A stretch of DNA of 64,000 nucleotides, taken from the NCBI RefSeq assembly GCF_964204645.1, contig NC_134034.1, positions 8,010,962 through 8,074,961 of the forward strand. Direction: 5' to 3'. Source of the DNA: Tubulanus polymorphus (taxonomy: Eukaryota; Animalia; Nemertea). The notes under the pieces were generated by a model. That model made no database searches. It was not told where the DNA came from and was given only the letters and a program-made list of their open reading frames with translations. Positions 1 through 64,000 of this stretch are shown here, piece by piece. Positions within the stretch are counted from its first letter, which is position 1. Every line of letters begins with the position of its first letter. A program made the translations under genes and the position numbers.

Positions 1-3000
1 CACGTTTGGTATGATAACAGGCTGAATAATCGTCGTAGGATGAGCGCTGTGTTTTCTGTTCGATAGAATTTGTAATTTCTTGTGACCTGAAAATACTAAG
101 CAGCAAACTATAGGCATAGGTCGAGGTCTGAATATTGTGTAGTGGTAAATTCCAGGATTTAAAACGATCTAATGCTACGCCCCGGTGTATTACTCAATAT
201 TCAGCCACCCTCTGACATGTGACTTCATATGTATTTTATTTGAATATTTTTTCATATTGTTAAAAATATTTTTTTGAAAATATAAAATAGTTTCCCTGCC
301 GCGCCTACCTGTACCCTACAAAATTTTGGACGTAGACCGTAAACAAATGTATATCTTTGGTCTTATTTGACTACAAAATAATTCTCTAAGAAAGATAAAA
401 TACAATATAAACTTGTGGAACTTTGAAGTCACGAATTAAAAAGATTTTTCAAGCAATGTCCTTACTCCAAACAACCTCTAGCTTTCAAGGTAAACCATAC
501 TTTGCCCATGGACAATTTATTTCATATCGTGAAAAATATTTTTTGATATGACATCACAGGGAAAGCCCTTCAGAAAAAACACTTACTTTGAAAGCACTTT
601 AGTAGGGCTTTTCCAGTGACATCATTATCAAGAAAATAGTATTGATTGTTCAGCCATGTGCTGGTAAGTCATAGGGCAAACCTATTACCATGTATTTCAT
701 CTAAGTTGAACATGCTTACTTTACAGTGCACCACGATTTCATCTTATCGGTTGTTAATACCTTATTGCAAACCTGGGCTAAAATAAATCCGGATTTCTGA
801 TTGGCTAATAATGACATCATCTAAGCTGCGTATGTAACTGCGCACTCGGTCCACTGTGGCACGGTTTTGTACCGTGACAAACTCGATGCCATCAGGTTCG
901 AATCACTGCTGGGAAGTTGAGGAAACTTTCTGTTTCCAAGTAATCGTGAGAAAGTTGCATCGCGAGATCGACAGCCGAGTAGTGAGATTGGCGGGACACC
1001 TCTCTGTCAACAACCTCGCCGCTAATAATTTTTTTTAATTTTTTGGTTTCTCCTTCACCCTTCCACATTAGTATATAAAATAGGAATAAAAAATGATTTT
1101 TTGATTTTATTTTTTTCCCATTCACCCTTCCACATTTTAGTTATATGAAATACCAATTTTTTTTTTTTTTCTTCACCCTTCCAAAATTTTCCTTAAAAAA
1201 TCTGTGCTCCAACTAATTTAAAAAAAAGGCCTTAGGTAAAGATTATACATTTTGAACAAACCTAACATGTTACTTTGTCACACAATAGGCTTCCAGAAGC
1301 CTGAGAATGTATTTCTGAGTGTGTAGATTCAAAAAATTATCTTACTAAATCTTACATAGGGGATTTGCGCCTCCAGTCCTTGCACTGCAACTATTTGCCA
1401 TATTTAAACCCTTTCAGCGTTTCTACACTGCAGTGCTGATGAGTACATCTGTGATAGACTTTGCAAGTACACTGCACTGGTGTATTGATGTAACTAGTAA
1501 TTAGATTTTTATCTTCAAACACAATTCAAATATTAGTAACTAACAATACACCACAGAGCAGTGTAAACGCACTATAGCGGTATGCCTGAATGTTATTTAA
1601 TGCATTGGGGTGGACTTATTTTTAATTCAAATAATCACCAGCACTTAAGTGTATTCCATGTAATTCGTCAGCACTGAAAATTCCACTCATTGGAAATGAT
1701 CACCCTCCTCCAAAAAAAAATTAGAGCACGCCATGATCCTGGCTGGCCTCTTATTGAATGTTTATCTAGAAATCGGGACCATGCAATTGGGTATGTGAGA
1801 GATTTGTTTTTTCATATTTCAAGTTTTGTTCAAGCATAAGGTCAGTTCATGTGAATCGTCTAGATCTGTTGAGAAAGGTTGGGGGTAAAGTGATGTGTGT
1901 TGGCATCAGGCAAATGCTAGACATTGCTTTACTCCTACATTCATGAAGTTTGTCTTCACATTAGCTAAGTAGTCACTATTTTTGAGACCCAATTTCTGTA
2001 GTTCCTGTTCGAATCTGGTCAAGTAAACTTCACTTGGGTAAGTGTGCAATATAACGATCATCCCAGCTATGACGACTTCAGCAAGTATAACTAAAACAGT
2101 TTTATAGCCCGCTTGGCTTAAGAATCGGGTGAGAATGCGCTCCTGCGTCTAGTGTGATGATTTTTGAAAGAAATTGATGTTTTATGTTGGCAATGAATCA
2201 TGTGTGTAGATTGGGGTTCGAAACTGCCATAGTGCATTTGCTCTGGCATGCAGTGAGTTGGACAATCGTGGTAACAACAATCTAACAGTAAGAACTTGGC
2301 TCCCTTATGCCTTCTTTACTGCATTTTCCACCTATATGAAAATAAAAGCTCATGCTCATCTTCAATCCTCCCTTAAATATTTTATTCCAAGTAACGATAC
2401 CTCCCTCGTCCCTCGCCCCAGAAACTAGTGTGATAAGAACACTGTCTCAATTTCTAATGGCCTTACTTGCCCAGGGGCAAGCACATTGACAATCAGGATT
2501 TCACTTGCCCCCTCAAAAATCTTCCTTATATATTTTGGGCTAAAAGAAATTATCAAAAGTGTTAGAATCAGAAACTTTATTTTCAATGATAGATTCTGAA
2601 ATAATGAAAACAATCAAATGGGAAAACATTTCAAAAAATCGTTTGTGCGGAAATATGTCATTTACATAACTTTTCCATACATGTAGGTCTTAGTCTTTTT
2701 CATATTCACATGAATGTATGTTGCATCGATTGGAAAAAAATTGTATGGGACATAGAAATGGACTAGCCCGGTGCACTTGTCCCAATTGGCAATTGGACAA
2801 GCACTTAGATCTGGGTTAATACATATTTAGTGACTCCATAGAAACCGTACGAATTCTCAACTCGGCTCTGTTCAACTTCATATAACGGGATCTAACTCGT
2901 CTGTAGACACCTATATATATATTTTAATGCACATAACTGCTAACAGTGTCATTACTGTCAGTAGTAATAACAGTAGACCCTGCTTAGTGCTGTTAATTTA

Positions 3001-3169
3001 GGATCAATTTATCGTTTACGAGTGATCTTGATAAAAACAATATATTCAACATACACTTTCCGCATGGAGACCACCACGAATTATATGCAGATCAAACTCT
3101 TACGCCTTTGGTTGTATTTTGATGGAACTTGGTACAACCGTTTGTTATGGTGTAGTTGTAGACCTGCAA

Positions 3170-3215
3170 TTTTTAGGCCAGCCATAGGCTGAGCCTATTA
3201 CTATACAAATGGAGC
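3170..3215 (+). repeat. Dispersed repeat end, second copy at 63955-64000 (possibly a Helentron-type non-autonomous element)
   Basis: TTTTTAGGCCAGCC(A/G)TAGGCTGAGCCTATTACTATACAAATGGAGC occurs at both places with 1 mismatch; it begins in a T-run followed by a short hairpin. Confidence 0.55.
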
Positions 3216-4120
3216 AAATTGAAATGACATAGTTTCCAGATCAAAGGCTTTTTTCATTGTATCTGTTATTTTAACCCTTGGGCTGCTGATATCAAACGAC
3301 ATCCATACAAAGTTCATCAGTAAGGTTTACACGTCACGAGTCCGACGGTTCACGAGTCTGAGAGTTAACGAATTTGATATTTTCTCTTGTAAGGGGGTGA
3401 TTTTCCCATCTATCTATAGACATATATCATCTGGATCTATAGACTCATAAGTTTTTGTTCGACACAACTCGAGTTGTTTTTACCTGCGGGTGAAGATACA
3501 TATCGCAACAACACTGGTGAGGTATACAGAAATATGCACCAAAACCGACACTGGCAAAAAGACACCAACGCAACACTGGTGAAAATACACATCAACCCAC
3601 CCAACACTGGTGGAGAACCGTGGTCCGATACCGCAACCAAGCTTGCGGTGAGGTGTTAACAAGAAAATTAATTTTAATCAATTTTTGATGCCTGCGCAAA
3701 AAAATGTAGAATTTCTTGGATAAGCTAATGTGGAATTGCAAATTTCAAATTCGAAGTTTTAAGAAATTTGGGGAATTATGAGATTTGGCGATTGGGTAGA
3801 TAATACAGGTCTTCGACTCTAGTAGTGGTTTAATCTTTTTTGTCAATAATTGATAACTTGCGACCAACTTCATTCACTTTAGCCTGTAAGCTGGTGTGCT
3901 ACTTCATTGCCTCTATGGTTGAGGAAAGAGCGTTCTGATGTCTGCTTCCTCATGACTTCGAGCATATCGTGTGGCCTAGCCAGCCGGCCCGGTCCCCGAG
4001 CCACGGGTTTGGCTGCCACTCGGTATCCTAGTCTTGAGTCTGGATTGAAGTAGACATTGTCATTTAAAATAACTTGTTTATGTTATTCTGTATGAATTAC
4101 CCGTGTGTCTTGTATTGTAT

Positions 4121-4626
4121 TTTTAGGGTTTTCTGACTTTCGTCGAAAACCCTCTTGAAATTCTGTTGATTATTGTTATTATATATTTTCCGCCGATTTC
4201 GTCCAATAAAATTCATCTTCATTCAGATTCGGCAACTGACAGTTTCGAAACGAAATGTATAAATTGATACTGTAATAACGGTCTCTCTGAACCAACAGAT
4301 TGTCTGAATGTACTTTCCATCCTATTTGAAACTTAAAATTACTTATTAGGTTACTGTAAATAAAGAATTGAATTGAATTGTTAGACAACAAGCACCGGCG
4401 AAATAACAGTTTGTGACGTCATTTAGTAAGTAGATAAAGGAGGGCTCAAAGAATTTCCAAATCACGGGGGACTATACTTGGGTTAGACCATTCAACCAAA
4501 AAGAGGATTGCTCCGATAATATCCAAATCATCTCATTTTATTTTTTCCATCGAATACCCGGTAATTAATTTTTCCTTTCGATCACATGCATCCAAAAAAC
4601 CCGTTATTGCTGCTTTGCAGCTATAT
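4121..4626 (+). mobile_element. Helentron-associated (HINE/DINE-like) non-autonomous element
   Basis: Starts in a T-run; 5' hairpin AGGGTTTTC...GAAAACCCT; 3' AAAACCC subterminal repeat followed by a short palindrome (GCTGCTTTGCAGC). Confidence 0.45.
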
Positions 4627-5719
4627 TCTTGTTTTTAAATTTGTATTTATTGAATTTGGGAATTTTATCCCAGAATTTCAATGTAATGAGAATCAATAAA
4701 GAATTGAATTGAATTTTCACCTACATACATGCATCAGAGGACGCAGAGCCGTATATAACAGCTATGCTATTATAAATTGCTAATCTCATGAAACCTGCAT
4801 ACCCCTAATATCAAACATATATTCTAAAAGATTTGAATATTGAAATAATATGTTTACACATTTGACCGCTTGTAGCCGCTGATGAAATTCACGCTGGCCC
4901 TACACACATCATAGATAGCTTCGTCATTCCACCAACATCCCCACGACGGGGTCTGACTTTTATATCAGACTTCCAAATAGTGTATACATCCGCTATTTAA
5001 CCGAATAATCCGATTTACTTATCATTTCTATTCATGCCTGCCGCTTCTGATATAATCATACATCCTTTACTATTACAATACGTCTTCTAATGATATTCAA
5101 TGCAATATTTCGACGTTCAAATATAGCTCATACAATCACAGGAAGCCATTCTACATCTTTGTCAATGATATTTTGCCAAATAGCTTGTATGTGTACACAT
5201 AGACCTATGACGTTTTGCATACGATTTACGGTTGTCGTTTGTAAAATGACGCTGAATGGTTAACATTGTTCAGGTTTCATAATGGTAGCCTTTTATAAGG
5301 CGTCAAAAAATATTGAAAAATACGGAAATCACTTTATGCACGGCCCCCAACATGAGCTGATATTTCATTACATGTAAGGTTATATTTCCATCAAGTACTG
5401 TACCCTTTCCTATGGTTTTTGCCAATATTTTCTAAATTTGGATTTATCGCCAATGGTTTTTCTATACGACCCGGCCCTGCGGTATTGCATTTAGCCACCG
5501 ACGAAATCCGCCATCTTTTTTCTTGGCGTTCTCGCAATAGAACGCGTTGGATTTTTTCGCCGTAGAAATCTGGGAATTAGGATATTAGGGAGTTTTCACT
5601 CTCATAACGGTGAGTCCGTTCGGTTTGGGGGTTATCCCTGGTTTCTTTTTTCCGTAAGAATTTTATTTACAAATATAATTTGATTGAATTGAATTGTTTT
5701 GATTTGTAACAGGATAATT

Positions 5720-7976
5720 ATGCCACCCCCTCCTAAGGGTCAGCATCGTGGCGGGGAGGGATGCGGGCATTTGTTTGGCGCCTGGGACAACCACGATTCA
5801 TGTGCGTCGTGCAGGTGCAAATCCGGTCAAATATGTGCAAGGAGCAATCCTTGCAAGATTTGCGTCGTGTGGTCCGAGGACCTATGGCTTCGGGCCGATA
5901 AGGCTCTTAAACTAAGAGATCGTCGTCGAGTTAGCAGGGATTCGTCGGTTTCAGCCGATGTGCCAACCGACGTTTCTAATCCTGTTTCTTATCGTAAAGC
6001 GGAGCGGTCTCCGGTCGTTCAGGTACGATCGGCTTCCCAACTCCGTTCACCGGGAAGGAACGCTGGTTCACCGGCACCGGTCTCCGGTCATTCACCGGTC
6101 TCTGGTCGTTCACCGGTTCGGCCGGTTCAGACTACATGTTCGGAACCGAGCGCGCGCGGCGGTAGTCGCAAACGGCCCGCACCGGTTCGGTCGGTACCGG
6201 TCCGGGTCGGGCACCGGTCCAGTCCAGACGTCGTCCGGTTCAAAACATCCGGTACGTTCATCGTCTGATTCTGATCGTCGCTCCGGGGATAGAGCTCGCT
6301 CTCCCACTAGATTTAGACGCCGTGAGCGTAATAAACGAGCAAGATCTCCTTCTCGCAGATCAAGGTTTGATCGCAAGAGGGACTACGATCGTTATTGTCG
6401 GAAGTTTCGCCGTCGGTCTTCTCGTCGTTCGTCGACGTCGGTTAGCGATGAAAGCGATTCTTCTAGTAGGTCGCGATCCCGTTCGAGGGACTGTCACCGA
6501 AGTCGGCATGATCGTCGGGATACTGGAAAATACCTGACTCAGAAGGATTTCCATGTATTTGAGGAGAAAATTTTAAACTTGTTATCTTCGTCGCAACAAG
6601 TCGCTGCTACTCTACAACAGGTAAGCCTATTCCTGATTGTCCGGTTAGAAGTTCGCCAGCCCACTCAGTTTTTCGGAATTCTGACTGAATTCCTGGATGC
6701 TGCGGTAGGGTCTGATTTCAATGAGGATCCGGTCCCAGAAGCGGCAATTCCTTCTGGGGTCGTTCCTGTCGCGAGCAATTGTGGGTTGCCCCAGACGATG
6801 GGGGCTTCCCTGGCTCGCAATGTATCTCCGTCCCATTCAGTTTTATCCGAACCAGCGGGGGACATGCCATTTAGAGCGATGATAAGTGAGTTCTTTGTCA
6901 AGCACGGGGCAACTCACGCTAAGCCCACAGCAGCTCCTCTGGTCGGTGAGTCAATGGAAGCTTATCGCCCTCCGGACTCCGATCTTAACGTTTTACGGGA
7001 ATCGTCAGCGGCTTCGAGAGAATGGGCTCGATTGGATACGCAATTATGGGGTGAATGTCGGCCTGGAACATTTTCATTTCCCCCTCCAGAACGGGGTATG
7101 AAATCTGGGAAATATTTTAGTTCAACCGATCCACCTATAGGCGCATTTCGCTCGGCGTATTACGCAACTCCAGGTGCTGTGGATCACAGTCATAACTGCC
7201 TGGATGCTGATTATACTTTGATCAGCCCGGATACTGTTACAGCACAGTCAGGTATTCGTTTGCCTAAGTCCGGTTTGGTGGCCATGACGTCAATCCTGGA
7301 CAATCTTACCAGGGTTGGTTCGTTTCAAGATATGGCACTTAAGGTGTTGACGGGTGAGCTTCGCGAGACTCACGCCGCCGTTCATGCAGGCTCCGACCCA
7401 GAGTCAGTTGCCCTAAAACTGGAGGGAATGGACCGGATTATCCAATCTTTGGCTCGGTCTGTTTCGCATGTAATTCCGTTGTCGGTTCGGGGTCAGGCTA
7501 ATCTGGTGTTAGCCTCCCGTCAGTCAGTGATGGACTCCAGTTCCAAAACTCGTCTACCGGATATGGTGTCCAATGCTTTGCTGAGAGCCCCATTGGGGAC
7601 GTCTTCATGTCTCTTCTCCGGTTGGTGCGCTCCGGTTTCCGCAGAGCTGAGGAAGATTCGGGAGGTTCAGGCCAAGTCCAACCCCCGAACTCCGTGGAAA
7701 AAGCGTTCTGGTCCGACGCCGGCGGCGCAAGGTTCGGCACGGACGCAAACAGGACCATCTCAAACTTCAGCGCTTTCTCAGGCGGCTTCGGATGCCGGTT
7801 GGAGAACTAGCGCGCAACTTCAACAATCGTGTCAAGCCTCGTCCGGTCGTAACAGTTCCGGTTCGTATCGAGGCAAGGGGAAGGCTCTTCGTTTCGGAAA
7901 AACTCGAAATGAATTCTTGGGACCAGTGGGAGGTTGTCTGCAGCAGGCAGCAACCCACTGGGTCGACCTCTTTTGA
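5720..7976 (+). pseudogene. DIRS ORF1 (gag-like), frameshifted
   Basis: N-terminal Cys/His cluster CGH...HDSCASC...C...PCKIC..W in ORF 5699-6268, continued by the R/S-rich and helical region of ORF 5958-7976. Confidence 0.75.
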
Positions 7977-8042
7977 GACGGTTGGCCCTCCCGGGTCGTC
8001 TCTCGTGGTTACCGTCTCCGTTTCCTAAGGCGACCGCGCCTG

Positions 8043-9317
8043 ATGAGGTCACCTCCCGACATGCGGCCAAAACCAGGTCAGGAGGCCTTGATCTCTCCGG
8101 CTCCCAAGGAATTGGCTGAGAAGGGAGCGATCGAACCAGTTTGCGACGAAACTTCTCCCGGCTGGTTTTCTCGAATATTCATGGTACCAAAGGCCACAGG
8201 GGGTCAACGGACAGTGATAGATCTGTCATCCCTCAATCGGCACCTAGACATTCCAAGGTTCCGGATGACCAAGCCCAAGGACGTGATTCAAGGGCTCCGT
8301 CCGGGTCAATGGGCGGCTTCATTGGACCTGAAAGATGCTTACTTTCAGGTTCCAATTCACCCAAAATCTTGGCGATTTCTCAGGATAAAGTGGAAAGGCC
8401 GCCAGTTCCAATTCAGGTCTCTTCCATTTGTCCTCAGTACGGCCCCGTGGGTTTTCACCAAGTTGGTCAAGTCAGTTCAGAAGGTACTTCAGTCAAGGGG
8501 TGTTCGACTGTTCGTTTACCTCGACGACTGGTTAATAGTCGCGAATTCGGCTCAGGAATGTCGGGAGGCAATGACCTCAGTCTTGGACTTAGTCCATCAG
8601 CTAGGGTTCCGCGTAAACAGGGAAAAATCTCAGTTGACGCCGGCCCAACAGTTCACTTATCTCGGCATGGACTTCGATCTCCGAATCGGCAAAGTCTTTC
8701 CGTCTATGGTTCGAGTAGCCAAACTTCAAGAAGCTGTAGTGGGAGTGTCCACAACCCCGAGAACAGCTCGTTACTGGTCACGGCTTCTAGGCTCCATCAG
8801 CTCCATGGGTCTGGTGGTGCCCTTAGGCCGCCTCAGAAGCAGGCGCTTGCAACAATATTGGAAGGTCTTCTGGTCTCAGTCGAAGGGCAACTGGGAGGCC
8901 TTGATTCCCGTACCTCCAACCGATCTAAGTCCGGATCTTCAGTGGTGGGCGGCAACTACGAATCTTCGGCTCGGGGTGTCACTAGCCCCGTTAGAGGCTC
9001 CAGTTCACCATGTTGGCCAGCTCAGAAATGGTTCCTACCACTTCTCAACCTACTGCGACAACCCCAGGATTCTTCCGAATTTCCCATCGCTTCTGTCTCA
9101 GGGGAACTTTCGGCATCATCCAAACAGCCAGTGGTTAAATCTGCTCGCCTGGCCATTGTCCAGCGATCCTTGTCAGCTTCAGGCTTTTCAGAACAGGCTG
9201 CCTCCTTTATCGCAGGATCTAAGCGGCCATCAACAAGTACCATTTACGATGCCAAATGGAGTCATTTTGCGGATTGGTGTGCTGCAGGGGAAATTGATCC
9301 ATGCTCACCCTCTGTAG
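8043..9317 (+). CDS. DIRS reverse transcriptase; RNase H and most of the methyltransferase-like region appear deleted
   Basis: FSRIFMVPK, VIDLSSLN, SLDLKDAYFQVPI, LPFVLSTAPWVFTK, VYLDDWLI; no TDAS-type RNase H motif afterwards. Confidence 0.9.
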   Translation: MRSPPDMRPKPGQEALISPAPKELAEKGAIEPVCDETSPGWFSRIFMVPKATGGQRTVIDLSSLNRHLDIPRFRMTKPKDVIQGLRPGQWAASLDLKDAYFQVPIHPKSWRFLRIKWKGRQFQFRSLPFVLSTAPWVFTKLVKSVQKVLQSRGVRLFVYLDDWLIVANSAQECREAMTSVLDLVHQLGFRVNREKSQLTPAQQFTYLGMDFDLRIGKVFPSMVRVAKLQEAVVGVSTTPRTARYWSRLLGSISSMGLVVPLGRLRSRRLQQYWKVFWSQSKGNWEALIPVPPTDLSPDLQWWAATTNLRLGVSLAPLEAPVHHVGQLRNGSYHFSTYCDNPRILPNFPSLLSQGNFRHHPNSQWLNLLAWPLSSDPCQLQAFQNRLPPLSQDLSGHQQVPFTMPNGVILRIGVLQGKLIHAHPL

Positions 9318-10228
9318 CTCAATTGGCAGATTTTTTACTGCACCTATTTGTAGTAAAAGGTTTGCAAGTCATAATTATTAAAGGTTACCGCTCCGCGATT
9401 TCTCATACATTGCGTGCTTCTGGATGGCCAAATGTAGCAGGGGATCATCGGATATCCCAGCTGGTTGCAGGGTTTTCTATTTCCCGGCCTCGGGTAACAA
9501 GGACAGTTCCACCATGGGATCTGTCTGTAATTTTGAAGAAGTTAATGGAGGCTCCATTTGAACCTCTTTCGGCAGCGTCATTTGCAAATTTGTCAAAAAA
9601 GACTGTATTTTTGCTGTTCTTGGCTTGCTCGGCCCGTCGCTCTGAGATTCATGCACTTTCAGTCCGACAAGGTCATATTGTCTTTGGGCCAGCGTATGAA
9701 TTTGTTTCGCTGCGGCCTGCTTTGGAATTTTTGGCAAAGAACCAACGACCAGGCTCGGTTGGGCGTCAATGGCGAATTGAAGCCCTAAAACATCGAGTGG
9801 AATCGGGCATCCCGGACAGGACTTTATGTCCTGTGCGGGCGTTGTGTTTCTATTTAGATCGCTCTGCTTCACGGAGGGGTTCACGGGAGCGGTTATTTAT
9901 TCCGCTGCTGGATCACCTAAAGGGGGATATTTCGCGGGACACAGTGGCCCGATGGGTCTCTTCACTGATCAAGGACATTTTATTGAAGGAGAATCTTTCC
10001 TCGGAGGGAGTGGTTTCTCATCAAGTGAGGTCTATGGCTACTTCCTGCGCAGCCTTTTCGGGTGCTCCGTTGGAGGAAGTCTGTCGGGCCGCCTTTTGGA
10101 ATTCACCGTCGACATTCACGTCATTTTATTTACAGGATGTTTCAGGCCAGTTAGGCTCATTAGCTTCACTTGGTCCTGTTGTCATGGCTCAAGGTGTCCG
10201 TTTTTTCCGATCGGACCCTTTAGTGTAG
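8141..10228 (+). CDS. DIRS tyrosine recombinase (domain in the C-terminal ~360 aa)
   Basis: STIYDAKWSHFADWC, SARRSEIHAL (catalytic R), LCPVRAL, SHQVRS (HxxR), AAFW...TFTSFY (catalytic Y). Confidence 0.9.
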   Translation: MRRNFSRLVFSNIHGTKGHRGSTDSDRSVIPQSAPRHSKVPDDQAQGRDSRAPSGSMGGFIGPERCLLSGSNSPKILAISQDKVERPPVPIQVSSICPQYGPVGFHQVGQVSSEGTSVKGCSTVRLPRRLVNSREFGSGMSGGNDLSLGLSPSARVPRKQGKISVDAGPTVHLSRHGLRSPNRQSLSVYGSSSQTSRSCSGSVHNPENSSLLVTASRLHQLHGSGGALRPPQKQALATILEGLLVSVEGQLGGLDSRTSNRSKSGSSVVGGNYESSARGVTSPVRGSSSPCWPAQKWFLPLLNLLRQPQDSSEFPIASVSGELSASSKQPVVKSARLAIVQRSLSASGFSEQAASFIAGSKRPSTSTIYDAKWSHFADWCAAGEIDPCSPSVAQLADFLLHLFVVKGLQVIIIKGYRSAISHTLRASGWPNVAGDHRISQLVAGFSISRPRVTRTVPPWDLSVILKKLMEAPFEPLSAASFANLSKKTVFLLFLACSARRSEIHALSVRQGHIVFGPAYEFVSLRPALEFLAKNQRPGSVGRQWRIEALKHRVESGIPDRTLCPVRALCFYLDRSASRRGSRERLFIPLLDHLKGDISRDTVARWVSSLIKDILLKENLSSEGVVSHQVRSMATSCAAFSGAPLEEVCRAAFWNSPSTFTSFYLQDVSGQLGSLASLGPVVMAQGVRFFRSDPLV

Positions 10229-10497
10229 AATATTTATGTTGCATTATCAGGATCACAGGGGGTGTATCCTTGTACATAGTTTGCATAGTACAGGCTCATA
10301 TCTGCAAGTATTAATTTCGCAAAATTCTGGGGGGGGGGCCCTGAGCTGGATGGACTCACTGTGGCCAACTGGTCTTCCCTGTGCTACAGTGCTCCATTCC
10401 GTGCTTGGGTAAGTGCTCTCTTTTTCCCTCTTACCTTGCGTTTGAGCGGTGGTTTTTCTATCTACCTTTCCCACCATCCTTGTGCTAGGCTAGTCTA

Positions 10498-10595
10498 GCA
10501 AAAACCATAGGAAAGGGTACAGTACTCGGCGGAAAAATTACAATTTTTGGAACTAAAATTTGTATTTCCGAGTAGTACTTACCCTTTCCTATGGT
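10498..10595. repeat. DIRS internal complementary region (ICR)
   Basis: First half is complementary to the left terminus (about 5385-5422), second half to the right terminus (about 10756-10818). Confidence 0.9.
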
Positions 10596-11304
10596 GGGAA
10601 TCCTGCCACCTGCCCCGCATAGCTGTTTTTTTTTTTTGGTCTGCTATGACGTAAAAAGATGGCGGATTTCGCCGGTGGCTAAATGCAATACCGGAGGCCG
10701 GGTCGTATAGAAAAACCATTGGCGATAAATCCAAATTTAGAGAATATTGGCAAAAACCATAGGAAAGGGTAAGTACTACTCGGAAATACAAATTTTAGTT
10801 CCAAAAATTGTAATTTTTCTTTGCTTGAAATTACATAAGATTTTGGGACTCGTGAACTGTCGGACTGGTGAACCGTCGGACTCGTGGGCTGTTACCATCA
10901 GTTAGGGCTGCCGGCATCATATGACATACTCGGCCAGACCTGACATACTGACCTCTAGCAGTTGAAGGCATTGGAGTTATGCTAGTTTCACACAACAGTA
11001 GCATCTACCAATTGGCTAATTGCTATTATAGGAGTTTCAGTGCGCTGAAAATGCCTGATATGGGCCGAGACAGATGGGTAAAATCATCTAAACATCATTG
11101 AACTCATGATAGCAGCTGAAAACGGATAATTTGTTCATAATTTGTTTATAAAAGTTGGATATAGAAAATTTGAATTTTTCATTAAAAACCCCGGCCTGGG
11201 GAAGTTATGTAGTGAAAAAGGATTCCACATTATAATCCAACCCTTTGTGGCATCGGGCCATCAATGGTTTCCATAATAACGTTAATGAAACAAAATACAA
11301 TTTA

Positions 11305-11945
11305 AGGGGAACTGTAGTGAAAAAATTGTTGTATCTATATGTGTTAGAAACCTTTATAAATACATTTTCAAAACAGCAGAAAAACATTTCATCTAATACT
11401 TTATCCAAAAAAGAGGGTTTTGTAGAGTGACTGGCCGCCGCCATTTTCTCCACGTAGCAGACACTTTTCTCTCGGCTGTGACGTAGTTCGGCCCACTTCG
11501 ATACGTGTTACTGCTGCTATTCATAGTGTTTTCATCACTTTAAGTCCAATAACAGTTCTAAACTGCAGCATGATGCCACATCGGCAATTATTTGGATACC
11601 GGTATGTTTCACACAGTGAGTGAATAAATAAAAGTTAAGACCCCACTGGCAGCCCAGCAGGAGTATTTTAATCACAATTTTCAACTGAGATCTTCAATGA
11701 GTGTATCTATTTGTGTACACACTGGAGTGTGTGATGGGCCAGGATACGTCATCAATGTTTGCATGCCTCTCTTTGGAATTTAAATATGGTGGCTCTCATC
11801 TGCCGTAAATTCTGCTGGTAACAGTATCAAAATCGTTGTATACAAGTTAATTAGGAAGAATTGGAAATTTCAACTAGCATTATGCTAAACAACAACATGA
11901 GTAGAAATGAACGGCCAATTATAATTTTTTGACTGCAGTTCCCCT
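11305..11945. mobile_element. MITE, Kolobok-like
   Basis: TIRs AGGGGAACTGTAGT / ACTGCAGTTCCCCT with TTTA and TTAA flanks. Confidence 0.65.
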
Positions 11946-12001
11946 TTAACTTTAATGATGATAAGTTACTTCTAAGCTGTATACCATATGTTATAAACCA
12001 G

Positions 12002-12110
12002 GGGCCGGTTTTATAGACTGGTATTAACTTTAACCCGAGGCCTAACCTAGTTTATTTTCAATTGAGTTAACTCCCAGGTTTAAGGTAATACTAGTCTATA
12101 AAACCGGGCC
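12002..12110. mobile_element. Short palindromic MITE (Harbinger-like)
   Basis: GGGCCGGTTTTATAGACTGGTATTA ... TAATACTAGTCTATAAAACCGGGCC with CAG/CTG flanks. Confidence 0.6.
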
Positions 12111-12578
12111 CTGGAGATATGTGGTCCATCAAGCTGAATTATATTGATAAAATACTAAAGATATTTTCAGGATTCTGGATGGTGTTTTTTTTTCTGTTCC
12201 AATTCTTTTGTAGTACCGGTATTTGGTGCAGATTTATCAATGTTTGTCATTTGCAATTTGGTCATTTGCAGATTTTCATGACAAATCTTCATCAAAGCCT
12301 GGATTAACCAATAATAACCTTTTTTAAATCTGGTGTATAAAATTCAGCCATCTAATAATCATTATTATGATTATTATGTTAGGAATAGTTTTAGCCATTT
12401 TAGAATGACTATTTGTAGTAACTATCACAATGCTCAACCTATTCACCCAATATTGATACTGAGTTACCGTCTTATATTTTGAATTTCAATCAAGCATAAC
12501 CTATAAATCAAGAGATTTATGCGTAGCTTTTGCATGCAGAATATATCTCTTAAGCTTTAGGGGTATCGTCTTTTTCAG

Positions 12579-13043
12579 GGCAGTATGGAACCAATATTGG
12601 CATCCAGCACTCAACGCACTTATGTTACTGAAGTGGCGCCGGCCGTCACAACAGCTCATCCTGCGACTCAACTTATCTCCGCTTCTGCAGCTGCTAGTCA
12701 GTCACAGCATCAACCTGTTCCGTCATCTGCAGATATCATCAGTGCGGCAACAATATCTGCAACGCCACCTATTGTTCCTGCAGCTGTTGCAACATATCTA
12801 CCATATCAGAATCAGCAACACACGAATAAAGCTTACTACAGCAGTAAACTCCATGTATCTCCAAGGAAACCATACAGTACTCCGGTAACTATGCAACGCA
12901 AACCTGTACGCAGTGTTACTAAAATGATCAATGGAACACCAATCAATGTCGTCCAGGAATTGACAGAAATACCCACAGCTGAATATCATGATCATCATCT
13001 CGTACAACAAGGTCCCCTTACTCCACCCCCGACTCCTATGTAA
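12579..13043 (+). CDS. Probable terminal coding exon of an unidentified host gene (A/S/T/P/Q-rich disordered C-terminus ending GPLTPPPTPM)
   Basis: TTTTTCAG acceptor at 12571-12578 in phase 0 with the open frame; coding-like composition; TAA stop followed by a long AT-rich, UTR-like tract. Confidence 0.65.
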   Translation, partial: GSMEPILASSTQRTYVTEVAPAVTTAHPATQLISASAAASQSQHQPVPSSADIISAATISATPPIVPAAVATYLPYQNQQHTNKAYYSSKLHVSPRKPYSTPVTMQRKPVRSVTKMINGTPINVVQELTEIPTAEYHDHHLVQQGPLTPPPTPM

Positions 13044-16000
13044 TGAATTTTTCTATTTTGATGCTTCTTCCACATAACGTTTGCTTGATGGATTGTTGTT
13101 ATTGATTGAATTTATATGAAAAATACTGAAACAGCTTGATAAATATGTATGAACCTTAAGTTTTCATTTCATGCACATCTACCGTTATGTATTTGATATC
13201 TTGATGCTGGTACAACATTCAGAAACTAAAAAGCGACCTGTATTTCTGGCACCAGTTGTACCGTACTATAGACACCTCATCATAGTTTTTGATAAAATAC
13301 TTTAAAGATTAAGCTATCTATTGCACAATTATGGTGTTTTATTCAATGATCATTTGACACTTTTGAAAATGCTGGACTTTCTGTTTGATAACTTTGTTAT
13401 CTGGCTTTTGGTCCCAGTAATTGGCTGTAATTGGTAATTTCATTTAGAAACTTAAGCTGTATCTTGGTTATAATTAATAGTTTCATTTGTTATGTTTTTA
13501 GATTTTCAAGAAACACCATAATTAGTTATTGCGTGTCACCAAGCTCTTTCATCATAGTGAAAATTGTTGATCAAATATTATCGAGATGAAAGTAACCAAT
13601 TGAATTTAAATGTTGTACTTGAGCTGGTTTTGCAGTCCAAACAATATAGTTTTGGGAAGCCTCTTACTGACTATGTAGACGGTATAGTCATATAGTTTTT
13701 CTACTGTGTTTTCTATGTTGATATACAAGTATATGTATATATGTATACGTTATTATTATTATCTACGGCTTAAACATAACAATTTCTTCTAGAAATGTTG
13801 TTTTTTAGAATGTAATGAGTTTATGCAAGGTTTGTTGCTTTACTTTTAAAATATGAGATCAAAGAAAGTCAGACTGAAGTGTTTTTCAACATACATGTAC
13901 GTACGTATTCCGATGAATTACCACAAAATTCTCTTCTTTTTTTTTTTCTTTCATTTCTGATCAAGTTTTTTCTTGTATGTTCATGATATCTTAGGGACAT
14001 TAAATTGTTATGTCAAGCACGCTGATTTGATAAAATGTTGAATTTTCTCCTGTTATTTTCTCCAATTACTATTGGAAAAAATTCATAATTGTCTTTGTTA
14101 CACATAATACATTGAAGTTGCAGTTTACTCATACTATACTCATGAATTGTTATGGGAAATCATGTGTCACCTTTTAAGCATTGCATTCAAACTATTCTAA
14201 ACGAATCCCAGAATAATTGATATTTGTTTTAGGCATTGTACTACCATTGATAAAACGTTCAGATAAAAAGTGAATTTTGAGAAAGTTATTTTATTTCTCA
14301 AGAATGAGGTTATTTTTTTGGTATTTGGATGTATAGTAATGTGTTATTCTCTGTGCTCTGTATTGAAAGGTATGTGGGTTTGTAATATACATTATGTAGT
14401 TTTTAGCTGCAACCTTGTCTATGTAAATACGTTAGTTAATATTTTTTCTGATTTAAATTTTCATAATTACTGTACTAACAAAAATGACCGCCATATAATT
14501 GGTTCTTGGGCACTATCGGGGTCTAAGGCGGCTAATGGAACTGAAGCAAAGATTGAATGGAAACAGAGATTCAAATTTTGAAAATTGAGTATGTATGCTG
14601 ATACATTACACAGTGTTAGATATTTCAGATAGCTCTGCTAGATATGCTCATATATAAGCCACATAACCAATTGCTTTAATTACCGAAATAGTTCATAATC
14701 ATCTTTGATTTGAATGCGTCTGAAAATATCTAGATATGTCATAATTTTCATAGATCAGTTTTCCAATATTATCTCCACCCAACGACTTAAAAAGATTATT
14801 TTGACCAAACACAGAATCTGATTCTACTCTATCTGTTTCTTGTATTATATTGTTGTTTTACTAACAGTATTTTGTCGTATTAGTTTTTTGATTTTTTTTA
14901 TGCGTGTGTGCCTGCGCTAGCTACTTTGCCACAGCATATTCTCCTCAAGTTAGATCTTTTTGGAATAGGTTTTTGTCCATTGAAATGGTTATCTAAATTG
15001 ACCACAATTATGGTTAAAATCCAGACATTCTTCTTGAGCTGAGTCTACCGTGGATGGGTCTCACAGAAATGTATCTAATCAGTCCCTCTTTATTTTTGCA
15101 GTATTATTTTGATTATGTTTTTCTTTTTTTGTTATGTTTTTTTAAATATTTATAGTGAAAGAGCGTCCACATAGAAATTCAAGCACAGTATGTGCATAGT
15201 AAGAATTTGCATTTTTGTCTAGTCCTTTTAAAAGCTAATCATTAGCATTACTTGTCTCATCAGTAGAATAGCATAATATTAATGGAACTTATATGTCATT
15301 ATATTGTTTGATATTTGTCCAAAAACAAAAATTTTCGAGCATGTACCATATTTTTACATGGCCTTAAGTTGTTGGGGCCGTTTTTACAAGGAAAAATTGG
15401 GTTTGTAAATCGCCAAAATACTTCGGTAAAGGTCTCTTTGGTGAACAAAGTACCAGGTACCAATATGGCGTATTAGTAATGAAGTGATGTATGATTGAAA
15501 AATTCAGATTTAATGCACCAAAAAATCCCTGCCTTCTATGCAATGGCACTTTTATGAAATCCTTCCCTTGCTGTACATCTGCATTCCTATTTCTACACCA
15601 TAAGGGGAATTTTATATTCATTGGGCAAAAACTGAATATATGTTCATTTCGGGTGATTTATTCAAGATTTGCCAGTGAATTTGCGTAGTAAGTGAAACAA
15701 ATTTTATCCTGGGGGAAAATTTTACGCTTCCAAATTTTTTTCCAAAAAGGTGCACCACTATTTGAAAAAGAATAAACGGCAGAGGTATTTACTGCTGGTT
15801 ACCAGTGTTTATAATCAATATGGCAGTGAATGCTGTTAGTCTAGTAGCACACAATACAAATGTACTATGCTGCATCCAAGTAAAGACATTACACAATTTT
15901 TAAAAGCATCGATTCAAATGGGAAGTAAAGAAAATTTCCCCAGATTTTCAAGAAACATTCGTACTTAGTTTGTGTCTGAAAAGAAGTGGTTACAGCACTT

Positions 16001-16233
16001 AACAGCGGGATCGGTCGGAAACAAAAGTACATTTTCTTTTTACCTTACTACGTATAATGAAGTAAAATGGAATTATTTTTTGGAAGGAAAATCATTATTA
16101 CCCGTATGATTATTGTTTGTACTGAAAAGATTGTCTACTCGATGTACTGTCAAAACTATGGCACCAATTTAGGCCAAAATTGGTCATGATCTCGACTTGT
16201 AAGCTTTATCTTATTGATTCGGGTTGTACAGAT

Positions 16234-16387
16234 GGGGATCATTCATTTATTACGTACGCATGGAATTTGACTTTTTCAACTCCCTCCCCTGTACGCAAAA
16301 TCGGCCATTTTTTCATATACAACAAGCATTACAGTACGCAATTGCACTTACCCCTCCCCTAACGCGTACGTAATAACTAAATGATCC
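16234..16387. mobile_element. Short MITE
   Basis: Imperfect TIRs GGATCATTCATTTATTACGTACGC / GCGTACGTAATAACTAAATGATCC. Confidence 0.55.
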
Positions 16388-18706
16388 AATACCAATTTGA
16401 TCTTACATTGTATTGCTTCAGCTCAGGTAATCTATTTCTCTATTCATTATTAGAAATGAAAATTTTGTGAATCTCATCATTACGTCTGCTTGAAAATTAT
16501 TTTTATTTCAAATGAATTCTGTGTTTATTGCAAGGCAGAAATTGAAGTGCTATACCAGATCAATATTTGCCTTTCATGTCCAGCCATAAGTCAAAATAAT
16601 CGATGAAACATAATTTTGAGTTAATGCTGGAAAGCCTTTGTTTGTGTGTGTTTTTACCTCTTGCACTTAACTTTGGTGTACAGATCTCAATTTCATATCA
16701 AAAATCAATATTTGAATTATTATGTTTATGTAAAAATGATTAATGTATAATTAGCGAATAATAATCGTTATCGTTTTGTTAGGATAAATCAAGTATGTAT
16801 ATATATACACAATGTAATTCTCTTCGATATAGCAAATCGGCTGTCTCATGAGTATTTTCAGTTTATGATCGTAATTTTTATCCCATTTTGTACGGTGCAT
16901 TGAAATCAATGCATTCTTTGTTTTCCTAGATAATTGTCGTTAATATCGTTTATTTTATAATCTACATGAGAGTATTAGAAAGCTGGCTGGCGTTTAAAAA
17001 GGCAGCTCCAAAATGATTGTGACACTTTGAGGATGTTTCTTGTAGAAATTCAAAAGCTGGGGAGGTTAGTAAAGAAAAAGAACTCAGTTTTAGAACCATG
17101 TATCGTACGCTATCATAAAACTGTGCCATAAAAGTTCGATCAGTGAGAGGTATCTATGATGTCGGGTTAGAGACACACATGTTCACTCTCCTTATGGATA
17201 CTCATAAGGGGTTTTTTGGGTCGAAGAGTCGCAATCCTGTATTGGCACATAGTTTCAGGGGTCATTTTATATGTAGCAACAAAAGCACAGGACGAAAGAA
17301 ATGCCACAATAACGAAGCCAAGATTGAAAAATTCTATATCAGAATGATTATACATGTATTTGAGTAGCGACGTTTCGGCTTACAACTGTTAGCCATCATC
17401 AGTATATTGTATTGGCTCGCGCTATCTATGAAATATCTATAGAAATTTGAATTAAGTTGAACTACTTTGTTGTAATGTTTGATTTATGCGCCCATCTGCT
17501 ATAAGATGTATTTTGTTCGCGCTAGATATTTACACACTTCTGACAGCTAGAATCCTTTGCAAAATGAATTAAAAATCTATTCACGAAATTGAATTATTCA
17601 CCACCATTTTGACTTGACCAAGCTTTGATACGCCATATATTGTGTATGATTTGTAAATGATAGCGTTTTCATATCATTAGCCTCTGCCCCTAGAATCCTT
17701 TCTTCGATCCCAAGGAACCCCAGACCTCTTTTCATCTATTCAGGGAGTGATCAAAAAGTATATCTCAAAATCTCCGATTTTCTGAAAGATAGATCAATAC
17801 ATCTGCATGTACCTGGTTCATTACTTTTTTCTGCCACTTCCTCCTGTGTACCATGTTTGTACCAAAATTCACCTCGGCTCACCTCAACAGAGGTACTTAC
17901 TTTTTGAACGCTCCGTTAAGGTGTATTCAACTTGCAGCTTATTTGGCCAATCGAAAAACTATACCTGCAAGTTTCTAACTTGCAAAAATCTGGCACAATG
18001 ATTTATAATTGGAAGAAAAGAACAGGACCGATCCGACTAACACTGTAGTGTACATGTAATTAAATTTATGTAATTATTTGTCAATCCTAGGAGTTGTCAG
18101 TTGCTCATTAGTTGGTTAAAACATGCACTCAAAAACATAATTGTTCATAAGATTATTTTTTTGTGTTGTTTTTTTTTTAAATGATAAAAATCAATCCATT
18201 CTCAAATGATTCATTCTGGCACTTGGGCACTTAGTATTTAAAATCGTCTCCTTTTCAACAGGAAATGTGGTGAAAATGTGCCCTTTTCGAAGAACTGCCC
18301 CTCGAAAAAGCTCGACACAGGCCTTTTTGTTGATCATCGGATCGATACTGCATGCAGTAGCAATGCAGTTTTGATGTTCACTATCTAGTTATCCGCTGCT
18401 TGTTGATTTAAATCATCTCCTTTGAGCAACTGATCCCTGAAATGTTTACGAAAGTGATACTGTAGAGCCAGTTTATGTAGAAAACCAATCATACGGTACT
18501 CATTGCTCTAAATATAATGTAAAATTGCTTCAATTCATAGAAAAATGAATAAAATAATTTAAATTTTCACAGAATTCTTCAGTCACTTTTTATTTGACCG
18601 GATATGCAAATCTAAGTTTTACTGGATCAAACAATTGACTCTGAAGTTTCGCAGTTTCGTGATATAAGCTGAATACCAGAAATATTGGCATAACGTTGAG
18701 GGGATG

Positions 18707-19463
18707 CACACCTGCCAACCGTTACGTTTTTGCCGTATTCCGTTCCGGTGCTACCCGCGGTAATACGGCGTTACTGGCACAGGCAATGGAATACGCTTTT
18801 TTCCGATGTTACGCGAATGAGCAAATAAATACGGCCTCAATAAAAATCTCCTTATATTATGTCAATAAAGGTAATTTTGCAGTACATAATCGGTATTTTA
18901 ATGGTTTATTAACATTTATTACGGGGAAATTTGGTTTTTATTTGAGTAATTGTCACGAAGTTTCCATACAGCCGGGAACCAGTCTAGCGAATTTTCGGTT
19001 ACAACGAGTAATACCGGGAACCAGTCTAGCGAATTTTCGGTTACAACGAGTAATTTTCATCGCTCAAATTGTCATGAATGTTGCAAATGGCGGACGAAGT
19101 TCACGACGTTTTGTCAAATCTGGAAAATTCTTTTAATTAATCTTTAATTGATGGTAGATTAAGTTTACCTGTGATAGTGCGAGTAGGTGATGGGGTGTGT
19201 CTGATGTCTCAAAATTGTTTATATTTTATGGAAACTGCAGTTTCAAGTTTAATTTCATAATAAATGCATTTTTTAAAATTAATTTCTTTAGTAGTTTTAA
19301 TATTCTATATTCTGATTTTAATCCGAAAATTCGTTACTGGCCATATTGAAAATGTTACTGGCAAAGGTCACATCAAGTCTAGTGGGTCACTGGCAAAATC
19401 TAAAAAATACTGGCAAATTTGAAAAATGTTACTATCTTGAAAAATTCAATGTTGGCAGGTCTG
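18707..19463. mobile_element. Non-autonomous TIR DNA transposon
   Basis: TIRs CACACCTGCCAAC / GTTGGCAGGTCTG; GGGATG duplicated at 18701-18706 and 19464-19469; internal 42-bp tandem duplication at about 18972-19054. Confidence 0.7.
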
Positions 19464-20799
19464 GGGATGTTGGGCGCAATCCCAGTAAGACCAAGTCTGA
19501 CAAGTAAAATTATACGCATACCAAGAGAAGCTTATGGCGCCGAGTGTTTCAGGCCGAAAAAATGAGATAAAAGCGTATGGAGCCGAGTGTTTAAGGCCGA
19601 AAAAATGGCATAAATCTGATACGCTAAACCCCGATAAATACATAACGTATATGTCGGTGATGGTAGTGATTTACTGTATTTCAACGCATAGTTTTTTATA
19701 GAGGCAAAAGCTCGATACTTTTAACAACGAATATGTTTATTCATTCTCATTTTCTAGCTATTTAAAGTTGAATCAAACAGCTGCCTCTTGCTTGAATTAT
19801 ATTGATATCGATTTATATGTGATACTACTCGATAAACCTTTTTGTTATACACCATTCCGTGCCCTTTGGTTTTCTTTTTTTTAAAATTCAATGTCCTTTT
19901 TTCTTGCATACAGTCAACCCCCACCGCTTACAAATACATATTAAGTCACCCGATATACCCGATGCCCTCCCATATTCCGTCACCCCGGCCATCTACGGCC
20001 AGGTATTCTCAATGTACATCTCTATACAAATACATATTAAAACACTCCCGACATACCGCCAAATTCTCTATACCGCTAAACTCGTTCTGCACCGATGTGG
20101 GCGATCGGGGATTGACTGTACGTATTTCAGTTTTATCACAGGCGCGAACGCGTTCAATAAGGGCTAGTGATGGTGGAGATGAGTTGAGAGTAAAGGCGCA
20201 GGAATGGCAATGGAGGTGATTTGAAGTGCGAAGGAGGGAATGGGTAAAGCTTTGAGTGGATGTGGTGGAACGGGAAGTGAGAAAAGAAGGGAGGTGATTG
20301 CTACGATGGGATAACTCACTCTGTTGTTTAGGTGTCCATTAGTGTCTCTGACCTACACCCTATGACAAGGAATGATATGTCCGGCACTTGGACACAGGAT
20401 GGGGAAGATGGGAGGAGCGAAGAGCGAAGAGGATGGAAGAAGTGCATAATCAAATGCTTTTTAGTCCACTTGGGACTTTCCATGTGGGCTATCGCATTCA
20501 CTTCTCGCCTGTCGTCTGTTCGTTCATCCTGTTCGTCTGTGGACGGAATCTAGTCAATTTAGGAAGTTTTGTAGACGATGGGTCTTGATGTTCAGCTTGA
20601 TAAAGTTCCCAGCTTGGAAACCAGCTGGAGTCTTTCATTTACTGAATCGGTTATTTTGTCGAAACGCAGGATTGAAGCTATAAGTCTGTTGAGAAGAAGT
20701 GCGAAGCAGTTTCAAATGCTGGACAGCTGTACAGAAAATGGGAAACTGTTTCTGGGTCTCCACAAGATTCACACAGAGGAGACGTAGCCTGCCCTAGTT

Positions 20800-21925
20800 T
20801 GAACTTATAGGCCCTTAGGTTGCAGTACCATGTACGTAGCTGGGTTACGACTCAATAGGACTTTCTAGCGGGTGTGTCAATCAAACAACTCAGCGATACA
20901 TCAGGTTTAAATTGGTAGAAGCTTCTACCATGGTCTGAATAGTCCCAGCATAACTGCCATTTCTTGTCAAGAAGCTTTTTGGACGCGATATTTACATCTG
21001 ACTGAGTGATAATGGCACTTGCAACAGGGACGTTCAAAGCTTCAACTGCTGCTTCTTTAGCTAGGTCAGCAATCTCGTTTCCTTCGATGTCGGCATGGCC
21101 TGGGGTACAGAGGATTTCTGTATGGACCCCTAACAGTCCAAGGTGGTCCAGGCACGCTTTGACTTCACCAAAAGTATTAGAGTAACGGTGGTCGTTCTAG
21201 TTGAGGGTGAGGATTCCCACAGCAGACTGACTATTGCAGAAGTTTGTTAGGCTGTGAGCTGAGGACTCTCTTACCAGGTCTACCATACAGTTGACCACAA
21301 GCAGAATAGCAGAATGGAACCTCTAGCGGCTACTGACTTTTTAAGCTCAATTTTTTCCAATCAGTATAGATGATTGCTCCAGCCCCGCAAGGGCCGGGAT
21401 TTGGTAGACAGGAGCCATCTGTGAACGCCAGAGCCGTGTCCGTTCTGTTGACCTCAGTAGTTGGCGTATATAGCCTAGCGCACGTCGACACTGCGATTGG
21501 AGACAACTAGTTGCTACCGAACGATTACCCCGCGAACATCGAAATCTAGTTACAACCGGTCAGTTGCAGCAACTTCATGGCGCGTGTCGATCGTCGAGAT
21601 TCAGAGCGCGCACATCGACGGATATGACTGCGATTGAGTACAACCAGTTGCTCAAAAGTAGAACATGGGCAACTGGCTGGAACTGGAGATAGATCGACGC
21701 TTACCAATCGTAAGCTCGCTCACATCGACACATTCAAGCAACTGATCGTATCCAGCCAGTTCCTCTCATGCACCGAAAACTGCCTTGCAACTAGTTGTCT
21801 CCAAGCGCAGTGTCGATGTGCGCTTGGCTTAATAGGCCTATCTCTAGCCAGCGCTACCTGCTTCGAGTCTCTTGACTTGGAGGAGCCGAGAGCCGTCCAA
21901 TAGCTAGGTTTGGGCAGAGTGTGGC
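20800..21925 (-). pseudogene. 3' fragment of an RNase H-containing non-LTR retrotransposon
   Basis: Minus-strand motifs AFTDGSCLPNPGPCGAG and TPGHADIEGNEIADL; disrupted frames; interrupted by a MITE. Confidence 0.75.
21473..21828. mobile_element. MITE inserted in the LINE fragment
   Basis: About 42-bp TIRs GCCTAGCGCACGTCGACACTGCGATTGGAGACAACTAGTTGC / GCAACTAGTTGTCTCCAAGCGCAGTGTCGATGTGCGCTTGGC. Confidence 0.75.
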
Positions 21926-24900
21926 AAATGTTAATTTAGATTTGCCGAGAGATTTTTTGAGACACGATTTGACGACACCGACCAAACGCTCATAAAACCC
22001 TCCAAACCATGGAGCTTTTTTAGGGATAAACCTCCATTCTATACCTTTGGAAGTCATGAAATTTCTCACTTGTGCCGACGCAAACAAATCTCTCAGCATT
22101 TCTGACGCACATACAAAGGTTGCCACATTATCGGAAATAACCACTCGCGGTATAGAGCGTCTAGCAATAAAACGTCTGAAAGCTAGGAGAAAAGTATCAG
22201 TTTTCATATCATTAACGAGTTCTAAATGCACAGCTCTGGTAATCGCACACGTAATTAATAGAATGTAAACTTTCGAGTCACCGCGTCCACTTTTAAGATA
22301 TAAAGCACAGGGATAGTCGATACCACAGGCAGAAAAGGGCGGTGCTTCTTTCACTCTAACCGACTGTAATGGTGCTGAACTCGGTAACTTAAACGGTAAA
22401 CCCGACAGTAATTTACACGTAATACAGGGTCGCAACGCAGACAGAACTCTTTGACATATTGCCGGTATCCAGTATCTCTGCCTGATGTACGTTACAGTAA
22501 CAGTAACTCCCTGATGCATGACTTTGCTACAGTGCACATACAGGATGAAAAGCTTAGTATAACGATGAAACTTCGGCAAAAGGATAGGGAACTTCGCGCT
22601 TTCTGGGATGTCTGCATTATCCAGCCTCCCACGACAGCGTAACATGCCATCCGAACCAACAAATAGACGGAGATGTTGAATTATACTAGGCTCTCGCTTT
22701 TTCAACAACAAAGCACTGAACACATCGCGATAATACTCTTTCTGAATCGAACTTACCCATAGGCGCTCAGCTTCCTCCAGCTCAGATACTGTGATAGAGT
22801 CGTTCACGACGTCACGGCCTTTACACTTGTCAACACATCGCTTAACGAGTGCTGTCACTCTCAGCAACTTTGTAAGAGAACTATAATGATTTACATCAAT
22901 TATGTTATGAACGCCAGGTAAATTACAAGATAACGTATATACAGACGAAGATGAATCACTGCTCATATCAGTACTCTCAGTACTAGCAACAGAAAAATTA
23001 CAAATAGGGGTTTCTGGCCAAGCGGGTGTGGCCAACCACCGTGGGCCATACCACCAAAGTTGAGATAATACCAATTGTCTAGAACTCAAACCACGAGTAA
23101 GTAAGTCAGCCGGATTGTGTTCTGATTTAACATAACGCCACATAGATGCATCAGACAGTTTCAGAATTTCAGAAATGCGATTTCCGACAAAAATCGGAGA
23201 TGATTTAGCTGATTTAATCCAATTCAACACAACCTGGCTGTCTGACCAAAGACAAATTTCAACTAACTCTAGATTGAGAAATTTTTTCACATAAACAGCA
23301 AGTCGTGAGGCCAACAATGCTGCATGTAATTCCATTTCAAGTATAGACCGTTTTTTGATTGGACTCACTCGACTTTTAGCCATTACAAAGGACGTGTTTT
23401 CTCCACAACGGAGATATGCTACAGACCCGTAAGCCTTGTCGCTCGTATTTGCGAACACACAAAGCTGACTAACATTATTAACAATGCAATCGACATCAAA
23501 ATAGTGGCGGTGTAAATAAATCTCATTTACAGATTCTTGTAAATTGGATAAGATTGAAAACCATTCATCTCTCAAATCAGCGGGTAACGGTTCATCTCAA
23601 TCATATTTTCCAATCCAAAGTTTTTGTATGAGTATTTTAGCTTTGATAGACACAGGGGAAATGATACCTAACGGATCAAATACTTTAGCGGTATCCTTCA
23701 CAACTTCACGTTTAGTAATTAAACAGATATCAGAACTACTCACGAAATCCGCTAACTTGAGGGAATCGTCATAACAATTCCATTTCAGACCTAATGCTTT
23801 GACTTCTTGCTTTTCACTGCAAACATTTTCGGTCTTACATTTTCGATTTAATTCTGGCGAATTTGATGACCACTCCCGCAGGTTAAAACCTGCTCTAGAA
23901 AGTAATGATCGGGAGCAAATGTAGTAATTCAGCAAACCATCAATATCATCACACCCACTGAACACATTATCAACGTAAATATTTTCGGATAAATCTTTAG
24001 CGACATTATCCTGAAATTGATTCAAATGAAATTTCAAGGTTGCATTGAGCATGAACGGCGCACTCTTTGCATCGAACAACACCACTCTAAAACGATAGGC
24101 TTCCAACGGACCCTCTGCATCGGAAGGATCTTTGAGCCACAGGAACCTGACTATCTGAAGGAACGCCTTCTCGATGTCTGAAGAAAAGGCATATCGATGC
24201 AACCTGAAACGTAGTAGGATAGCAACCAAATCATTCAAAAGAATAGGACCTTTTAACAAACAATCATTCAAACTTACTTCTCCTGCACTACAATTATATA
24301 CGATCCGTATAGGAGTAGTAGAAGAATCCCTGAATACTGAGTGGTGCGGGATGTAATGACAGTTTCTTGAATCCACATCGATTACCTTTTCTATATAGCC
24401 TTTTTCTAGCTGTGTCTGCATTATGTCACCATAAACTTTAAGCATTTCAGGTGAGAGTCTTCTAAGTGTAGACCTAGTCCTGGCATAACACAATTTAAAG
24501 TTATCAGCCAATGTTTCATGACAAGGTTTCCAAGGCAGTTTAGCAACGTACCTACCATCCTCATATGAGATGGAATTTTTACAATACAAATCGAACATGT
24601 TGTCCTCATCGCATTCCTTAGGGAAAATAGCTATTTTTTCAAGCTTCCAATAGTTTTCAACATCTACATTGGATATACCGGAAGTACTGTCGCCAACCGG
24701 CCCCGATAATAAATATCCAAGTTTCGAACTAACAGCAGTTGGCCCATCGCCTTTGATTACTTGTTCACTAACAAACTTGCAAAAGGAATCTGCTCCAATA
24801 AGCAGAGATACATTAAATGAATCTGAATTAACAGGTGCAGCTAATTTTAGTTTCTTCAAATATGGATATGAAAAAACACTTCGATTGACATTGTTTACCA

Positions 24901-25780
24901 AGGGCGATGCAATTTCAGGGCACACTAAAGATTCTGTAGCGATCTAATCGCCATCTAGCGATTGAACAAATAATTTAACCACTTCCATATTTCTACAGAT
25001 TTTCTTACCTCCAAAACCTGACACTGTCATTTCTTCTGTCCTGACAGACTTCAAATTCAAAGTCGTTACAAGTTCCTCAGTAACAAAAGATTTAGTTGCG
25101 CCCTCGTCAAAAAGTATATTGGCCTCAACCTGTAGAGTACTGTTGGTGGTACTAGAGACTGGAGCTACAGCAGTTTGCAACAGAACATTAGATATAGAAG
25201 ACGAATTACAATGATAATCATGTGCAGAATTTCCAGAAGGTCCGCAGATGTCAGGCTTTGCAGATATAGAAACTGATGGAGTTTGATCATGTTTACCATA
25301 CTCTAAAACTGGCGTTTGGTTGTTGTTAACTAATGAAGAAGTAGGTTTGCATAATTTAGTACCGTCGGCGTAGCTGCCATTAGAATTTGACTTCGAAGTA
25401 TCGGTAAGACATAAACTTGAATGATGTTTTTTCTGACAGTGCTTACAACGAAACTGTGATGTATATTTACTCGAAATATGACGGCCAAAACAATTGAAAC
25501 ACAAACCCTTCTTCTTTATACATTCAAACCTATCATTTTGGTTGACTACAATCGAACAGTTTGACGGCACGTGACTAGTATTTCCACAGAATACACATGA
25601 CCTGTCCTTACGCCTTTTGTTCTGAGCTGAAGCGATGAAAGCCGACGCCGTGGGTACAGATCTGGAACTAATAAGAGAAATATTAACAACACGTTCTGTA
25701 GAATAAAGAATATCAATTTCTGCTTTCAACGATTTACGCAGAGTACTTATAGGTGGTAAAACAACAGTAGCTGTGCGCAA
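21926..25780 (-). mobile_element. BEL/Pao LTR retrotransposon gag-pol remnant (truncated, with stops)
   Basis: Three Cys/His knuckles (CVFC, CFNC, CKHCQKKHHSSLC), protease ILFDEGATKSF, RT SDIEKAFLQI and YVDN, Pao RNase H FANTSDKAYG and WSDSQV, integrase GIDY, SDN and APWFGGFYERLV. Confidence 0.93.
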
Positions 25781-28700
25781 TCCGTCGTTAGGAAATTTTT
25801 CTGGTGATCCGTTCGGAAATAAGAATGAGTTAGCCTTCCAGTAGTGGCAAGCCGAAGTTCGTGCTTTGCAACGCGATCCCGCTTATTCCGAACCCCAAAT
25901 TTTAATGTCTATGCGGAGATCTCTAAGAGGATCGGCTGTCAGTTTATTGTTTAATGCTGGAGAAGAAGCCAGTATCAATACCATTTTAGATAAAATGACC
26001 TTGGTGTTTGGCGAGGTTCACTCATTAGAAGAGAGCCTTCAGCTGTTTTATGTGTCACAACAAAGGTCAGACGAATCGGTGAGCCAATGGTCTTGTCGGT
26101 TAGACGATTTGATGTTCACAATACGTAGGTTACCTGGTGGAGCGAATTGTATTAGTAACGAGACTTTGCGATCCCAATTCTGGAGGGGACTGAAAGACCC
26201 CATGGTCAAGATGGGTACTCATTACCTTTACCAGGTACAAGCTTCTTATTTCGAAATAGTAACCGAATCGCGGTAGATCGAAAGAGAGCAAGAGTGCTGC
26301 AGGTCGGGGAATGTAGAAAAAAAACTTCAGCTGCTGCATCTCAGGTAGCTGTGGATCCAGCTGCCACGAGTAACAAATCGTATGGTGCTAAGGTACAGGG
26401 TGATCCCACGGCGTCTAGACCTCCATTAGAGGAAACTGTGAATAAGCTTGCTGCTGAGGTTGCAGCTTTAGGTCGTAGATTCAATCAGTTCGCCGAGAGA
26501 ATCATCAGTATAGGAACTGGGTTCCACGTCCCGTGGCCCCAGTGACGCAGTTATTCCGACAAAATTCTTTCAGACCGCGACCAGTAAGACCTTTTCAGGG
26601 AATATGCCATACTTGCGGTGGCTACGGGCACGTAAGGCGAGTATGCCCTAGCGAGCATAACGTGCAAGCCTCCGCTGATAACAAAGACGGGTCTGAAGCC
26701 CAGCCTAAAGGTCGACAAACCGTTAATTCGACCGACCCAAAAGTGAAGGCACACATGCCATAGGGCAGTCATGTGTTGCCAAAATGAATTCAGGCCCTAA
26801 TCTCGAGATGTCTTGTCGTGTGGTTGGCCCAGCGAAAGTTGTTCAGATTAAGTGTGACCAAGTTCCCTGTCAGGCACTAATCGACAGTGGTTCTCAGGTC
26901 ATGACGGTCTCGCGGAAATTTGTAGACGTTTATTTACCGGAACACAGGGTGTATCCATTTACCGATTTTGTCGAAATTACGACAGTTGATGGGTCAAAAT
27001 TACCTTACGGAGGTTATGTCATGGTGACCCCTCAGTGTAACGATTTTGAAATAGAGGCGCCAATTTTGGTTGTGGAATCGACAGAATTCCATAACCGTGT
27101 CCCGATACTGATCGGCACGAATGTCTTGAATCGGGTGGATGACTTTAGCAAGTTGCCTCATCAATGGACTCTCGCTCATAAGTTCAAAGATGATGAACCT
27201 CTTGACATGGTTAGGTCAACCAGGCCCACATTGATCCCTGGTGGGACTGAAACAACCGTCCATGGACTTGTTCGGCGCAAGGGTTTGTTGCCGAATAGTT
27301 TGGTGATGGCGACTTCTTCGGGAAATCAATTGTCATCAGGCCTTCTAGTTATTCCTTCGGCCCAGGAAATAGGTCAAGCCTCGACCGATCGGATATCGGT
27401 TCGAATTCGTAACACATCCCGGAAAGATTTGACAATTCCAGCAAGGGCCGCAATTTGTTCATTGTCGTCTGTCGATTTGGTAGCTGGACGGAGGCTCGTC
27501 GATCTTTCGGATGTGAAGGATCAGAATGAATTAGTTGTAAGTAGTGAGAGTGATAAAATTATAGTGATGAAGCCGACGTAGATACGTGCGATGAATCCGA
27601 TGCTAGGGGTCGTGATCAGGTTGATGTAAATAGTCAGGATGGGGCTTCAGATAATGTAAATAGTCAGGATAAGGAAATAAATTATCAAGAGTTTCTTGGT
27701 ATGTTTAATCTTGAAAAAGTAATCTCTGAGGCAATGGATAAACTGAAAAATCTGTTGTGGTCTTGGCGATCAATATTCGCTACGTCTGATTTGGATATGG
27801 GCAGGACCCATTTAATTCAGCATCATATCAACTTAACTGATGAAACGCGCCGATTCATCAACGTTATAGACGTATTCCCCCTGCGATGGTCGACGAAGTT
27901 CGGGAACACATCAAAATGATGCTTGAAGCAGGGGTGGCAAAACCGTCTTCTAGTGCATTTGCTTCTCCCGTGGTTCTTGTTAGAAAGAAATCCGGCGAGT
28001 TACGTTTCTGTATAGAATACCGGGAGATAAACAAGCGTACAATCCCTGATCAGTATTGTTTGCCCCGAATCGATGATCAATTAAATGCATTAGCCGGATC
28101 GCGGTATTTCTCTTAGTTGGATTTGAAAAGCGGCTACTGGCAGGTGGCCATGGCACCCGAACACCCGGGCCGTTCAGCCTTTACAGTGGGCCCAGGCTTC
28201 GGCTTCTACGAATGTGAAGTGATGCCGTTTGGTTTGACGGGGGCCCCTGCTACCTTTCAAAGACTCATGGAGAATTGTCTAGGCGACCTGAACTTGAAAG
28301 AATGTTTAGTTTATATAGACGACATAATTGTCTTCTCTGATTCTATTGACCAACATATTTTCCGCCTTACCGATGTGTTTCAGAAATTGGAAGAGGCCGG
28401 ATTGAAGTTAAAACCTTCGAAGTGTGCCTTCTTCCAACTCAAAATTTTGTATCTTGTCCACATCGTTTCTGAAGCTGGTATCGAGCCAGATCCCAAGAAA
28501 ACCGAAGCGATTTTAGGTTGGAAGGCACCGTCGACGGTTAGTGAAGTACGTAGCTTCATGGGATTCGTCTCGTATTACAGGCGGTTCATTAAAAATTTCG
28601 CAAAAATTGCGAAGCCTCTTAACGACCTATTGAAGGGTATTCAAAAGGGAAAGCTGAGTTAAGCGAACGAAAATGTAGAATGGGAAGACTCAGAACAGCG

Positions 28701-31700
28701 GCCGTTCGACGAGTTAAAGAAAGCTTTATCAGAACCCCCAGTTCTCGCGTATACAGATTATGAACTCCCGTTTGAACTGCACACCAATGCGTCATTAAAT
28801 GGTCTTGGTGCTGGTTTGTATCAGACGCAGCAGGGGAAACTCAGACCAGTTGCTTATGCCAGCAGGGGTTTGAAACTATCTGAGTGGAATTACCCAACAC
28901 ACAAGTTGGAATTTCTAGCGTTGAAATGGGCCGTGTCGGAAGTTTTTTATGACTATCTTTATGGTCATGATTGTACGGTAAAAACGGACAGTAATCCTCT
29001 TACCTATGTACTTTCATCGGCAAAGTTGGATGCTGCCGGTCATCGTTGGCTATAGAGTCTAGCCATCTGCTATTTGTCGTTAGAGTATCTATCAGGCAAG
29101 AGTAATGTTGATGCCGACGCGCTCAGTCGTCAGGTACATGTAGATTCTAGCATAGTTAGTGCGATGTGTTGTGCTGGCTTGTCGGAGTCAGTGCTGTCGC
29201 ATGCTGATGATTGCGATGACGTCATCTTTCGTTCGTTGGGTTTGGTTCGTTCGACGGCATCGTTCGTTGTTCGTTGGTTTTCGTTTGCTTTCCACACAGG
29301 AATCCGATCCTAGTGTTTCTCGGATTATTGAGCAAATTCGGCAATTTAAGAGGTACCGACCCTCATCCCGTGCTGACCGCAATTGGCAGAAAGATGCAGA
29401 CAAGTTTTGTTAACAAGACGGTCTTTTATGCCATCGTATGTATGACAATGGTCATGAGAAAATCCGCGTGGTAATTCCAGAGTCAGAAAAATCACACGTG
29501 TTGTGGTTAATAGATGACCAAATGGGTCATCCCAGCCGTGAAAAAACTTTAGCTCTGGTACGAAGTCGATTCTTTTGGCCATGGATGCACTCGGAGATAG
29601 ATCTCTATCTCAAATCTTGCACTCGTTGCGTTACTCATAAAGCTTCGACGCCGAAACAACAGGCCGAATTAGTGCCGATCGTTACGTCTGAGCCGTTGGA
29701 GGTAGTCTGCATTGATTACCTCACTTTAGATAAAAGTAAGGGCGGGTACGAAAATGTGTTGGTGATAACTGATCATTTCACAAAATATGCTTTAGCTATC
29801 CTTACAAGAAATCAATCGGCCAGAACAACCGCCCGTGTCCTCTTTGAACAGTTAATCACGAGGTTTGGTGTACCGAAGCGCATACACTTCGATCAAGGTG
29901 CCAACCTCGAAAGTCAGTTAATTAAAGAGTTGTGTAGTATATTCGGCATTGAAAAATCACGCACCACTCCGTACCACCCTCCCTCTGATTCAGCGTTTGG
30001 GTTTACTAGAACCCGCCAAAAAAATATCGTGGAAAGACCACATTTCGTCGGTTGTATTTCAATATAATTGTACTCCCCACGATACTACAGGATTTCCACC
30101 GTATCAATTACTGTTCGGACGGGAGCCTTTGTTGCCAGTTGATGAAGTTTAACAGCTAGATAAACCTCAAAAACATTTTCTGCCACGCTTCAGGAAAAAT
30201 TTAATTCCTTGTGGGCTCAGGCTAGAGAGAATTTGGTTACTTTAGCGGGGAAATTTGCCCGATATTACAATTCGAAAGTTCGTGGTGTGTCAGTGGCAGT
30301 TGGCGACATGGTTTTAATGAGGAACGTTTGGGTGAAAGGAAGGAATAAATTAGGCGACCGGTGGGAAGAAAATCCCTATCTTGTGGTTGGTCAGCCTAGT
30401 CCTGGAATACCAGTTTACGTGGTGGAGAATACTATAACCAACAAACGTAAAACCTTGCATAGGAATCTATTGTTGGTCTTGTCAGTACCTCTGCGAATGC
30501 CCAAGGCGTCTCTTAAAGAGAAAGCGGTTGTGGCGAAACTTATTCCACGCTTGGATTTTGAGGTAGTCGGAATCGAGTCGGTTGACGAAACTGAGTCGTT
30601 AGATGATTTTGTAATCATAGAGAAAAGGGTCATGTAGTCGACGAATTAGATGGTGCTGCACCGGAGAGGGTGATGGTGGAGTCGGATCGCCAATCTGGGG
30701 ATTTGATTGATAACACCAGAGCTGACAGTGCGGTATATTCTACTACTCAAATTGTGAGTAACGCTTCTAGTCAACCTCCGTTAACTATTGAGCAGTCGAA
30801 CCCTGTCACGGAGTTGTCTGCAAGTCACACTCCAGTAGCGTTTCATTCTGAAACAGAGGATGGAGTAGAACGTAGGAATAATTCTGAAAGTGGGATGGCG
30901 GGGAACAATGAAAATGACAATGAAATCAGGTCTCCTCGACCTCAGCGAGTACGCAAATTGCCTACTAGATTTGATGATTATGTGGTGGGTCAAACACAGT
31001 TAAACCCATCATGTACAAAGAAAATTGATATTCTCTTTGCTGCAGGAAAAGATCCTGCCATCAGTTCTAATGAAGCTATTATGGCGGCTATTTTGAAATT
31101 GTGTAACTGTAATGGGACGTGATTGACTAGTGAAATGAAATCGAACGTAGTAAGATTGGCGTAGCAATATGGTCTATAGATACAAGTTATGCGTCAAATT
31201 TTTATTCTCTGGTTGGTTTAATAGTATAAATTATAAGTACAAATATAACTATAGTATGAGTAAACTTTTAAAAGGATAGCACATAATCAAAATAAAAAAT
31301 CTTAAAAAAGATATCTTTTAAATTGATAGCGTATTTTATTCGAAATATATATATTTGATATCTATCTTTCTATCTTCCTGATATCTGGGACGATATTCTT
31401 CCTGCCAAGAGGTGGATGTAACCGGGTGAACTTGTATGGAAAATTGTTCTGTACAGTGCTGTCATCCTTTTTCTAAGTAGGTGGCGTTCTGGCTTTTCGC
31501 GGCAATTATTCATTGTTCGTTGTCCTTACCGACAACACCTATGTGTGTAATAAACTGATATATTGTTTATTCCTGTTGCCGCAGGTAAAATATTGTTCAA
31601 ATCCATAAATTTATAAGTATCTTATATAATACAAATTGTAAATTCCGGGAGTAATCGAATTCATGTAGTGTCAGTTATAGGTGAGTTAGGTGAAGGTTCT

Positions 31701-31985
31701 GTGAAAAGTTTCATTCCGATCAATATGAAGTAATGTTAAATTGTTTATATAAGATATGTTGTATAGGAATGATTCATTGTTTGTTGTCCTTACCGACAAC
31801 ACCTATGTGTGTAATAAACTGATATATTGTTTATTCCTGTTGCCGCAGGTTTGTCGATCGTTGTCTTGGCGGTTGTTGGTCTCGGACCGTGAGGAGTCGG
31901 CGAAATACAACTGTGGAAGTGGATCTCCAGAACCCCGAAATCGATCGGTCGCTGTCATTCGATAGAAGAAATATAGCCGGTCACA
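25781..31985 (+). mobile_element. Gypsy/Ty3 LTR retrotransposon, 5'-truncated, decayed
   Basis: PNMA-like gag with CHTCGGYGHVRRVC, protease LIDSGSQV, RT DLKSGYWQV, MPFGL and YIDD, RNase H PVAYASR, integrase GHP...CTRC, CIDY and HFDQG; multiple stops and frameshifts. Confidence 0.93.
31417..31985 (+). repeat. 3' LTR of the Gypsy element
   Basis: Purine-rich tract AAGAGGTGGA followed by TGTAACCGG...CCGGTCACA; internal ~79-bp direct repeat at 31508-31586 and 31772-31850. Confidence 0.8.
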
Positions 31986-32119
31986 TATTACATACATTTC
32001 ATAGACATTTTTCCTTTTTTATACTATACACTATAATGAAACCTAAAATACTAAAATCAGAACTCAAAACATAAGCGCAACTCGAGGATTTAATACTGCA
32101 CCTTTAATTATTACTCTCC

Positions 32120-33296
32120 TCCCCTTTTCTAAATCGGACTGACCCAGTACGATTAAGTAATACCTACAATCTAAAAACCAAGTGTAAAAAAACAGTTATT
32201 CGCATTCACGCGTTATTCGCATTATTTCAATAGAGCTGATAGGAGCGTGGAATGTTCACATATGCTGGGATCCTTGCTGGCAAGTAATAAGGTATCTTTT
32301 TTTGTTGCCACGAAGGACCAGCAGATATCGCACCAACTTGATAATCCTTTAGATAGACGGGCAGGCGTTTTATTCTCTGAGGTCGAATTACCGACCGCGC
32401 TTGCTCCTCGGAGTCAGAACGTTCATCCTGAACAATTCCTCGTTAACAATAGCCTCACCTTCTCCTAAGTCAGAACCATTATTCAACGGTACAGTGTTAA
32501 CATTTTTCCCGTTCACAACAGCCTCACTGGGAACTGTCACCGGACGAGGTACAGACGTTACTTGGGGTGTGTCTACGGACAAATCTTGAGGCGTTACAGA
32601 GAATTCTTTATTCTCAGAATCTGCTCTCGCCTCTTTGAACGACTCCACCAAGAGAAAACCATCGATTTCGTCTTCGTCTACATTCTCAGAGTGAGACCCT
32701 TATTGGTCATTCTTTGTTTTTATCCCTTGAAATACAGGTTTATTTCGGGAAGTATTATACGAGCGGAGTCGTTAGCCGGTTTTCGTAACGGAACAGACAA
32801 GCTCAAAAGCAGATTTCTATAGAGTGTTCTCCGTTTGCCTGTAACCGTATCTTCGACTACATATACGGGAATACCAGCGTTAGTTTGTGACACAACAAGA
32901 TGAGGATTCTCCCCCAGCGATCTCCTAATTTGTTTCTACCCTAACACATCTCACTAATACTATGTCCCCTTCTGATATTGAAACACTGCGAACCTTTGAA
33001 TTGTAATTTCGTGCGAATGCTTTAACGGATTTTTGTAATTTCACCTTAGCTTGAGCCCATAGCAGATTAAACTCCTCTTGGAGGGTAGCAGTATATTGCT
33101 TTTGTGGTTGGCGTAGTTGGAATACCTCGTCAACTGGCAAAATAGGTTCTCGACCGAACATAAGGTGGTAAGGTGAAAATCCTGTAGTATCGTGTGGTGT
33201 GCAGTTGTATTGAAATACAACTGACGATATATGGTCTTTCGACGCGATTTTTGCACTGGTTCTAATAGGCCTAACCGCTGGATCAAAGTAGAATTA
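32120..33296 (-). mobile_element. Second, related Gypsy element: integrase C-terminal part and 3' region
   Basis: STLIQRLGLLEP, FGREPILPVDEV and GDIVLVR are homologous to 29949-30637; PPT-like AAAAGGGGAGGAGAG on the minus strand near 32114-32128. Confidence 0.8.
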
Positions 33297-33829
33297 TCAT
33301 TATTATTATCTATTTTCTGATAGAATTGCAAAAAGTTATAATGTATTGCTACATAGATGGAACAATAATGATATTTCTAACATAAGATGTTGTAATGATA
33401 CAGCAGTGAAAGGCTAGAAAGGCAAAGCTTGTGGTATAACCCACCCTCGGATTCATGCATAACTCTCACACACAATCACCATCTTACACACACCATAGCA
33501 AGCATAACACAGTACTAAGGTTTTCCATGCAAGTTGAAAACAAAAAGAGACAAATAAGACTCTGAATGTATCTATATATGTGTTTGACAATATTACTTAC
33601 TTTTAGATCAATATTTGGACAATAATTGTTTTTTGTAAGACAATTTAAATGCAGATAATGTGCTAAGGGATTTAAGATTTTTACTAAAACTATTCCACAA
33701 CTTGGGTCCCTTTGATTTGAGAGAAAACATTCCAATATCAAGTCTAGAGTAAGGGGTGTGTAGGTCATATCGCTGCCGGGTGTTATACTGATGAATAGCC
33801 GAATTATTAGTAAATAAGTTGTCAAAAGA

Positions 33830-34865
33830 TTTTGGAAGAGCATTTTTTGTTATATAGGTACATGAGTTCGCCGATTTGGAAATTGGTGATGTCTTTTAAC
33901 TTTAGTATCTTATTTTCTCGAAAAAGGGGAGAAGTGTTTTCTAGATAATCACTCTTGGTAAGAGCCCTAATGGCCTTTTTCTACAGTAACGATAGACTAT
34001 TAAGATTTGTAGGGTAATTCCCCATCCACGTTACAATATTGTAAATAAGGAAAAACCATTGAGTAATACAATTTAATCAATACATGTTTTGGCAAAAAGA
34101 ATGATAATCTGCGGATGATACCAACACTTTTGGCAATTTTTTTGGCAATTGATTGTATATGGGCTTTCCAGTTTAGATCCTCATCAACCTGAACCCCCAA
34201 TTTGGACGATTTTACTTGTAGGATTTCGCTATTATCAATAAATATTCTAAAATTAGGTCTTTTTCAAGCCCTACTAAAGACTATATAATGCGTCTTTGGT
34301 AGGTTTAGTGATAATCTATTACATACAAAGAAATCTGAGAGAATCTGGGTAATCTTTCATTGTTAACAATCACCTGCAATAGAATTGGATTAATATGGCT
34401 AAAAAGTATTGGTATCATCTGCAAACATTAAATACTGAAAATTTTCAAATGCATTTACACAGTCATTGATGTACAAAATAAAAAGCAGATGACCCAAAAT
34501 TGATCCTTGAGGTATCCCACGTGTAATATATTTGAAATTACATTGTAGTGGTCCATTAAGCTAACAGTACGGTTATATACTAATTTTTCTAAAATCTTTG
34601 CAAATGAGGGTAATACAGAAATTGAACGATAATTGGAAAATATTTCATTGTCACCACTTTTAAATATTGCTGATATCAACGCTTTTTTAAGAGCAACTGG
34701 TACTTTACCCGAGGAAAAACTAACGTTAAATATATAGGCTAAGGGCTTCGAGATAATATCAATTACAGATTTAACCAGTTTAAAACTTATTTCATCAACA
34801 GCGCAACTGCCCTTAGGTTTGAAGATTTTTACAATATTTTCTATTTCTTCTGCAATGACAGGTGC
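33830..34865 (-). pseudogene. LINE ORF2 RT and C-terminal remnant
   Basis: IFKSGDNEIFSNYRSISVLPSFAKILEKLV, FADDT, GVQVDEDLNWKAHI, KLYYSMVFPYLQYC. Confidence 0.85.
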
Positions 34866-35851
34866 TAGAAATAGCGGTTCCTGAACTTCGCTGAAAAAGC
34901 TGAATCACTGAAACGCTGAAACGCTGAAATAAAAACGCTGAAATTTCAGGGAATTTCTGAAAAACGCCGAAATTTCAGGGAATTCCCGAAAAACGCTGAA
35001 ATCGTGCTAGGTACCAACAATACACGTTTTGAAATATTTTCCGAGCCGGTAGTAATAGGGAATATGTTGTTTCAGGCCAAAGGTCGAACGGTCGAGTTCA
35101 TTAAAAACAAAACATTAAAAGTAATTTAAAACTATAATATATTTTCATAACTGTGTGCATTTTATATTAAAACTAAATATTTATTCTAAGATATCAATAA
35201 TTTAAAAAGCATATTGTATTAAATCAATTGGTCGCTCCACTTCGCTACCGCTCCGCTCCGCGACCAATTGATTTATTTACAATACGCACATTCATATAAT
35301 CAAATATATTCAAATAATAATAATAATTCTATTATTCAACTGAAATACACACGGTTATGGAAATATATTATAGTTTTAAATTACTTTTAATATTTGTTAT
35401 TAATGAACTCGACCATTCAACCTTTAACCTGAAACAACATATTCCCTATTACTCTTAAAACATTCATATATATGGATAAAATATATATGAATAACATATA
35501 AATTGATAGATTATTCAATATAAAAGTGTGAGCAAAGTGTTAGTAAAAAAGTAACGAGTAATTAACGAGCTCTTATAAATAGATATATAGATATATTTTA
35601 AACATATTTCAATATTTATATTTGGTATGAGTTAGATTTTTAAACATTAAAAGTGTTAGTAAAGTGTGATTAAAATAATTAATATATAAATCATTAAATA
35701 TTTATATTTATATGCGTTAAATTCTTATTTTCAATATAAAAAGTAACGAGTAATTAACGAGTGAAATAATTCATATTTAAAACAGTGAATATTTATATTT
35801 ATATGCGTTAAATTCTTATTTTATGTTTAAAAGTAACGAGTAATTAACGAG

Positions 35852-36373
35852 TTGATGAAAATATCAATTTTAATAACAAAATTACTTATAAATATGAATG
35901 AACAGATACTACATTTCAAAGATATTGATTTAAATGAATTAGAAAAATATTTTACAATTAAAAATTTCATTCCTATTAAAGATTTGATTAAAACTGCGCG
36001 TCTTCGTTTTCAAGTGAAAAATATTACTGAATTAGTGTTTAAAAATCATTATCTAATGATAGAGTTATCGAATGATAAAGATAAAATCTTATTCAATACA
36101 ATAATTCCAAAATTCACAACATTTGATGGAATAGATAAACATCTAATAATTACAGATGAAATGCAATCACTTTTTAATGATGAAAGTACATTATTAAATC
36201 ATAAAAAATTATTTTTACACTTACGTTATTGCCCATTCAGAGAATGCTATGTTATGTTTTTCAGATTACAAGAAAAGAGATTCATCCCTGACATTCCAAA
36301 TGCGCAAATAACCAATAGCGCGAATAGAAATCAAAAAGATTTAAATAGAAAAACAATAAGTTACTTTATCTAA
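35852..36373 (+). CDS. Hypothetical protein of the mini-element
   Basis: 173-codon open frame in very AT-rich DNA; in-frame ATG near 35894 preceded by TATAAAT. Confidence 0.5.
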   Translation: MMKISILITKLLINMNEQILHFKDIDLNELEKYFTIKNFIPIKDLIKTARLRFQVKNITELVFKNHYLMIELSNDKDKILFNTIIPKFTTFDGIDKHLIITDEMQSLFNDESTLLNHKKLFLHLRYCPFRECYVMFFRLQEKRFIPDIPNAQITNSANRNQKDLNRKTISYFI

Positions 36374-36856
36374 TCCTAACTTATTTAACTTATTGTTTTT
36401 TTTATTTAAATCTTTTTGACTTCTATTCGCGCTATTGGTTAACAAGAATTGACTAGAATTCAAATAGATTTAACAAGAAATTCAATAACTTTAACTGTTA
36501 GTATCACTCTTGTATTATTTCATTGTTTCTCTTATTGAATAAGCCAACTAACTAATATCACTCTTGTATTATCCTAGTCAAATGTAAAGAATTTACAATA
36601 TCATACTTGAATGGATTAAAACATAAATTACTTCTGTTACTTCATTTTCAGAAATAAAGCATAATATGTATTTAATACCATTAATACGTATTTAATACCA
36701 TTAATACGTATTTGATACGTATTTAATACATGGTATTAGGGTATCTAATAGGGTATCTAATACATTGATACCTCAACCCCCCTTTTTATTAACTTTTATT
36801 TTCATACATTTCAACTAATATATTTTATATTTTCAGCTAATCTAACAGTTGATTTC

Positions 36857-37045
36857 TTATTTTGAATCATATAATTTTTCATCAAGTTCATGAATATATT
36901 TATGAGTTTTTAAACTCTTTAAATTTTTATATCTTTTATTGCATATTTCACAGCATTTAATATTATTCAATCTATCTGAAATATAATTTATATTTTCTAT
37001 TAATTCAGTGTATCTAATTTTACAGCAATCATAGAATTCTAACAA
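36857..37045 (-). CDS. Small C2H2 zinc-finger protein or fragment
   Basis: CEICNKRYKNLKSLKTHKYIH. Confidence 0.5.
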   Translation of the reverse strand: MLEFYDCCKIRYTELIENINYISDRLNNIKCCEICNKRYKNLKSLKTHKYIHELDEKLYDSK

Positions 37046-37225
37046 CTGTTTTATACTATAAATTGAAAAATAAGTAATAGGGAAAAATATTCCCTATTAC
37101 TGCCGGTGTCCGCTGCTGAGTCCTGAACCGTGTTTTAGTCTCTACCTTCGGTTACAGAGACATGCATGGACAGTATGTGTGGAGTATACTTCTAGAGGGC
37201 CACTTGTTGGACAAATTAATTCGTA

Positions 37226-37960
37226 TGGAATACCTCAAGGGCCATACGACTTACGAGTTACGTTTTACGACTTACGAGTTACGTTTTACGAGTTACGATT
37301 TACGAGTTAAGTGTTGGAGTTTCGGTTCGCAAGAGTTCAAGGACAGTGGCCACGTGGTAGGCATTTCACTGTGCGGGTGTATTATTAGATGAATAACTGT
37401 AACGATGATGGATGGCTGTATGCAGCCCAGTGTTTTCAATAAATAAATAAATTTTTTTTTCTAAATTGATGAATCTTGTTCTAATTTTTAAAATCATTTC
37501 CAGCTAAGATCTAATGAAATATCGTTTATTAAAATCATCGTGCACGTAACGGGGCAGTCATCAGTCAGTGTGAAATGTATTTTCAGCATTTAATAGATTT
37601 TGAGAAGGTTCGCACAGCAGATGGCCAACGCGCAGATTTTCTGCCCTGTAATAGACCACTGCAGTCGAGATTGATTCACTATGTACAATAAATTACTCTT
37701 ATTATGCTGTTTGAAATGACAATTCGACTTCATTTTGAAACCCATTCTTTGAATTACGCGCTTCGTATATCCGAAGCCAATTAGTGAAAAACGTGTAATT
37801 CGTAAAACGTAAGTCGTAAAACGTAAGTCGTAAATCGTAAGTCGTAAATCGTAACGTATTGTAGGAAATGAATAAGTAACTCGTAAAACGTAAATCGTAA
37901 CTCGTAAAACGTAACTCGTAAAACGTAACTCGTAAGTCGTATGGCCCTTGAGGTATTCCA
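37226..37960. mobile_element. Foldback-like MITE with 7-bp subrepeats
   Basis: Perfect TIR TGGAATACCTCAAGGGCCATACGACTTACGAG, TA flanks, inverted arrays of TTACG(AG/TT/AC/AT). Confidence 0.75.
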
Positions 37961-38983
37961 TAAATTCGCTTGAAATCCGGATTTTTAATGCATACAGGCA
38001 GCATAATGAGGAAAACCTATTCACAAACCGTGCAAGCCAACTTAAACACTATGCTCAATATTCCCTGCAAGACGCAAAATATCTTATTTGAACGTTCATG
38101 TATAAAACATGGAGCAACTTTTCTTTTGTCAACACGTTGATGGGCGACGGACTATGGTATTCTCTGAAGGAGGTAAATTAAATTTGACAGCTAGTTATAT
38201 AAATGATGCAGCTTTTGGACAAAAGGGATCTAACTAAATTTCTTTTTAATGCACTGACACTGTGGAATGGAATGGATTGACCCCAATGGCATGCAGTAGG
38301 CCCCTACGTATGGGTCATACTGATTAGCGTCAACCAATTAATCTAAATCGGGCGAACCATTCAACAACTGTGAATAATTTATTTGCTGTGGCGTGATGAT
38401 AATTAGTTTTTTTTTAAAGAAATGACATACCAACTGTTAGGAAAATGTACCGATTCTTATTTTTAGACTACTACTGAATCTATAAAAGGAGGAGTCATAG
38501 ACAAAGTTCATTTGCTTAGCTGGAGACACTTCTTGTCAAGTACATCATCTCAAGTACTGGGTGTTTTGTAAGTTTAATTTCAGTATTTATTTATTAAGTG
38601 CTGTTCCATCGGACCGCAGTGCTTTCAAACTAGGCCCACCCCATAGGCTATGTAGTCCAGGGTGTATTAGCCACTATTCTTTTATATCCTACTAAAATGA
38701 GCGCACCTTTTTCTATTTTTAGATTCAGGCTTAGAATGTGCAAATTCTTTGAGATACTGAGAAATCAGATGGCACCAGTAAACTTCAACTCCGAAATTTG
38801 CAGCAGGATAGCTGAACGACACAATTTTTAAAAATAAAATGGCTATTCGAATGCTATTTCAATAATAACTTGATTCAACCAGAGAGAAATAAGTCAATTG
38901 TGGATGTACAGTACACGCACTTTTCTTCCCTGTTTCCTGGTACCTAATTTTTAGTCTTAAGCTTAGCGATATTCTAAGGTATG

Positions 38984-39155
38984 AGTAATTGTAAGAGTGG
39001 GGTTTCAGATCAGAGGTCGGGAGGTCGAGACACCACTCATCACCACAAGTAATTTTTTTTCCTTATAAATGGGGGAGAATGAACACCAACCAGAAAATAA
39101 TAATGTTAATGAAAATCAATATCATTGTCCATATTGTAAAAAATACATCGATAAA
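38984..39155 (+). repeat. Maverick left TIR (extends into the polB 5' end)
   Basis: Reverse complement of about 56562-56727. Confidence 0.9.
39049..39071 (+). promoter_or_regulatory. Representative copy of the element-wide TAATTTTTTT-N(4-8)-TAAATG gene-start motif
   Basis: GTAATTTTTTTTCCTTATAAATG; related copies at nearly all other gene starts in the element. Confidence 0.75.
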
Positions 39156-42100
39156 TCCCAAAAATCACGACATGAAAAATCTGCAAATCATATAAAAAAT
39201 GTAATAGATTTTGAAACTCCAGAAAATTCCAATGAAAGAAAAGAACGATTAGAAAATATGAATGTGGATGAAATAAAATGTGAAGTTTGTAATGAATTTA
39301 TAATAAAAAGGAATTATAATAGACATCTCAAATCACAAAAACATTATAAAAATTTAAATAAAAATGTTTTAGGATCAGAATATTTTGATAATAAACCTCA
39401 ACAAGTAAAAAAATCAACTTCAAAAACTAAATCCATTTCAAATAAACCTTACATGGAAAATGTTAGAAATTATATTGATTCACTAGAAATAAAAGATACA
39501 ATTGAAATTTTAGAAACATTACATAGTAAAATTGGTCCTGCAGCTATTATATTTAGATTTTTTAAAGGTACAACAATAGAAGATTATAGTAAATTTAATG
39601 AAATAATAGAAAAAATACTGGATTTGATAACAGATGTTGAATATCCAAAAATTAGTATCTCTGGGAAAGTAAGTTTTATAAAGTCAGAAGAAAAGATGAA
39701 TTATAATATTCAAACACTCTCTGAAGAAATAATTTCAAAAACACAAATAAAAGAGAAGTTAGAAAAAATATTAAATGAATTTAAACGTCATATTGAAGAA
39801 AGATATTTTGAGGGTTCTGGCTTAACATTGAATGAAATAATATATTTAGATTTAAATGTTTATAATACAAAAAGAAATAAAACATCAAAAAGTAATAAAA
39901 TGTTTAAAAATGATTCAAACTTTACAACAGAAAAGGATATTAAAGCATCATCTTATATTAAATTACCATTTATAACAAAAGCAGTAATAAATATTCAAAA
40001 TGAAGATAATAAATGTTTTCTATGGTCAATTATTAGTTGCTTACATCCATCACAGGAAAATGTTTGTAGAATAACAGATTATCGGAAATATGAAACATTA
40101 TATAAAATTGATCAATATCCAGTAACTATAAAAATGATTCCTAAAATAGAAAAAGTTAATAATTTAAAAATAAATGTATTCGAATTAATGCAATTACCAA
40201 AGACAAAAGGTGAAAATATTAAAGATTATACACTGGAAGCTTTATATTTAACAGAATATTATGATGATGAAAATGCTATAGATTTGTTATATTATAAAAA
40301 AGATGAAAATGAACATTATATGTGGTTAAAACAAATTGATTTATTCTTTAGAACAACAGAAAGTGATCATCATCGTAAAATTTATCTATGTAGAAAATGT
40401 TTATCTAAATTTATGACTGAGAATGCGTTACTAAAACATAAAGAATTATGTGATAATAAAGATTTTTGTAAATTAATAATACCAACAGAAAAAGATTATA
40501 AATTGAAATTTACTAATCATAAATTTAAGAATATTGTTCCATTTGTAATTTATGGGGATTTTGAATCGTTGAATAAAGAATTAACTAATCAAGATAGAAA
40601 AGAAATATATAACAAAAAGCAATTATTAAAATCAATGGATAAAGGAAATGAATTAAATGAAGACACAATACAAGACCCACCAATTATAAATACAATTAAA
40701 AAAGTTCATCAAAGAGCTGCTGCTTATGGAATTTATATAAAATCAAATTATCCTGAATTATATGAAAGTCAATATATTTCTTTTAGAGGTGAAAATGTAG
40801 TTAATGATTTTTGTGATAAAATGATTGAATTAGAAAGTGATTTTGCAAAATTATTAAACAAAAATAAAAGAATAGTTACGTCAAAAGAAGATGAAATTGA
40901 TTTTATTATGCAACTCATTGTTGTTATTGTGAAAAACGTTTTTATTCATTTGATAAAAAGTTAGAGATCATAATCATTTGAATTCAAAATATCGTGGAGC
41001 TGCTCATGAAGATTGCAATTTACAAGCTAAAAAAGTAAATTTCGTACCAATATTATTTCATAATTTATCAGGATATGATACCCATCTATTTATAAAACAA
41101 TTATCGGGAAAATTGGGCGCAATTAATCAAGAAATAGAAGAATATAATGCTATGAATGAAGCAAATGTAAGAAAATATGATTTTGAACTATTAGCTAAAA
41201 CATCTGAAAATTATATTTCATTTCAATTTGGTTGCATTAGATTTTTAGATTCTTATAGATTTCTAGCAAGTTCATTAGATAATTTATCAAAAAGTTTAGT
41301 TGATAATGATTTTATAATAACTCGATATTATTATCCAAATGACCAAGATTTTAAATTATTGAGATATAAAGGCGCAATTCCTTATTCATTTTATAAAACA
41401 CACAATGATTTTAATGTAACAGAATTATTAAAAGATCAATTTTATGATCAATTAAAAGAGGAGTATGTGAAAGACGAAGTTTTTAATAGAACATTAAATA
41501 TTTGGAACCATTTTAAGATGAAAAATCATGGCGAATTAGTTGATTTATATTTAAAATCAGAGGTTATGATATTGGCTGACATATTTGAAAAATTTAGAGA
41601 AGTTAATTTGAATCATTTTAATGTTGATCCTTGTTATTGCTACTCTAGTCCTGGTTTAACCTGGCAATGTGGTTTAAAATATACAAATGTAGAATTAGAT
41701 TTATTAAAAGAACCAGATATGGTTTTATTATTTGAAAAATCAATTAGAGGTGGAATTAGTGGTGTTATAGGAGATAGATATTTTAAAGCAAATGATGAAT
41801 ATAAATTATTATATATTGACGCCAATAATTTATATAGTTGGGCAATGATGCAACCTCAACCATATAAAAATTTTATATTAACAGAAGTTGAAAATGGTGA
41901 TAAAACTGATTGGGAAAGCGCAATTGCGAGTTTAAAAGATGAAGCACCAATTGGTTATTTCTTTGTAGTTGATTTAGAATATCCTGAAAATATAAAGTTT
42001 TAAACAAGAAACTTACCTTATTGCCCAGAACATTTAACTGTAGATGATAGTTATTTAAGTGAATACCAGAAGAAAATAAAACCGAAAGATCATGTTTTTA

Positions 42101-44134
42101 CAGAAAAATTAATACTTACTCAAAATAATAAATACAATTATATTGTTCATTATAGAATGTTAAAATTTTATCTAAAACAAGGAATGAAATTAAAGAAAGT
42201 ACATAGATATATTGAATATAATCAATCGAAGTGGTTAGAAAAATATATAGATTTCAATACTCAACAGAGAACCATATCAAAAACAGATTTCGAAAAAGAT
42301 TTTTTTAAATTAATGAACAATAGTTTTTATGGTAAAACATGTGAAAATATTAGAAATAGAAATGATATTGAATTAGTAAATAATTCTGAAAGATTAAGAC
42401 ACCTACAATCAAGTCCTAGACATTTAGGAAATAAAAGATTTGAAGATTATTTAACAGCAGTTAAATTAAAAAGAACATCAATGAAATTTAATAAACCTAT
42501 ATTTATTGGTTCGACTGTTTTAGAAGTATCAAAATTATTAATGTATGATTTTTATTATAATGTTTTACAACCACTTTTTGGGGAAAAGCATATTGAAATA
42601 TTATATTTTGATTCTGTAACAGCTGACACCCCAATATTATTAAAATGTAATAATAAAATATTGGTAAGAAGAATTTCAGAAATAATTCCAAAACAAAATG
42701 AATGTTATATTTCATATGGTGAAAAAGAATTAATACAAATAAATGGATTAATGGATGTTTGGACAAGAAATGGATGGAAAAAATTAAAGAATATTATTAG
42801 GCATAAAACAAATAAGAAAATCTATAGTGTTAGAACTAAATTAGGATTTGTAGATGTTACAGAAGATCATAGTTTAATTAAACGAAATGGTGATGAAATA
42901 AAACCAACTGATATAAAAATTGGAGATGAATTATTACATAAAAGATTTTTCCAAAGAATGAATCATATGTCATTTGATGAAATTATTGATAATATTTATA
43001 ATATAGAACCCGAAACATTGGAAGACAAAGAATATTTTATCAAAGGATTTTTCATGGGCGATGGTTCAGCAGGTGTGTATAATTATGTTTGGGGTAATAA
43101 ATATTGTTGGTATTTATGCAATCAAGACTTAAAATTATTAGAAAGAATTAAGAAATTCTGTGAAGAAGTTTATTCACATAAAACATTTAGAATCATGGAT
43201 GTTATGAAATCATCAGCAGTTTATAGAATACTTGTAAATAATCCTAAAGATTTTGCTATAAAATATAATAATGAATTCTATATTCATGCAATAGTGAAAA
43301 GTAATACTTCAACAAAAGAAAAGATAGTTCCAGATTATGTATTAAATGCAAAAAATAATTTAAGAAAATGGTTCTTCATTGGGTTCTATGCTGCAGATGG
43401 TTCAAAAAGTTTCAAAAACCGCAAAACAATATCTTTAGCTCAAAAAAGGAAAAGTTGCTATATCAGGATTGAATATATTATGCAATTCATTAGGTTTTAA
43501 TATGAATATTGGATTTATTAAATCTAAACCAAATTACTTTAATTTAAGCCATGTAGAAAATGAGTTAACAGAAGAAGTTAAAGATTTATTTGAAATATAT
43601 AACCCAACAGATTATGTTTATGATTTATCAACTGAGGATGGTACATTTAACTGTGGATTTCCATTAATAGCGGTCAATACTGATGCGTACATACTAAAAA
43701 TCAAGACAAATGACATAACAAAAGACTTAAAAACATTAAAACATCATTTTGATTTTAGCAATTATCCCAAAGATCATGAACTATTTAGCAATGATAATAA
43801 AAAGATTCCTGGTAAATTTAAAAATGAATTAGGGGGTGATGAAATGATTGAATTTGTTGGGATACGAAGTAAAATGTATAGTTACAGAACAAAAGATCAT
43901 GAAGCTAAAAAGTTAAAAGGAATAACAAAACATGTGGTTGATAAACATATAGAATTTCAAGATTATATAAAGTGTTTATATAAATCAATTGTAATGAAAC
44001 ACAAAATGAATTGTTTAAGATCAGAAGATCATGAGATGTATATTAATGAAGTTGAAAAAAATAGTTTAAATCCATTTGATGATAAAAGGCATATTTTAGA
44101 TGATGGTATAAAAACATTACCTTATGGTTATTAA
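39069..44134 (+). pseudogene. polB: Protein-primed family B DNA polymerase with N-terminal zinc fingers, an EndoVII-like insert and an intein; three lesions
   Basis: Exo I YGDFES, RDHNH...YRGAAHEDCNL, Exo II FHNLSGYD, motif A YIDANNLY, motif B KLMNNSFYGK, motif C YFD/TD split by the intein, KMYS and KKLKGI. Frameshifts near 40901 and 43445; in-frame TAA at 42001. Confidence 0.95.
42613..43678 (+). other. Intein with LAGLIDADG homing endonuclease inserted in PolB motif C
   Basis: YFD|SVTADTPILL (block A), VDVTEDHSL (block B TxxH), IKGFFMGDGS and FIGFYAADGS (LAGLIDADG blocks C and E), YVYDLST (block F), IAVN|TDAY (block G, +1 Thr). Confidence 0.93.
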
Positions 44135-44186
44135 AATGGGTCTATATCATCAAACTCGAAATCACTATTGGCTTCTTCATTTTCAT

Positions 44187-45443
44187 TTAATTGTTTAGGT
44201 TCTTCCATTCCATTTTTTTTTCATTTAAATAAAGTTCTATCTTGTTCCACATTTCATCTCGCTCTCTTTGTTTCTTTTTGTTTGTTAATTCGTCAAATGG
44301 AATTATAATATCTAGGTTTAAATAATTTACAATCTTATTTAAAAAGAATTCATAATTTATTGAATCTGTTATTCTATTTTCCAAATGATACATTAATATT
44401 TGTTTAAATATTTTTTTTATATTTTCCATATCTTCTTCTGTTAATTTAGGTTTTTCATAATAATCGTTAAATAATGAATATAAATACATTTTCTTTTGTT
44501 TTGTGTTAAATGTTGACGGAATAATTGTATTTATAATATCTTTTTTAGTTATTTCACCATTTTTATTTTCTATTATTTTCATTTTTTCAAGCCATTGCAT
44601 ATATTCTGGTGTATGATCTTCTATAGAAAATATTTTAAAAATTTCATCAAGATAATTTAATTTTGGATCTATGAGAAAATTTCTAGTTTTTTCTTCACCC
44701 CATAAATTCTTTTGCCATCCACAATCAACACAAAATAACACAGTACCTTCTTGCCTTAAGGTCGCATAAATACATTGTGGGCATTTTTGTTTATAATTTA
44801 TTGGTAATAGATCTTCTTTAAGCTCTTGGTATTTTCTTACGTTTTCTTTATGTTTTATTGTTCTATTATGTAGATTTGAATTACTTGTTGTAATAATCAA
44901 TTTACAATATTTACAATAATATGTTTTTCTTGTTAATTCATTATATTGTTTTTCTAACTTTTCAACTGTTTCATTATTATCTGGTAACGTTTTCTCATAT
45001 TTTATTTTTTCTAATAAATTATTTTTTCTTTCATTAAATTCAGTTTCAAATTTATTAGAAATTTTATCTATATGTACTTTACGAAATTGATGATTCTCCC
45101 AATCTTCTATATTTTCAGGGCTATATTTTATTCGACAAGGCTCACAGAAATGATCTTTTATATTATCCTTATCATAGAATAAGAAAGGTCTTTTCCAAAT
45201 AACTTCAGGTTCAACTTCGGCAGAATTACTATTACTTTCATTACTATCAACATTAGCCGTTGCGCCATTAATTCTACACTTCTCTGAATGTTTTTTAACA
45301 TAATTTCTTGAGAATAATTTATTACATTTTGGGCAGTTTATTTTAGGGGGTTTATAATTTTCATCATGTTTTTTCATATGTCGAGCCATATTACTTTTTC
45401 TTAGAAGTTCACCACAAATTTCGCATGCTATCTTCTCATCCAT
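44187..45443 (-). CDS. Zinc-finger protein fused to a poxvirus A2/VLTF-3-like late transcription factor domain
   Basis: About four N-terminal C2H2/C2HC fingers; C-terminal CPQC-x13-CVDC ribbon, NF...KLNYL, KIFKQI...SINYEFFLNKI and a terminal W, recalling vaccinia A2 (CxxC-x13-CxxC ... TINYSFFLDKI) as compared from memory; ORF intact. Confidence 0.75.
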   Translation of the reverse strand: MDEKIACEICGELLRKSNMARHMKKHDENYKPPKINCPKCNKLFSRNYVKKHSEKCRINGATANVDSNESNSNSAEVEPEVIWKRPFLFYDKDNIKDHFCEPCRIKYSPENIEDWENHQFRKVHIDKISNKFETEFNERKNNLLEKIKYEKTLPDNNETVEKLEKQYNELTRKTYYCKYCKLIITTSNSNLHNRTIKHKENVRKYQELKEDLLPINYKQKCPQCIYATLRQEGTVLFCVDCGWQKNLWGEEKTRNFLIDPKLNYLDEIFKIFSIEDHTPEYMQWLEKMKIIENKNGEITKKDIINTIIPSTFNTKQKKMYLYSLFNDYYEKPKLTEEDMENIKKIFKQILMYHLENRITDSINYEFFLNKIVNYLNLDIIIPFDELTNKKKQRERDEMWNKIELYLNEKKMEWKNLNN

Positions 45444-45510
45444 TTATTTAGGAAAAATTTTATTAAAATTAATTTTTAGTGATGATGGTAATTTTTTTAT
45501 GTTATAAATA

Positions 45511-46266
45511 ATGGTAGAATTAAAAGAATACAGAATATTTGTTGATTCTAGAAGACTTACTAATTATAAATCACATAATTTACTAGTACAATTAGATAGA
45601 GAATTCAAGAATTGTGTTGATTTAAAATTAATAAATATAAGTTTATGTAACTCATTTTATAATATAACGGCTAAAACTTTTGAACATAGAGACTTTTTAA
45701 TTCATATTGGAAATAAAAATAAATGGTTTCATCTATTTTTAAAACCAGGATTATAAAATTTAGAAACATTAGCCCAAGAAATTAATCAGAAAGCACGATT
45801 AAAACTTGAAAGTGAAGATAAATTTTCAATTAGATTTATAAAAAGTGATAGTTCTGATAAAATTAAAATAAAGTTAGCCAATAAACAAAATAAATTTATG
45901 GTAAACAAACCAATAGCTAAAATGTTAGGAATTAAACCGCGTATTGTTACTGGAAACGTAGAAGGTAGCTCAAATATAATACCTTACACACATTTCTATA
46001 TTTATTGTAATTTAATTGACCCAACAAAAACATTTGAAGCAAGTAAAGATACAATTTGTATTTCTGGTTTATTAAATATTTTACCATTAAAAAATGTCAA
46101 ACAATTTGGAACTCAAATAAATTATAATTTAACTGAATGTGATTTCAAACCTTGCATTCCTAAATTTAATAATTTTAAATTAGAAATAAGAAATCATAAT
46201 GGTTATTTAATTGATTTGAATAACTTTCCTGTGATATATGAATTAGTTATAAGATGTAAAGAGTAA
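45511..46266 (+). pseudogene. Minor capsid (penton) protein with one in-frame stop
   Basis: IFVDSR, NSFYNI, FYIYCNLI, LEIRNHNGYLIDLNN pattern; the two ORFs share a frame and are split by TAA at 45754. Confidence 0.75.
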
Positions 46267-46282
46267 TTTTTTCACTATATAA

Positions 46283-46528
46283 ATGAATATAACTGTTGGA
46301 CCGAGTATATGTTTTGGGTTTGATTTTAAACGTGAGAAAGAAATGAAATTTAACATTAATGATGTAATTACACAAATCAAAAATATTGTATTTTCTAATG
46401 AAACAACATTTAAGTATGAAAAAACAATAGATAAAGAAACTTTAAATGTAGAAAAGATTACTAAATTAATTAGAGAATCTTTAAGATTTTATGAATTAGA
46501 TGAAGATTTTATCATCGATGATATTTAA
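46283..46528 (+). CDS. Maverick hypothetical protein (possibly truncated)
   Basis: ORF starting at the element's conserved TAAATG motif. Confidence 0.55.
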   Translation: MNITVGPSICFGFDFKREKEMKFNINDVITQIKNIVFSNETTFKYEKTIDKETLNVEKITKLIRESLRFYELDEDFIIDDI

Positions 46529-46639
46529 AAAATAATAATTGAAATATATACAAATGAAACTAGTAATGAAATAAATGTTGAATTAATCATAAATAAGTTA
46601 ACTAAATATTTTGAAGATAGTAATTTTTTTGATTAATAA

Positions 46640-46861
46640 ATGAGTGATAATAAGTGGTTAATAACTGGATTATATAATGGAGCATTACTATCAGTTGGAA
46701 CTGTTGGTCATTCAATGGTATTAAAAAAAGTATTCAAAATGGGAAGTGTTAATGTTGATAGATTTGATATAAATGATATTTTAAAATTAACATTAGCAGT
46801 TACTTTATCTAATTTAACAATTGATTATTTGGAAAAACAAAAATATATTCCTCCCATATAA
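46640..46861 (+). CDS. Small hydrophobic Maverick protein
   Basis: TAAATG start; two hydrophobic segments. Confidence 0.65.
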   Translation: MSDNKWLITGLYNGALLSVGTVGHSMVLKKVFKMGSVNVDRFDINDILKLTLAVTLSNLTIDYLEKQKYIPPI

Positions 46862-46885
46862 ATGCATAATTTTTTTACTAAATAA

Positions 46886-47308
46886 ATGGCTTCTGCAATT
46901 ATAACTATTATAGGATCGGCAATTGTTAACGCTTTGGCATTTACTGGTGGTGGATATTTATTTAAACATTTTGATAAAAATAGTTCATTAGGAGAACAAA
47001 GAAGACATAACTTAGCATTAGAGAAATACAATAAAGCAGCAGAAGAATATAGAGAAAAGAGGCAAAACTATATGGATTATATTAACAAAGAATTATATGA
47101 TCAGAAGATTTCACATAGAGATTTTCAATCAGTTGATGATGCAATGAGTTTATATAACGCAGTAACAAATAAAGAAAAATTACATCTATACAAACCTAAA
47201 TTATCAGATTATTTTACCCCAAGTAATGAACAGAAGAAATATGAAATAATTTGGATTTTAGGTGGAACAGTTATTGTTATATTTGTTGCTTATAAGTTTA
47301 ATAATTAG
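46886..47308 (+). CDS. Maverick membrane-associated protein
   Basis: N- and C-terminal hydrophobic helices flanking a coiled coil with EQRRHNLALE; TAAATG start. Confidence 0.7.
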   Translation: MASAIITIIGSAIVNALAFTGGGYLFKHFDKNSSLGEQRRHNLALEKYNKAAEEYREKRQNYMDYINKELYDQKISHRDFQSVDDAMSLYNAVTNKEKLHLYKPKLSDYFTPSNEQKKYEIIWILGGTVIVIFVAYKFNN

Positions 47309-47329
47309 TAATTTTTTTTGCTAAATAAA

Positions 47330-47763
47330 ATGAAGATAAAGTTGATAGTATTGATATCATTCCTCATGATATAAATAAAACTAAATTAAAAATATATTTA
47401 GAAAAACAAATATTAGAATTTGAAAGTGACTTAAAGATAAAAAAGAAAAAATATTTAAAAAGTTAAATTATATATTATTTGATTATAAGTGGTTCGGTTA
47501 CAATTAGTTCTGTAATAACATTTCTAGCAATATTCAGCCCATTAACACCTTTAGCTATATCAATTGGTGTGTTAGGATTAAGTTCAAGTGTTTTAACTGG
47601 CATAAGTTCAAAATTAAATATAAAAAGTAATAAAGAAAAAATTAAAACTAATATAAAAGAAATTAATAAATTAAAGAACACACTAGATTATATCATAAGT
47701 TTAAATGGTCATATAACAGTTGAAGAACAAGATAAATTATTAAAAGAATTAATAAATTATTAA
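47330..47763 (+). pseudogene. Two-TM Maverick protein, disrupted N-terminus
   Basis: Motif-associated ATG at 47330; the open hydrophobic ORF spans only 47479-47763. Confidence 0.55.
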
Positions 47764-47779
47764 TTTTTTTATTAAATAA

Positions 47780-49168
47780 ATGGTAGATAGTTTTCCAAAA
47801 GCTTTCCAATATAATAAATCAATTAAACATAATATTCCAGCAATAGATTTTAATAAAGATATTACATATAGAAATGAAGTTTTAGATTCATTAACTAATT
47901 TAGAAATTTATGTTACTGAAAATAATAATTTTAATGCAAAGATGGAAAATATATTTCATGTATATCTAATTGATTTTAAAAAATTGAAAGATGAAAAACA
48001 GTGGTTATTAAAATCTAATATGAAGTATTGGCAGAACCAATTAAATTTTGCTGTTTATTGTGCAACAACGGGTTGTGGAATTAGTTGGAATGATCATTTG
48101 AATAATTGTAAATATAAATTAATTCAAAGTTTATTTAGATTTCATACATACTTTCAAATCAGAATAATATTAAATGAATTAGAGTGCGCTTTACCAGGAT
48201 CTAGGTATTTTAAAGAATTAGATAATAATATTAATTTATCAAAGTTTTATAAAATTTGTAATGAATTTAATATAGATATAAATAATTCTGATTTTAGAAC
48301 AAAAATTGGAACAATAAGATCACTTCCTTGCCCTAAAAAGATTGCAGAATATTGTGCACTTCCCATACCATCTAATAGTTTGTATAATATCTATAGTCAT
48401 AAATTAGGTTATGGTAAAATAGAAACTAAGGATTTAGAAACATTAAATTTCAATAAATTACCGACATTTTATGATAATTTAAAACAAGAAAACAATAATA
48501 GTTGGGTTTAATTTATTTTAGAAAATAATGAAGGTTTTACAAAATCAGGTATACAAAGAATAAATCAATCTATTAGAACTTATTTGATATGTATTCTAGG
48601 GGCACAAGTTGAAACAAGATCCCCAATAATTGGAAATTTAAATACATCATTTGATACGCAGAAACAATTCAAAGTATTATTTGAAGATTCCATACATAAT
48701 GATAAAAATAGATCGATTCCAGAAAACATTGTAAGATATCAAAATTATTTAGATAAATCACATATTAGATTAAATTATTGTATAGGCCCTAATCTATTAA
48801 TTATTTCTAATGATTTAGTATTAAAGATGGGAAATATAATTGGTTATAATAATCTAATTAAAACTGCAACAATTAATAATTCATTTGGATTGAATGATAT
48901 AAATAAAAAGATTATCACTGCTCCAAAATTAATGGAAGGTGAAAAAATTAAAAAACACATTCAATCAACAGAAACTAAAACTTAGAATATTAAATTAAAT
49001 AATGATTCTGAAATAAAAGATTATAATACTACAGAAAATATTAAAACTGATAATATTCAACATGATATAATTAAAACTGATAATGATAATAAATCCCATG
49101 AAAATACTAAATTAGCTATAACGTGTATAGGAATTGTAATCGGAGGAATATTATATTTTAAATTTTAA
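47780..49168 (+). pseudogene. Maverick protein of unknown function with C-terminal TM; two in-frame stops
   Basis: WQNQLNFAVYCATTGCG and FRFHTYFQIR; single frame with stops at 48509 and 48983, ending LAITCIGIVIGGILYFKF. Confidence 0.7.
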
Positions 49169-49185
49169 TTTTTTTTATTATATAA

Positions 49186-50652
49186 ATGGATGTAGAAGGT
49201 GGAGAAGATATTGGAATGGATAATTTTGATGAACCTGGCATAACTGATGAACAACCACCTGATTTTGATGAAACAAGTTTTAATGATGGTAATGAGCCAG
49301 AATATAATAATAATTTGAATATGCCTGATTATATTAAAAATGCTGAATCACAATTAAATCCTGAAAATTTAGACCCAGATTTAGTAAAACAAGATTTAGA
49401 TAATTTAAACAAAATACCTAAATTAGAACGTATAATTGAAAATTCTAAACTTAACATAAATGATGAAGACGTTGGACTTTTAGTAGATCAATTAAAATTT
49501 TTAGATAATGGTAAATGTTATTATCGTTTGAAAGGTGATTATTATATTGATATCACTTATAAAAATAATAAAAATAAAATATTATCAGAATCAACTTTAG
49601 AAAAATTAAAACCAGATAGAATTAAAATAATAAGTAATAGTAATGAAATAACTGATGTTACACAAAAAGAAATAGATGATAATATAGACGTATTTAAACA
49701 AAGAATTAATGAATTATTTGAAATAATCAAAAAGCAATCAGAAACAGAAACAACTTCTGAACAGAATATAACTTCCAAAAATAGTAAACTTAAATCAAAT
49801 AAAGTTCCAATTGAAAAACTTTTACCGAATGGATTAATTGATGCAACAGATCAACAATTAGAAGATTTAAATATATTTTCTGATGAAGCAATTAGAGAAA
49901 TTATTAGTATAAGAAATGAAGCTGATAAAATTGCACATAATAAAAGTATGAGATCAAAAAATTATGTATTTGGAAAAAGAATTAACTAATTTTTAACTAA
50001 TTCAAATAAAGAAATAGAACAAATAAAGTCTGATTTAGATCATCAAGTAATTGATGAAATAGAATATAGGCAAAAAGAATTACGTTTAGAAAAAGAAATT
50101 AGTAATTTAAAAGATAATTTAGAAGTACAGAAAGAAGAAATTAAATTATTATTAAAATCATATGATTATAATATTAATAGATTAAAAATTATTTTTAAAG
50201 ATTTGTTGATTAAACCAAATTCTGAAATATCATTAAAAGATAGAATAAAGTTATTATTTAAATTAGAAGGAATAACAATTCTTTCAATTCGAACAGCTGT
50301 AACTATGTTATTTACAACAATTGGTTTAGCAATATCAAATGCTTTGAAATCTACTCCTACTCCCAATAAACCGGATAAACCCCCGAATGATAATAATTCT
50401 ATACAAGATAAAGTTAAGGATGGTTCAAAGAAATTAGCAAAATATTTATGGGAACTATCTAAAAAATCTGCTGCAGCTTTACCAGAAATTATTGCATCAA
50501 TTGTATGTTTTATATTGAAATCTGCTGGGAATATTCTTAACTTTGCTGCTGAACATATTGTTTTATTTTTAATTACAGTTGTAAGTGCTATTATTTTTGG
50601 GTTAGTAAATATGATATCAAAAAGATATCAAGAAAAAAATAATAAAAAATAA
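49186..50652 (+). pseudogene. Acidic, coiled-coil protein with a hydrophobic (membrane-active-like) C-terminus; one in-frame stop
   Basis: ORFs 49186-49989 and 50203-50652 share a frame; C-terminal amphipathic/TM helices; lies just upstream of the MCP. Confidence 0.65.
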
Positions 50653-50676
50653 ATAATTAATTTTTTTGTTTAATAA

Positions 50677-51924
50677 ATGAGTGGGAGTTATATAAGTCCT
50701 TCTAAGATTTCTAGAATATCTAATGCTATTAAAGCAGAAAGATCACATCATATAATTACTCATAACCCTTCAAATATTAATCCCGATGAAACTTTATATG
50801 TTAGAATTCCTAGATTAACACAAAATACTTTTTATGTTCCAAATAGTATTTATTTATCAACCGATATAAAAGTAACTGGCCATGATAACAATTATGTTGT
50901 TGATAATGTTGGAAGATATTTGATTAAAAAATTAACTATTAAGATTGGTCCAGAAACAGTTTTCTCATTAGATGATTATAATTTATTTATGCATTATAAA
51001 GATTTATGGTTAACTAAAGAAAATAGAAATAATATTATATTTCAGGGTATTCAATCAGAAAACCATAATAAATTAAGATCAGGAGCTAATGACGCAATAG
51101 TAACTCGTGTCACAGATAATTTGATTAAAAAGATTTATGGAAGCAAATATAAAATTCCATTAGATTTTGAATTGATAAATAATAATGCACCTTTATATAA
51201 ATACGCAATTCAAGAAGATATTATATTTGAGATAACATTTGCTCCTGTAAATGAAATTGTATTATCTAGCGTTGTTAAAGATATGGGTTATAAATTATCG
51301 AATATATGTTTAGAATATAACACAGTAACTAATGAAAATATTGCTAGCACAATTCAAACTCAATACAATCAAGGATTTTCATTATTATATGATTATATTG
51401 ATAAATTTAAAACCGTAACTATTAATGCAAATGATGAAATAATTAATGAGAATATTAACTTCCCGAGAAGATCTATTAAAGGTATATTAATATTTTTTAC
51501 CATTGCAACATATTCTAATGGTGCAATAAAGGTAGATAATTATTATAATCCTGAAATAACAAAAGTAGAAATAACTATCGAAGGAATAGCAAATAAAATA
51601 TTTTGCCAAGGAATGAGAATGATAGATCAGTGGCCAGAAATTAGAAAACATTTTATGAATGAAAAAGTAAAATCATTTGAAAATTGTAATATTAATCAAA
51701 TTGATTATTATACCAGTAATAAATATGCATTATGGTTAGATTTTAGAACAACAGAGGATAATTCATTACATGGTTCTGGAAAAAAACTACAAAACACTAA
51801 AGATGGAATACAATTATTCATGAAAAAGAAAAAAGGAGACAAAAATTTCAAAATGCACATTTATATTATATCTGACGCACAATTAAATATTGTAAATTCA
51901 CAGTTAGATAGTATTCAATATTAG
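50677..51924 (+). CDS. Major capsid protein (double jelly-roll, Maverick type)
   Basis: Intact 415-aa beta-rich ORF with HNPSNINP..LYVRIP, VVDNVGR, YALWLDFR..DNSLHGSG; size and position next to integrase and ATPase. Confidence 0.8.
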   Translation: MSGSYISPSKISRISNAIKAERSHHIITHNPSNINPDETLYVRIPRLTQNTFYVPNSIYLSTDIKVTGHDNNYVVDNVGRYLIKKLTIKIGPETVFSLDDYNLFMHYKDLWLTKENRNNIIFQGIQSENHNKLRSGANDAIVTRVTDNLIKKIYGSKYKIPLDFELINNNAPLYKYAIQEDIIFEITFAPVNEIVLSSVVKDMGYKLSNICLEYNTVTNENIASTIQTQYNQGFSLLYDYIDKFKTVTINANDEIINENINFPRRSIKGILIFFTIATYSNGAIKVDNYYNPEITKVEITIEGIANKIFCQGMRMIDQWPEIRKHFMNEKVKSFENCNINQIDYYTSNKYALWLDFRTTEDNSLHGSGKKLQNTKDGIQLFMKKKKGDKNFKMHIYIISDAQLNIVNSQLDSIQY

Positions 51925-51953
51925 AAATATAAGTTAAAATTAACAATATATAA

Positions 51954-53081
51954 ATTGGAGGTAAAAAAACTCCTAATACTAAAGAACAATATTTAAGAAA
52001 TTTATATTACAACCCTGAGAGTTCGGTTGCTTATTCTTCTACCAAAAATATATGGCGTCAAGTAAAACAAGATAAATTAGATAAGATAATCCCACAAAAT
52101 TTAGTTAAATATAAAGATATAAATGAATTTATGTTAGAACAACCAACATATACAACACATAAGAAAATTGTTAGAAAATATAAAACTCGTAAAACTATGG
52201 TAAGTTATGTAGATCAACAGTGGCAAGTAGATTTAATTGATATGAAAAATGTTAAGAAAGATAATGATGATTATTGGTGGCTATTGAATATAATTGATAT
52301 TTTTAGTCGTTATGTATGGAGCTTCCCACTTTATAGAAAAGATGCTGTACAAACATCAAATGTTTTAAGAAAATTTCTTTCGGATGATAAACTAAAACCA
52401 GAAAAAATACAATTTGATGATGGAAAAGAGTTTGATAATTCACTTGTTCATGAACTCTTAGATAATCATAATATTAATTATTTTTCAACAAAATCGGATA
52501 AAAAAGCAGCAGTTGTTGAACGATTTAATAGAACATTAAGAACAAGAATGTGGAAATATTTTACAGCAAATAATACTTTTAAATGGATTGATGTTTTGCC
52601 AAAATTGATAGAAGGATATAATAATTCTTATCATTATTCTATTGGAATGAAACCTATTGATGCTAGAAAACCTGAAAATGCTGAAATTGTTTGGAATAAT
52701 TTATATGGAGCATTTCTTGTAGATGATTTTGGTGAACCTAAATTTAAAGTTGGTCAAAATGTTAGAATTTCTAAGTATAAAAAGATATTTGATAAAGGAT
52801 ACGATCGAAATTTTACTATAGAAATATATAAAATAAAAAAGGTAATAACAACAAAACCATATGTCTATAAATTAGAAGATTTAGATGGTGAAGAAGTTGA
52901 TGGCTACTTTTACGAAGAAGAATTAAGTTTAACTACTGAAAATCTAGAACAAGAATATAAAATTGAAAAAGTATAAAAAACAAAAACTATTAAAAGAAAA
53001 AAATATTCTTTAGTAAAATGGGTTGGATGGCCAGATAAATTCAATGAATGGATATTATCAAGTAAAATTAAAAATATATAA
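51954..53081 (+). pseudogene. Retroviral-like (rve) integrase with C-terminal chromodomain
   Basis: LYYNP, WQVDLIDM, IDIFSRY, QFDDGKEF, VVERFNRTLR; LVKWVGWPDKFNEWI follows the in-frame TAA at 52974; start codon apparently mutated to ATT at 51954. Confidence 0.92.
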
Positions 53082-53690
53082 ATGAATAAGGAATTATTCA
53101 TATTTGAGCCTCATAATATGTTAATGTCTGGTGTAACAAATTGTGGAAAAACTTATTTTATATTAAATTTATTAGAAACTGTTTATGAAAACTATTTTGA
53201 TAATATAGTATTATTTTGTCCAACATATGAATTTAATCAAACTTATGATAGAAATATTACTAGGAATAATAAATTTATTGTATTAGATCCTAAAACAGTA
53301 AAAGAAAATTTAAATAATTGTATTAAAATAGCAATTGATATTTATAAAGGATCAAATACATTATTTATCATAGATGATTGCGCAAATTTACATGATTCAA
53401 AAGTTAGAGAAAGTGAGTTATGTTATCTAGCTTTCTCTGGGAGACATTTTGGGATAACAACATGGGTTTTAAATCAAAAATATAATTCAATTGTTAAAGA
53501 CTTTAGGGAGAATATAAGATTTCTAGTTTTATTCTACAATAAAGATAGAAAATCAATGAAAAATGCACTTGAGGAAAATGATATTATTCCACATGATTTA
53601 CATAATGAATATATGGATAAGTTGAAAAATATTAAAAGATCAAAATTACTATTTAGATTACAACACCCATTTAAATATGAATTTATTTAA
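53082..53690 (+). CDS. DNA-packaging ATPase (FtsK/HerA, A32-like)
   Basis: Walker A GVTNCGKT, Walker B LFIIDD, GRH...LNQ motif; intact. Confidence 0.9.
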   Translation: MNKELFIFEPHNMLMSGVTNCGKTYFILNLLETVYENYFDNIVLFCPTYEFNQTYDRNITRNNKFIVLDPKTVKENLNNCIKIAIDIYKGSNTLFIIDDCANLHDSKVRESELCYLAFSGRHFGITTWVLNQKYNSIVKDFRENIRFLVLFYNKDRKSMKNALEENDIIPHDLHNEYMDKLKNIKRSKLLFRLQHPFKYEFI

Positions 53691-53945
53691 ATTCAATTAG
53701 TTTGTTAATCTAGTTGAATTCTAGTTATTGGTAGTTGTAACAAAAATCAACTAGATTTTAACAATATTGTAACTAGCTTGTTAATCTAGTTTAATTCTAG
53801 TTACATTCTAGTTGAATTCTAGTTATTGGTAGTTGGAACAAAAATCAACTAGATTTAACAAGAAATAAACAAAAATAACAATATTTCAACTAGCTTGTTA
53901 ATCTAGTTGAATTCTAGTTACATTCTAGTTGAATTCTAGTTGCAA
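53691..53945. repeat. Intergenic tandem array built from ~11-bp CTAGTT-core units
   Basis: Repeated TTCTAGTTGAA, TTCTAGTTACA and AATCTAGTT within larger ~100-120-bp blocks. Confidence 0.8.
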
Positions 53946-53973
53946 CATCACAACTAATTTTTTTGTTATATAA

Positions 53974-54547
53974 ATGGTAGGTGAAAAGAAAATAAAATCT
54001 AAAAATGGTGATGTTCCAATTGAAAAAACTTTAGATGATTTAGGAATAACAGAAAACAAATTAATTCCAGATGATGGTGCTTTAAATAATGTTACAACAA
54101 ATAATAATTATGAATATTATCTTTACTGTAAACATCAATTAGAAATATTAATAGCATCTGGAAAATGTAAAAATTTTGTCGGTAAAAATTTAACTTATAA
54201 TGAATTAGATACAATGAAATCAGATGAAATTTTAGATTATTTAAGATTTATGAAGCCGCGAGAACAGCTAGAATTAATGACGCGATATCAGAAAATGTAG
54301 TAAAAGGTTATAGTAAATTATGTAATTATATTCCGATTCAAAAAATGATTATTTAGTTATGACTGAATTAAATAAATGGATTGGATATTTATCATTTCAA
54401 TTAGGTGGATTTATGACATTATTATCAACTGGGGTTATAACATTTTCAAATATTGAAAGTAAAAATATTTCTATAATAAATGAGCGAGGTGAAAGAAGTG
54501 AAGGAATTAACTGTGAAGAAAAAACCGAGAACTCAGAAACAAATTGA
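53974..54547 (+). pseudogene. Maverick hypothetical protein, frameshifted
   Basis: TAAATG start; ORFs 53974-54300 and 54359-54547 appear to be pieces of one gene. Confidence 0.5.
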
Positions 54548-54824
54548 ATGGTCTCGGCAATTAGGAATTAAATCACAAGAATATAAAAAAGCTGTAAAAG
54601 AAAAAATAAGTAATAAAAATGTTAATAAAAATAGTGAAAATATTGTTATTTCTACTCCTTCTGATAATAGAATATTTGATAAATATTTATATTTTACAGT
54701 TGGATTTGTAATTGTATTCATTTTGATTGGGTGTAATTGGTATAAGAAATCAAATAAAATTCATGATATTAATAATTCTGAAATGCTATCAAAAATGAAA
54801 ATACTTCTGAAATTCCAAAATTGA
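54480..54824 (+). CDS. Basic N-terminus plus single-TM Maverick protein
   Basis: TAAATG start, KKKPRTQKQIEWSRQLG, hydrophobic YLYFTVGFVIVFILIG. Confidence 0.6.
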   Translation: MSEVKEVKELTVKKKPRTQKQIEWSRQLGIKSQEYKKAVKEKISNKNVNKNSENIVISTPSDNRIFDKYLYFTVGFVIVFILIGCNWYKKSNKIHDINNSEMLSKMKILLKFQN

Positions 54825-55971
54825 CAATAAAAAAAATGGATTAATATTTTAGAAAAAAAGCAAAAAAAATAATTTTTTTTAATTAATTGAATATCTCACT
54901 ACTTTTGTCTATCTATGCGGAGCAATTAAATTGTCCAGATAAGTCATTTCGGATTCTAGATATTCATTATTTTTATTAATTTATTTTGTTTTTACTTGAA
55001 TATTGTATTACAGTCGTTTCTTATTATTAGTTTTTTCTTAAATTGAAAGATGGCAGCACTGGGTGTGATGCTAAAATGAATATTTGAATTTGAATTTGAA
55101 TTTGTTTATCAATTAACATAGTAATTGATTACTAATTTGATTAAAAATTATATCATAATTAAGTTAAAAATCCATAATTCATTTATCAGTTTTCATTCTT
55201 ATATTCTTTTCATTCGGAATAATTTATAATTTCAAATTTCATATATTTTTTTAACACCAGCAACATTTACTTAGGTGTTTTAGCTAAGTATATAAGGCAA
55301 TTCATTCAACCACTGGAGTGCCGCCGGGCTTGGCTTGCAGGGGCATTTCGAAAATGCACCTTTGTCCACCCTCCGTGGTTCTCCTTCAGTTTCGACTTTC
55401 GATCCTCCTTTCGGGGGTAAGGGGTTGATAGGAAATGCATTAGGCGCCTTTAATATAATGTGTTTCCTGTCAACCATTGAAGGAGAATTGGTGAGGTGTG
55501 GGTCACAGGGGTGTAATTAGAAATGCTTGGGGATAGGTATCTCGTGGCGCCTCTCAATAACGGGATGCTTATCCCCTAAAAACTCTGTGAGTCAAGTCGG
55601 GTGGTTTTGCTAAAACTTACCGTAAAAACATTGAAATATTCCTTTTAATCACGAGAGAATGATGACTATCCTCCTGTCGTCACGGCCGAGCTAATTTAAA
55701 TAAACCTCGCTTTCAGCAACCAATGAAAACGTGGTGGTTCAATGCCGGCTAACTGGCTTGTGTGTGTTGTATGTACTGCGTGCTTAATATATAACTGCTA
55801 GCTATCCAATATAACAACAACGTTGTGCAACACCTGTTTGATTGATCAATATTTAAATGAAGCACTCTCTTATAATAACATGTAACAGATGTTTGACTGT
55901 ACGATTGTAGTTGTTTATAAAACGACGAAGGTCATTTTGGATTCTAGATATTCATTATTTTTATTTTTTAT

Positions 55972-56298
55972 TTAATCAACAATTTCTAAATCATGATGAC
56001 CATCTTCATTTTTCCCATGATATATTATTTTAAATCCTACTAAATCTTTCAATTCCTCTGTACTCAATGAAACCCATTTATCGGGTAAAAACACTTTAAA
56101 TTCTCGTGATGTACTAACATTACAGTAGCTTAAATTAGCTGATACTTTCTCTCCATATTTAGTTTTTATCTTTTCTAATTTCAATATTTTATGTTCAATT
56201 TCTTTTGTAACATCAACTAACTTTTTTATTTCAAATTGTTTTTTTGCTGGTTTTATTCTGTTATTTATTGTTGCTAAGAATGCTTTTCTATCTCCCAT
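55972..56298 (-). CDS. Small Maverick protein (possible OB-fold ssDNA-binding protein)
   Basis: Intact 108 aa with IKTKYGEKV and KVFLP; preceded by a copy of the TIR/polB upstream sequence. Confidence 0.55.
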   Translation of the reverse strand: MGDRKAFLATINNRIKPAKKQFEIKKLVDVTKEIEHKILKLEKIKTKYGEKVSANLSYCNVSTSREFKVFLPDKWVSLSTEELKDLVGFKIIYHGKNEDGHHDLEIVD

Positions 56299-56466
56299 TT
56301 ATAAGGAAAACAAATTACTTGTGGTGATGAGTGGGGATTACTTCCCCTGTATATAACAAACACGCTATTAACCGTTCTCACCCAAGCCTCACAGCATCTA
56401 TTTATCCAGGTACAGTTAACACACGCGCAGCTGTTGTTACGCGCACTCACTGTTTATGTGTGTCAC

Positions 56467-56727
56467 AATTTTACTGCGTAATATTTCTAAAATTTCAATT
56501 GTATCTTTTATTTCTAGTGAATCAATATAATTTCTAACATTTTCCATGTAAGGTTTATTTGATTTATCAATGTATTTTTTACAATATGGATAATGATATT
56601 GATTTTCATTAACATCAATTTGTTCTGTCTTATTCTCTTCCATTTATAAGGAAAAAAATTATTTGTGGTGATGAGTGGTGTCTCGACCTCTCGACCTCTG
56701 ATCTGAAACCCCACTCTTACAATTACT
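56467..56727 (-). repeat. Maverick right TIR, including an internally deleted copy of the polB 5' end
   Basis: ORF 56437-56643 (VNENQYHYPYCKKYIDKS|NKPYMENVRNYIDSLEIKDTIEILE) matches two separate parts of the PolB N-terminus. Confidence 0.88.
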
Positions 56728-57799
56728 GGTATGCTAGTGGATTTCATTAGAATATGAAGCAATGGAAACAGAATTCTAGCCAGAGTTAAGCGAACTATTG
56801 ATTCTGATATAGCCTAATGTAAGAATTGATTTCCTTTGTGTACTCTTGCAGAATATGTATTATTTCAAGCTGTTAAATAATATAGTTAGACAAACGTCCA
56901 ATTATTGGATCTTTCTTGTTGACTCGTTTAATTTTGTGAGTTAAGAGTTCCACTCAATCCACAATGTGCAGTGCCTAGCCTTCATCTACACTAAAGCCAA
57001 GCCTGTGTATGGGAAAATATCGTTCGACTCCTATAGGCCAGACAAATCAAAGCATGCAATACATTGCGGATAATAGTCTCCGGCAAGTCGAAAGAGAAAG
57101 TAAACCAGGTTTTACCCCGTACCCTACCGGGGAACAAAGACACTTAAAGACTCCTTCCTCCTGGTAGAAATTGTTGAAATATGGCACCCAATCGTAGCAA
57201 TGCTAAGTACACTATATTATGACGGTTGAACCTTTATTAACGAATTTCAATGACACCGAAAATAGAATCAAAATAATCATTAGTTCCATGCTAGCACTTA
57301 ATTTGGGTTATCAGGTTCAGCCTAACTGTACTTTCATTCAGCTACTACTTGTATGAGACTTGGCAATGATAAGTTGCAAGAAATCACCAAACATAAGAAA
57401 AAATATTGTGAATTAATATTACTGTAATTAAGAATTTATTCAAATGAAGTGATAACTTCATTGTTAGATCGTACCGGTATATGCACATAAAACTATGGCA
57501 AAAAACACATCTAACAATCCACGCAATCCGCAATCGATCAAGTCGATCATGACGACGACCTTAAGGCATGTCTCTGTAATCGAAGGTAGAGCATAAAACA
57601 CGGTTCAGGACTCGTCAGCGGACACCGGCCCAGAATGATTTTCAAAACGTGTATTGTCGGTACCTAGCACGATTTCAGCGTTTTTCGGGTATTCCCTGAA
57701 ATTTCGGCGTTTTTCGGAAATTCCCTGAAATTTCAGCGTTTTTATTTCAGCGTTTCAGCTTTTCAGTGTTTCAGCGAAGTTCAGGAACCGTAGAAATAG

Positions 57800-59195
57800 G
57801 TTATACTCTGTACGGTTTTTAGGTAGTCGTAAAGTGGTTTTGAGATTGAGGAATATCTGCAGCTAATTTGGGTCCAATTTCTGTGAAAAAAAGTATTAAA
57901 TCCGTTTGCTATATCTAGTGGATTATTCAAAACCATGTCATCAACAACAAACTTTTCAGGAAAATTTTATTCCTTTTTCTTAGCTAATATTGAATTTACT
58001 AATGACCATTGTTCTTTTAGAATCGATAATGGAAATTGTTGTGAGTAATACATTTTTTTGCAGCTCTGACACAGTTAAAATATAAGTTTCTGTATCTTTT
58101 AAAAGTCAGCTTTGCAGATTGGGATTTTTTTCTAAGGTAGTTTCTTTTAGAGCTTCTTTTCGCTTTGTGGAAGTTAAAAGTCCTTTTGTTATCCATGGGT
58201 TTTTTATCTTTATACTTAGAAAATTTCCTAGTTACATATGGGTTACATATATAGTTACATTTATATCATCAAAATGTTTCGTAAACAATGCTAGAAAAGT
58301 TATTGTAGGACAGATCCACACCATCCACAAACACAGAATTCCAATTCTCTATCATTAGTTTACGTCTGAATTGATTAATATTAGTTTCATTGAATGATCT
58401 ATATGAAACTCGTTTCACTTGGTTGGTATTTTTAACCTTATTCACTAATACGAAAATTGGTAAGTGGTCGGAGACATCAGAGATCATTACGCCTGATCGG
58501 GTTTTATAAGCTTGGGTACAATTACAGAAAATATTGTCAATAAGCGTGGAAGTTGTTTCTGTTATACGGGTTGGTCTATCTATAAGTGGATTAAACGAAT
58601 AGCTATATAAGTCAAGTAAAAAGGTTTCGGTCGGAACATGATTGTTTGACTGAAGAAGGTTAATATTGAGATCACCCACCAGAAAAACTCTAGTATGGCT
58701 CCTTATTCGAGCCAGAATTGTCTTAAAGTCATTGAAAAAGATATTTAAAATATGAGCAAGACCTGGAGGACGGTAAAATATGCCAATTGAGAATTTGTCG
58801 GAGCCATATGAAATTTCTATAAACGCATATTCAACTGATTTAATGGATGGGATAATAAGATCATCTCGAGTTTCATATATCAAAGTATCTTTATAATAGA
58901 AGCCAATACCACCCCCTCTCTGGCCCTCTCTACTTTTAAACATTGAGTTGTATCCACTTAGATTATACAAAGTTGAATTGTCATTACTAGAAACTGTCCA
59001 TGTTTCAGTTATTCCTATAATGTCGGGGGCATAGCACAGTGATTGAAGGTAAACAGTTAGGTGCTCGTAGTTCTTATTTAGGCTTCTTACATTGACATGA
59101 CATATACAAAACCCATGTTTAGAAAAAGTTTTATATTGATCACTAGTATAATATGAGTATTTCTGCTCATTAAGTTCAGTTAATGTGTCTTCCAT
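57800..59195 (-). pseudogene. LINE ORF2 apurinic-like endonuclease and linker
   Basis: HVNVRSL, IIGITETW, GGGIG, YRPPG, GDLNINLL, PTRIT..STLIDNIF, SDHLPIF. Confidence 0.92.
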
Positions 59196-61329
59196 AATAG
59201 ACTACAGTTACAATGTATATCCTTATTTGTTATGACGATGTGATCGGTTTGCCGGTTGATGAAGCACTTCCGATTTGGTTGACAGACGTTTAAGGTCGTT
59301 TTAAAGTCAGTTAGTTAGAGATTTCCTCAAATTCCGCATCAGAAATGGTGTCTTCAAGTTGGGATTGAATTTGGTTAAAAATAGTTGGTTAGTTTTTGTC
59401 TGTGCCCTCTTGAAAAAATGCTCTTCACGCCGTTTGTGTGACATCACACATCACGTGTTGCTTATGACGTAGAGGGTATAGTGATCGACAGAAGTGCCAT
59501 TTTTAAAATCGTTGTATCGTGGATGTTAACTTTAGAGGACCGTACGAAGTCTCTTTAAAGGTGAGTGTCAACATATATGGTGACTTAACTTAATTCTTTG
59601 TGAGCGCATAGAGGCCCTGTGAGAATCTAGAGACGTTCGCAGCATTGAAAATTACGCAATGGTCCGCTCGACACGCACACACATGCTGTCAGTTTGACCT
59701 ACGTGACTAAATACAGATGCCATGAATCAGAAGCAATCCACTTCAAATTTTATGAAGTGAATATCATAATTATTATTTATCCGATATACACCAAAAAGCC
59801 TTTAAGAGAAAGGTATTTGGCGTCGGATTCTGTACCGAAAATCCCGGATTGTTACACTGCATAGTTTTTTTAGTAGGGTTCTTTTAACATTTTGCCTATA
59901 AGCCATTTGATTGACACGTGGGGCGGGGCTTGCGATCTGCCGATGACGTCAGATGTAAACAATAATATAACCACGTGCATCGCGCACATGTGTAAACAAA
60001 CCTGGCAACAAATTAGATTTTTTTGGCGCCAAAACTTTTTTGATTTTTTCTTTTGTCCAATGATTTTTCAACTGGAGCCAACTGCTATGCCATTAGATTG
60101 TACAATCAAGTATTCACGTTTTATAGATTCTCTCTGAAATAATTCTTGTCCAGGGGACATGTATTGAAATATCTATTGTCGTTGTTTTTGTTTTTTTTTT
60201 ATTTTTAGGATATAAACAGCCTAGAAGAAACATCATCTGGCAGACACACATTTGACTACAGATCATATCCTGTTATAAAATGTGTTTAATAAATATTTTA
60301 CTCAAGTTTTCTTGCCATTAATACTTCCTGACTACTTTTATTTTATGGTTATCTAAGTGCAAGGCAAACATTGGTGGGGTTCCTATGGGCCTCCGAATAT
60401 ATAGGACCAAAAGGGGTATTTTATGCCATTTGGATTAATTTTTGCTTAGAAAATCTATTCAAATACTTTTTGGCGGGCACATTCAAATTCTGAAGGGTAG
60501 GACTAGTCCAACCCCTAAATCCACTTGCATTCAGTCTCATGAGAACTAACTTAAAACGTTCAAACCTTCACCGGCCTCCTACTCAATTTTTTGAATAGAT
60601 GTAAAACTTATGGCAGAATTTATGGTTGATTCCTCGATTTTTGAATCCCAAAGAATAATTTTTGAATTACGCAGTAGGATGACACTTGAATAGCCGGTAT
60701 TCAAATTTTCCAATCAATGTGGGAGGTGTCTGGGTCTACAATGCGTTTCACAAACGAATGTCCTCTTTTAAAGTTTCTTTCTAGTTATGATAGTAATGAA
60801 TCCATCCATTGAAAATGGTGCTTTTTAGCAGTAGTTATACAGGTGGAAAACATAATTACTCTAAGATAAATGAAAAAAATAAAGAACTTGTATACCTGAT
60901 ATGTATGATACAGGAAAATACAAGAATAGAGTGAAACGTCAAAGAGGGTAATCTAAAAAATTCCCTCGCATTATAGGGTCTTAAGACTCGTAGTAAGCCC
61001 TATCTGGTAGACAAACAGAATAAATTCTAGAATAACGAAATCTAATGAAAATTGATGAATATTTCAAAATTATTTATAATAAAGGTGCACCTTTCTTTTA
61101 AGGCTCTCCTGACCGATATAACTAGCCACTATTATTTAACCATGCAGTCACTGTTCATTGGATTATTTAACACTTGGCTGCTCAGCCTAAAATGTCACAA
61201 TTATGGCAGTGGGGCATACATAGTAATTCTTTTTTGGTTCCAGTAAGTTTATCAATACTGTCATATTTCGCCTTGATCAGGCCCGATTAAACCATACACC
61301 AAGTCAACACATAGAATTACGGATCAGCC

Positions 61330-62429
61330 ATGCTTTATTCTCCTCAAGACCTCTTCCGGTCGAATGTAACTCACAATCTTGAATAACACACAGCACGAAA
61401 CGTACAACAACACATAAACACTACAATCACCATAAACAGTTCCATCAATAGTCAGTCCAAATGTTCTTATATTTGTCAGATTTAGAAGTTCGATTAATAA
61501 GTCTAACAATTTCAGCTGCTAAGTCCTCCTTCAAAGTAATTCCCTTTCCTTTAAGTGTCTTTTTGTTAAAAAACAACTTGTCACGGATTTTCCTAGATTT
61601 GAATTTAATTATAATCGCATCTGGGAGTTTATTTACTGTTTCTGTCACTGGTGGGTTCCTTGTCGGGAGGCTGTGAGCGACTTCATGTCTGTAAGTTTGA
61701 ACGTCTCATTTGTCAAATTAAAGTCCGTTTTTAGCCTATCATAAACAACTTGTTTACAGTTTTCGTTTTCGTTTTCGGCCACACTATAGAGCCTAAGGTT
61801 GTGCCGTCTACTGTATTGTTCATTTTGAACGGTTTTTCTTTTTATTTCTAAATTATTGGTCCATTCTTTCGCTGACAGATTTTAACGATTGCGTCTCTTC
61901 GGTATACATGCGGCTCTTCGATTGATTTAAGTTTGTCTATTAAAATTTTGTTTTCTTCTTCTAGATTATAGATTCTTTCTTCTGAACGGAATAGAAAATT
62001 TAAAACATGCTTATTGTGTACCGCTAGTTGTTTAGTTATTATGTCTGTGATCGATAGTTGGAAAGTGTTCACAAACTCTTTAGTTAGCGTATTATCTTGC
62101 ATTTCGACTAGCATTTCAAAGCCATCCCAAATTACACCAACATCTTCATTTACTTCAGTGAGTGTATCTCCGGTAGATTATCTTAATCGCTTAGCTCGTT
62201 TTGCTGCTGGAGTTGCTGATATCGATTTTTCGGATTGGCCAAGAGCAACGGGTGAGCTACCGAATACATTTTAATTTTGTACTGGACCAGGTTCAGATTC
62301 ATTAGGAGAGTTTGTTGATTCATCAGGTTCATTAGATGAATCGGGTCGACTGTGGGTTGTGTAGGTGTCCATTGTATTCTGTTGTATTCCAGACTGCTTG
62401 TTTGGTTTAATTGGTTTGAGTTTATTCAT
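61330..62429 (-). pseudogene. LINE ORF1 (coiled coil plus RRM, L1/Tnp22-like)
   Basis: EERIYNLEEENK, EQYSRRHNLR, AIIIKFKSRKIRD, GITLKEDL; fragmented frames. Confidence 0.75.
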
Positions 62430-62760
62430 TTCGCGTCACTGCTTGTTACTGAGCACTCGCAATTTCACGCATAAACTCTAACAGAAGTTAACGTTATGTT
62501 GTATACACACAAGATTTAGCAGAAGTAAATTCATTTCAACTCATTTCTGTCAAAACTAACTCGTTAGAAGTTTAGATGCATGAAAATATCCGGTTTAGAG
62601 CACGCACAGAAATTCCAAATTCTGTTGAAAATTAGATCTCATGTTCACATTCCTCTCGGCAACATTCCTAAGATTAATCCATTTCTGTTTGAATACTGTA
62701 TGACATAAATTAACTGACAGGATAGCACAGCCTACCAGGACTTTTGGCCATGTTGAATCT

Positions 62761-63954
62761 GAATTAAACCGTGCGCAAGCCCCGTTTCCCATCGGATGAT
62801 ATGGGGTTGTACGCGACTTTTCAATGCTGAATATGTCGCACAGTTCTTTTATCAAATTACTTTCGAAATTAGCTCCTTGATCACATGGATGCGTTAAGGC
62901 ACTCCGAACTTCGAAATAAAAGTTTCGAACAGAACCAGAGCTGCAGTGCGAGCGGACTGATTTCGAGTGGGAACTGCTAGTGCGTATTTAGTAAAGTGGT
63001 CAGCCATAACCAATACATGTTCAATCCTCCTTTACTTTGATCTAGTGTTGAAAAATCTAAACAAAGAACCTCGAGGGGCTCCGAAGTTATAATGGCCACT
63101 AGCGGAGCCTGTTGCACCGGCGTAGAGCTTTTACGCGCTACACAGCGTGTACACGATTTCACATAGAGGTCAACATCCGCTGACATCCCAGGCCAGAAGA
63201 ATCGACTGCGAATTAACGCTAAGGTCTTATCTCTTCTGGATGTCCCATATGATCGTGCAGCATTTCACACACAAATGACATTTCTGACGATGGCAGGACT
63301 ATTCTTAGACGCTCCAATTCAAAGTCTAAATTTCGACGGCAAAGTAAGCCCTCCTGGAGAATGTACTGATTGCCATTTTCGATCAGCACGAGAAGACGGT
63401 CATCTCCCATATCTTTGCAACTGATTTATAATACGACTCAAATCCGCGTTTGCCTCTTGGAGCGAGATCAACTCACGCCTACACACACCTAACCCTTGTA
63501 AATCCGGGACATATTCGCTACTCAAGGGGATTGATGGAAAGTCGGCTGAAAGTGCATGGCATACCGCGTCAACAACAATCGTTGAAACGTGCACGCGGCG
63601 ACTCAACGCATCCGCATCCACGTTACATTTGCCAGACAAGTACTCTAAAGAGAGATCACATATGATCAATGACTGTAACCAGCGATGGTTGGTAGCATCC
63701 ATTTTGGCAGATGACAGGATATATTTGAGGGGGTTGTTATCGGTTTTGACCGTACATTTCTGACCATAAAGGTAATCATAGAACGCGTCAGTTACGGCCC
63801 ACTTTAAAGCCAAGCACTCAAGTTTGTGGACGGCATAATTTCTTTCAGAGTTCGGACGGCAGACCGTAGTTAGCATAAGCGAGTACGGGGTGTTGGGAAA
63901 GGGTATTTTTCAGTTGGTCAAAAGCGTCTTGTTGCGCCTCTCCCCAAATCAACC
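62761..63954 (-). mobile_element. Second Gypsy element: RNase H and integrase N-terminal part (joins 33296)
   Basis: [49 protein letters not shown]; the last continues exactly as STLIQRLG at 33290. Confidence 0.88.
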
Positions 63955-64000
63955 TTTTTAGGCCAGCCGTAGGCTGAGCCTATTACTATACAAATGGAGC

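What the first reader, a model, noticed from the sequence alone, without database searches (positions are those of the whole stretch)
38984..56727. Endogenous Maverick apparently wired for poxvirus-type transcription: a candidate virophage-like parasite of a pox-like virus
Seen in the sequence: a complete Maverick (6-bp TSD, TIRs, PolB, integrase, ATPase, two capsids) with no RNA polymerase. It carries (i) a VLTF-3/A2-like factor, (ii) T-tract...TAAATG at essentially every gene start and (iii) a PolB intein at the site also used by large-DNA-virus PolB inteins. Established: poxvirus late promoters are a T-rich tract, a short spacer and TAAAT(G), and need A1, A2 and G8; the virophage mavirus integrates in the host genome and uses its helper's late promoter. 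Inference: this element is silent until a pox-like virus supplies cytoplasmic RNA polymerase, and it carries its own late factor to redirect that machinery. Polinton-like hyperparasites of insect poxviruses have been described, so novelty depends on host and clade, which I cannot determine here.
Basis: partly seen in the sequence, partly recalled or inferred. Interest (0 to 1): 0.92.

Follow-up and report, generated by a model that had tools for sequence, protein, structure and literature searches.

The report
Maverick clade with poxvirus-style gene starts
A virus-like jumping element in what is likely a marine invertebrate belongs to one lineage whose genes nearly all start with the poxvirus late-promoter signature and which carries a poxvirus-type transcription factor, so it likely borrows the RNA polymerase of a still-unseen pox-like virus.

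Summary
The element is real: 17,744 bp, inverted termini, a 6-bp target duplication, and an empty site in an independent read set. This copy is decayed, one of an estimated 30-90. Thirteen of 16 gene starts are TAAATG, with T peaking 9-11 bases upstream, as in vaccinia late promoters. The signature is a lineage trait, not AT bias: 52 of 61 ORFs in 16 related loci, which form one capsid clade, versus 9 of 450 in other Mavericks (1 of 56 AT-rich). ORF 45443-44187 ends in a VLTF-3/A2 domain that groups with poxvirus A2. Against novelty: VLTF3 in polintons, poxvirus-associated polinton-like viruses and pPolB inteins are in print. Against the mechanism: no helper virus or RNA was found, RNA-polymerase-less viruses keep VLTF3, and a sister lineage pairs another VLTF3 with another box. 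Best reading (0.55): a virophage-like parasite of a pox-related virus. Main rival (0.27): its TFIIB-like factor steers host Pol II. This scan noted Mavericks with their own TBP/TFIIB elsewhere, but no TAAATG/VLTF3 case.

The parts
38978..38983 (.). left 6-bp target-site duplication
   Evidence: empty site
38984..39157 (+). left TIR, holding the promoter-like box and start of PolB
39069..44134 (+). protein-primed PolB with N-terminal zinc fingers; broken into four reading-frame pieces in this copy
42613..43678 (+). intein with LAGLIDADG region in PolB motif C; frameshifted in this copy
44187..45443 (-). 418-aa protein: C2H2/U1-type zinc fingers, then a zinc ribbon plus VLTF-3/A2-like helical domain (44190-44819); open frame
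45511..46266 (+). likely minor capsid (penton) gene; in-frame stop in this copy
46283..50652 (+). block of conserved Maverick genes of unknown or membrane-associated function (starts 46283, 46640, 46886, about 47330, 47780, 49186); several carry stops
50677..51924 (+). major capsid protein, open frame
51954..52976 (+). rve integrase; no in-frame start at its promoter-like box in this copy
53082..53690 (+). A32-type packaging ATPase, open frame
53654..53952 (.). internal array of short palindromic repeats (11-nt period in larger units)
53974..54824 (+). two conserved genes of unknown function, the first likely broken
55972..56298 (-). 108-aa conserved ORF behind a 44-nt duplicate of the terminal promoter box; fold not resolved
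56437..56727 (-). right TIR region with a deleted copy of the PolB 5' end (68-aa ORF)
56728..56733 (.). right 6-bp target-site duplication

Best explanation
This is a decayed copy of a multi-copy Maverick from one capsid lineage whose gene starts carry a poxvirus late-type box (A-rich at -15/-14, T at about -10, TAAATG on the start codon) and which encodes an A2/VLTF-3-type factor, so intact members likely depend on the RNA polymerase and capping enzyme of a co-infecting pox-related virus. Shown: anatomy, boundaries, copy abundance, clade-wide motif, and the factor's family and affinity. Inferred: transcription starts inside TAAAT, so slippage would add the 5' A leader that an mRNA with almost no leader needs; the element's factor would bias or supply late initiation; the integrated copy would be quiet until the helper infects, then replicate with its own PolB, package with its own capsid and ATPase, and reinsert with its integrase, as mavirus does. 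The factor branches beside or within Poxviridae depending on the tree, so the helper is predicted to be a deep pox relative rather than a described poxvirus.
For: TAAATG at 52 of 61 ORF starts in 16 clade loci, including 22 of 27 at GC 30% or more; 9 of 450 in 67 other Maverick loci, 1 of 56 in the AT-rich ones. Positive and negative controls: chordopox core regions 248 of 588, entomopox-type record L084 6 of 17, other large-virus loci 13 of 155. The motif-bearing loci form one MCP clade, SH-aLRT 96. T is 85-100% at -11 to -8 in the window and 73-88% at -10/-9 in the clade, flat at internal TAAATG sites; vaccinia late promoters have TAAAT(G) on the start codon and T at -10 (PMC11980589), and the vaccinia polymerase core itself reads TAAA (PMC12917281). 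The box sits too close to the ATG to be a Pol II TATA box (established spacing of about 30 nt, recalled). Factor: the only hit outside three clade-like homologues among 1.84 billion proteins was an entomopox-type VLTF-3; a profile of four Maverick domains scores chordopox A2 at median 51.9 bits, entomopox 42.9, other large viruses 8.3; chordopox ORFs hit this domain and nothing else in the element or clade loci (5 hits from 213 ORFs); tree support 100/100 for Maverick plus pox against 33 others. Internal AATAAA is not avoided in coding strands (O/E 0.93-1.05). Two clade loci carry a deoxynucleoside kinase.
Against: No helper virus sequence, transcript or particle was seen. VLTF3 is kept by viruses that lost RNA polymerase and are thought to use the nucleus. 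The domain's best solved match is TFIIB (Z 7.3, rmsd 3.2, 92 aligned; middling), so it could recruit host Pol II. A sister lineage (L039, L058/L059) has a different VLTF3 and a different box, T-tract then TATA (8 of 12 and 8 of 16 starts, background 1-2%), so factor-plus-box pairing may be the elements' own system; an AU test does not reject one origin of both Maverick factors (p 0.19). The 33 non-pox VLTF3 rows were picked by one recalled motif, omit asfar-, ego-, irido- and mriyaviruses, and long branches meet in both trees. Factor and motif are seen together only in this element, in L001 (N-terminal part, 96% to P0121) and, by equal contig length only, P0123 with P0027. AATAAA is also not avoided in AT-rich non-clade Mavericks (O/E 1.08), so that test does not discriminate. 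The upstream T profile matches chordopox only modestly (r 0.52). Even PolB, which would be needed early, has the late-type box. A parasite of a cytoplasmic virus must still reach the germline nucleus.
Confidence: 0.55

Rival explanations
1. Self-sufficient nuclear expression: the element's TFIIB-like VLTF-3 derivative, with its added zinc fingers, binds the T-tract box and positions host RNA polymerase II; factor and box were taken together from a pox-like ancestor and no helper is needed today.
For: Zinc ribbon plus cyclin-box fold like TFIIB. VLTF3 persists in RNA-polymerase-less nucleocytoviruses (also conserved in mriyaviruses). Sister lineage pairs another VLTF3 with another box. Unchecked earlier notes describe Mavericks with their own TBP/TFIIB. 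Tens of germline copies are easier to make in the nucleus.
Against: TAAAT fused to the ATG leaves about three leader bases unless the polymerase slips, which is documented for poxvirus and yeast virus-like-element polymerases (PMC6211774) and not known to me for Pol II. The factor's own gene has the same box, so something else must start it. No TBP- or VLTF2-like partner was found by Pfam.
Confidence: 0.27
2. Helper-dependent, but the helper is not a poxvirus relative: another cytoplasmic polymerase source that reads TAAA, such as an asfarvirus- or egovirus-like virus or a linear virus-like element with its own polymerase.
For: Yeast linear elements use a TAAAN initiator with slippage. In one search the factor lies outside chordopox plus entomopox. 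T runs of 5 or more are depleted in coding strands (O/E 0.51), which would also fit asfarvirus poly-T terminators (PMC7458399). My paper search for marine-invertebrate Chitovirales found nothing.
Against: The asfarvirus late initiator is TATA, not TAAAT. The factor scores best against poxvirus A2 by sequence, profile and fold. Long A runs are depleted as well.
Confidence: 0.12
3. The motif is not a promoter: it is AT bias, stop-start coupling, a poly(A) signal of the upstream gene or a translation context.
For: The element is about 23% GC; several boxes contain AATAAA and some begin with the upstream gene's stop codon.
Against: Absent from AT-rich non-clade Mavericks (1 of 56) and present at 30-44% GC. 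No upstream stop abuts the ATG; gaps are 16 nt or more. The box stands before the first gene in each TIR and on both sides of divergent pairs 19-30 nt apart. The strict pattern hits 11 sites against a shuffle mean of 0.36 and none in 46 kb of flank (pattern defined after seeing the data).
Confidence: 0.06

Closest known systems
Maverick/Polinton elements of animals, group 2 (Polintoviricetes)
   Same: TIRs, 6-bp TSD, pPolB, rve integrase, A32 ATPase, capsid genes, no protease found; relatives swap PolB for an SF1 helicase, as described for group 2 (10.64898/2026.06.19.733378, passages). VLTF3 in some polintoviruses is reported (PMC11131425, section 8).
   Different: Clade-wide TAAATG box and a poxvirus-A2-type factor; I found neither described in ten searches of the held library. 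Group 2 placement is inferred, with no labelled references in my tree.
Entomopoxvirus-associated polinton-like viruses AHEV_PLV1/2, CBEV_PLV1 (PMC11296320)
   Same: Small polinton-related genomes proposed to parasitise poxviruses; two are divergent members of the mavpol2 capsid lineage (sections 5 and 7).
   Different: About 12 kb, from insect occlusion bodies, with a protease and no rve integrase reported; the main text has no occurrence of promoter, motif, VLTF or TAAAT (supplements not read). Here the link is inferred from promoters and a factor, with no physical association.
Virophage mavirus with CroV
   Same: Integrated, integrase- and pPolB-bearing, no polymerase, reactivated by a large virus (abstract starts); sharing of the helper's late promoter is recalled.
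   Different: Different capsid class, animal host inferred, its own late factor, helper unknown.
Vaccinia late and intermediate promoters and A2/VLTF-3
   Same: TAAAT(G) on the start codon, T near -10, A-rich stretch further up; zinc ribbon plus VLTF3 domain.
   Different: The Maverick box is far more uniform and precedes about 85% of genes; the factor is about 22-29% identical to A2 over the domain and fused to extra zinc fingers; no A1 or G8 counterpart was found.
Yeast cytoplasmic virus-like elements pGKL1/2 (PMC6211774)
   Same: TAAAN initiator with slippage-made 5' A leaders on small linear elements.
   Different: The system encodes its own polymerase and capping enzyme and uses an early-type upstream sequence; integrase and capsid genes are absent (recalled).

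Membership tests
Maverick/Polinton | TIRs with AG...CT ends and 6-bp TSD | tested here: met
Maverick/Polinton | protein-primed PolB | tested here: met
   PF03175 above cut-off, gene broken in this copy
Maverick/Polinton | rve integrase | tested here: met
   PF00665 above cut-off
Maverick/Polinton | A32-type ATPase | tested here: met
   PF04665 E 3.7e-13
Maverick/Polinton | double jelly-roll major and single jelly-roll minor capsid proteins | tested here: inconclusive
   Capsid_N E 0.013, 920 homologues beside Maverick core genes, no PDB sequence hit; penton hit E 0.018; neither was folded
Group 1 Mavericks | adenovirus-type cysteine protease | tested here: not met
   no Pfam hit in the element's ORFs or L001's
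Group 2 Mavericks | placement in the group 2 capsid or ATPase clade | not tested
   no labelled reference rows; inferred from gene content
VLTF-3/A2 family | N-terminal C4 zinc ribbon | tested here: met
   four invariant cysteines align with entomopox VLTF-3
VLTF-3/A2 family | PF04947 score above the curated cut-off | tested here: not met
   no hit at E 1; too divergent for this profile
VLTF-3/A2 family | fold and profile similarity to VLTF-3 | tested here: met
   Foldseek cowpox VLTF-3 E 2.1e-5, TM 0.61 (model built with entomopox rows in its alignment); atlas 0.93
VLTF-3/A2 family | activates late transcription | not testable with these tools
   needs biochemistry
Poxvirus late promoter | TAAAT(G) overlapping the start codon | tested here: met
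Poxvirus late promoter | conserved T about 10 nt upstream | tested here: met
   against PMC11980589
Poxvirus late promoter | start within TAAAT and non-templated 5' A leader | not testable with these tools
   no RNA holder listed
Poxvirus early terminator | specific avoidance of TTTTTNT in coding strands | tested here: inconclusive
   O/E 0.37, but other long T and A runs are depleted too
Virophages (mavirus, Sputnik) | virophage-type capsid and maturation protease | tested here: not met
   capsid homologues sit in Maverick loci; no protease found. It may work like a virophage but is not filed as one
Virophages (mavirus, Sputnik) | replication depends on a co-infecting large virus | not testable with these tools
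   no helper identified

The most novel reading that the evidence does not exclude
Marine invertebrates carry in their germline a whole lineage of integrated virophage-like Mavericks tuned to an undiscovered, deep-branching poxvirus relative, each with a captured A2-type factor that takes over the helper's late transcription; the sister lineage's T-tract/TATA box and different VLTF3 mark a different helper, so Maverick promoter boxes can be read as a record of which large virus each lineage parasitises.
Probability: 0.4. Interest if true: 0.9.

Novelty: new variant of a known kind. Interest (0 to 1): 0.72.

Why it matters
Whether animal Polintons need helper viruses is an open question in print (PMC5499653). 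This clade gives a short, uniform box and a named factor family that turn it into a reporter or in vitro transcription test. If the reading holds, it predicts an unknown pox-related virus of marine invertebrates and a heritable element that could interfere with it. If the rival holds, it shows a poxvirus-type late factor working with host Pol II, which would also be new and would bear on what VLTF3 does in polymerase-less large viruses.

Tried and rejected
No whole genome is held, so sibling copies could not be read. No RNA holder listed; runs X7-X9 gave next to nothing, which is no evidence on expression. Word-index search with the VLTF domain found nothing. IMG/VR holds no relative of the capsid or of the Maverick factor at this sensitivity. 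The intein scan gave one spurious RNase H-like hit. PDB sequence search with an entomopox-type VLTF-3 and Foldseek against PDB gave nothing significant. Tight divergent gene pairs looked clade-specific but occur in other Mavericks too, so I dropped them as evidence for a viral polymerase. TTTTTNT avoidance and AATAAA content do not discriminate. The 108-aa ORF folded poorly (pLDDT 58) and was not searched. The clade's kinase had one 37% relative, uninformative. No VLTF3 domain was found by my four profiles at E 0.001 in the 83 loci; Pfam then found two sub-threshold hits among 59 non-core ORFs scanned (53 from non-clade loci), and all loci are partial. Look-ups of earlier findings by place, sequence and three word sets gave nothing.
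Full report
What was checked. The stretch 38984-56727 is an AT-rich island of about 23% GC with inverted termini and the hexamer GGTATG on both sides. In raw DNA reads of run X6, another sample under the same species label, 421 reads join 38977 to 56728 with six letters fitting either side. The flank is itself a high-copy repeat, so these may be paralogous empty sites, but they fix the boundaries. Depth inside the element was 108-955 per bin, mostly 230-330, against 3.5-9 in the lowest bins of 17300-37250; taking those as single copy gives roughly 30-90 copies at 90% identity or more, an estimate. The host is not identified; a marine invertebrate is inferred from short matching contigs in a marine metagenome run, a named bivalve capsid homologue at 39% and the retroelement content.

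Gene content. Pfam supports pPolB, an intein with a LAGLIDADG region, rve integrase and an A32 ATPase; the capsid hit is weak. No RNA polymerase or protease family was hit. This copy is decayed: PolB is in four pieces, and the minor capsid, integrase and several conserved genes are interrupted where the relative L001 has open frames. At many positions nearly all family reads differ from this copy, so much of its divergence is private.

The motif. Thirteen of 16 gene starts are exactly TAAATG; the minor capsid, the gene near 47330 and the integrase have TAAA within a few bases. Three of the 13 are copies of one terminal box. Counting from the T of TAAAT, A is 92% at -15/-14 and T 85-100% at -11 to -8; TAAATG sites that do not start an ORF show no such profile (n 131). 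A strict pattern, defined after seeing the data, hits 11 sites, against a mean of 0.36 in 200 shuffles (maximum 5, length-scaled) and none in the flanks.

The motif is a lineage trait. A capsid alignment fetched 80 of 237 metagenome loci and 3 contigs in prokaryote genome bins. In the 16 loci with capsid identity of 50% or more, 52 of 61 ORFs of 100 aa or more start with TAAATG; in the other 67 loci 9 of 450; in the 15 AT-rich ones among them 1 of 56; in clade loci at 30% GC or more 22 of 27. These loci are related, so the counts are not independent. In a capsid tree of 75 rows (12 loci dropped as short or identical), the positive rows fall in one clade of 17 with SH-aLRT 96; its one negative row, L015, has TAAATG a few bases upstream of the capsid start. 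For scale: 248 of 588 ORFs in 37 chordopox core regions, 6 of 17 in L084, 13 of 155 in 121 other large-virus loci. PMC11980589 (passages) describes vaccinia late promoters as TAAAT, usually followed by G on the start codon, with a conserved T ten bases upstream. PMC12917281 (passages) shows the polymerase core reading TAAA directly. The clade's T profile correlates with chordopox at r 0.52.

The factor. Pfam does not recognise ORF 45443-44187 as VLTF3. An exhaustive search with its last 210 residues gave four hits in 1.84 billion: three Maverick-like proteins and P0124, which scores 87 bits on Pox_VLTF3 and groups with named entomopoxvirus VLTF-3. The ESM Atlas gave Pox_VLTF3 clusters at 0.93, 27 of 30 hits. 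A model (pLDDT 77; alignment included five entomopox rows) matched cowpox and entomopox VLTF-3 near the top, with giant-virus VLTF3s close behind and an unnamed protein first. Against solved structures the best match was yeast TFIIB, Z 7.3, among cyclin-box folds, a middling score. A profile built only from four Maverick domains scored 36 chordopox A2 at median 51.9 bits, 5 entomopox 42.9 and 69 other large-virus VLTF3 8.3 (best 40.8); shuffled controls stayed at or below 14. In the tree of 47 rows, Maverick plus pox rows stand against 33 others at 100/100, with the Mavericks outside chordopox plus entomopox; on the C-terminal part alone they join entomopox at SH 81. The non-pox rows were chosen by one recalled motif and long branches meet, so affinity to pox is supported but the donor is not fixed.

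A result that cuts both ways. Sister loci L039 and L058/L059 (capsid 40-43%) carry a short VLTF3-like gene without zinc ribbon (Pfam E 4e-5 and 7e-4, below cut-off) and no TAAATG starts (0 of 11, 0 of 14). They have a T-tract followed by TATA before 8 of 12 and 8 of 16 starts, background 1-2% (pattern defined after seeing them). Their factor groups with non-pox rows, though one origin with the TAAATG clade's factor is not rejected (p-AU 0.19). TATA is the asfarvirus late initiator (PMC7458399, passages). This fits different helpers for different lineages, and it also fits each lineage running its own factor and box.

The intein spans 42613-43678 inside motif C and is absent from nine relatives, including clade member L008. 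Read depth across it is of the same order as across the rest of PolB, so it is common in this family. Its equivalence to large-virus PolB intein sites is recalled, not tested. Homing-endonuclease or intein insertions in polinton pPolBs are already noted (PMC11071308, passage).

Mechanism. Shown: anatomy, abundance, box, factor family. Inferred: a start inside TAAAT leaves almost no leader unless the polymerase slips on the three template Ts, as poxvirus and yeast virus-like-element polymerases do (PMC6211774, passages). With no polymerase of its own, the clade most likely uses that of a pox-related virus (0.55). The main rival (0.27) is host Pol II steered by the TFIIB-like factor, since polymerase-less nucleocytoviruses keep VLTF3 (10.64898/2026.08.29.747986, passages; PMC11253617, passages). 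A non-pox helper (0.12) and a non-promoter role (0.06) remain.

What is known. VLTF3 in a subgroup of polintoviruses is reported (PMC11131425, section 8, citing Krupovic and Koonin 2016, which I did not read; PMC8502044, legend passage). Polinton-like viruses in entomopoxvirus occlusion bodies are reported (PMC11296320: abstract, sections 5 and 7, and a term search with no hit for promoter, motif, VLTF or TAAAT; supplements not read). Helper dependence of Polintons is called unresolved in PMC5499653 (passage). Also seen as passages or term searches: 10.64898/2026.06.19.733378, 10.1101/2024.03.23.586382, PMC12220804, 10.64898/2026.10.13.758929 (no term hits). Mavirus papers were seen only as search listings. 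Ten searches found no report of poxvirus-type promoters or an A2-type factor in Mavericks; the library lacks most subscription journals, and preprint supplements are closed.

Verdict. A real and clade-wide feature, a new variant of a known kind, with a testable but unproven helper.

Noticed in passing
window 35051-37101: A 2,051-bp AT-rich element with the same AGTAAT start as the Maverick, a 12-nt perfect TIR and a 6-bp TSD; empty site in 1,601 reads. One 159-aa ORF (35894-36373) with TAAAT two bases before its ATG has no Pfam or atlas hit. Likely a non-autonomous Maverick-type satellite.
   Followed up: partly
L039 5082-5576; L058 6543-7049: Sister Maverick lineage with a short VLTF3-like gene and its own T-tract/TATA gene-start box.
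   Followed up: partly
L001 10345-10981 (-); L007 2898-3380 (-): Deoxynucleoside kinase genes in two clade members, in L001 head-to-head with the VLTF3-like gene.
   Followed up: partly
window 39069-56727 and clade loci: Long T and A runs are much rarer in coding strands than synonymous shuffles give (T6 O/E 0.28, A7 0.34; AT-rich non-clade 0.70 and 0.65); could reflect a slippage-prone polymerase.
   Followed up: partly
window 53654-53952: Array of short palindromic repeats between the ATPase and the next gene; a similar stretch lies in the 2-kb element near 36441-36486.
   Followed up: no
window 54824-55972: About 1.1 kb, partly GC-richer, with no conserved ORF near the right end; family reads show deletions and loose ends there.
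   Followed up: no
window 37102-37963 and 57566-57629: The Maverick and the 2-kb element sit in nested high-copy repeats with their own inverted ends and a 7-nt tandem array.
   Followed up: no
window 5693-10314, 21854-30637, 58269-59195: Decayed retroelements: an RT-bearing element (DIRS-like, label recalled), BEL/Pao- and Gypsy-like blocks (labels recalled) and a LINE endonuclease.
   Followed up: no
L081-L083; P0045: Maverick capsid contigs inside prokaryote genome bins and one protein named for a bacterium; likely contamination from eukaryotic DNA.
   Followed up: no

Follow-up and report, generated by a model that had tools for sequence, protein, structure and literature searches.

A LAGLIDADG intein was found in motif C, the catalytic motif, of the polymerase gene of a Polinton, in a window of 64,000 nucleotides (the whole stretch of DNA analysed, to which all positions refer) from what is likely an animal genome. 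The overall pattern is probably best explained by an intein lineage that resides in Polintons, has a single old origin in giant viruses and is kept by homing into empty copies. The type of allele is known, but the kind of host is new: the lineage resides in the polymerases of Polintons, shows polymorphism within families and is integrated in a likely animal genome.

The intein and the element that carries it

The 1066-nt insert extends from the Ser codon that follows ...ILYFD to the Asn codon that precedes TDAYI (positions 42613-43678) and splits YFD/TDA, motif C of the polymerase. The initial annotation had placed it at exactly these coordinates and held that its removal restores YFD-TDA; reads from empty copies indeed jump over exactly 1066 nt. 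The blocks A, B, F and G and both LAGLIDADG motifs, which it had also listed, were all located in the insert:

42613-43678, + strand: LAGLIDADG intein in motif C of the protein-primed PolB of a Polinton; about 354 residues with an X at the break; frameshifted copy
42613-42633, + strand: block A with the Ser1 nucleophile, SVTADTP, after extein YFD
42856-42870, + strand: block B (TxxH), VTEDH
43036-43065, + strand: LAGLIDADG motif 1, FIKGFFMGDG
43372-43401, + strand: LAGLIDADG motif 2, FFIGFYAADG
43442-43447, + strand: run of A, site of the frame change in the window copy
43613-43678, + strand: blocks F and G, YVYDLST (43613-43633) and GFPLIAVN (43655-43678), with the terminal Asn followed by extein Thr+1

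The length of the insert is not divisible by 3. The N-part of the intein is encoded in ORF 42004-43500 and the C-part in ORF 43439-44134, and the frame shifts from one to the other in the A-run at 43442-43447, as had been proposed from the sequence at the outset. At this run 49 of the 74 reads derived from other copies carry an indel relative to the window.

The splice residues (Ser1, terminal Asn and Thr+1), together with the TxxH motif of block B (VTEDH) and block F (YVYD), are those of a class 1 (Asn-type) intein, and the two helices with acidic catalytic residues (GFFMGDG and GFYAADG) are those of a LAGLIDADG (DOD) endonuclease. The position in motif C, between D and T of YxD/TD, is that of a pol-c allele, and the best relatives occupy the same site. 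Ser1, the terminal Asn and both endonuclease Asp motifs were retained in all 10 full-length alleles compared. A penultimate His is usual in inteins, but not obligatory. The window copy has Val at this position and the relatives have His, Lys or Ser; since Lys, Ser and Val are also frequent among giant-virus-type alleles, the penultimate Val was not counted as defining.

A Hint-domain match, the lack of which the initial annotation had named as a refutation, was obtained by both profile and fold. The N-part scored 29.8 bits with TIGR01445 (intein_Nterm, cut-off 24.5) and 23.7 with PF14528 (LAGLIDADG_3, cut-off 22.5), and gave a match with an E-value of 7e-6 to PF14890 (Intein_splicing; 26.4 bits, under the cut-off of 35.8). 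Its sole sequence match in the PDB was the PI-PkoII intein endonuclease. The 77-aa C-part had no Pfam or NCBIfam match and aligned with 64 % to the intact relative P0003. The structural model of P0003 (pLDDT 73.7) matched TliVMA (E 8e-15), PI-PkoII, PI-PfuI and PI-SceI in the PDB, as well as PolB inteins of a phycodnavirus, a pandoravirus, a marseillevirus and a megavirus in BFVD. The fold matches also included the PolB of Heterosigma virus, the intein of which reportedly occupies the YGD/TDS pol-c site. Removal of the insert restores a conserved host protein, and natural empty relatives exist at 73-88 % extein identity. The insert was thereby confirmed as a pol-c-type LAGLIDADG intein.

Three other interpretations of the insert were rejected. 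A Hedgehog-type or bacterial intein-like (BIL) Hint domain does not agree with the presence of an endonuclease, of both exteins and of empty alleles. A spliceosomal intron is excluded by the lack of GT-AG ends and by coding continuity, and an assembly artefact by reads that span the whole insert at a depth of 105-270 and by independent proteins with the same junctions.

Polintons typically end in terminal inverted repeats with AG...CT termini and are flanked by a 6-bp target duplication, and this end structure is present in the element that carries the intein. The element encodes a protein-primed PolB (PF03175) and a retroviral-type integrase (PF00665), which together define a Polinton in the accessible part of PMC5499653. 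Of the genes for morphogenesis, the ATPase and a predicted capsid protein are present, whereas an adenain-like protease gave no Pfam match among the element ORFs scanned (44100-56700), several of which are decayed. The features of the element and its flank are as follows:

38984-56727, strand not assigned: Polinton/Maverick element, 17,744 bp, 24 % GC, AG...CT ends, perfect 6-bp target duplication GGTATG
38984-39180, + strand: left terminal inverted repeat, matching 56539-56727 at 87 % over 197 nt
56539-56727, - strand: right terminal inverted repeat
39069-44134, + strand: pPolB gene with the intein (PF03175)
50677-51924, + strand: predicted double jelly-roll major capsid protein; atlas similarity of 0.97-0.98 to viral capsid clusters, of low value for recognition; no Pfam match
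51954-52976, + strand: retroviral-type integrase, rve (PF00665)
53082-53690, + strand: A32-like packaging ATPase (Pfam)
21854-25882, - strand: remains of a BEL/Pao retrotransposon in the flank (PF05380)

Upstream of the intein the polymerase gene is broken twice more, by a change of frame near 40900-40960 and by a stop at 42001-42003, neither of which is mentioned in the initial annotation; other genes of the element also carry in-frame stops. The window copy is a decayed fossil, unable to splice or home itself.

The Polinton was inserted into a high-copy host repeat (38950-38983 and 56728-57943), and the uninterrupted target was found in 489 reads. Several genes at 44100-56700 begin behind a common T-rich ...ATAAATG motif (repeat families D3 and D16). 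The observed/expected ratio of CpG is 0.31 in the intein, 0.58 in the element and 0.75-1.08 in the flanks, a depletion that may reflect methylation-driven decay. The flanks contain BEL/Pao, gypsy, DIRS-like and LINE remains; the DIRS-like retroelement at 5401-10771 is GC-rich, with terminal inverted repeats, a reverse transcriptase, a weak tyrosine-recombinase match and long overlapping ORFs. The segment 12561-13046, rich in Pro, Ala and Gln, is a probable terminal exon of a host gene, with a pyrimidine tract and an AG acceptor near 12570.

Filled and empty alleles of the polymerase

Intein-free copies, another point raised by the initial annotation, were present among raw reads that bear the label of the carrier species (read set X6, about 12 % of which was read, and which may derive from another individual or population). 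Apart from 26 reads that jump exactly 1066 nt, 29 reads lack the insert and have a site that differs slightly, while a further 91 continue from position 42612 into a more divergent C-extein; at the 5' junction of the insert the depth decreases from 497 on one side to 254 on the other. In the carrier species the intein is present in about half of the related copies. Since the depth was 0-12 in low-copy flank bins (at 90 % likeness) in comparison to about 200-270 in the first half of the intein (at 85 %), there are likely some tens of filled copies or more. A marine metagenome run of small share (X5) gave scattered short pieces only, which were not taken as evidence of habitat.

Both states were also found within Polinton families. 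Among the 15 members listed of the 136 in the P0004 cluster, 7 were filled, 4 were empty and 4 had no readable site, and among the 15 listed of the 121 in the P0006 cluster the corresponding numbers were 5 (2 by the C-end only), 1 and 9. In these two families filled and empty exteins were 96-100 % identical. The flanks of filled and empty alleles were identical in the P0006 family. In the P0004 family the exteins were 94-100 % alike per 50-residue block (82-100 % for P0136), and 8 of the 16 residues around the insertion site differed between filled and empty alleles. Since the filled flanks are those of the more distant P0192 and P0444 families, they could have been acquired by co-conversion from such a donor, but it could also be that the surviving empty alleles have an altered target. 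Co-conversion and homing-resistant targets are both expected of an active homing endonuclease, and the observed pattern fits them. Filled and empty copies thus coexist, so that the intein is likely to spread by homing.

The distribution of the intein was also followed on an extein tree, for which 29 of 132 candidates were left out because they had no usable site and the remaining 103 rows were thinned to 36. Presence and absence on this tree need 6 changes, and monophyly of the filled alleles was rejected (p-AU 5e-51); the number of changes is not lower than with shuffled labels, and such counts cannot tell gain from loss.

In the main polymerase class the intein and extein trees contain the same three sub-clades, and the intein/extein identities run in parallel (62/61, 66/69, 57/49 and 50/44 %). 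The intein has co-diverged with the Polintons of this class, which fits homing among close relatives and also inheritance with loss. The possibility, foreseen in the initial annotation, that the intein tree simply tracks the Maverick PolB phylogeny is partly borne out: the intein tree largely does so within the main class, and two alleles, P0007 and P0470, break the pattern. The first (ENA, 1603 aa) shares 23-28 % of its extein and 45-49 % of its intein with the window, P0003, P0004, P0005 and P0006, and 25 and 41 %, respectively, with P0588; its branch length is 2.86 in the extein tree versus 0.8 in the intein tree. Since the P0007 segment behind the VSR label had no Pfam match, P0007 was assigned to a divergent class by identity alone. 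A tree in which the main-class inteins are held together without P0007 was not rejected (p-AU 0.40). The identities and branch lengths suggest that the intein of P0007 likely jumped into a distant polymerase class.

Could the intein be an old passenger, inherited vertically with the Polinton polymerases and precisely lost many times, with little or no ongoing homing? The congruent trees and parallel identities of the main class would agree with such a history, as would the extein search, in which 90 of the 91 matches with a readable site (out of 120) were empty and 1 was filled. It is nevertheless unlikely in view of the near-identity of filled and empty exteins in two families, the clustering of the P0004-family differences at the insertion site, the presence of the intein in roughly half of the carrier species' related copies, and the endonuclease motifs, which were intact in all 10 alleles, themselves 40-66 % identical. 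In addition, the cross-class case of P0007 requires transfer.

Maintenance by homing into empty copies is therefore the preferred reading, and a mechanism can be proposed on the basis of the canonical chemistry of intein splicing. In an intact copy, an acyl shift at Ser1, attack by Thr+1 and cyclisation of Asn would lead to splicing, rejoining YxD-TD and restoring the active site, so that replication of the element would remain possible. Once released, the endonuclease with its two motifs would cleave motif C in empty sister copies of the same nucleus, whether these are integrated or replicating; repair of the break with a filled copy as template would then insert the intein. Rare jumps may reach distant polymerase classes. 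Since homing needs similar flanks, the intein would spread mostly among close relatives and would thereby co-diverge with sub-lineages, with both states being kept; due to its location in the active site, imprecise loss would be lethal for the element. Splicing, cleavage and homing of the Polinton intein are predicted here from sequence; the splice residues concerned are the same as those named for the mimivirus intein in the accessible part of PMC549080.

The host genome and known inteins

The host is likely an animal, as judged indirectly by the BEL/Pao remains, the polymerase class and a named match from a beetle. BEL/Pao, remains of which lie in the flank (PF05380), is called a metazoan subclass in the part of PMC3118150 that could be consulted, and its look-alikes in the atlas are eukaryotic, with Arthropoda the commonest group. 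The pPolB class of the window element is most abundant in invertebrates according to the accessible text of PMC10748475, and the named extein match comes from Onthophagus taurus. This evidence makes it quite improbable that the intein and the element, both real, reside in a non-animal eukaryote (a protist, alga or fungus), where inteins and contact with giant viruses would be ordinary, even though the exon-like ORF 12561-13043 had no Pfam match, Rfam gave nothing in the window and several of the close polymerases are encoded on short contigs from metagenomes.

The closest known systems are the pol-c inteins of mimivirus and archaea. The accessible part of Ogata et al. 2005 (PMC549080) supports the initial annotation in so far as these inteins occupy the same site (YGD/TDS there, YFD/TDA here); they also share the Ser...Asn/Thr residues, the TxxH motif and a homing endonuclease domain with the window intein. 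The latter differs in its host, the protein-primed PolB of an integrating Polinton, in belonging to a separate clade and in being chromosomal and multi-copy, with both filled and empty alleles. The intein of Chilo iridescent virus, mentioned in the same portion of PMC549080, operates in animal (insect) cells, as that of the window presumably would, but it is of the Gln-type and belongs to a free lytic iridovirus that does not integrate into the host chromosome. The nuclear LAGLIDADG inteins of Prp8, VMA1 (PI-SceI, also a fold match) and RNA polymerase (Green et al. 2018, PMC5784728, consulted in part) are comparable, whereas the window intein lies in a multi-copy endogenous virus-like element of a likely animal genome.

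Nuclease domains have been described in Polinton polymerases before. In-frame HNH and VSR nuclease insertions in pPolB2 were reported by Jeong et al. 2023 (PMC10748475, accessible text), and a single sentence in the available part of Krupovic et al. 2024 (PMC11071308) suggests 'intein invasions' as the origin of the nuclease insertions in Polinton pPolB. These insertions resemble the window intein in that a nuclease domain sits in a Polinton polymerase and mobility between Polintons has been proposed (PMC10748475 and PMC11071308, the same parts). They differ from the window intein, which combines a full Hint domain and splice residues with a LAGLIDADG nuclease, lies in the active site and has precise empty alleles. 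The accessible main text of PMC10748475 contains none of the words intein, Hint, LAGLIDADG and homing, and one of its supplements none of the first three; none of the four occurs in the accessible part of the adintovirus paper PMC8502044, and the portions of PMC12220804 and PMC3671162 available mention inteins in general terms only. The literature searched, which took in few subscription papers and no bioRxiv supplements or Repbase notes, yielded no report of an intein with a Hint domain in Polintons.

Metazoan genomes are without inteins according to the survey in the accessible part of PMC5784728, and if the host is an animal, the window intein would be a chromosomally integrated, multi-copy exception. 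The intein may also serve as a molecular tag showing that Polintons and giant viruses once met within a single cell, and this is relevant to the question of whether animal Polintons live as virophage-like viruses. Since homing would require filled and empty alleles to share a nucleus, and polymerase activity would require splicing, families with filled and empty members provide a test of Polinton expression and recombination in animal germlines. In addition, the lineage newly supplies inteins and LAGLIDADG nucleases, which are presumably functional in animal cells.

Giant-virus neighbours of the Polinton inteins

The intein search matched 253 longer proteins. Ranks 1-5 were inteins of Polinton polymerases at the same site with 47-60 % identity, followed by RNA-primed PolB and TopoII inteins at about 30-42 %. 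The closest other Polinton inteins reached up to 62 % identity to that of the window (75 % for the fragment P0378), and the nearest non-Polinton alleles were giant-virus-type PolB inteins, at the same site, with 43-45 %; the identity of the window extein to giant-virus-type PolBs was 22-25 %. A profile built from Polinton inteins, and hence biased in their favour, matched 269 shorter proteins; 122 of these were examined, and 71 were nearest to Polinton alleles, mostly as broken pieces on long ENA contigs. In a search of 50 %-representatives with 1907 matches, 141 of the 150 listed were new rows (125 RNA-primed PolB, 1 TopoII, 1 protein-primed and 14 unclassified), and four more fragments of the Polinton clade were among the matches listed. 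Viral contigs scanned with the intein N-part, P0003 and P0016 gave no loci, and the metagenome contigs scanned gave two loci only, at 22 % identity, which were not used. The intein alignment contained no stretch conserved enough for pattern scans.

An intein was present in 33 of 163 proteins with a Polinton-type extein, and 32 of the 33, the window included, belong to one Polinton clade. The junction pattern missed 25 of 120 intein matches, and 21 near-duplicates and 8 inteins shorter than 300 aa were dropped before a quick tree of 89 rows was built, in which all 6 Polinton inteins formed one clade (SH-aLRT 100). In a careful tree of 57 rows, 10 of the 11 Polinton inteins grouped together (support 100/100), next to RNA-primed PolB inteins (support 93/69, not starred). 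The sister protein P0018, with an RNA-primed PolB intein, is encoded at 100 % identity on the contig of a giant-virus MAG (GVMAG). The window intein therefore lies in a Polinton-specific clade beside the PolB inteins of giant viruses. The careful trees were calculated under LG+G4, with no mixture model, and since they have no true outgroup, the direction from giant virus to Polinton was deduced from the nesting of the Polinton clade in a much larger diversity. On this basis the Polinton lineage is likely to have derived once, long ago, from giant-virus PolB inteins.

P0470 (JGI, 477 aa) is a Polinton-type polymerase with a motif-C intein nearest to giant-virus-type alleles. This intein falls off the group of its extein (p-AU 0.006), and its joining the main clade was not rejected (p-AU 0.46). 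P0470 is a possible second entry, and crossings may accordingly recur.

The initial annotation had proposed that the intein homed in from a co-infecting large DNA virus, crossing from an RNA-primed to a protein-primed polymerase. The crossing itself agrees with the nearest non-Polinton relatives being RNA-primed PolB inteins. Since the intein lies in a Polinton clade and its tree mirrors the polymerase tree of the main class, with matched GC and differing viral sites, the crossing is old, and the later spread was among Polintons rather than by a fresh jump into the window element. Recent direct homing from such a virus into the window element or its immediate family is accordingly very improbable and largely refuted: the giant-virus-type alleles at the same site and the virus-like allele of P0470 speak for it, but other Polinton inteins are closer and form one clade with the window, the base composition is fully matched to the element (25.2 % GC in the intein versus 24.3-24.8 % in the element, with GC and GC3 of the intein matching the exteins), and the target sites of two giant-virus genes differ from the window site at 7 and 6 of 18 nt.

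A broader reading of the old Polinton lineage would be an ongoing natural gene drive among the Polinton copies of animals, with turnover of target sites at the polymerase active site, jumps between the two large classes of Polinton polymerases, entry from giant viruses on more than one occasion and a family of 55 nearly free-standing intein ORFs. It is put forward tentatively, as plausible but somewhat short of an even chance.

The same broad intein family was also encountered in type II topoisomerases (with two copies in P0008), in an ADP-ribosylglycohydrolase-domain protein and, in the alga Chloropicon primus, in DNA polymerase delta, for the most part at D/TD-like sites (set P0008, P0112, P0114, P0116, P0117, P0038 and P0085). 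In the 55-member cluster, found on long ENA contigs, P0445, P0558, P0559 and P0561 are ORFs of 362-365 aa on different contigs that consist almost entirely of the intein, with about 11 N-extein and 4-7 C-extein residues; they could be free-standing genes of an intein/endonuclease family, or else a subfamily in decay.

Follow-up and report, generated by a model that had tools for sequence, protein, structure and literature searches.

How the Mavericks (Polintons) of animal genomes are expressed, and whether they need a helper virus or fight one, is a long-standing question, the usual assumption being that they are nuclear and transcribed by the host. A Maverick in the nemertean Tubulanus polymorphus raises this question in a specific form. 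It carries an open reading frame, P0001, that had been predicted from the DNA letters to encode tandem zinc fingers fused to a homologue of vaccinia A2, the late transcription factor VLTF-3, and either to activate element genes or to act as a decoy against a helper virus. What would such a factor do in a Maverick, and which polymerase would it serve? We analyzed a window of 64,000 nucleotides around the gene (NCBI RefSeq assembly GCF_964204645.1, contig NC_134034.1, positions 8,010,962 to 8,074,961 of the forward strand), whose numbering is used throughout.

A zinc-finger/VLTF-3 fusion gene in a Maverick

P0001 (44187..45443, minus strand, read from 45443 to 44187) encodes 418 aa without an internal stop inside an element at 38984-56727, in agreement with the original prediction, and is one of only three minus-strand ORFs taken as element genes. 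Its N-terminal part, residues 7-198 (44850..45425, minus strand), contains four zinc fingers of C2H2/C2HC type that begin at residues 7, 37, 100 and 177. The fourth (residues 174-205) scores above the Pfam zf-U1 cut-off, the sole Pfam family to do so in P0001, and a PDB sequence search with the protein matched its zinc fingers only. The predicted likeness to the fingers at the N-terminus of PolB was borne out by pairwise E values of 1.6e-8 to 3e-6 (composition correction off). The VLTF-3 (A2-like) domain, residues 221-410 (44214..44783, minus strand), consists of a C4 zinc ribbon, CxxC-x13-CxxC at residues 221-241, placed directly N-terminal of a helical domain with a predicted cyclin-box fold. 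At the head of the gene (45441..45473, minus strand) an A-rich stretch and a T-run precede a TAAATG over the start codon; this A-rich start variant also stands at the head of the orthologue in L001, a metagenomic relative of the element.

At an A-run near 44213, 111 of 193 genomic reads have a different length that shifts the frame. In this copy, then, the final ~8 codons are probably misframed compared with most copies, and the C-terminus damaged; the related proteins P0034 and P0039 run on into an acidic tail beyond the C-terminus of P0001. The survival of the frame among broken neighbors, which the original prediction took to be meaningful, proved unremarkable. Other genes of the element contain eight breaks in 12,085 bp, at which rate an unbroken stretch of 1,257 bp is expected with P = 0.44, or about 0.3 (by hand) after adding further breaks seen against L001, a range of about 0.3-0.45; the capsid and ATPase genes are unbroken too, and the 3' end of P0001 is itself probably frameshifted.

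The element is a Maverick/Polinton of 17,744 bp and 24% GC (38984..56727). It ends in terminal inverted repeats, outside which a target duplication of 6 bp, GGTATG, occupies 38978-38983 and 56728-56733. The left repeat (38984..39180, plus strand) matches 56539-56727 at 87% over 197 bp and contains the start motif of the PolB gene; the right repeat (56539..56727, minus strand) is accompanied at 56437-56643 by an inverted, incomplete copy of the start of PolB. The ends were confirmed by 437 reads of one genomic run that join 38977 to 56728. These joining reads need not represent an empty allele; the flank is itself repeated, and the flanks of the element contain retroelements.

The gene for protein-primed PolB (39069..44134, plus strand; Pfam DNA_pol_B_2) starts with a T-run and TAAATG and is broken in the window copy by a frameshift near 40960, a stop at 42001-42003 and a second frameshift near 43500; within it, between the D and TD of the catalytic motif, lies an intein with a LAGLIDADG domain (42613..43678, plus strand). 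Divergent from P0001 across 67 bp is a putative minor capsid gene (45511..46266, plus strand), assigned from its position without a Pfam match, with one in-frame stop and a start at which the T-run and TAAAT lie one base off the ATG. Conserved accessory/virion genes follow at 46283..50652 (plus strand; starts at 46283, 46640, 46886, 47780 and 49186), each with a T-run and TAAATG at its start and several of them broken in the window copy. A putative major capsid protein of 415 aa (50677..51924, plus strand) is unbroken, has a T-run/TAAATG start and is 71-76% identical in the four relatives L001-L004 (75% in L001). Downstream lie a broken rve integrase (51954..53078, plus strand; Pfam rve), with no ATG at its TAAAT site and one in-frame stop, an unbroken A32-like packaging ATPase (53082..53690, plus strand; Pfam Pox_A32; TAAATG start) and two small conserved genes (53974..54824, plus strand; starts at 53974 and 54480, both TAAATG). 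On the minus strand, a conserved ORF of 108 aa (55972..56298; TAAATG start) is 73% identical to its L001 counterpart; it belongs to an unnamed family frequent in arthropod records, with a weak lead to phi29-type SSB. Of the features that define Mavericks, terminal inverted repeats, the 6-bp duplication, PolB, rve and the A32 ATPase are all present, the Pfam matches being over cut-off; for the double jelly-roll capsid proteins there is a Capsid_N match of E 0.013 only and a putative minor capsid placed by position. No adenain-type cysteine protease was matched by Pfam among 21 element ORF pieces, in which broken or diverged genes could be missed.

The C-terminal domain is a VLTF-3 homologue

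Neither Pox_VLTF3 nor A2L_zn_ribbon of Pfam matched P0001, its C-terminal 207 aa, or the proteins P0034, P0035 and P0036, and word-index protein searches with the C-terminal domain came back empty. Other comparisons gave a consistent answer. An ESM Atlas search with residues 212-418 placed 27 of 30 matches in Pox_VLTF3 clusters (top match 0.93, 201/256 features), and phmmer over 1.84 billion proteins returned four matches, including P0037 (E 2e-5), a protein with Pox_VLTF3 and the A2L zinc ribbon by Pfam. BLASTP aligned P0001 with a poxvirus A2 at 27% over 199 aa (45 bits), and an alignment query brought back 29 proteins, all annotated Pox_VLTF3 (27 full length) and none a member of the Maverick family.

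A motif scan of viral contigs yielded 117 loci, 23 of which encode full-length proteins of 224-228 aa; the five that were scanned carry Pox_VLTF3 and the A2L zinc ribbon. Thirteen of these A2 proteins align collinearly with P0001, with identical zinc-ribbon spacing, and every element that had been named (CxxC-x13-CxxC, NF....KL.Y/HL, IFK......EN, INY.FFL.KI and a late W) falls into register with the poxvirus A2s. As the A2 set had been chosen by a motif shared with P0001, masked-motif and shuffle controls were added. The A2 profile scored the C-terminal domain at 31.0 bits (maximum 8.0 in 1,000 shuffles) and, with the motif masked, at 8.6 bits, a score reached by none of 1,000 matched shuffles; against full-length P0001 the masked profile gave a nonsignificant 0.3 bits (76/1,000 shuffles). 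A profile of six giant-virus VLTF3s, which had been found by Pfam and not by the motif (a seventh, lacking the zinc ribbon, was left out), scored 17.1 bits (maximum 7.8) and 2.9 bits when masked (23/1,000). The proposed profile check against the Pfam family gave no match, and the A2 and giant-virus profiles did match.

A fold model built on the A2 alignment reached a pLDDT of 74, and in a Foldseek search of BFVD four viral proteins matched with E ≤ 0.001, one unnamed and three bearing the name VLTF-3; ranks 1, 3 and 4 are cowpox A2 (the best, E 3.7e-6, TM 0.66) and two entomopoxvirus VLTF-3s, a ranking biased by the chordopoxvirus alignment used for the model, and ASFV B385R stands at rank 17. 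The single-sequence model was poor (pLDDT 41) and gave no Foldseek match at E ≤ 0.001, though its ranks 1-2 are VLTF3s; against the PDB, Foldseek found no match at E ≤ 0.001 for the P0001 model. Profile, library-wide, language-model and fold searches thus agree, and residues 221-410 of P0001 are a true VLTF-3 homologue. The original prediction had named a host TFIIB-like protein as the competing match; the VLTF3 matches in sequence and fold are far better, and Pfam TFIIB gave no row for P0001.

Compared with vaccinia A2L VLTF-3 (PF04947 + PF08792), P0001 is collinear over A2 residues 6-198 with 21-28% identity, shares the ribbon spacing and core motifs and finds in it its best fold match. It differs in having an N-terminal extension of ~220 residues that contains the four zinc fingers, absent from A2 as had been stated, A2 beginning at the zinc ribbon; in falling below Pfam detection; and in leaving the C-terminal ~25 residues of A2 unmatched. 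The helical part of the model also resembles cyclin-box proteins (cyclins, TFIIB, Rb, Orc6), which make up most of the best 33 matches at Z 5.2-6.7. The domain is therefore predicted to be TFIIB-like, a zinc ribbon followed by one cyclin box (human TFIIB: Z 6.3, rmsd 4.1, 93 aligned). This layout is a prediction only, because the match is modest (Z 6.7 at best) and values of this size are common for helical bundles; unlike TFIIB, the domain has one cyclin repeat, at 9% identity, and its 190 residues leave no room for a second.

Within the VLTF-3 proteins, the domain leans toward poxviruses. A profile of the three-member fusion family scored ten poxvirus A2s at 44-58 bits versus -3 to 37 for six giant-virus VLTF3s. 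In an unrooted tree of 21 rows, the six giant-virus proteins split from the Maverick and poxvirus rows at 98/100, and the three fusion proteins group together at 89/93, outside the chordopoxvirus clade (99/100). A tree had been proposed as a check; the one built here leaves the sister group of the fusion proteins at 12/58. Because it is unrooted and lacks asfarvirus, egovirus, mriyavirus and named entomopoxvirus sequences, our claim is one of pox affinity, and no donor is named. The ESM Atlas, BLASTP, profile, Foldseek and phmmer results support the prediction of a VLTF-3 closest to poxvirus A2, fused to PolB-like zinc fingers and accessory in its Maverick.

The fusion is a family trait under purifying selection

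The same four fingers and the VLTF-3 domain recur in P0034 (697 aa, clustering with P0038 and P0039) and in P0035 (446 aa), and the N-terminus of P0034 has a near-identical counterpart in an ORF cut off where L001 ends. On these comparisons, the fusion is a trait of the family and no accident of one copy. All family members retain the zinc-ribbon cysteines and the core INY/IFK motifs. The P0001 family is under purifying selection. Of 114 variant sites in the stretch, 40 were listed. Nine of these fall beyond the ORF, and a tenth, 3' of the A-run indel, was dropped; of the 30 scored sites, 13 are synonymous versus an expected 17-25% (p 0.0007-0.02), giving a rough dN/dS of 0.3-0.4, and among the sites listed there is no frameshift in at least 15% of reads upstream of 44213.

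Read depth (1,934 million letters) is ~250 on the P0001 gene versus up to ~950 on virion genes, and 334-343 reads diverge at 45510. The element family is multi-copy, the VLTF-3 gene appears confined to part of the copies, and the gene looks accessory, because depth on the virion genes is two to three times higher. Scans of viral contigs with the P0001 gene, the capsid gene or the ATPase gene found no loci, and likewise for prokaryote genomes. Three contig sets, unlabelled or presumed to be RNA, matched nothing in the gene, a result with no bearing on its expression.

Gene starts carry a motif resembling vaccinia late promoters

We defined starts as the first ATG after a stop in frames of at least 70 codons, in the element and L001-L004. 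By this rule, TAAATG occurs at 42 of 55 ORF starts versus 84 of 1,676 other ATGs (p 9e-40). In the element of the window it stands at 12 of 20 starts, the other eight being six internal pieces of broken genes, one antisense frame and one TAAAT one base off its ATG; in the flanks it stands at 1 of 42. A T-run lies at a fixed distance from the TAAATG starts, with T at -9 in 39/42 and at -10 in 31/42, and at least five T occur in -13..-7 at 28/42 of them versus 8/84 internal TAAATG (p 6e-11). The motif is present at the PolB, VLTF-3 and capsid genes alike and is preserved across relatives at 71-76% capsid identity.

As a control, we took 22 other loci pulled by the same PolB motif, with starts of at least 100 codons. 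The motif is a property neither of Polintons at large nor of AT-rich sequence: TAAATG stands at 9 of 223 starts in 21 Polinton-type loci, among them 1 of 10 in a locus of 22% GC. In one control locus, L133, seven of the eight starts have TAAATG, mostly without the T-run, and VLTF3 was not found in its 9 kb; none was detectable in the 22 control loci, most of them partial. The motif is likewise present in L002-L004, also partial, where the VLTF-3 gene was not found. The zinc-finger proteins beside the capsid gene in these three relatives (P0002-P0004) are not VLTF3 by any profile. A PolB tree made from a quick search placed neither the element nor L133 with support.

In vaccinia, according to the available text of PMC11980589, the late promoter places TAAAT, in most cases with a G after it, on the start codon and has a conserved T ten bases upstream among Ts, whereas intermediate promoters are A-richer upstream, A2L being listed as intermediate. 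The start motif of the element matches the published vaccinia late consensus, from which the consensus of an actual helper may differ. The T-run and A-rich stretch of P0001 may hint at an earlier expression class; it is a hint only, because the ATPase start is equally A-rich.

Other origins of the motif were considered. Coupling of stop and start codons was rejected as the cause of TAAATG, only 0-39 open codons ending at the TAA. Neither a lack of AATAAA avoidance nor an avoidance of TTTTTNT in coding strands, both tried as signs of cytoplasmic transcription, was informative: the family shows both, but the 21 other Polinton-type loci do so equally. The motif may also be a translation-start context or an ancestral cytoplasmic relic, with a protein unrelated to promoters that, for example, binds RNA through fingers of U1/matrin type. 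The position of the motif on the start codon, zf-U1 as the one Pfam family over cut-off in P0001 and the A-rich sequence before ATG in many other Polintons fit such an account, which we consider very unlikely: a fixed-distance T-run does not belong to a Kozak context, no upstream gene has its stop codon at the TAA, and the motif has been maintained across the relatives. In our literature search, from which subscription papers and supplements were largely absent, no report was found that ties TAAAT(G) to a Polinton.

Which polymerase transcribes the element?

Pfam found no RNA polymerase or capping enzyme among the scanned element ORFs, other genes filling the 17.7 kb; no VLTF-2 (A1) homologue was found in 349 frames, nor a TBP partner in the element. 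In this P0001 departs from A2 again, sitting in a Maverick without a detected RNA polymerase, VLTF-2 or capping enzyme, so that the polymerase must come from the host or from a helper.

The host could supply it. On this account, Pol II would transcribe the element in the nucleus, the TFIIB-like fusion would read the T-run and TAAATG to activate the genes of its own element, and the promoters would be pox-like since the factor arrived with its own sequence preference. Polintons are described as nuclear (available text of PMC4405056), and many element copies are integrated in the nuclear genome. VLTF3 is also retained by viruses without an RNA polymerase of their own: nuclear phycodnaviruses, thought to use host Pol II (PMC12085832), and mriyaviruses (PMC11253617), as described in the accessible parts of these papers. 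The predicted zinc ribbon and cyclin box suit a TFIIB-like role. We nevertheless regard this joint account as unlikely. The VLTF-3 and PolB genes share the motif of the capsid gene, which leaves no early class to start a cascade; the motif is also present in partial relatives in which no VLTF-3 gene was found, and, to judge from the reads, many copies seem to lack that gene; the VLTF-3 gene and its divergent neighbor have 67 bp between them; and neither VLTF-2 nor a TBP partner was found in the element.

A helper is favored because PolB, the VLTF-3 gene and the capsid gene share one motif, and a self-made late switch needs an early class. We infer that the element may live, in the manner of a virophage, as a parasite that depends on a poxvirus-like helper, with the VLTF-3 fusion acting as an activator; we put the chances of this reading as even. 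The integrated element would be silent until a pox-like virus brings a cytoplasmic RNA polymerase, capping enzyme and late factors. The helper polymerase would start inside TAAAT, so that a 5' UTR would be unneeded, which would fit the tight gene packing. The element VLTF-3, predicted to be TFIIB-like, would be made first from its A-richer start variant and would join the helper's initiation complex; its PolB-like fingers would tether it to element DNA and draw the helper polymerase to element promoters. Element genes would be boosted, and the helper would pay. Counted against a helper are the nuclear descriptions and the polymerase-less VLTF3 carriers cited above, the motif in L133 and the partial L002-L004 with no VLTF3 gene found, and a host that may be doubtful as a known carrier of poxviruses.

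Given the element-wide start motif, activator and decoy roles of P0001 would both be plausible in a helper-virus setting. As a decoy, P0001 would be a diverged A2 mimic of a helper-dependent element that blocks the helper's late initiation complex. All evidence for helper dependence applies to this role too, a second VLTF-3 would be redundant as an activator where the helper already supplies one, and identity to A2 is only 21-28%. A plain inhibitor would silence the element as well, whose promoters resemble helper late promoters, and zinc-ribbon cysteines and core INY/IFK motifs are conserved in all family members; we consider a decoy improbable.

Relation to known systems

The VLTF3 gene as such is not new to Polinton-type elements, contrary to what the original prediction implied. 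The available texts report it in stony-coral polintoviruses (PMC11131425, citing Krupovic and Koonin 2016), in MELD viruses (PMC8502044) and in Zephyrvirus PLVs (bioRxiv 10.64898/2026.06.19.733378), in each case, as here, as an accessory gene; that this is not widely absorbed is indicated by a statement in the accessible part of PMC11253617 that VLTF2/3 are undetected outside Nucleocytoviricota. As far as these descriptions go, and they rather than sequences set the genes apart, the reported VLTF3s come without a stated pox affinity (one is mimivirus-like), finger fusion or promoter analysis. The promoter finding is new: in our literature search, which largely lay outside supplements and subscription papers, so that earlier mentions may exist, no report was found of a pox-type VLTF-3 with a finger array, or of poxvirus-late-type promoters, in a Maverick.

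We know of no VLTF3 gene in mavirus. Mavirus and the EMALEs are otherwise close in design, being integrated, with pPolB and rve integrase, and having genes that share one promoter motif, which in mavirus-type elements is the helper's late motif (available text of PMC8547959). Mavirus has the CroV TCTA motif, a protist host and a proven helper, whereas the motif of our element is poxvirus-like and its host an animal. Polinton-like parasites of entomopoxviruses exist (available text of PMC11296320) and are likewise small, Polinton-type and linked to poxviruses; they differ in being ~12 kb, without rve integrase and with a protease. Their pox link rests on co-purification and that of our element on promoter and gene content; the terms 'promoter', 'motif' and 'VLTF' are absent from the main text of PMC11296320. 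A precedent for gene transfer from pox relatives to Polintons is KilA (available part of bioRxiv 10.1101/2024.03.23.586382).

Implications

A family with poxvirus-late-type gene starts, including that of its polymerase, and with a captured pox-type late factor makes the helper question testable. With the start motif, Mavericks could be sorted by sequence into lineages linked to a helper and lineages independent of one. The fusion is a natural variant for probing the role of VLTF-3, which is predicted to be TFIIB-like and for which no solved structure was found. We tentatively propose, as possible rather than probable, that the family consists of endogenous virophages that exploit a poxvirus-like virus of an animal: they would lie dormant in chromosomes, be induced via copied late promoters and divert the helper polymerase by means of a DNA-tethered, captured A2 homologue. 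If true, inducible antiviral defence of the mavirus kind would reach into animals, and an undiscovered pox-like virus of the host would be predicted.

Additional features of the Maverick and its relatives

The Maverick PolB gene is interrupted at the D|TD catalytic motif by an intein with a LAGLIDADG domain (window 42613-43678), which matches TIGR01445 above the cut-off. This site is free of any insert in all 17 of the other Polinton-type PolBs examined, and inteins are seldom found in the elements of animal genomes. The PolB promoter and start recur as two inverted copies at the right end of the Maverick (window 56291-56678), one in front of a conserved 108-aa gene and one in front of a truncated N-terminal fragment of PolB (68 aa). 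Window 56467-56668 is skipped by 181 reads.

A two-helix membrane gene at window 47332-47763, SLATT-like on a weak match to Pfam SLATT_fungal, is broken in the window copy and intact in the related element L001. L001 also encodes a deoxynucleoside kinase (L001:10340-10981; Pfam dNK, E 1.7e-31), adjoining the orthologue of the VLTF-3 fusion gene; such a nucleotide-supply gene is unusual cargo for a Maverick. Behind the capsid gene in the relatives L002, L003 and L004 lie genes for zinc-finger proteins different from the VLTF-3 fusion, P0002 (L002:2461-3687), P0003 (L003:1748-3043) and P0004 (L004:2287-3120), which are not VLTF3 by profile; these genes and the fusion gene share the A-rich start variant.

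To the left of the Maverick, an AT-rich stretch (window 35051-35453 and 35608-36441) includes a 400-bp palindrome and an open frame of 178 codons (window 35837-36373) that has no Pfam match, and may be what is left of a different element. At window 37224-37309 and 37795-37962, ~570 bp apart, a repeat with a 7-base period forms inverted arrays that are probably the termini of a small non-autonomous transposon.

Other Polinton-type and VLTF3-like sequences

The 9,034-bp Polinton-type contig L133 is unrelated to the window element (PolB identity 36%) and encodes an apparent protease-integrase-chromodomain fusion. The late-promoter-like motif TAAATG is present at seven of its eight starts, and L133 is possibly a second lineage with ties to a pox-like helper.

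Two stand-alone VLTF3-like proteins, P0036 and P0037, come from short contigs (13 and 9.4 kb). In the unrooted tree, P0037 clusters with poxvirus A2 (support 84/85), and it may derive from a pox-like virus not yet described or from a small parasite of one.
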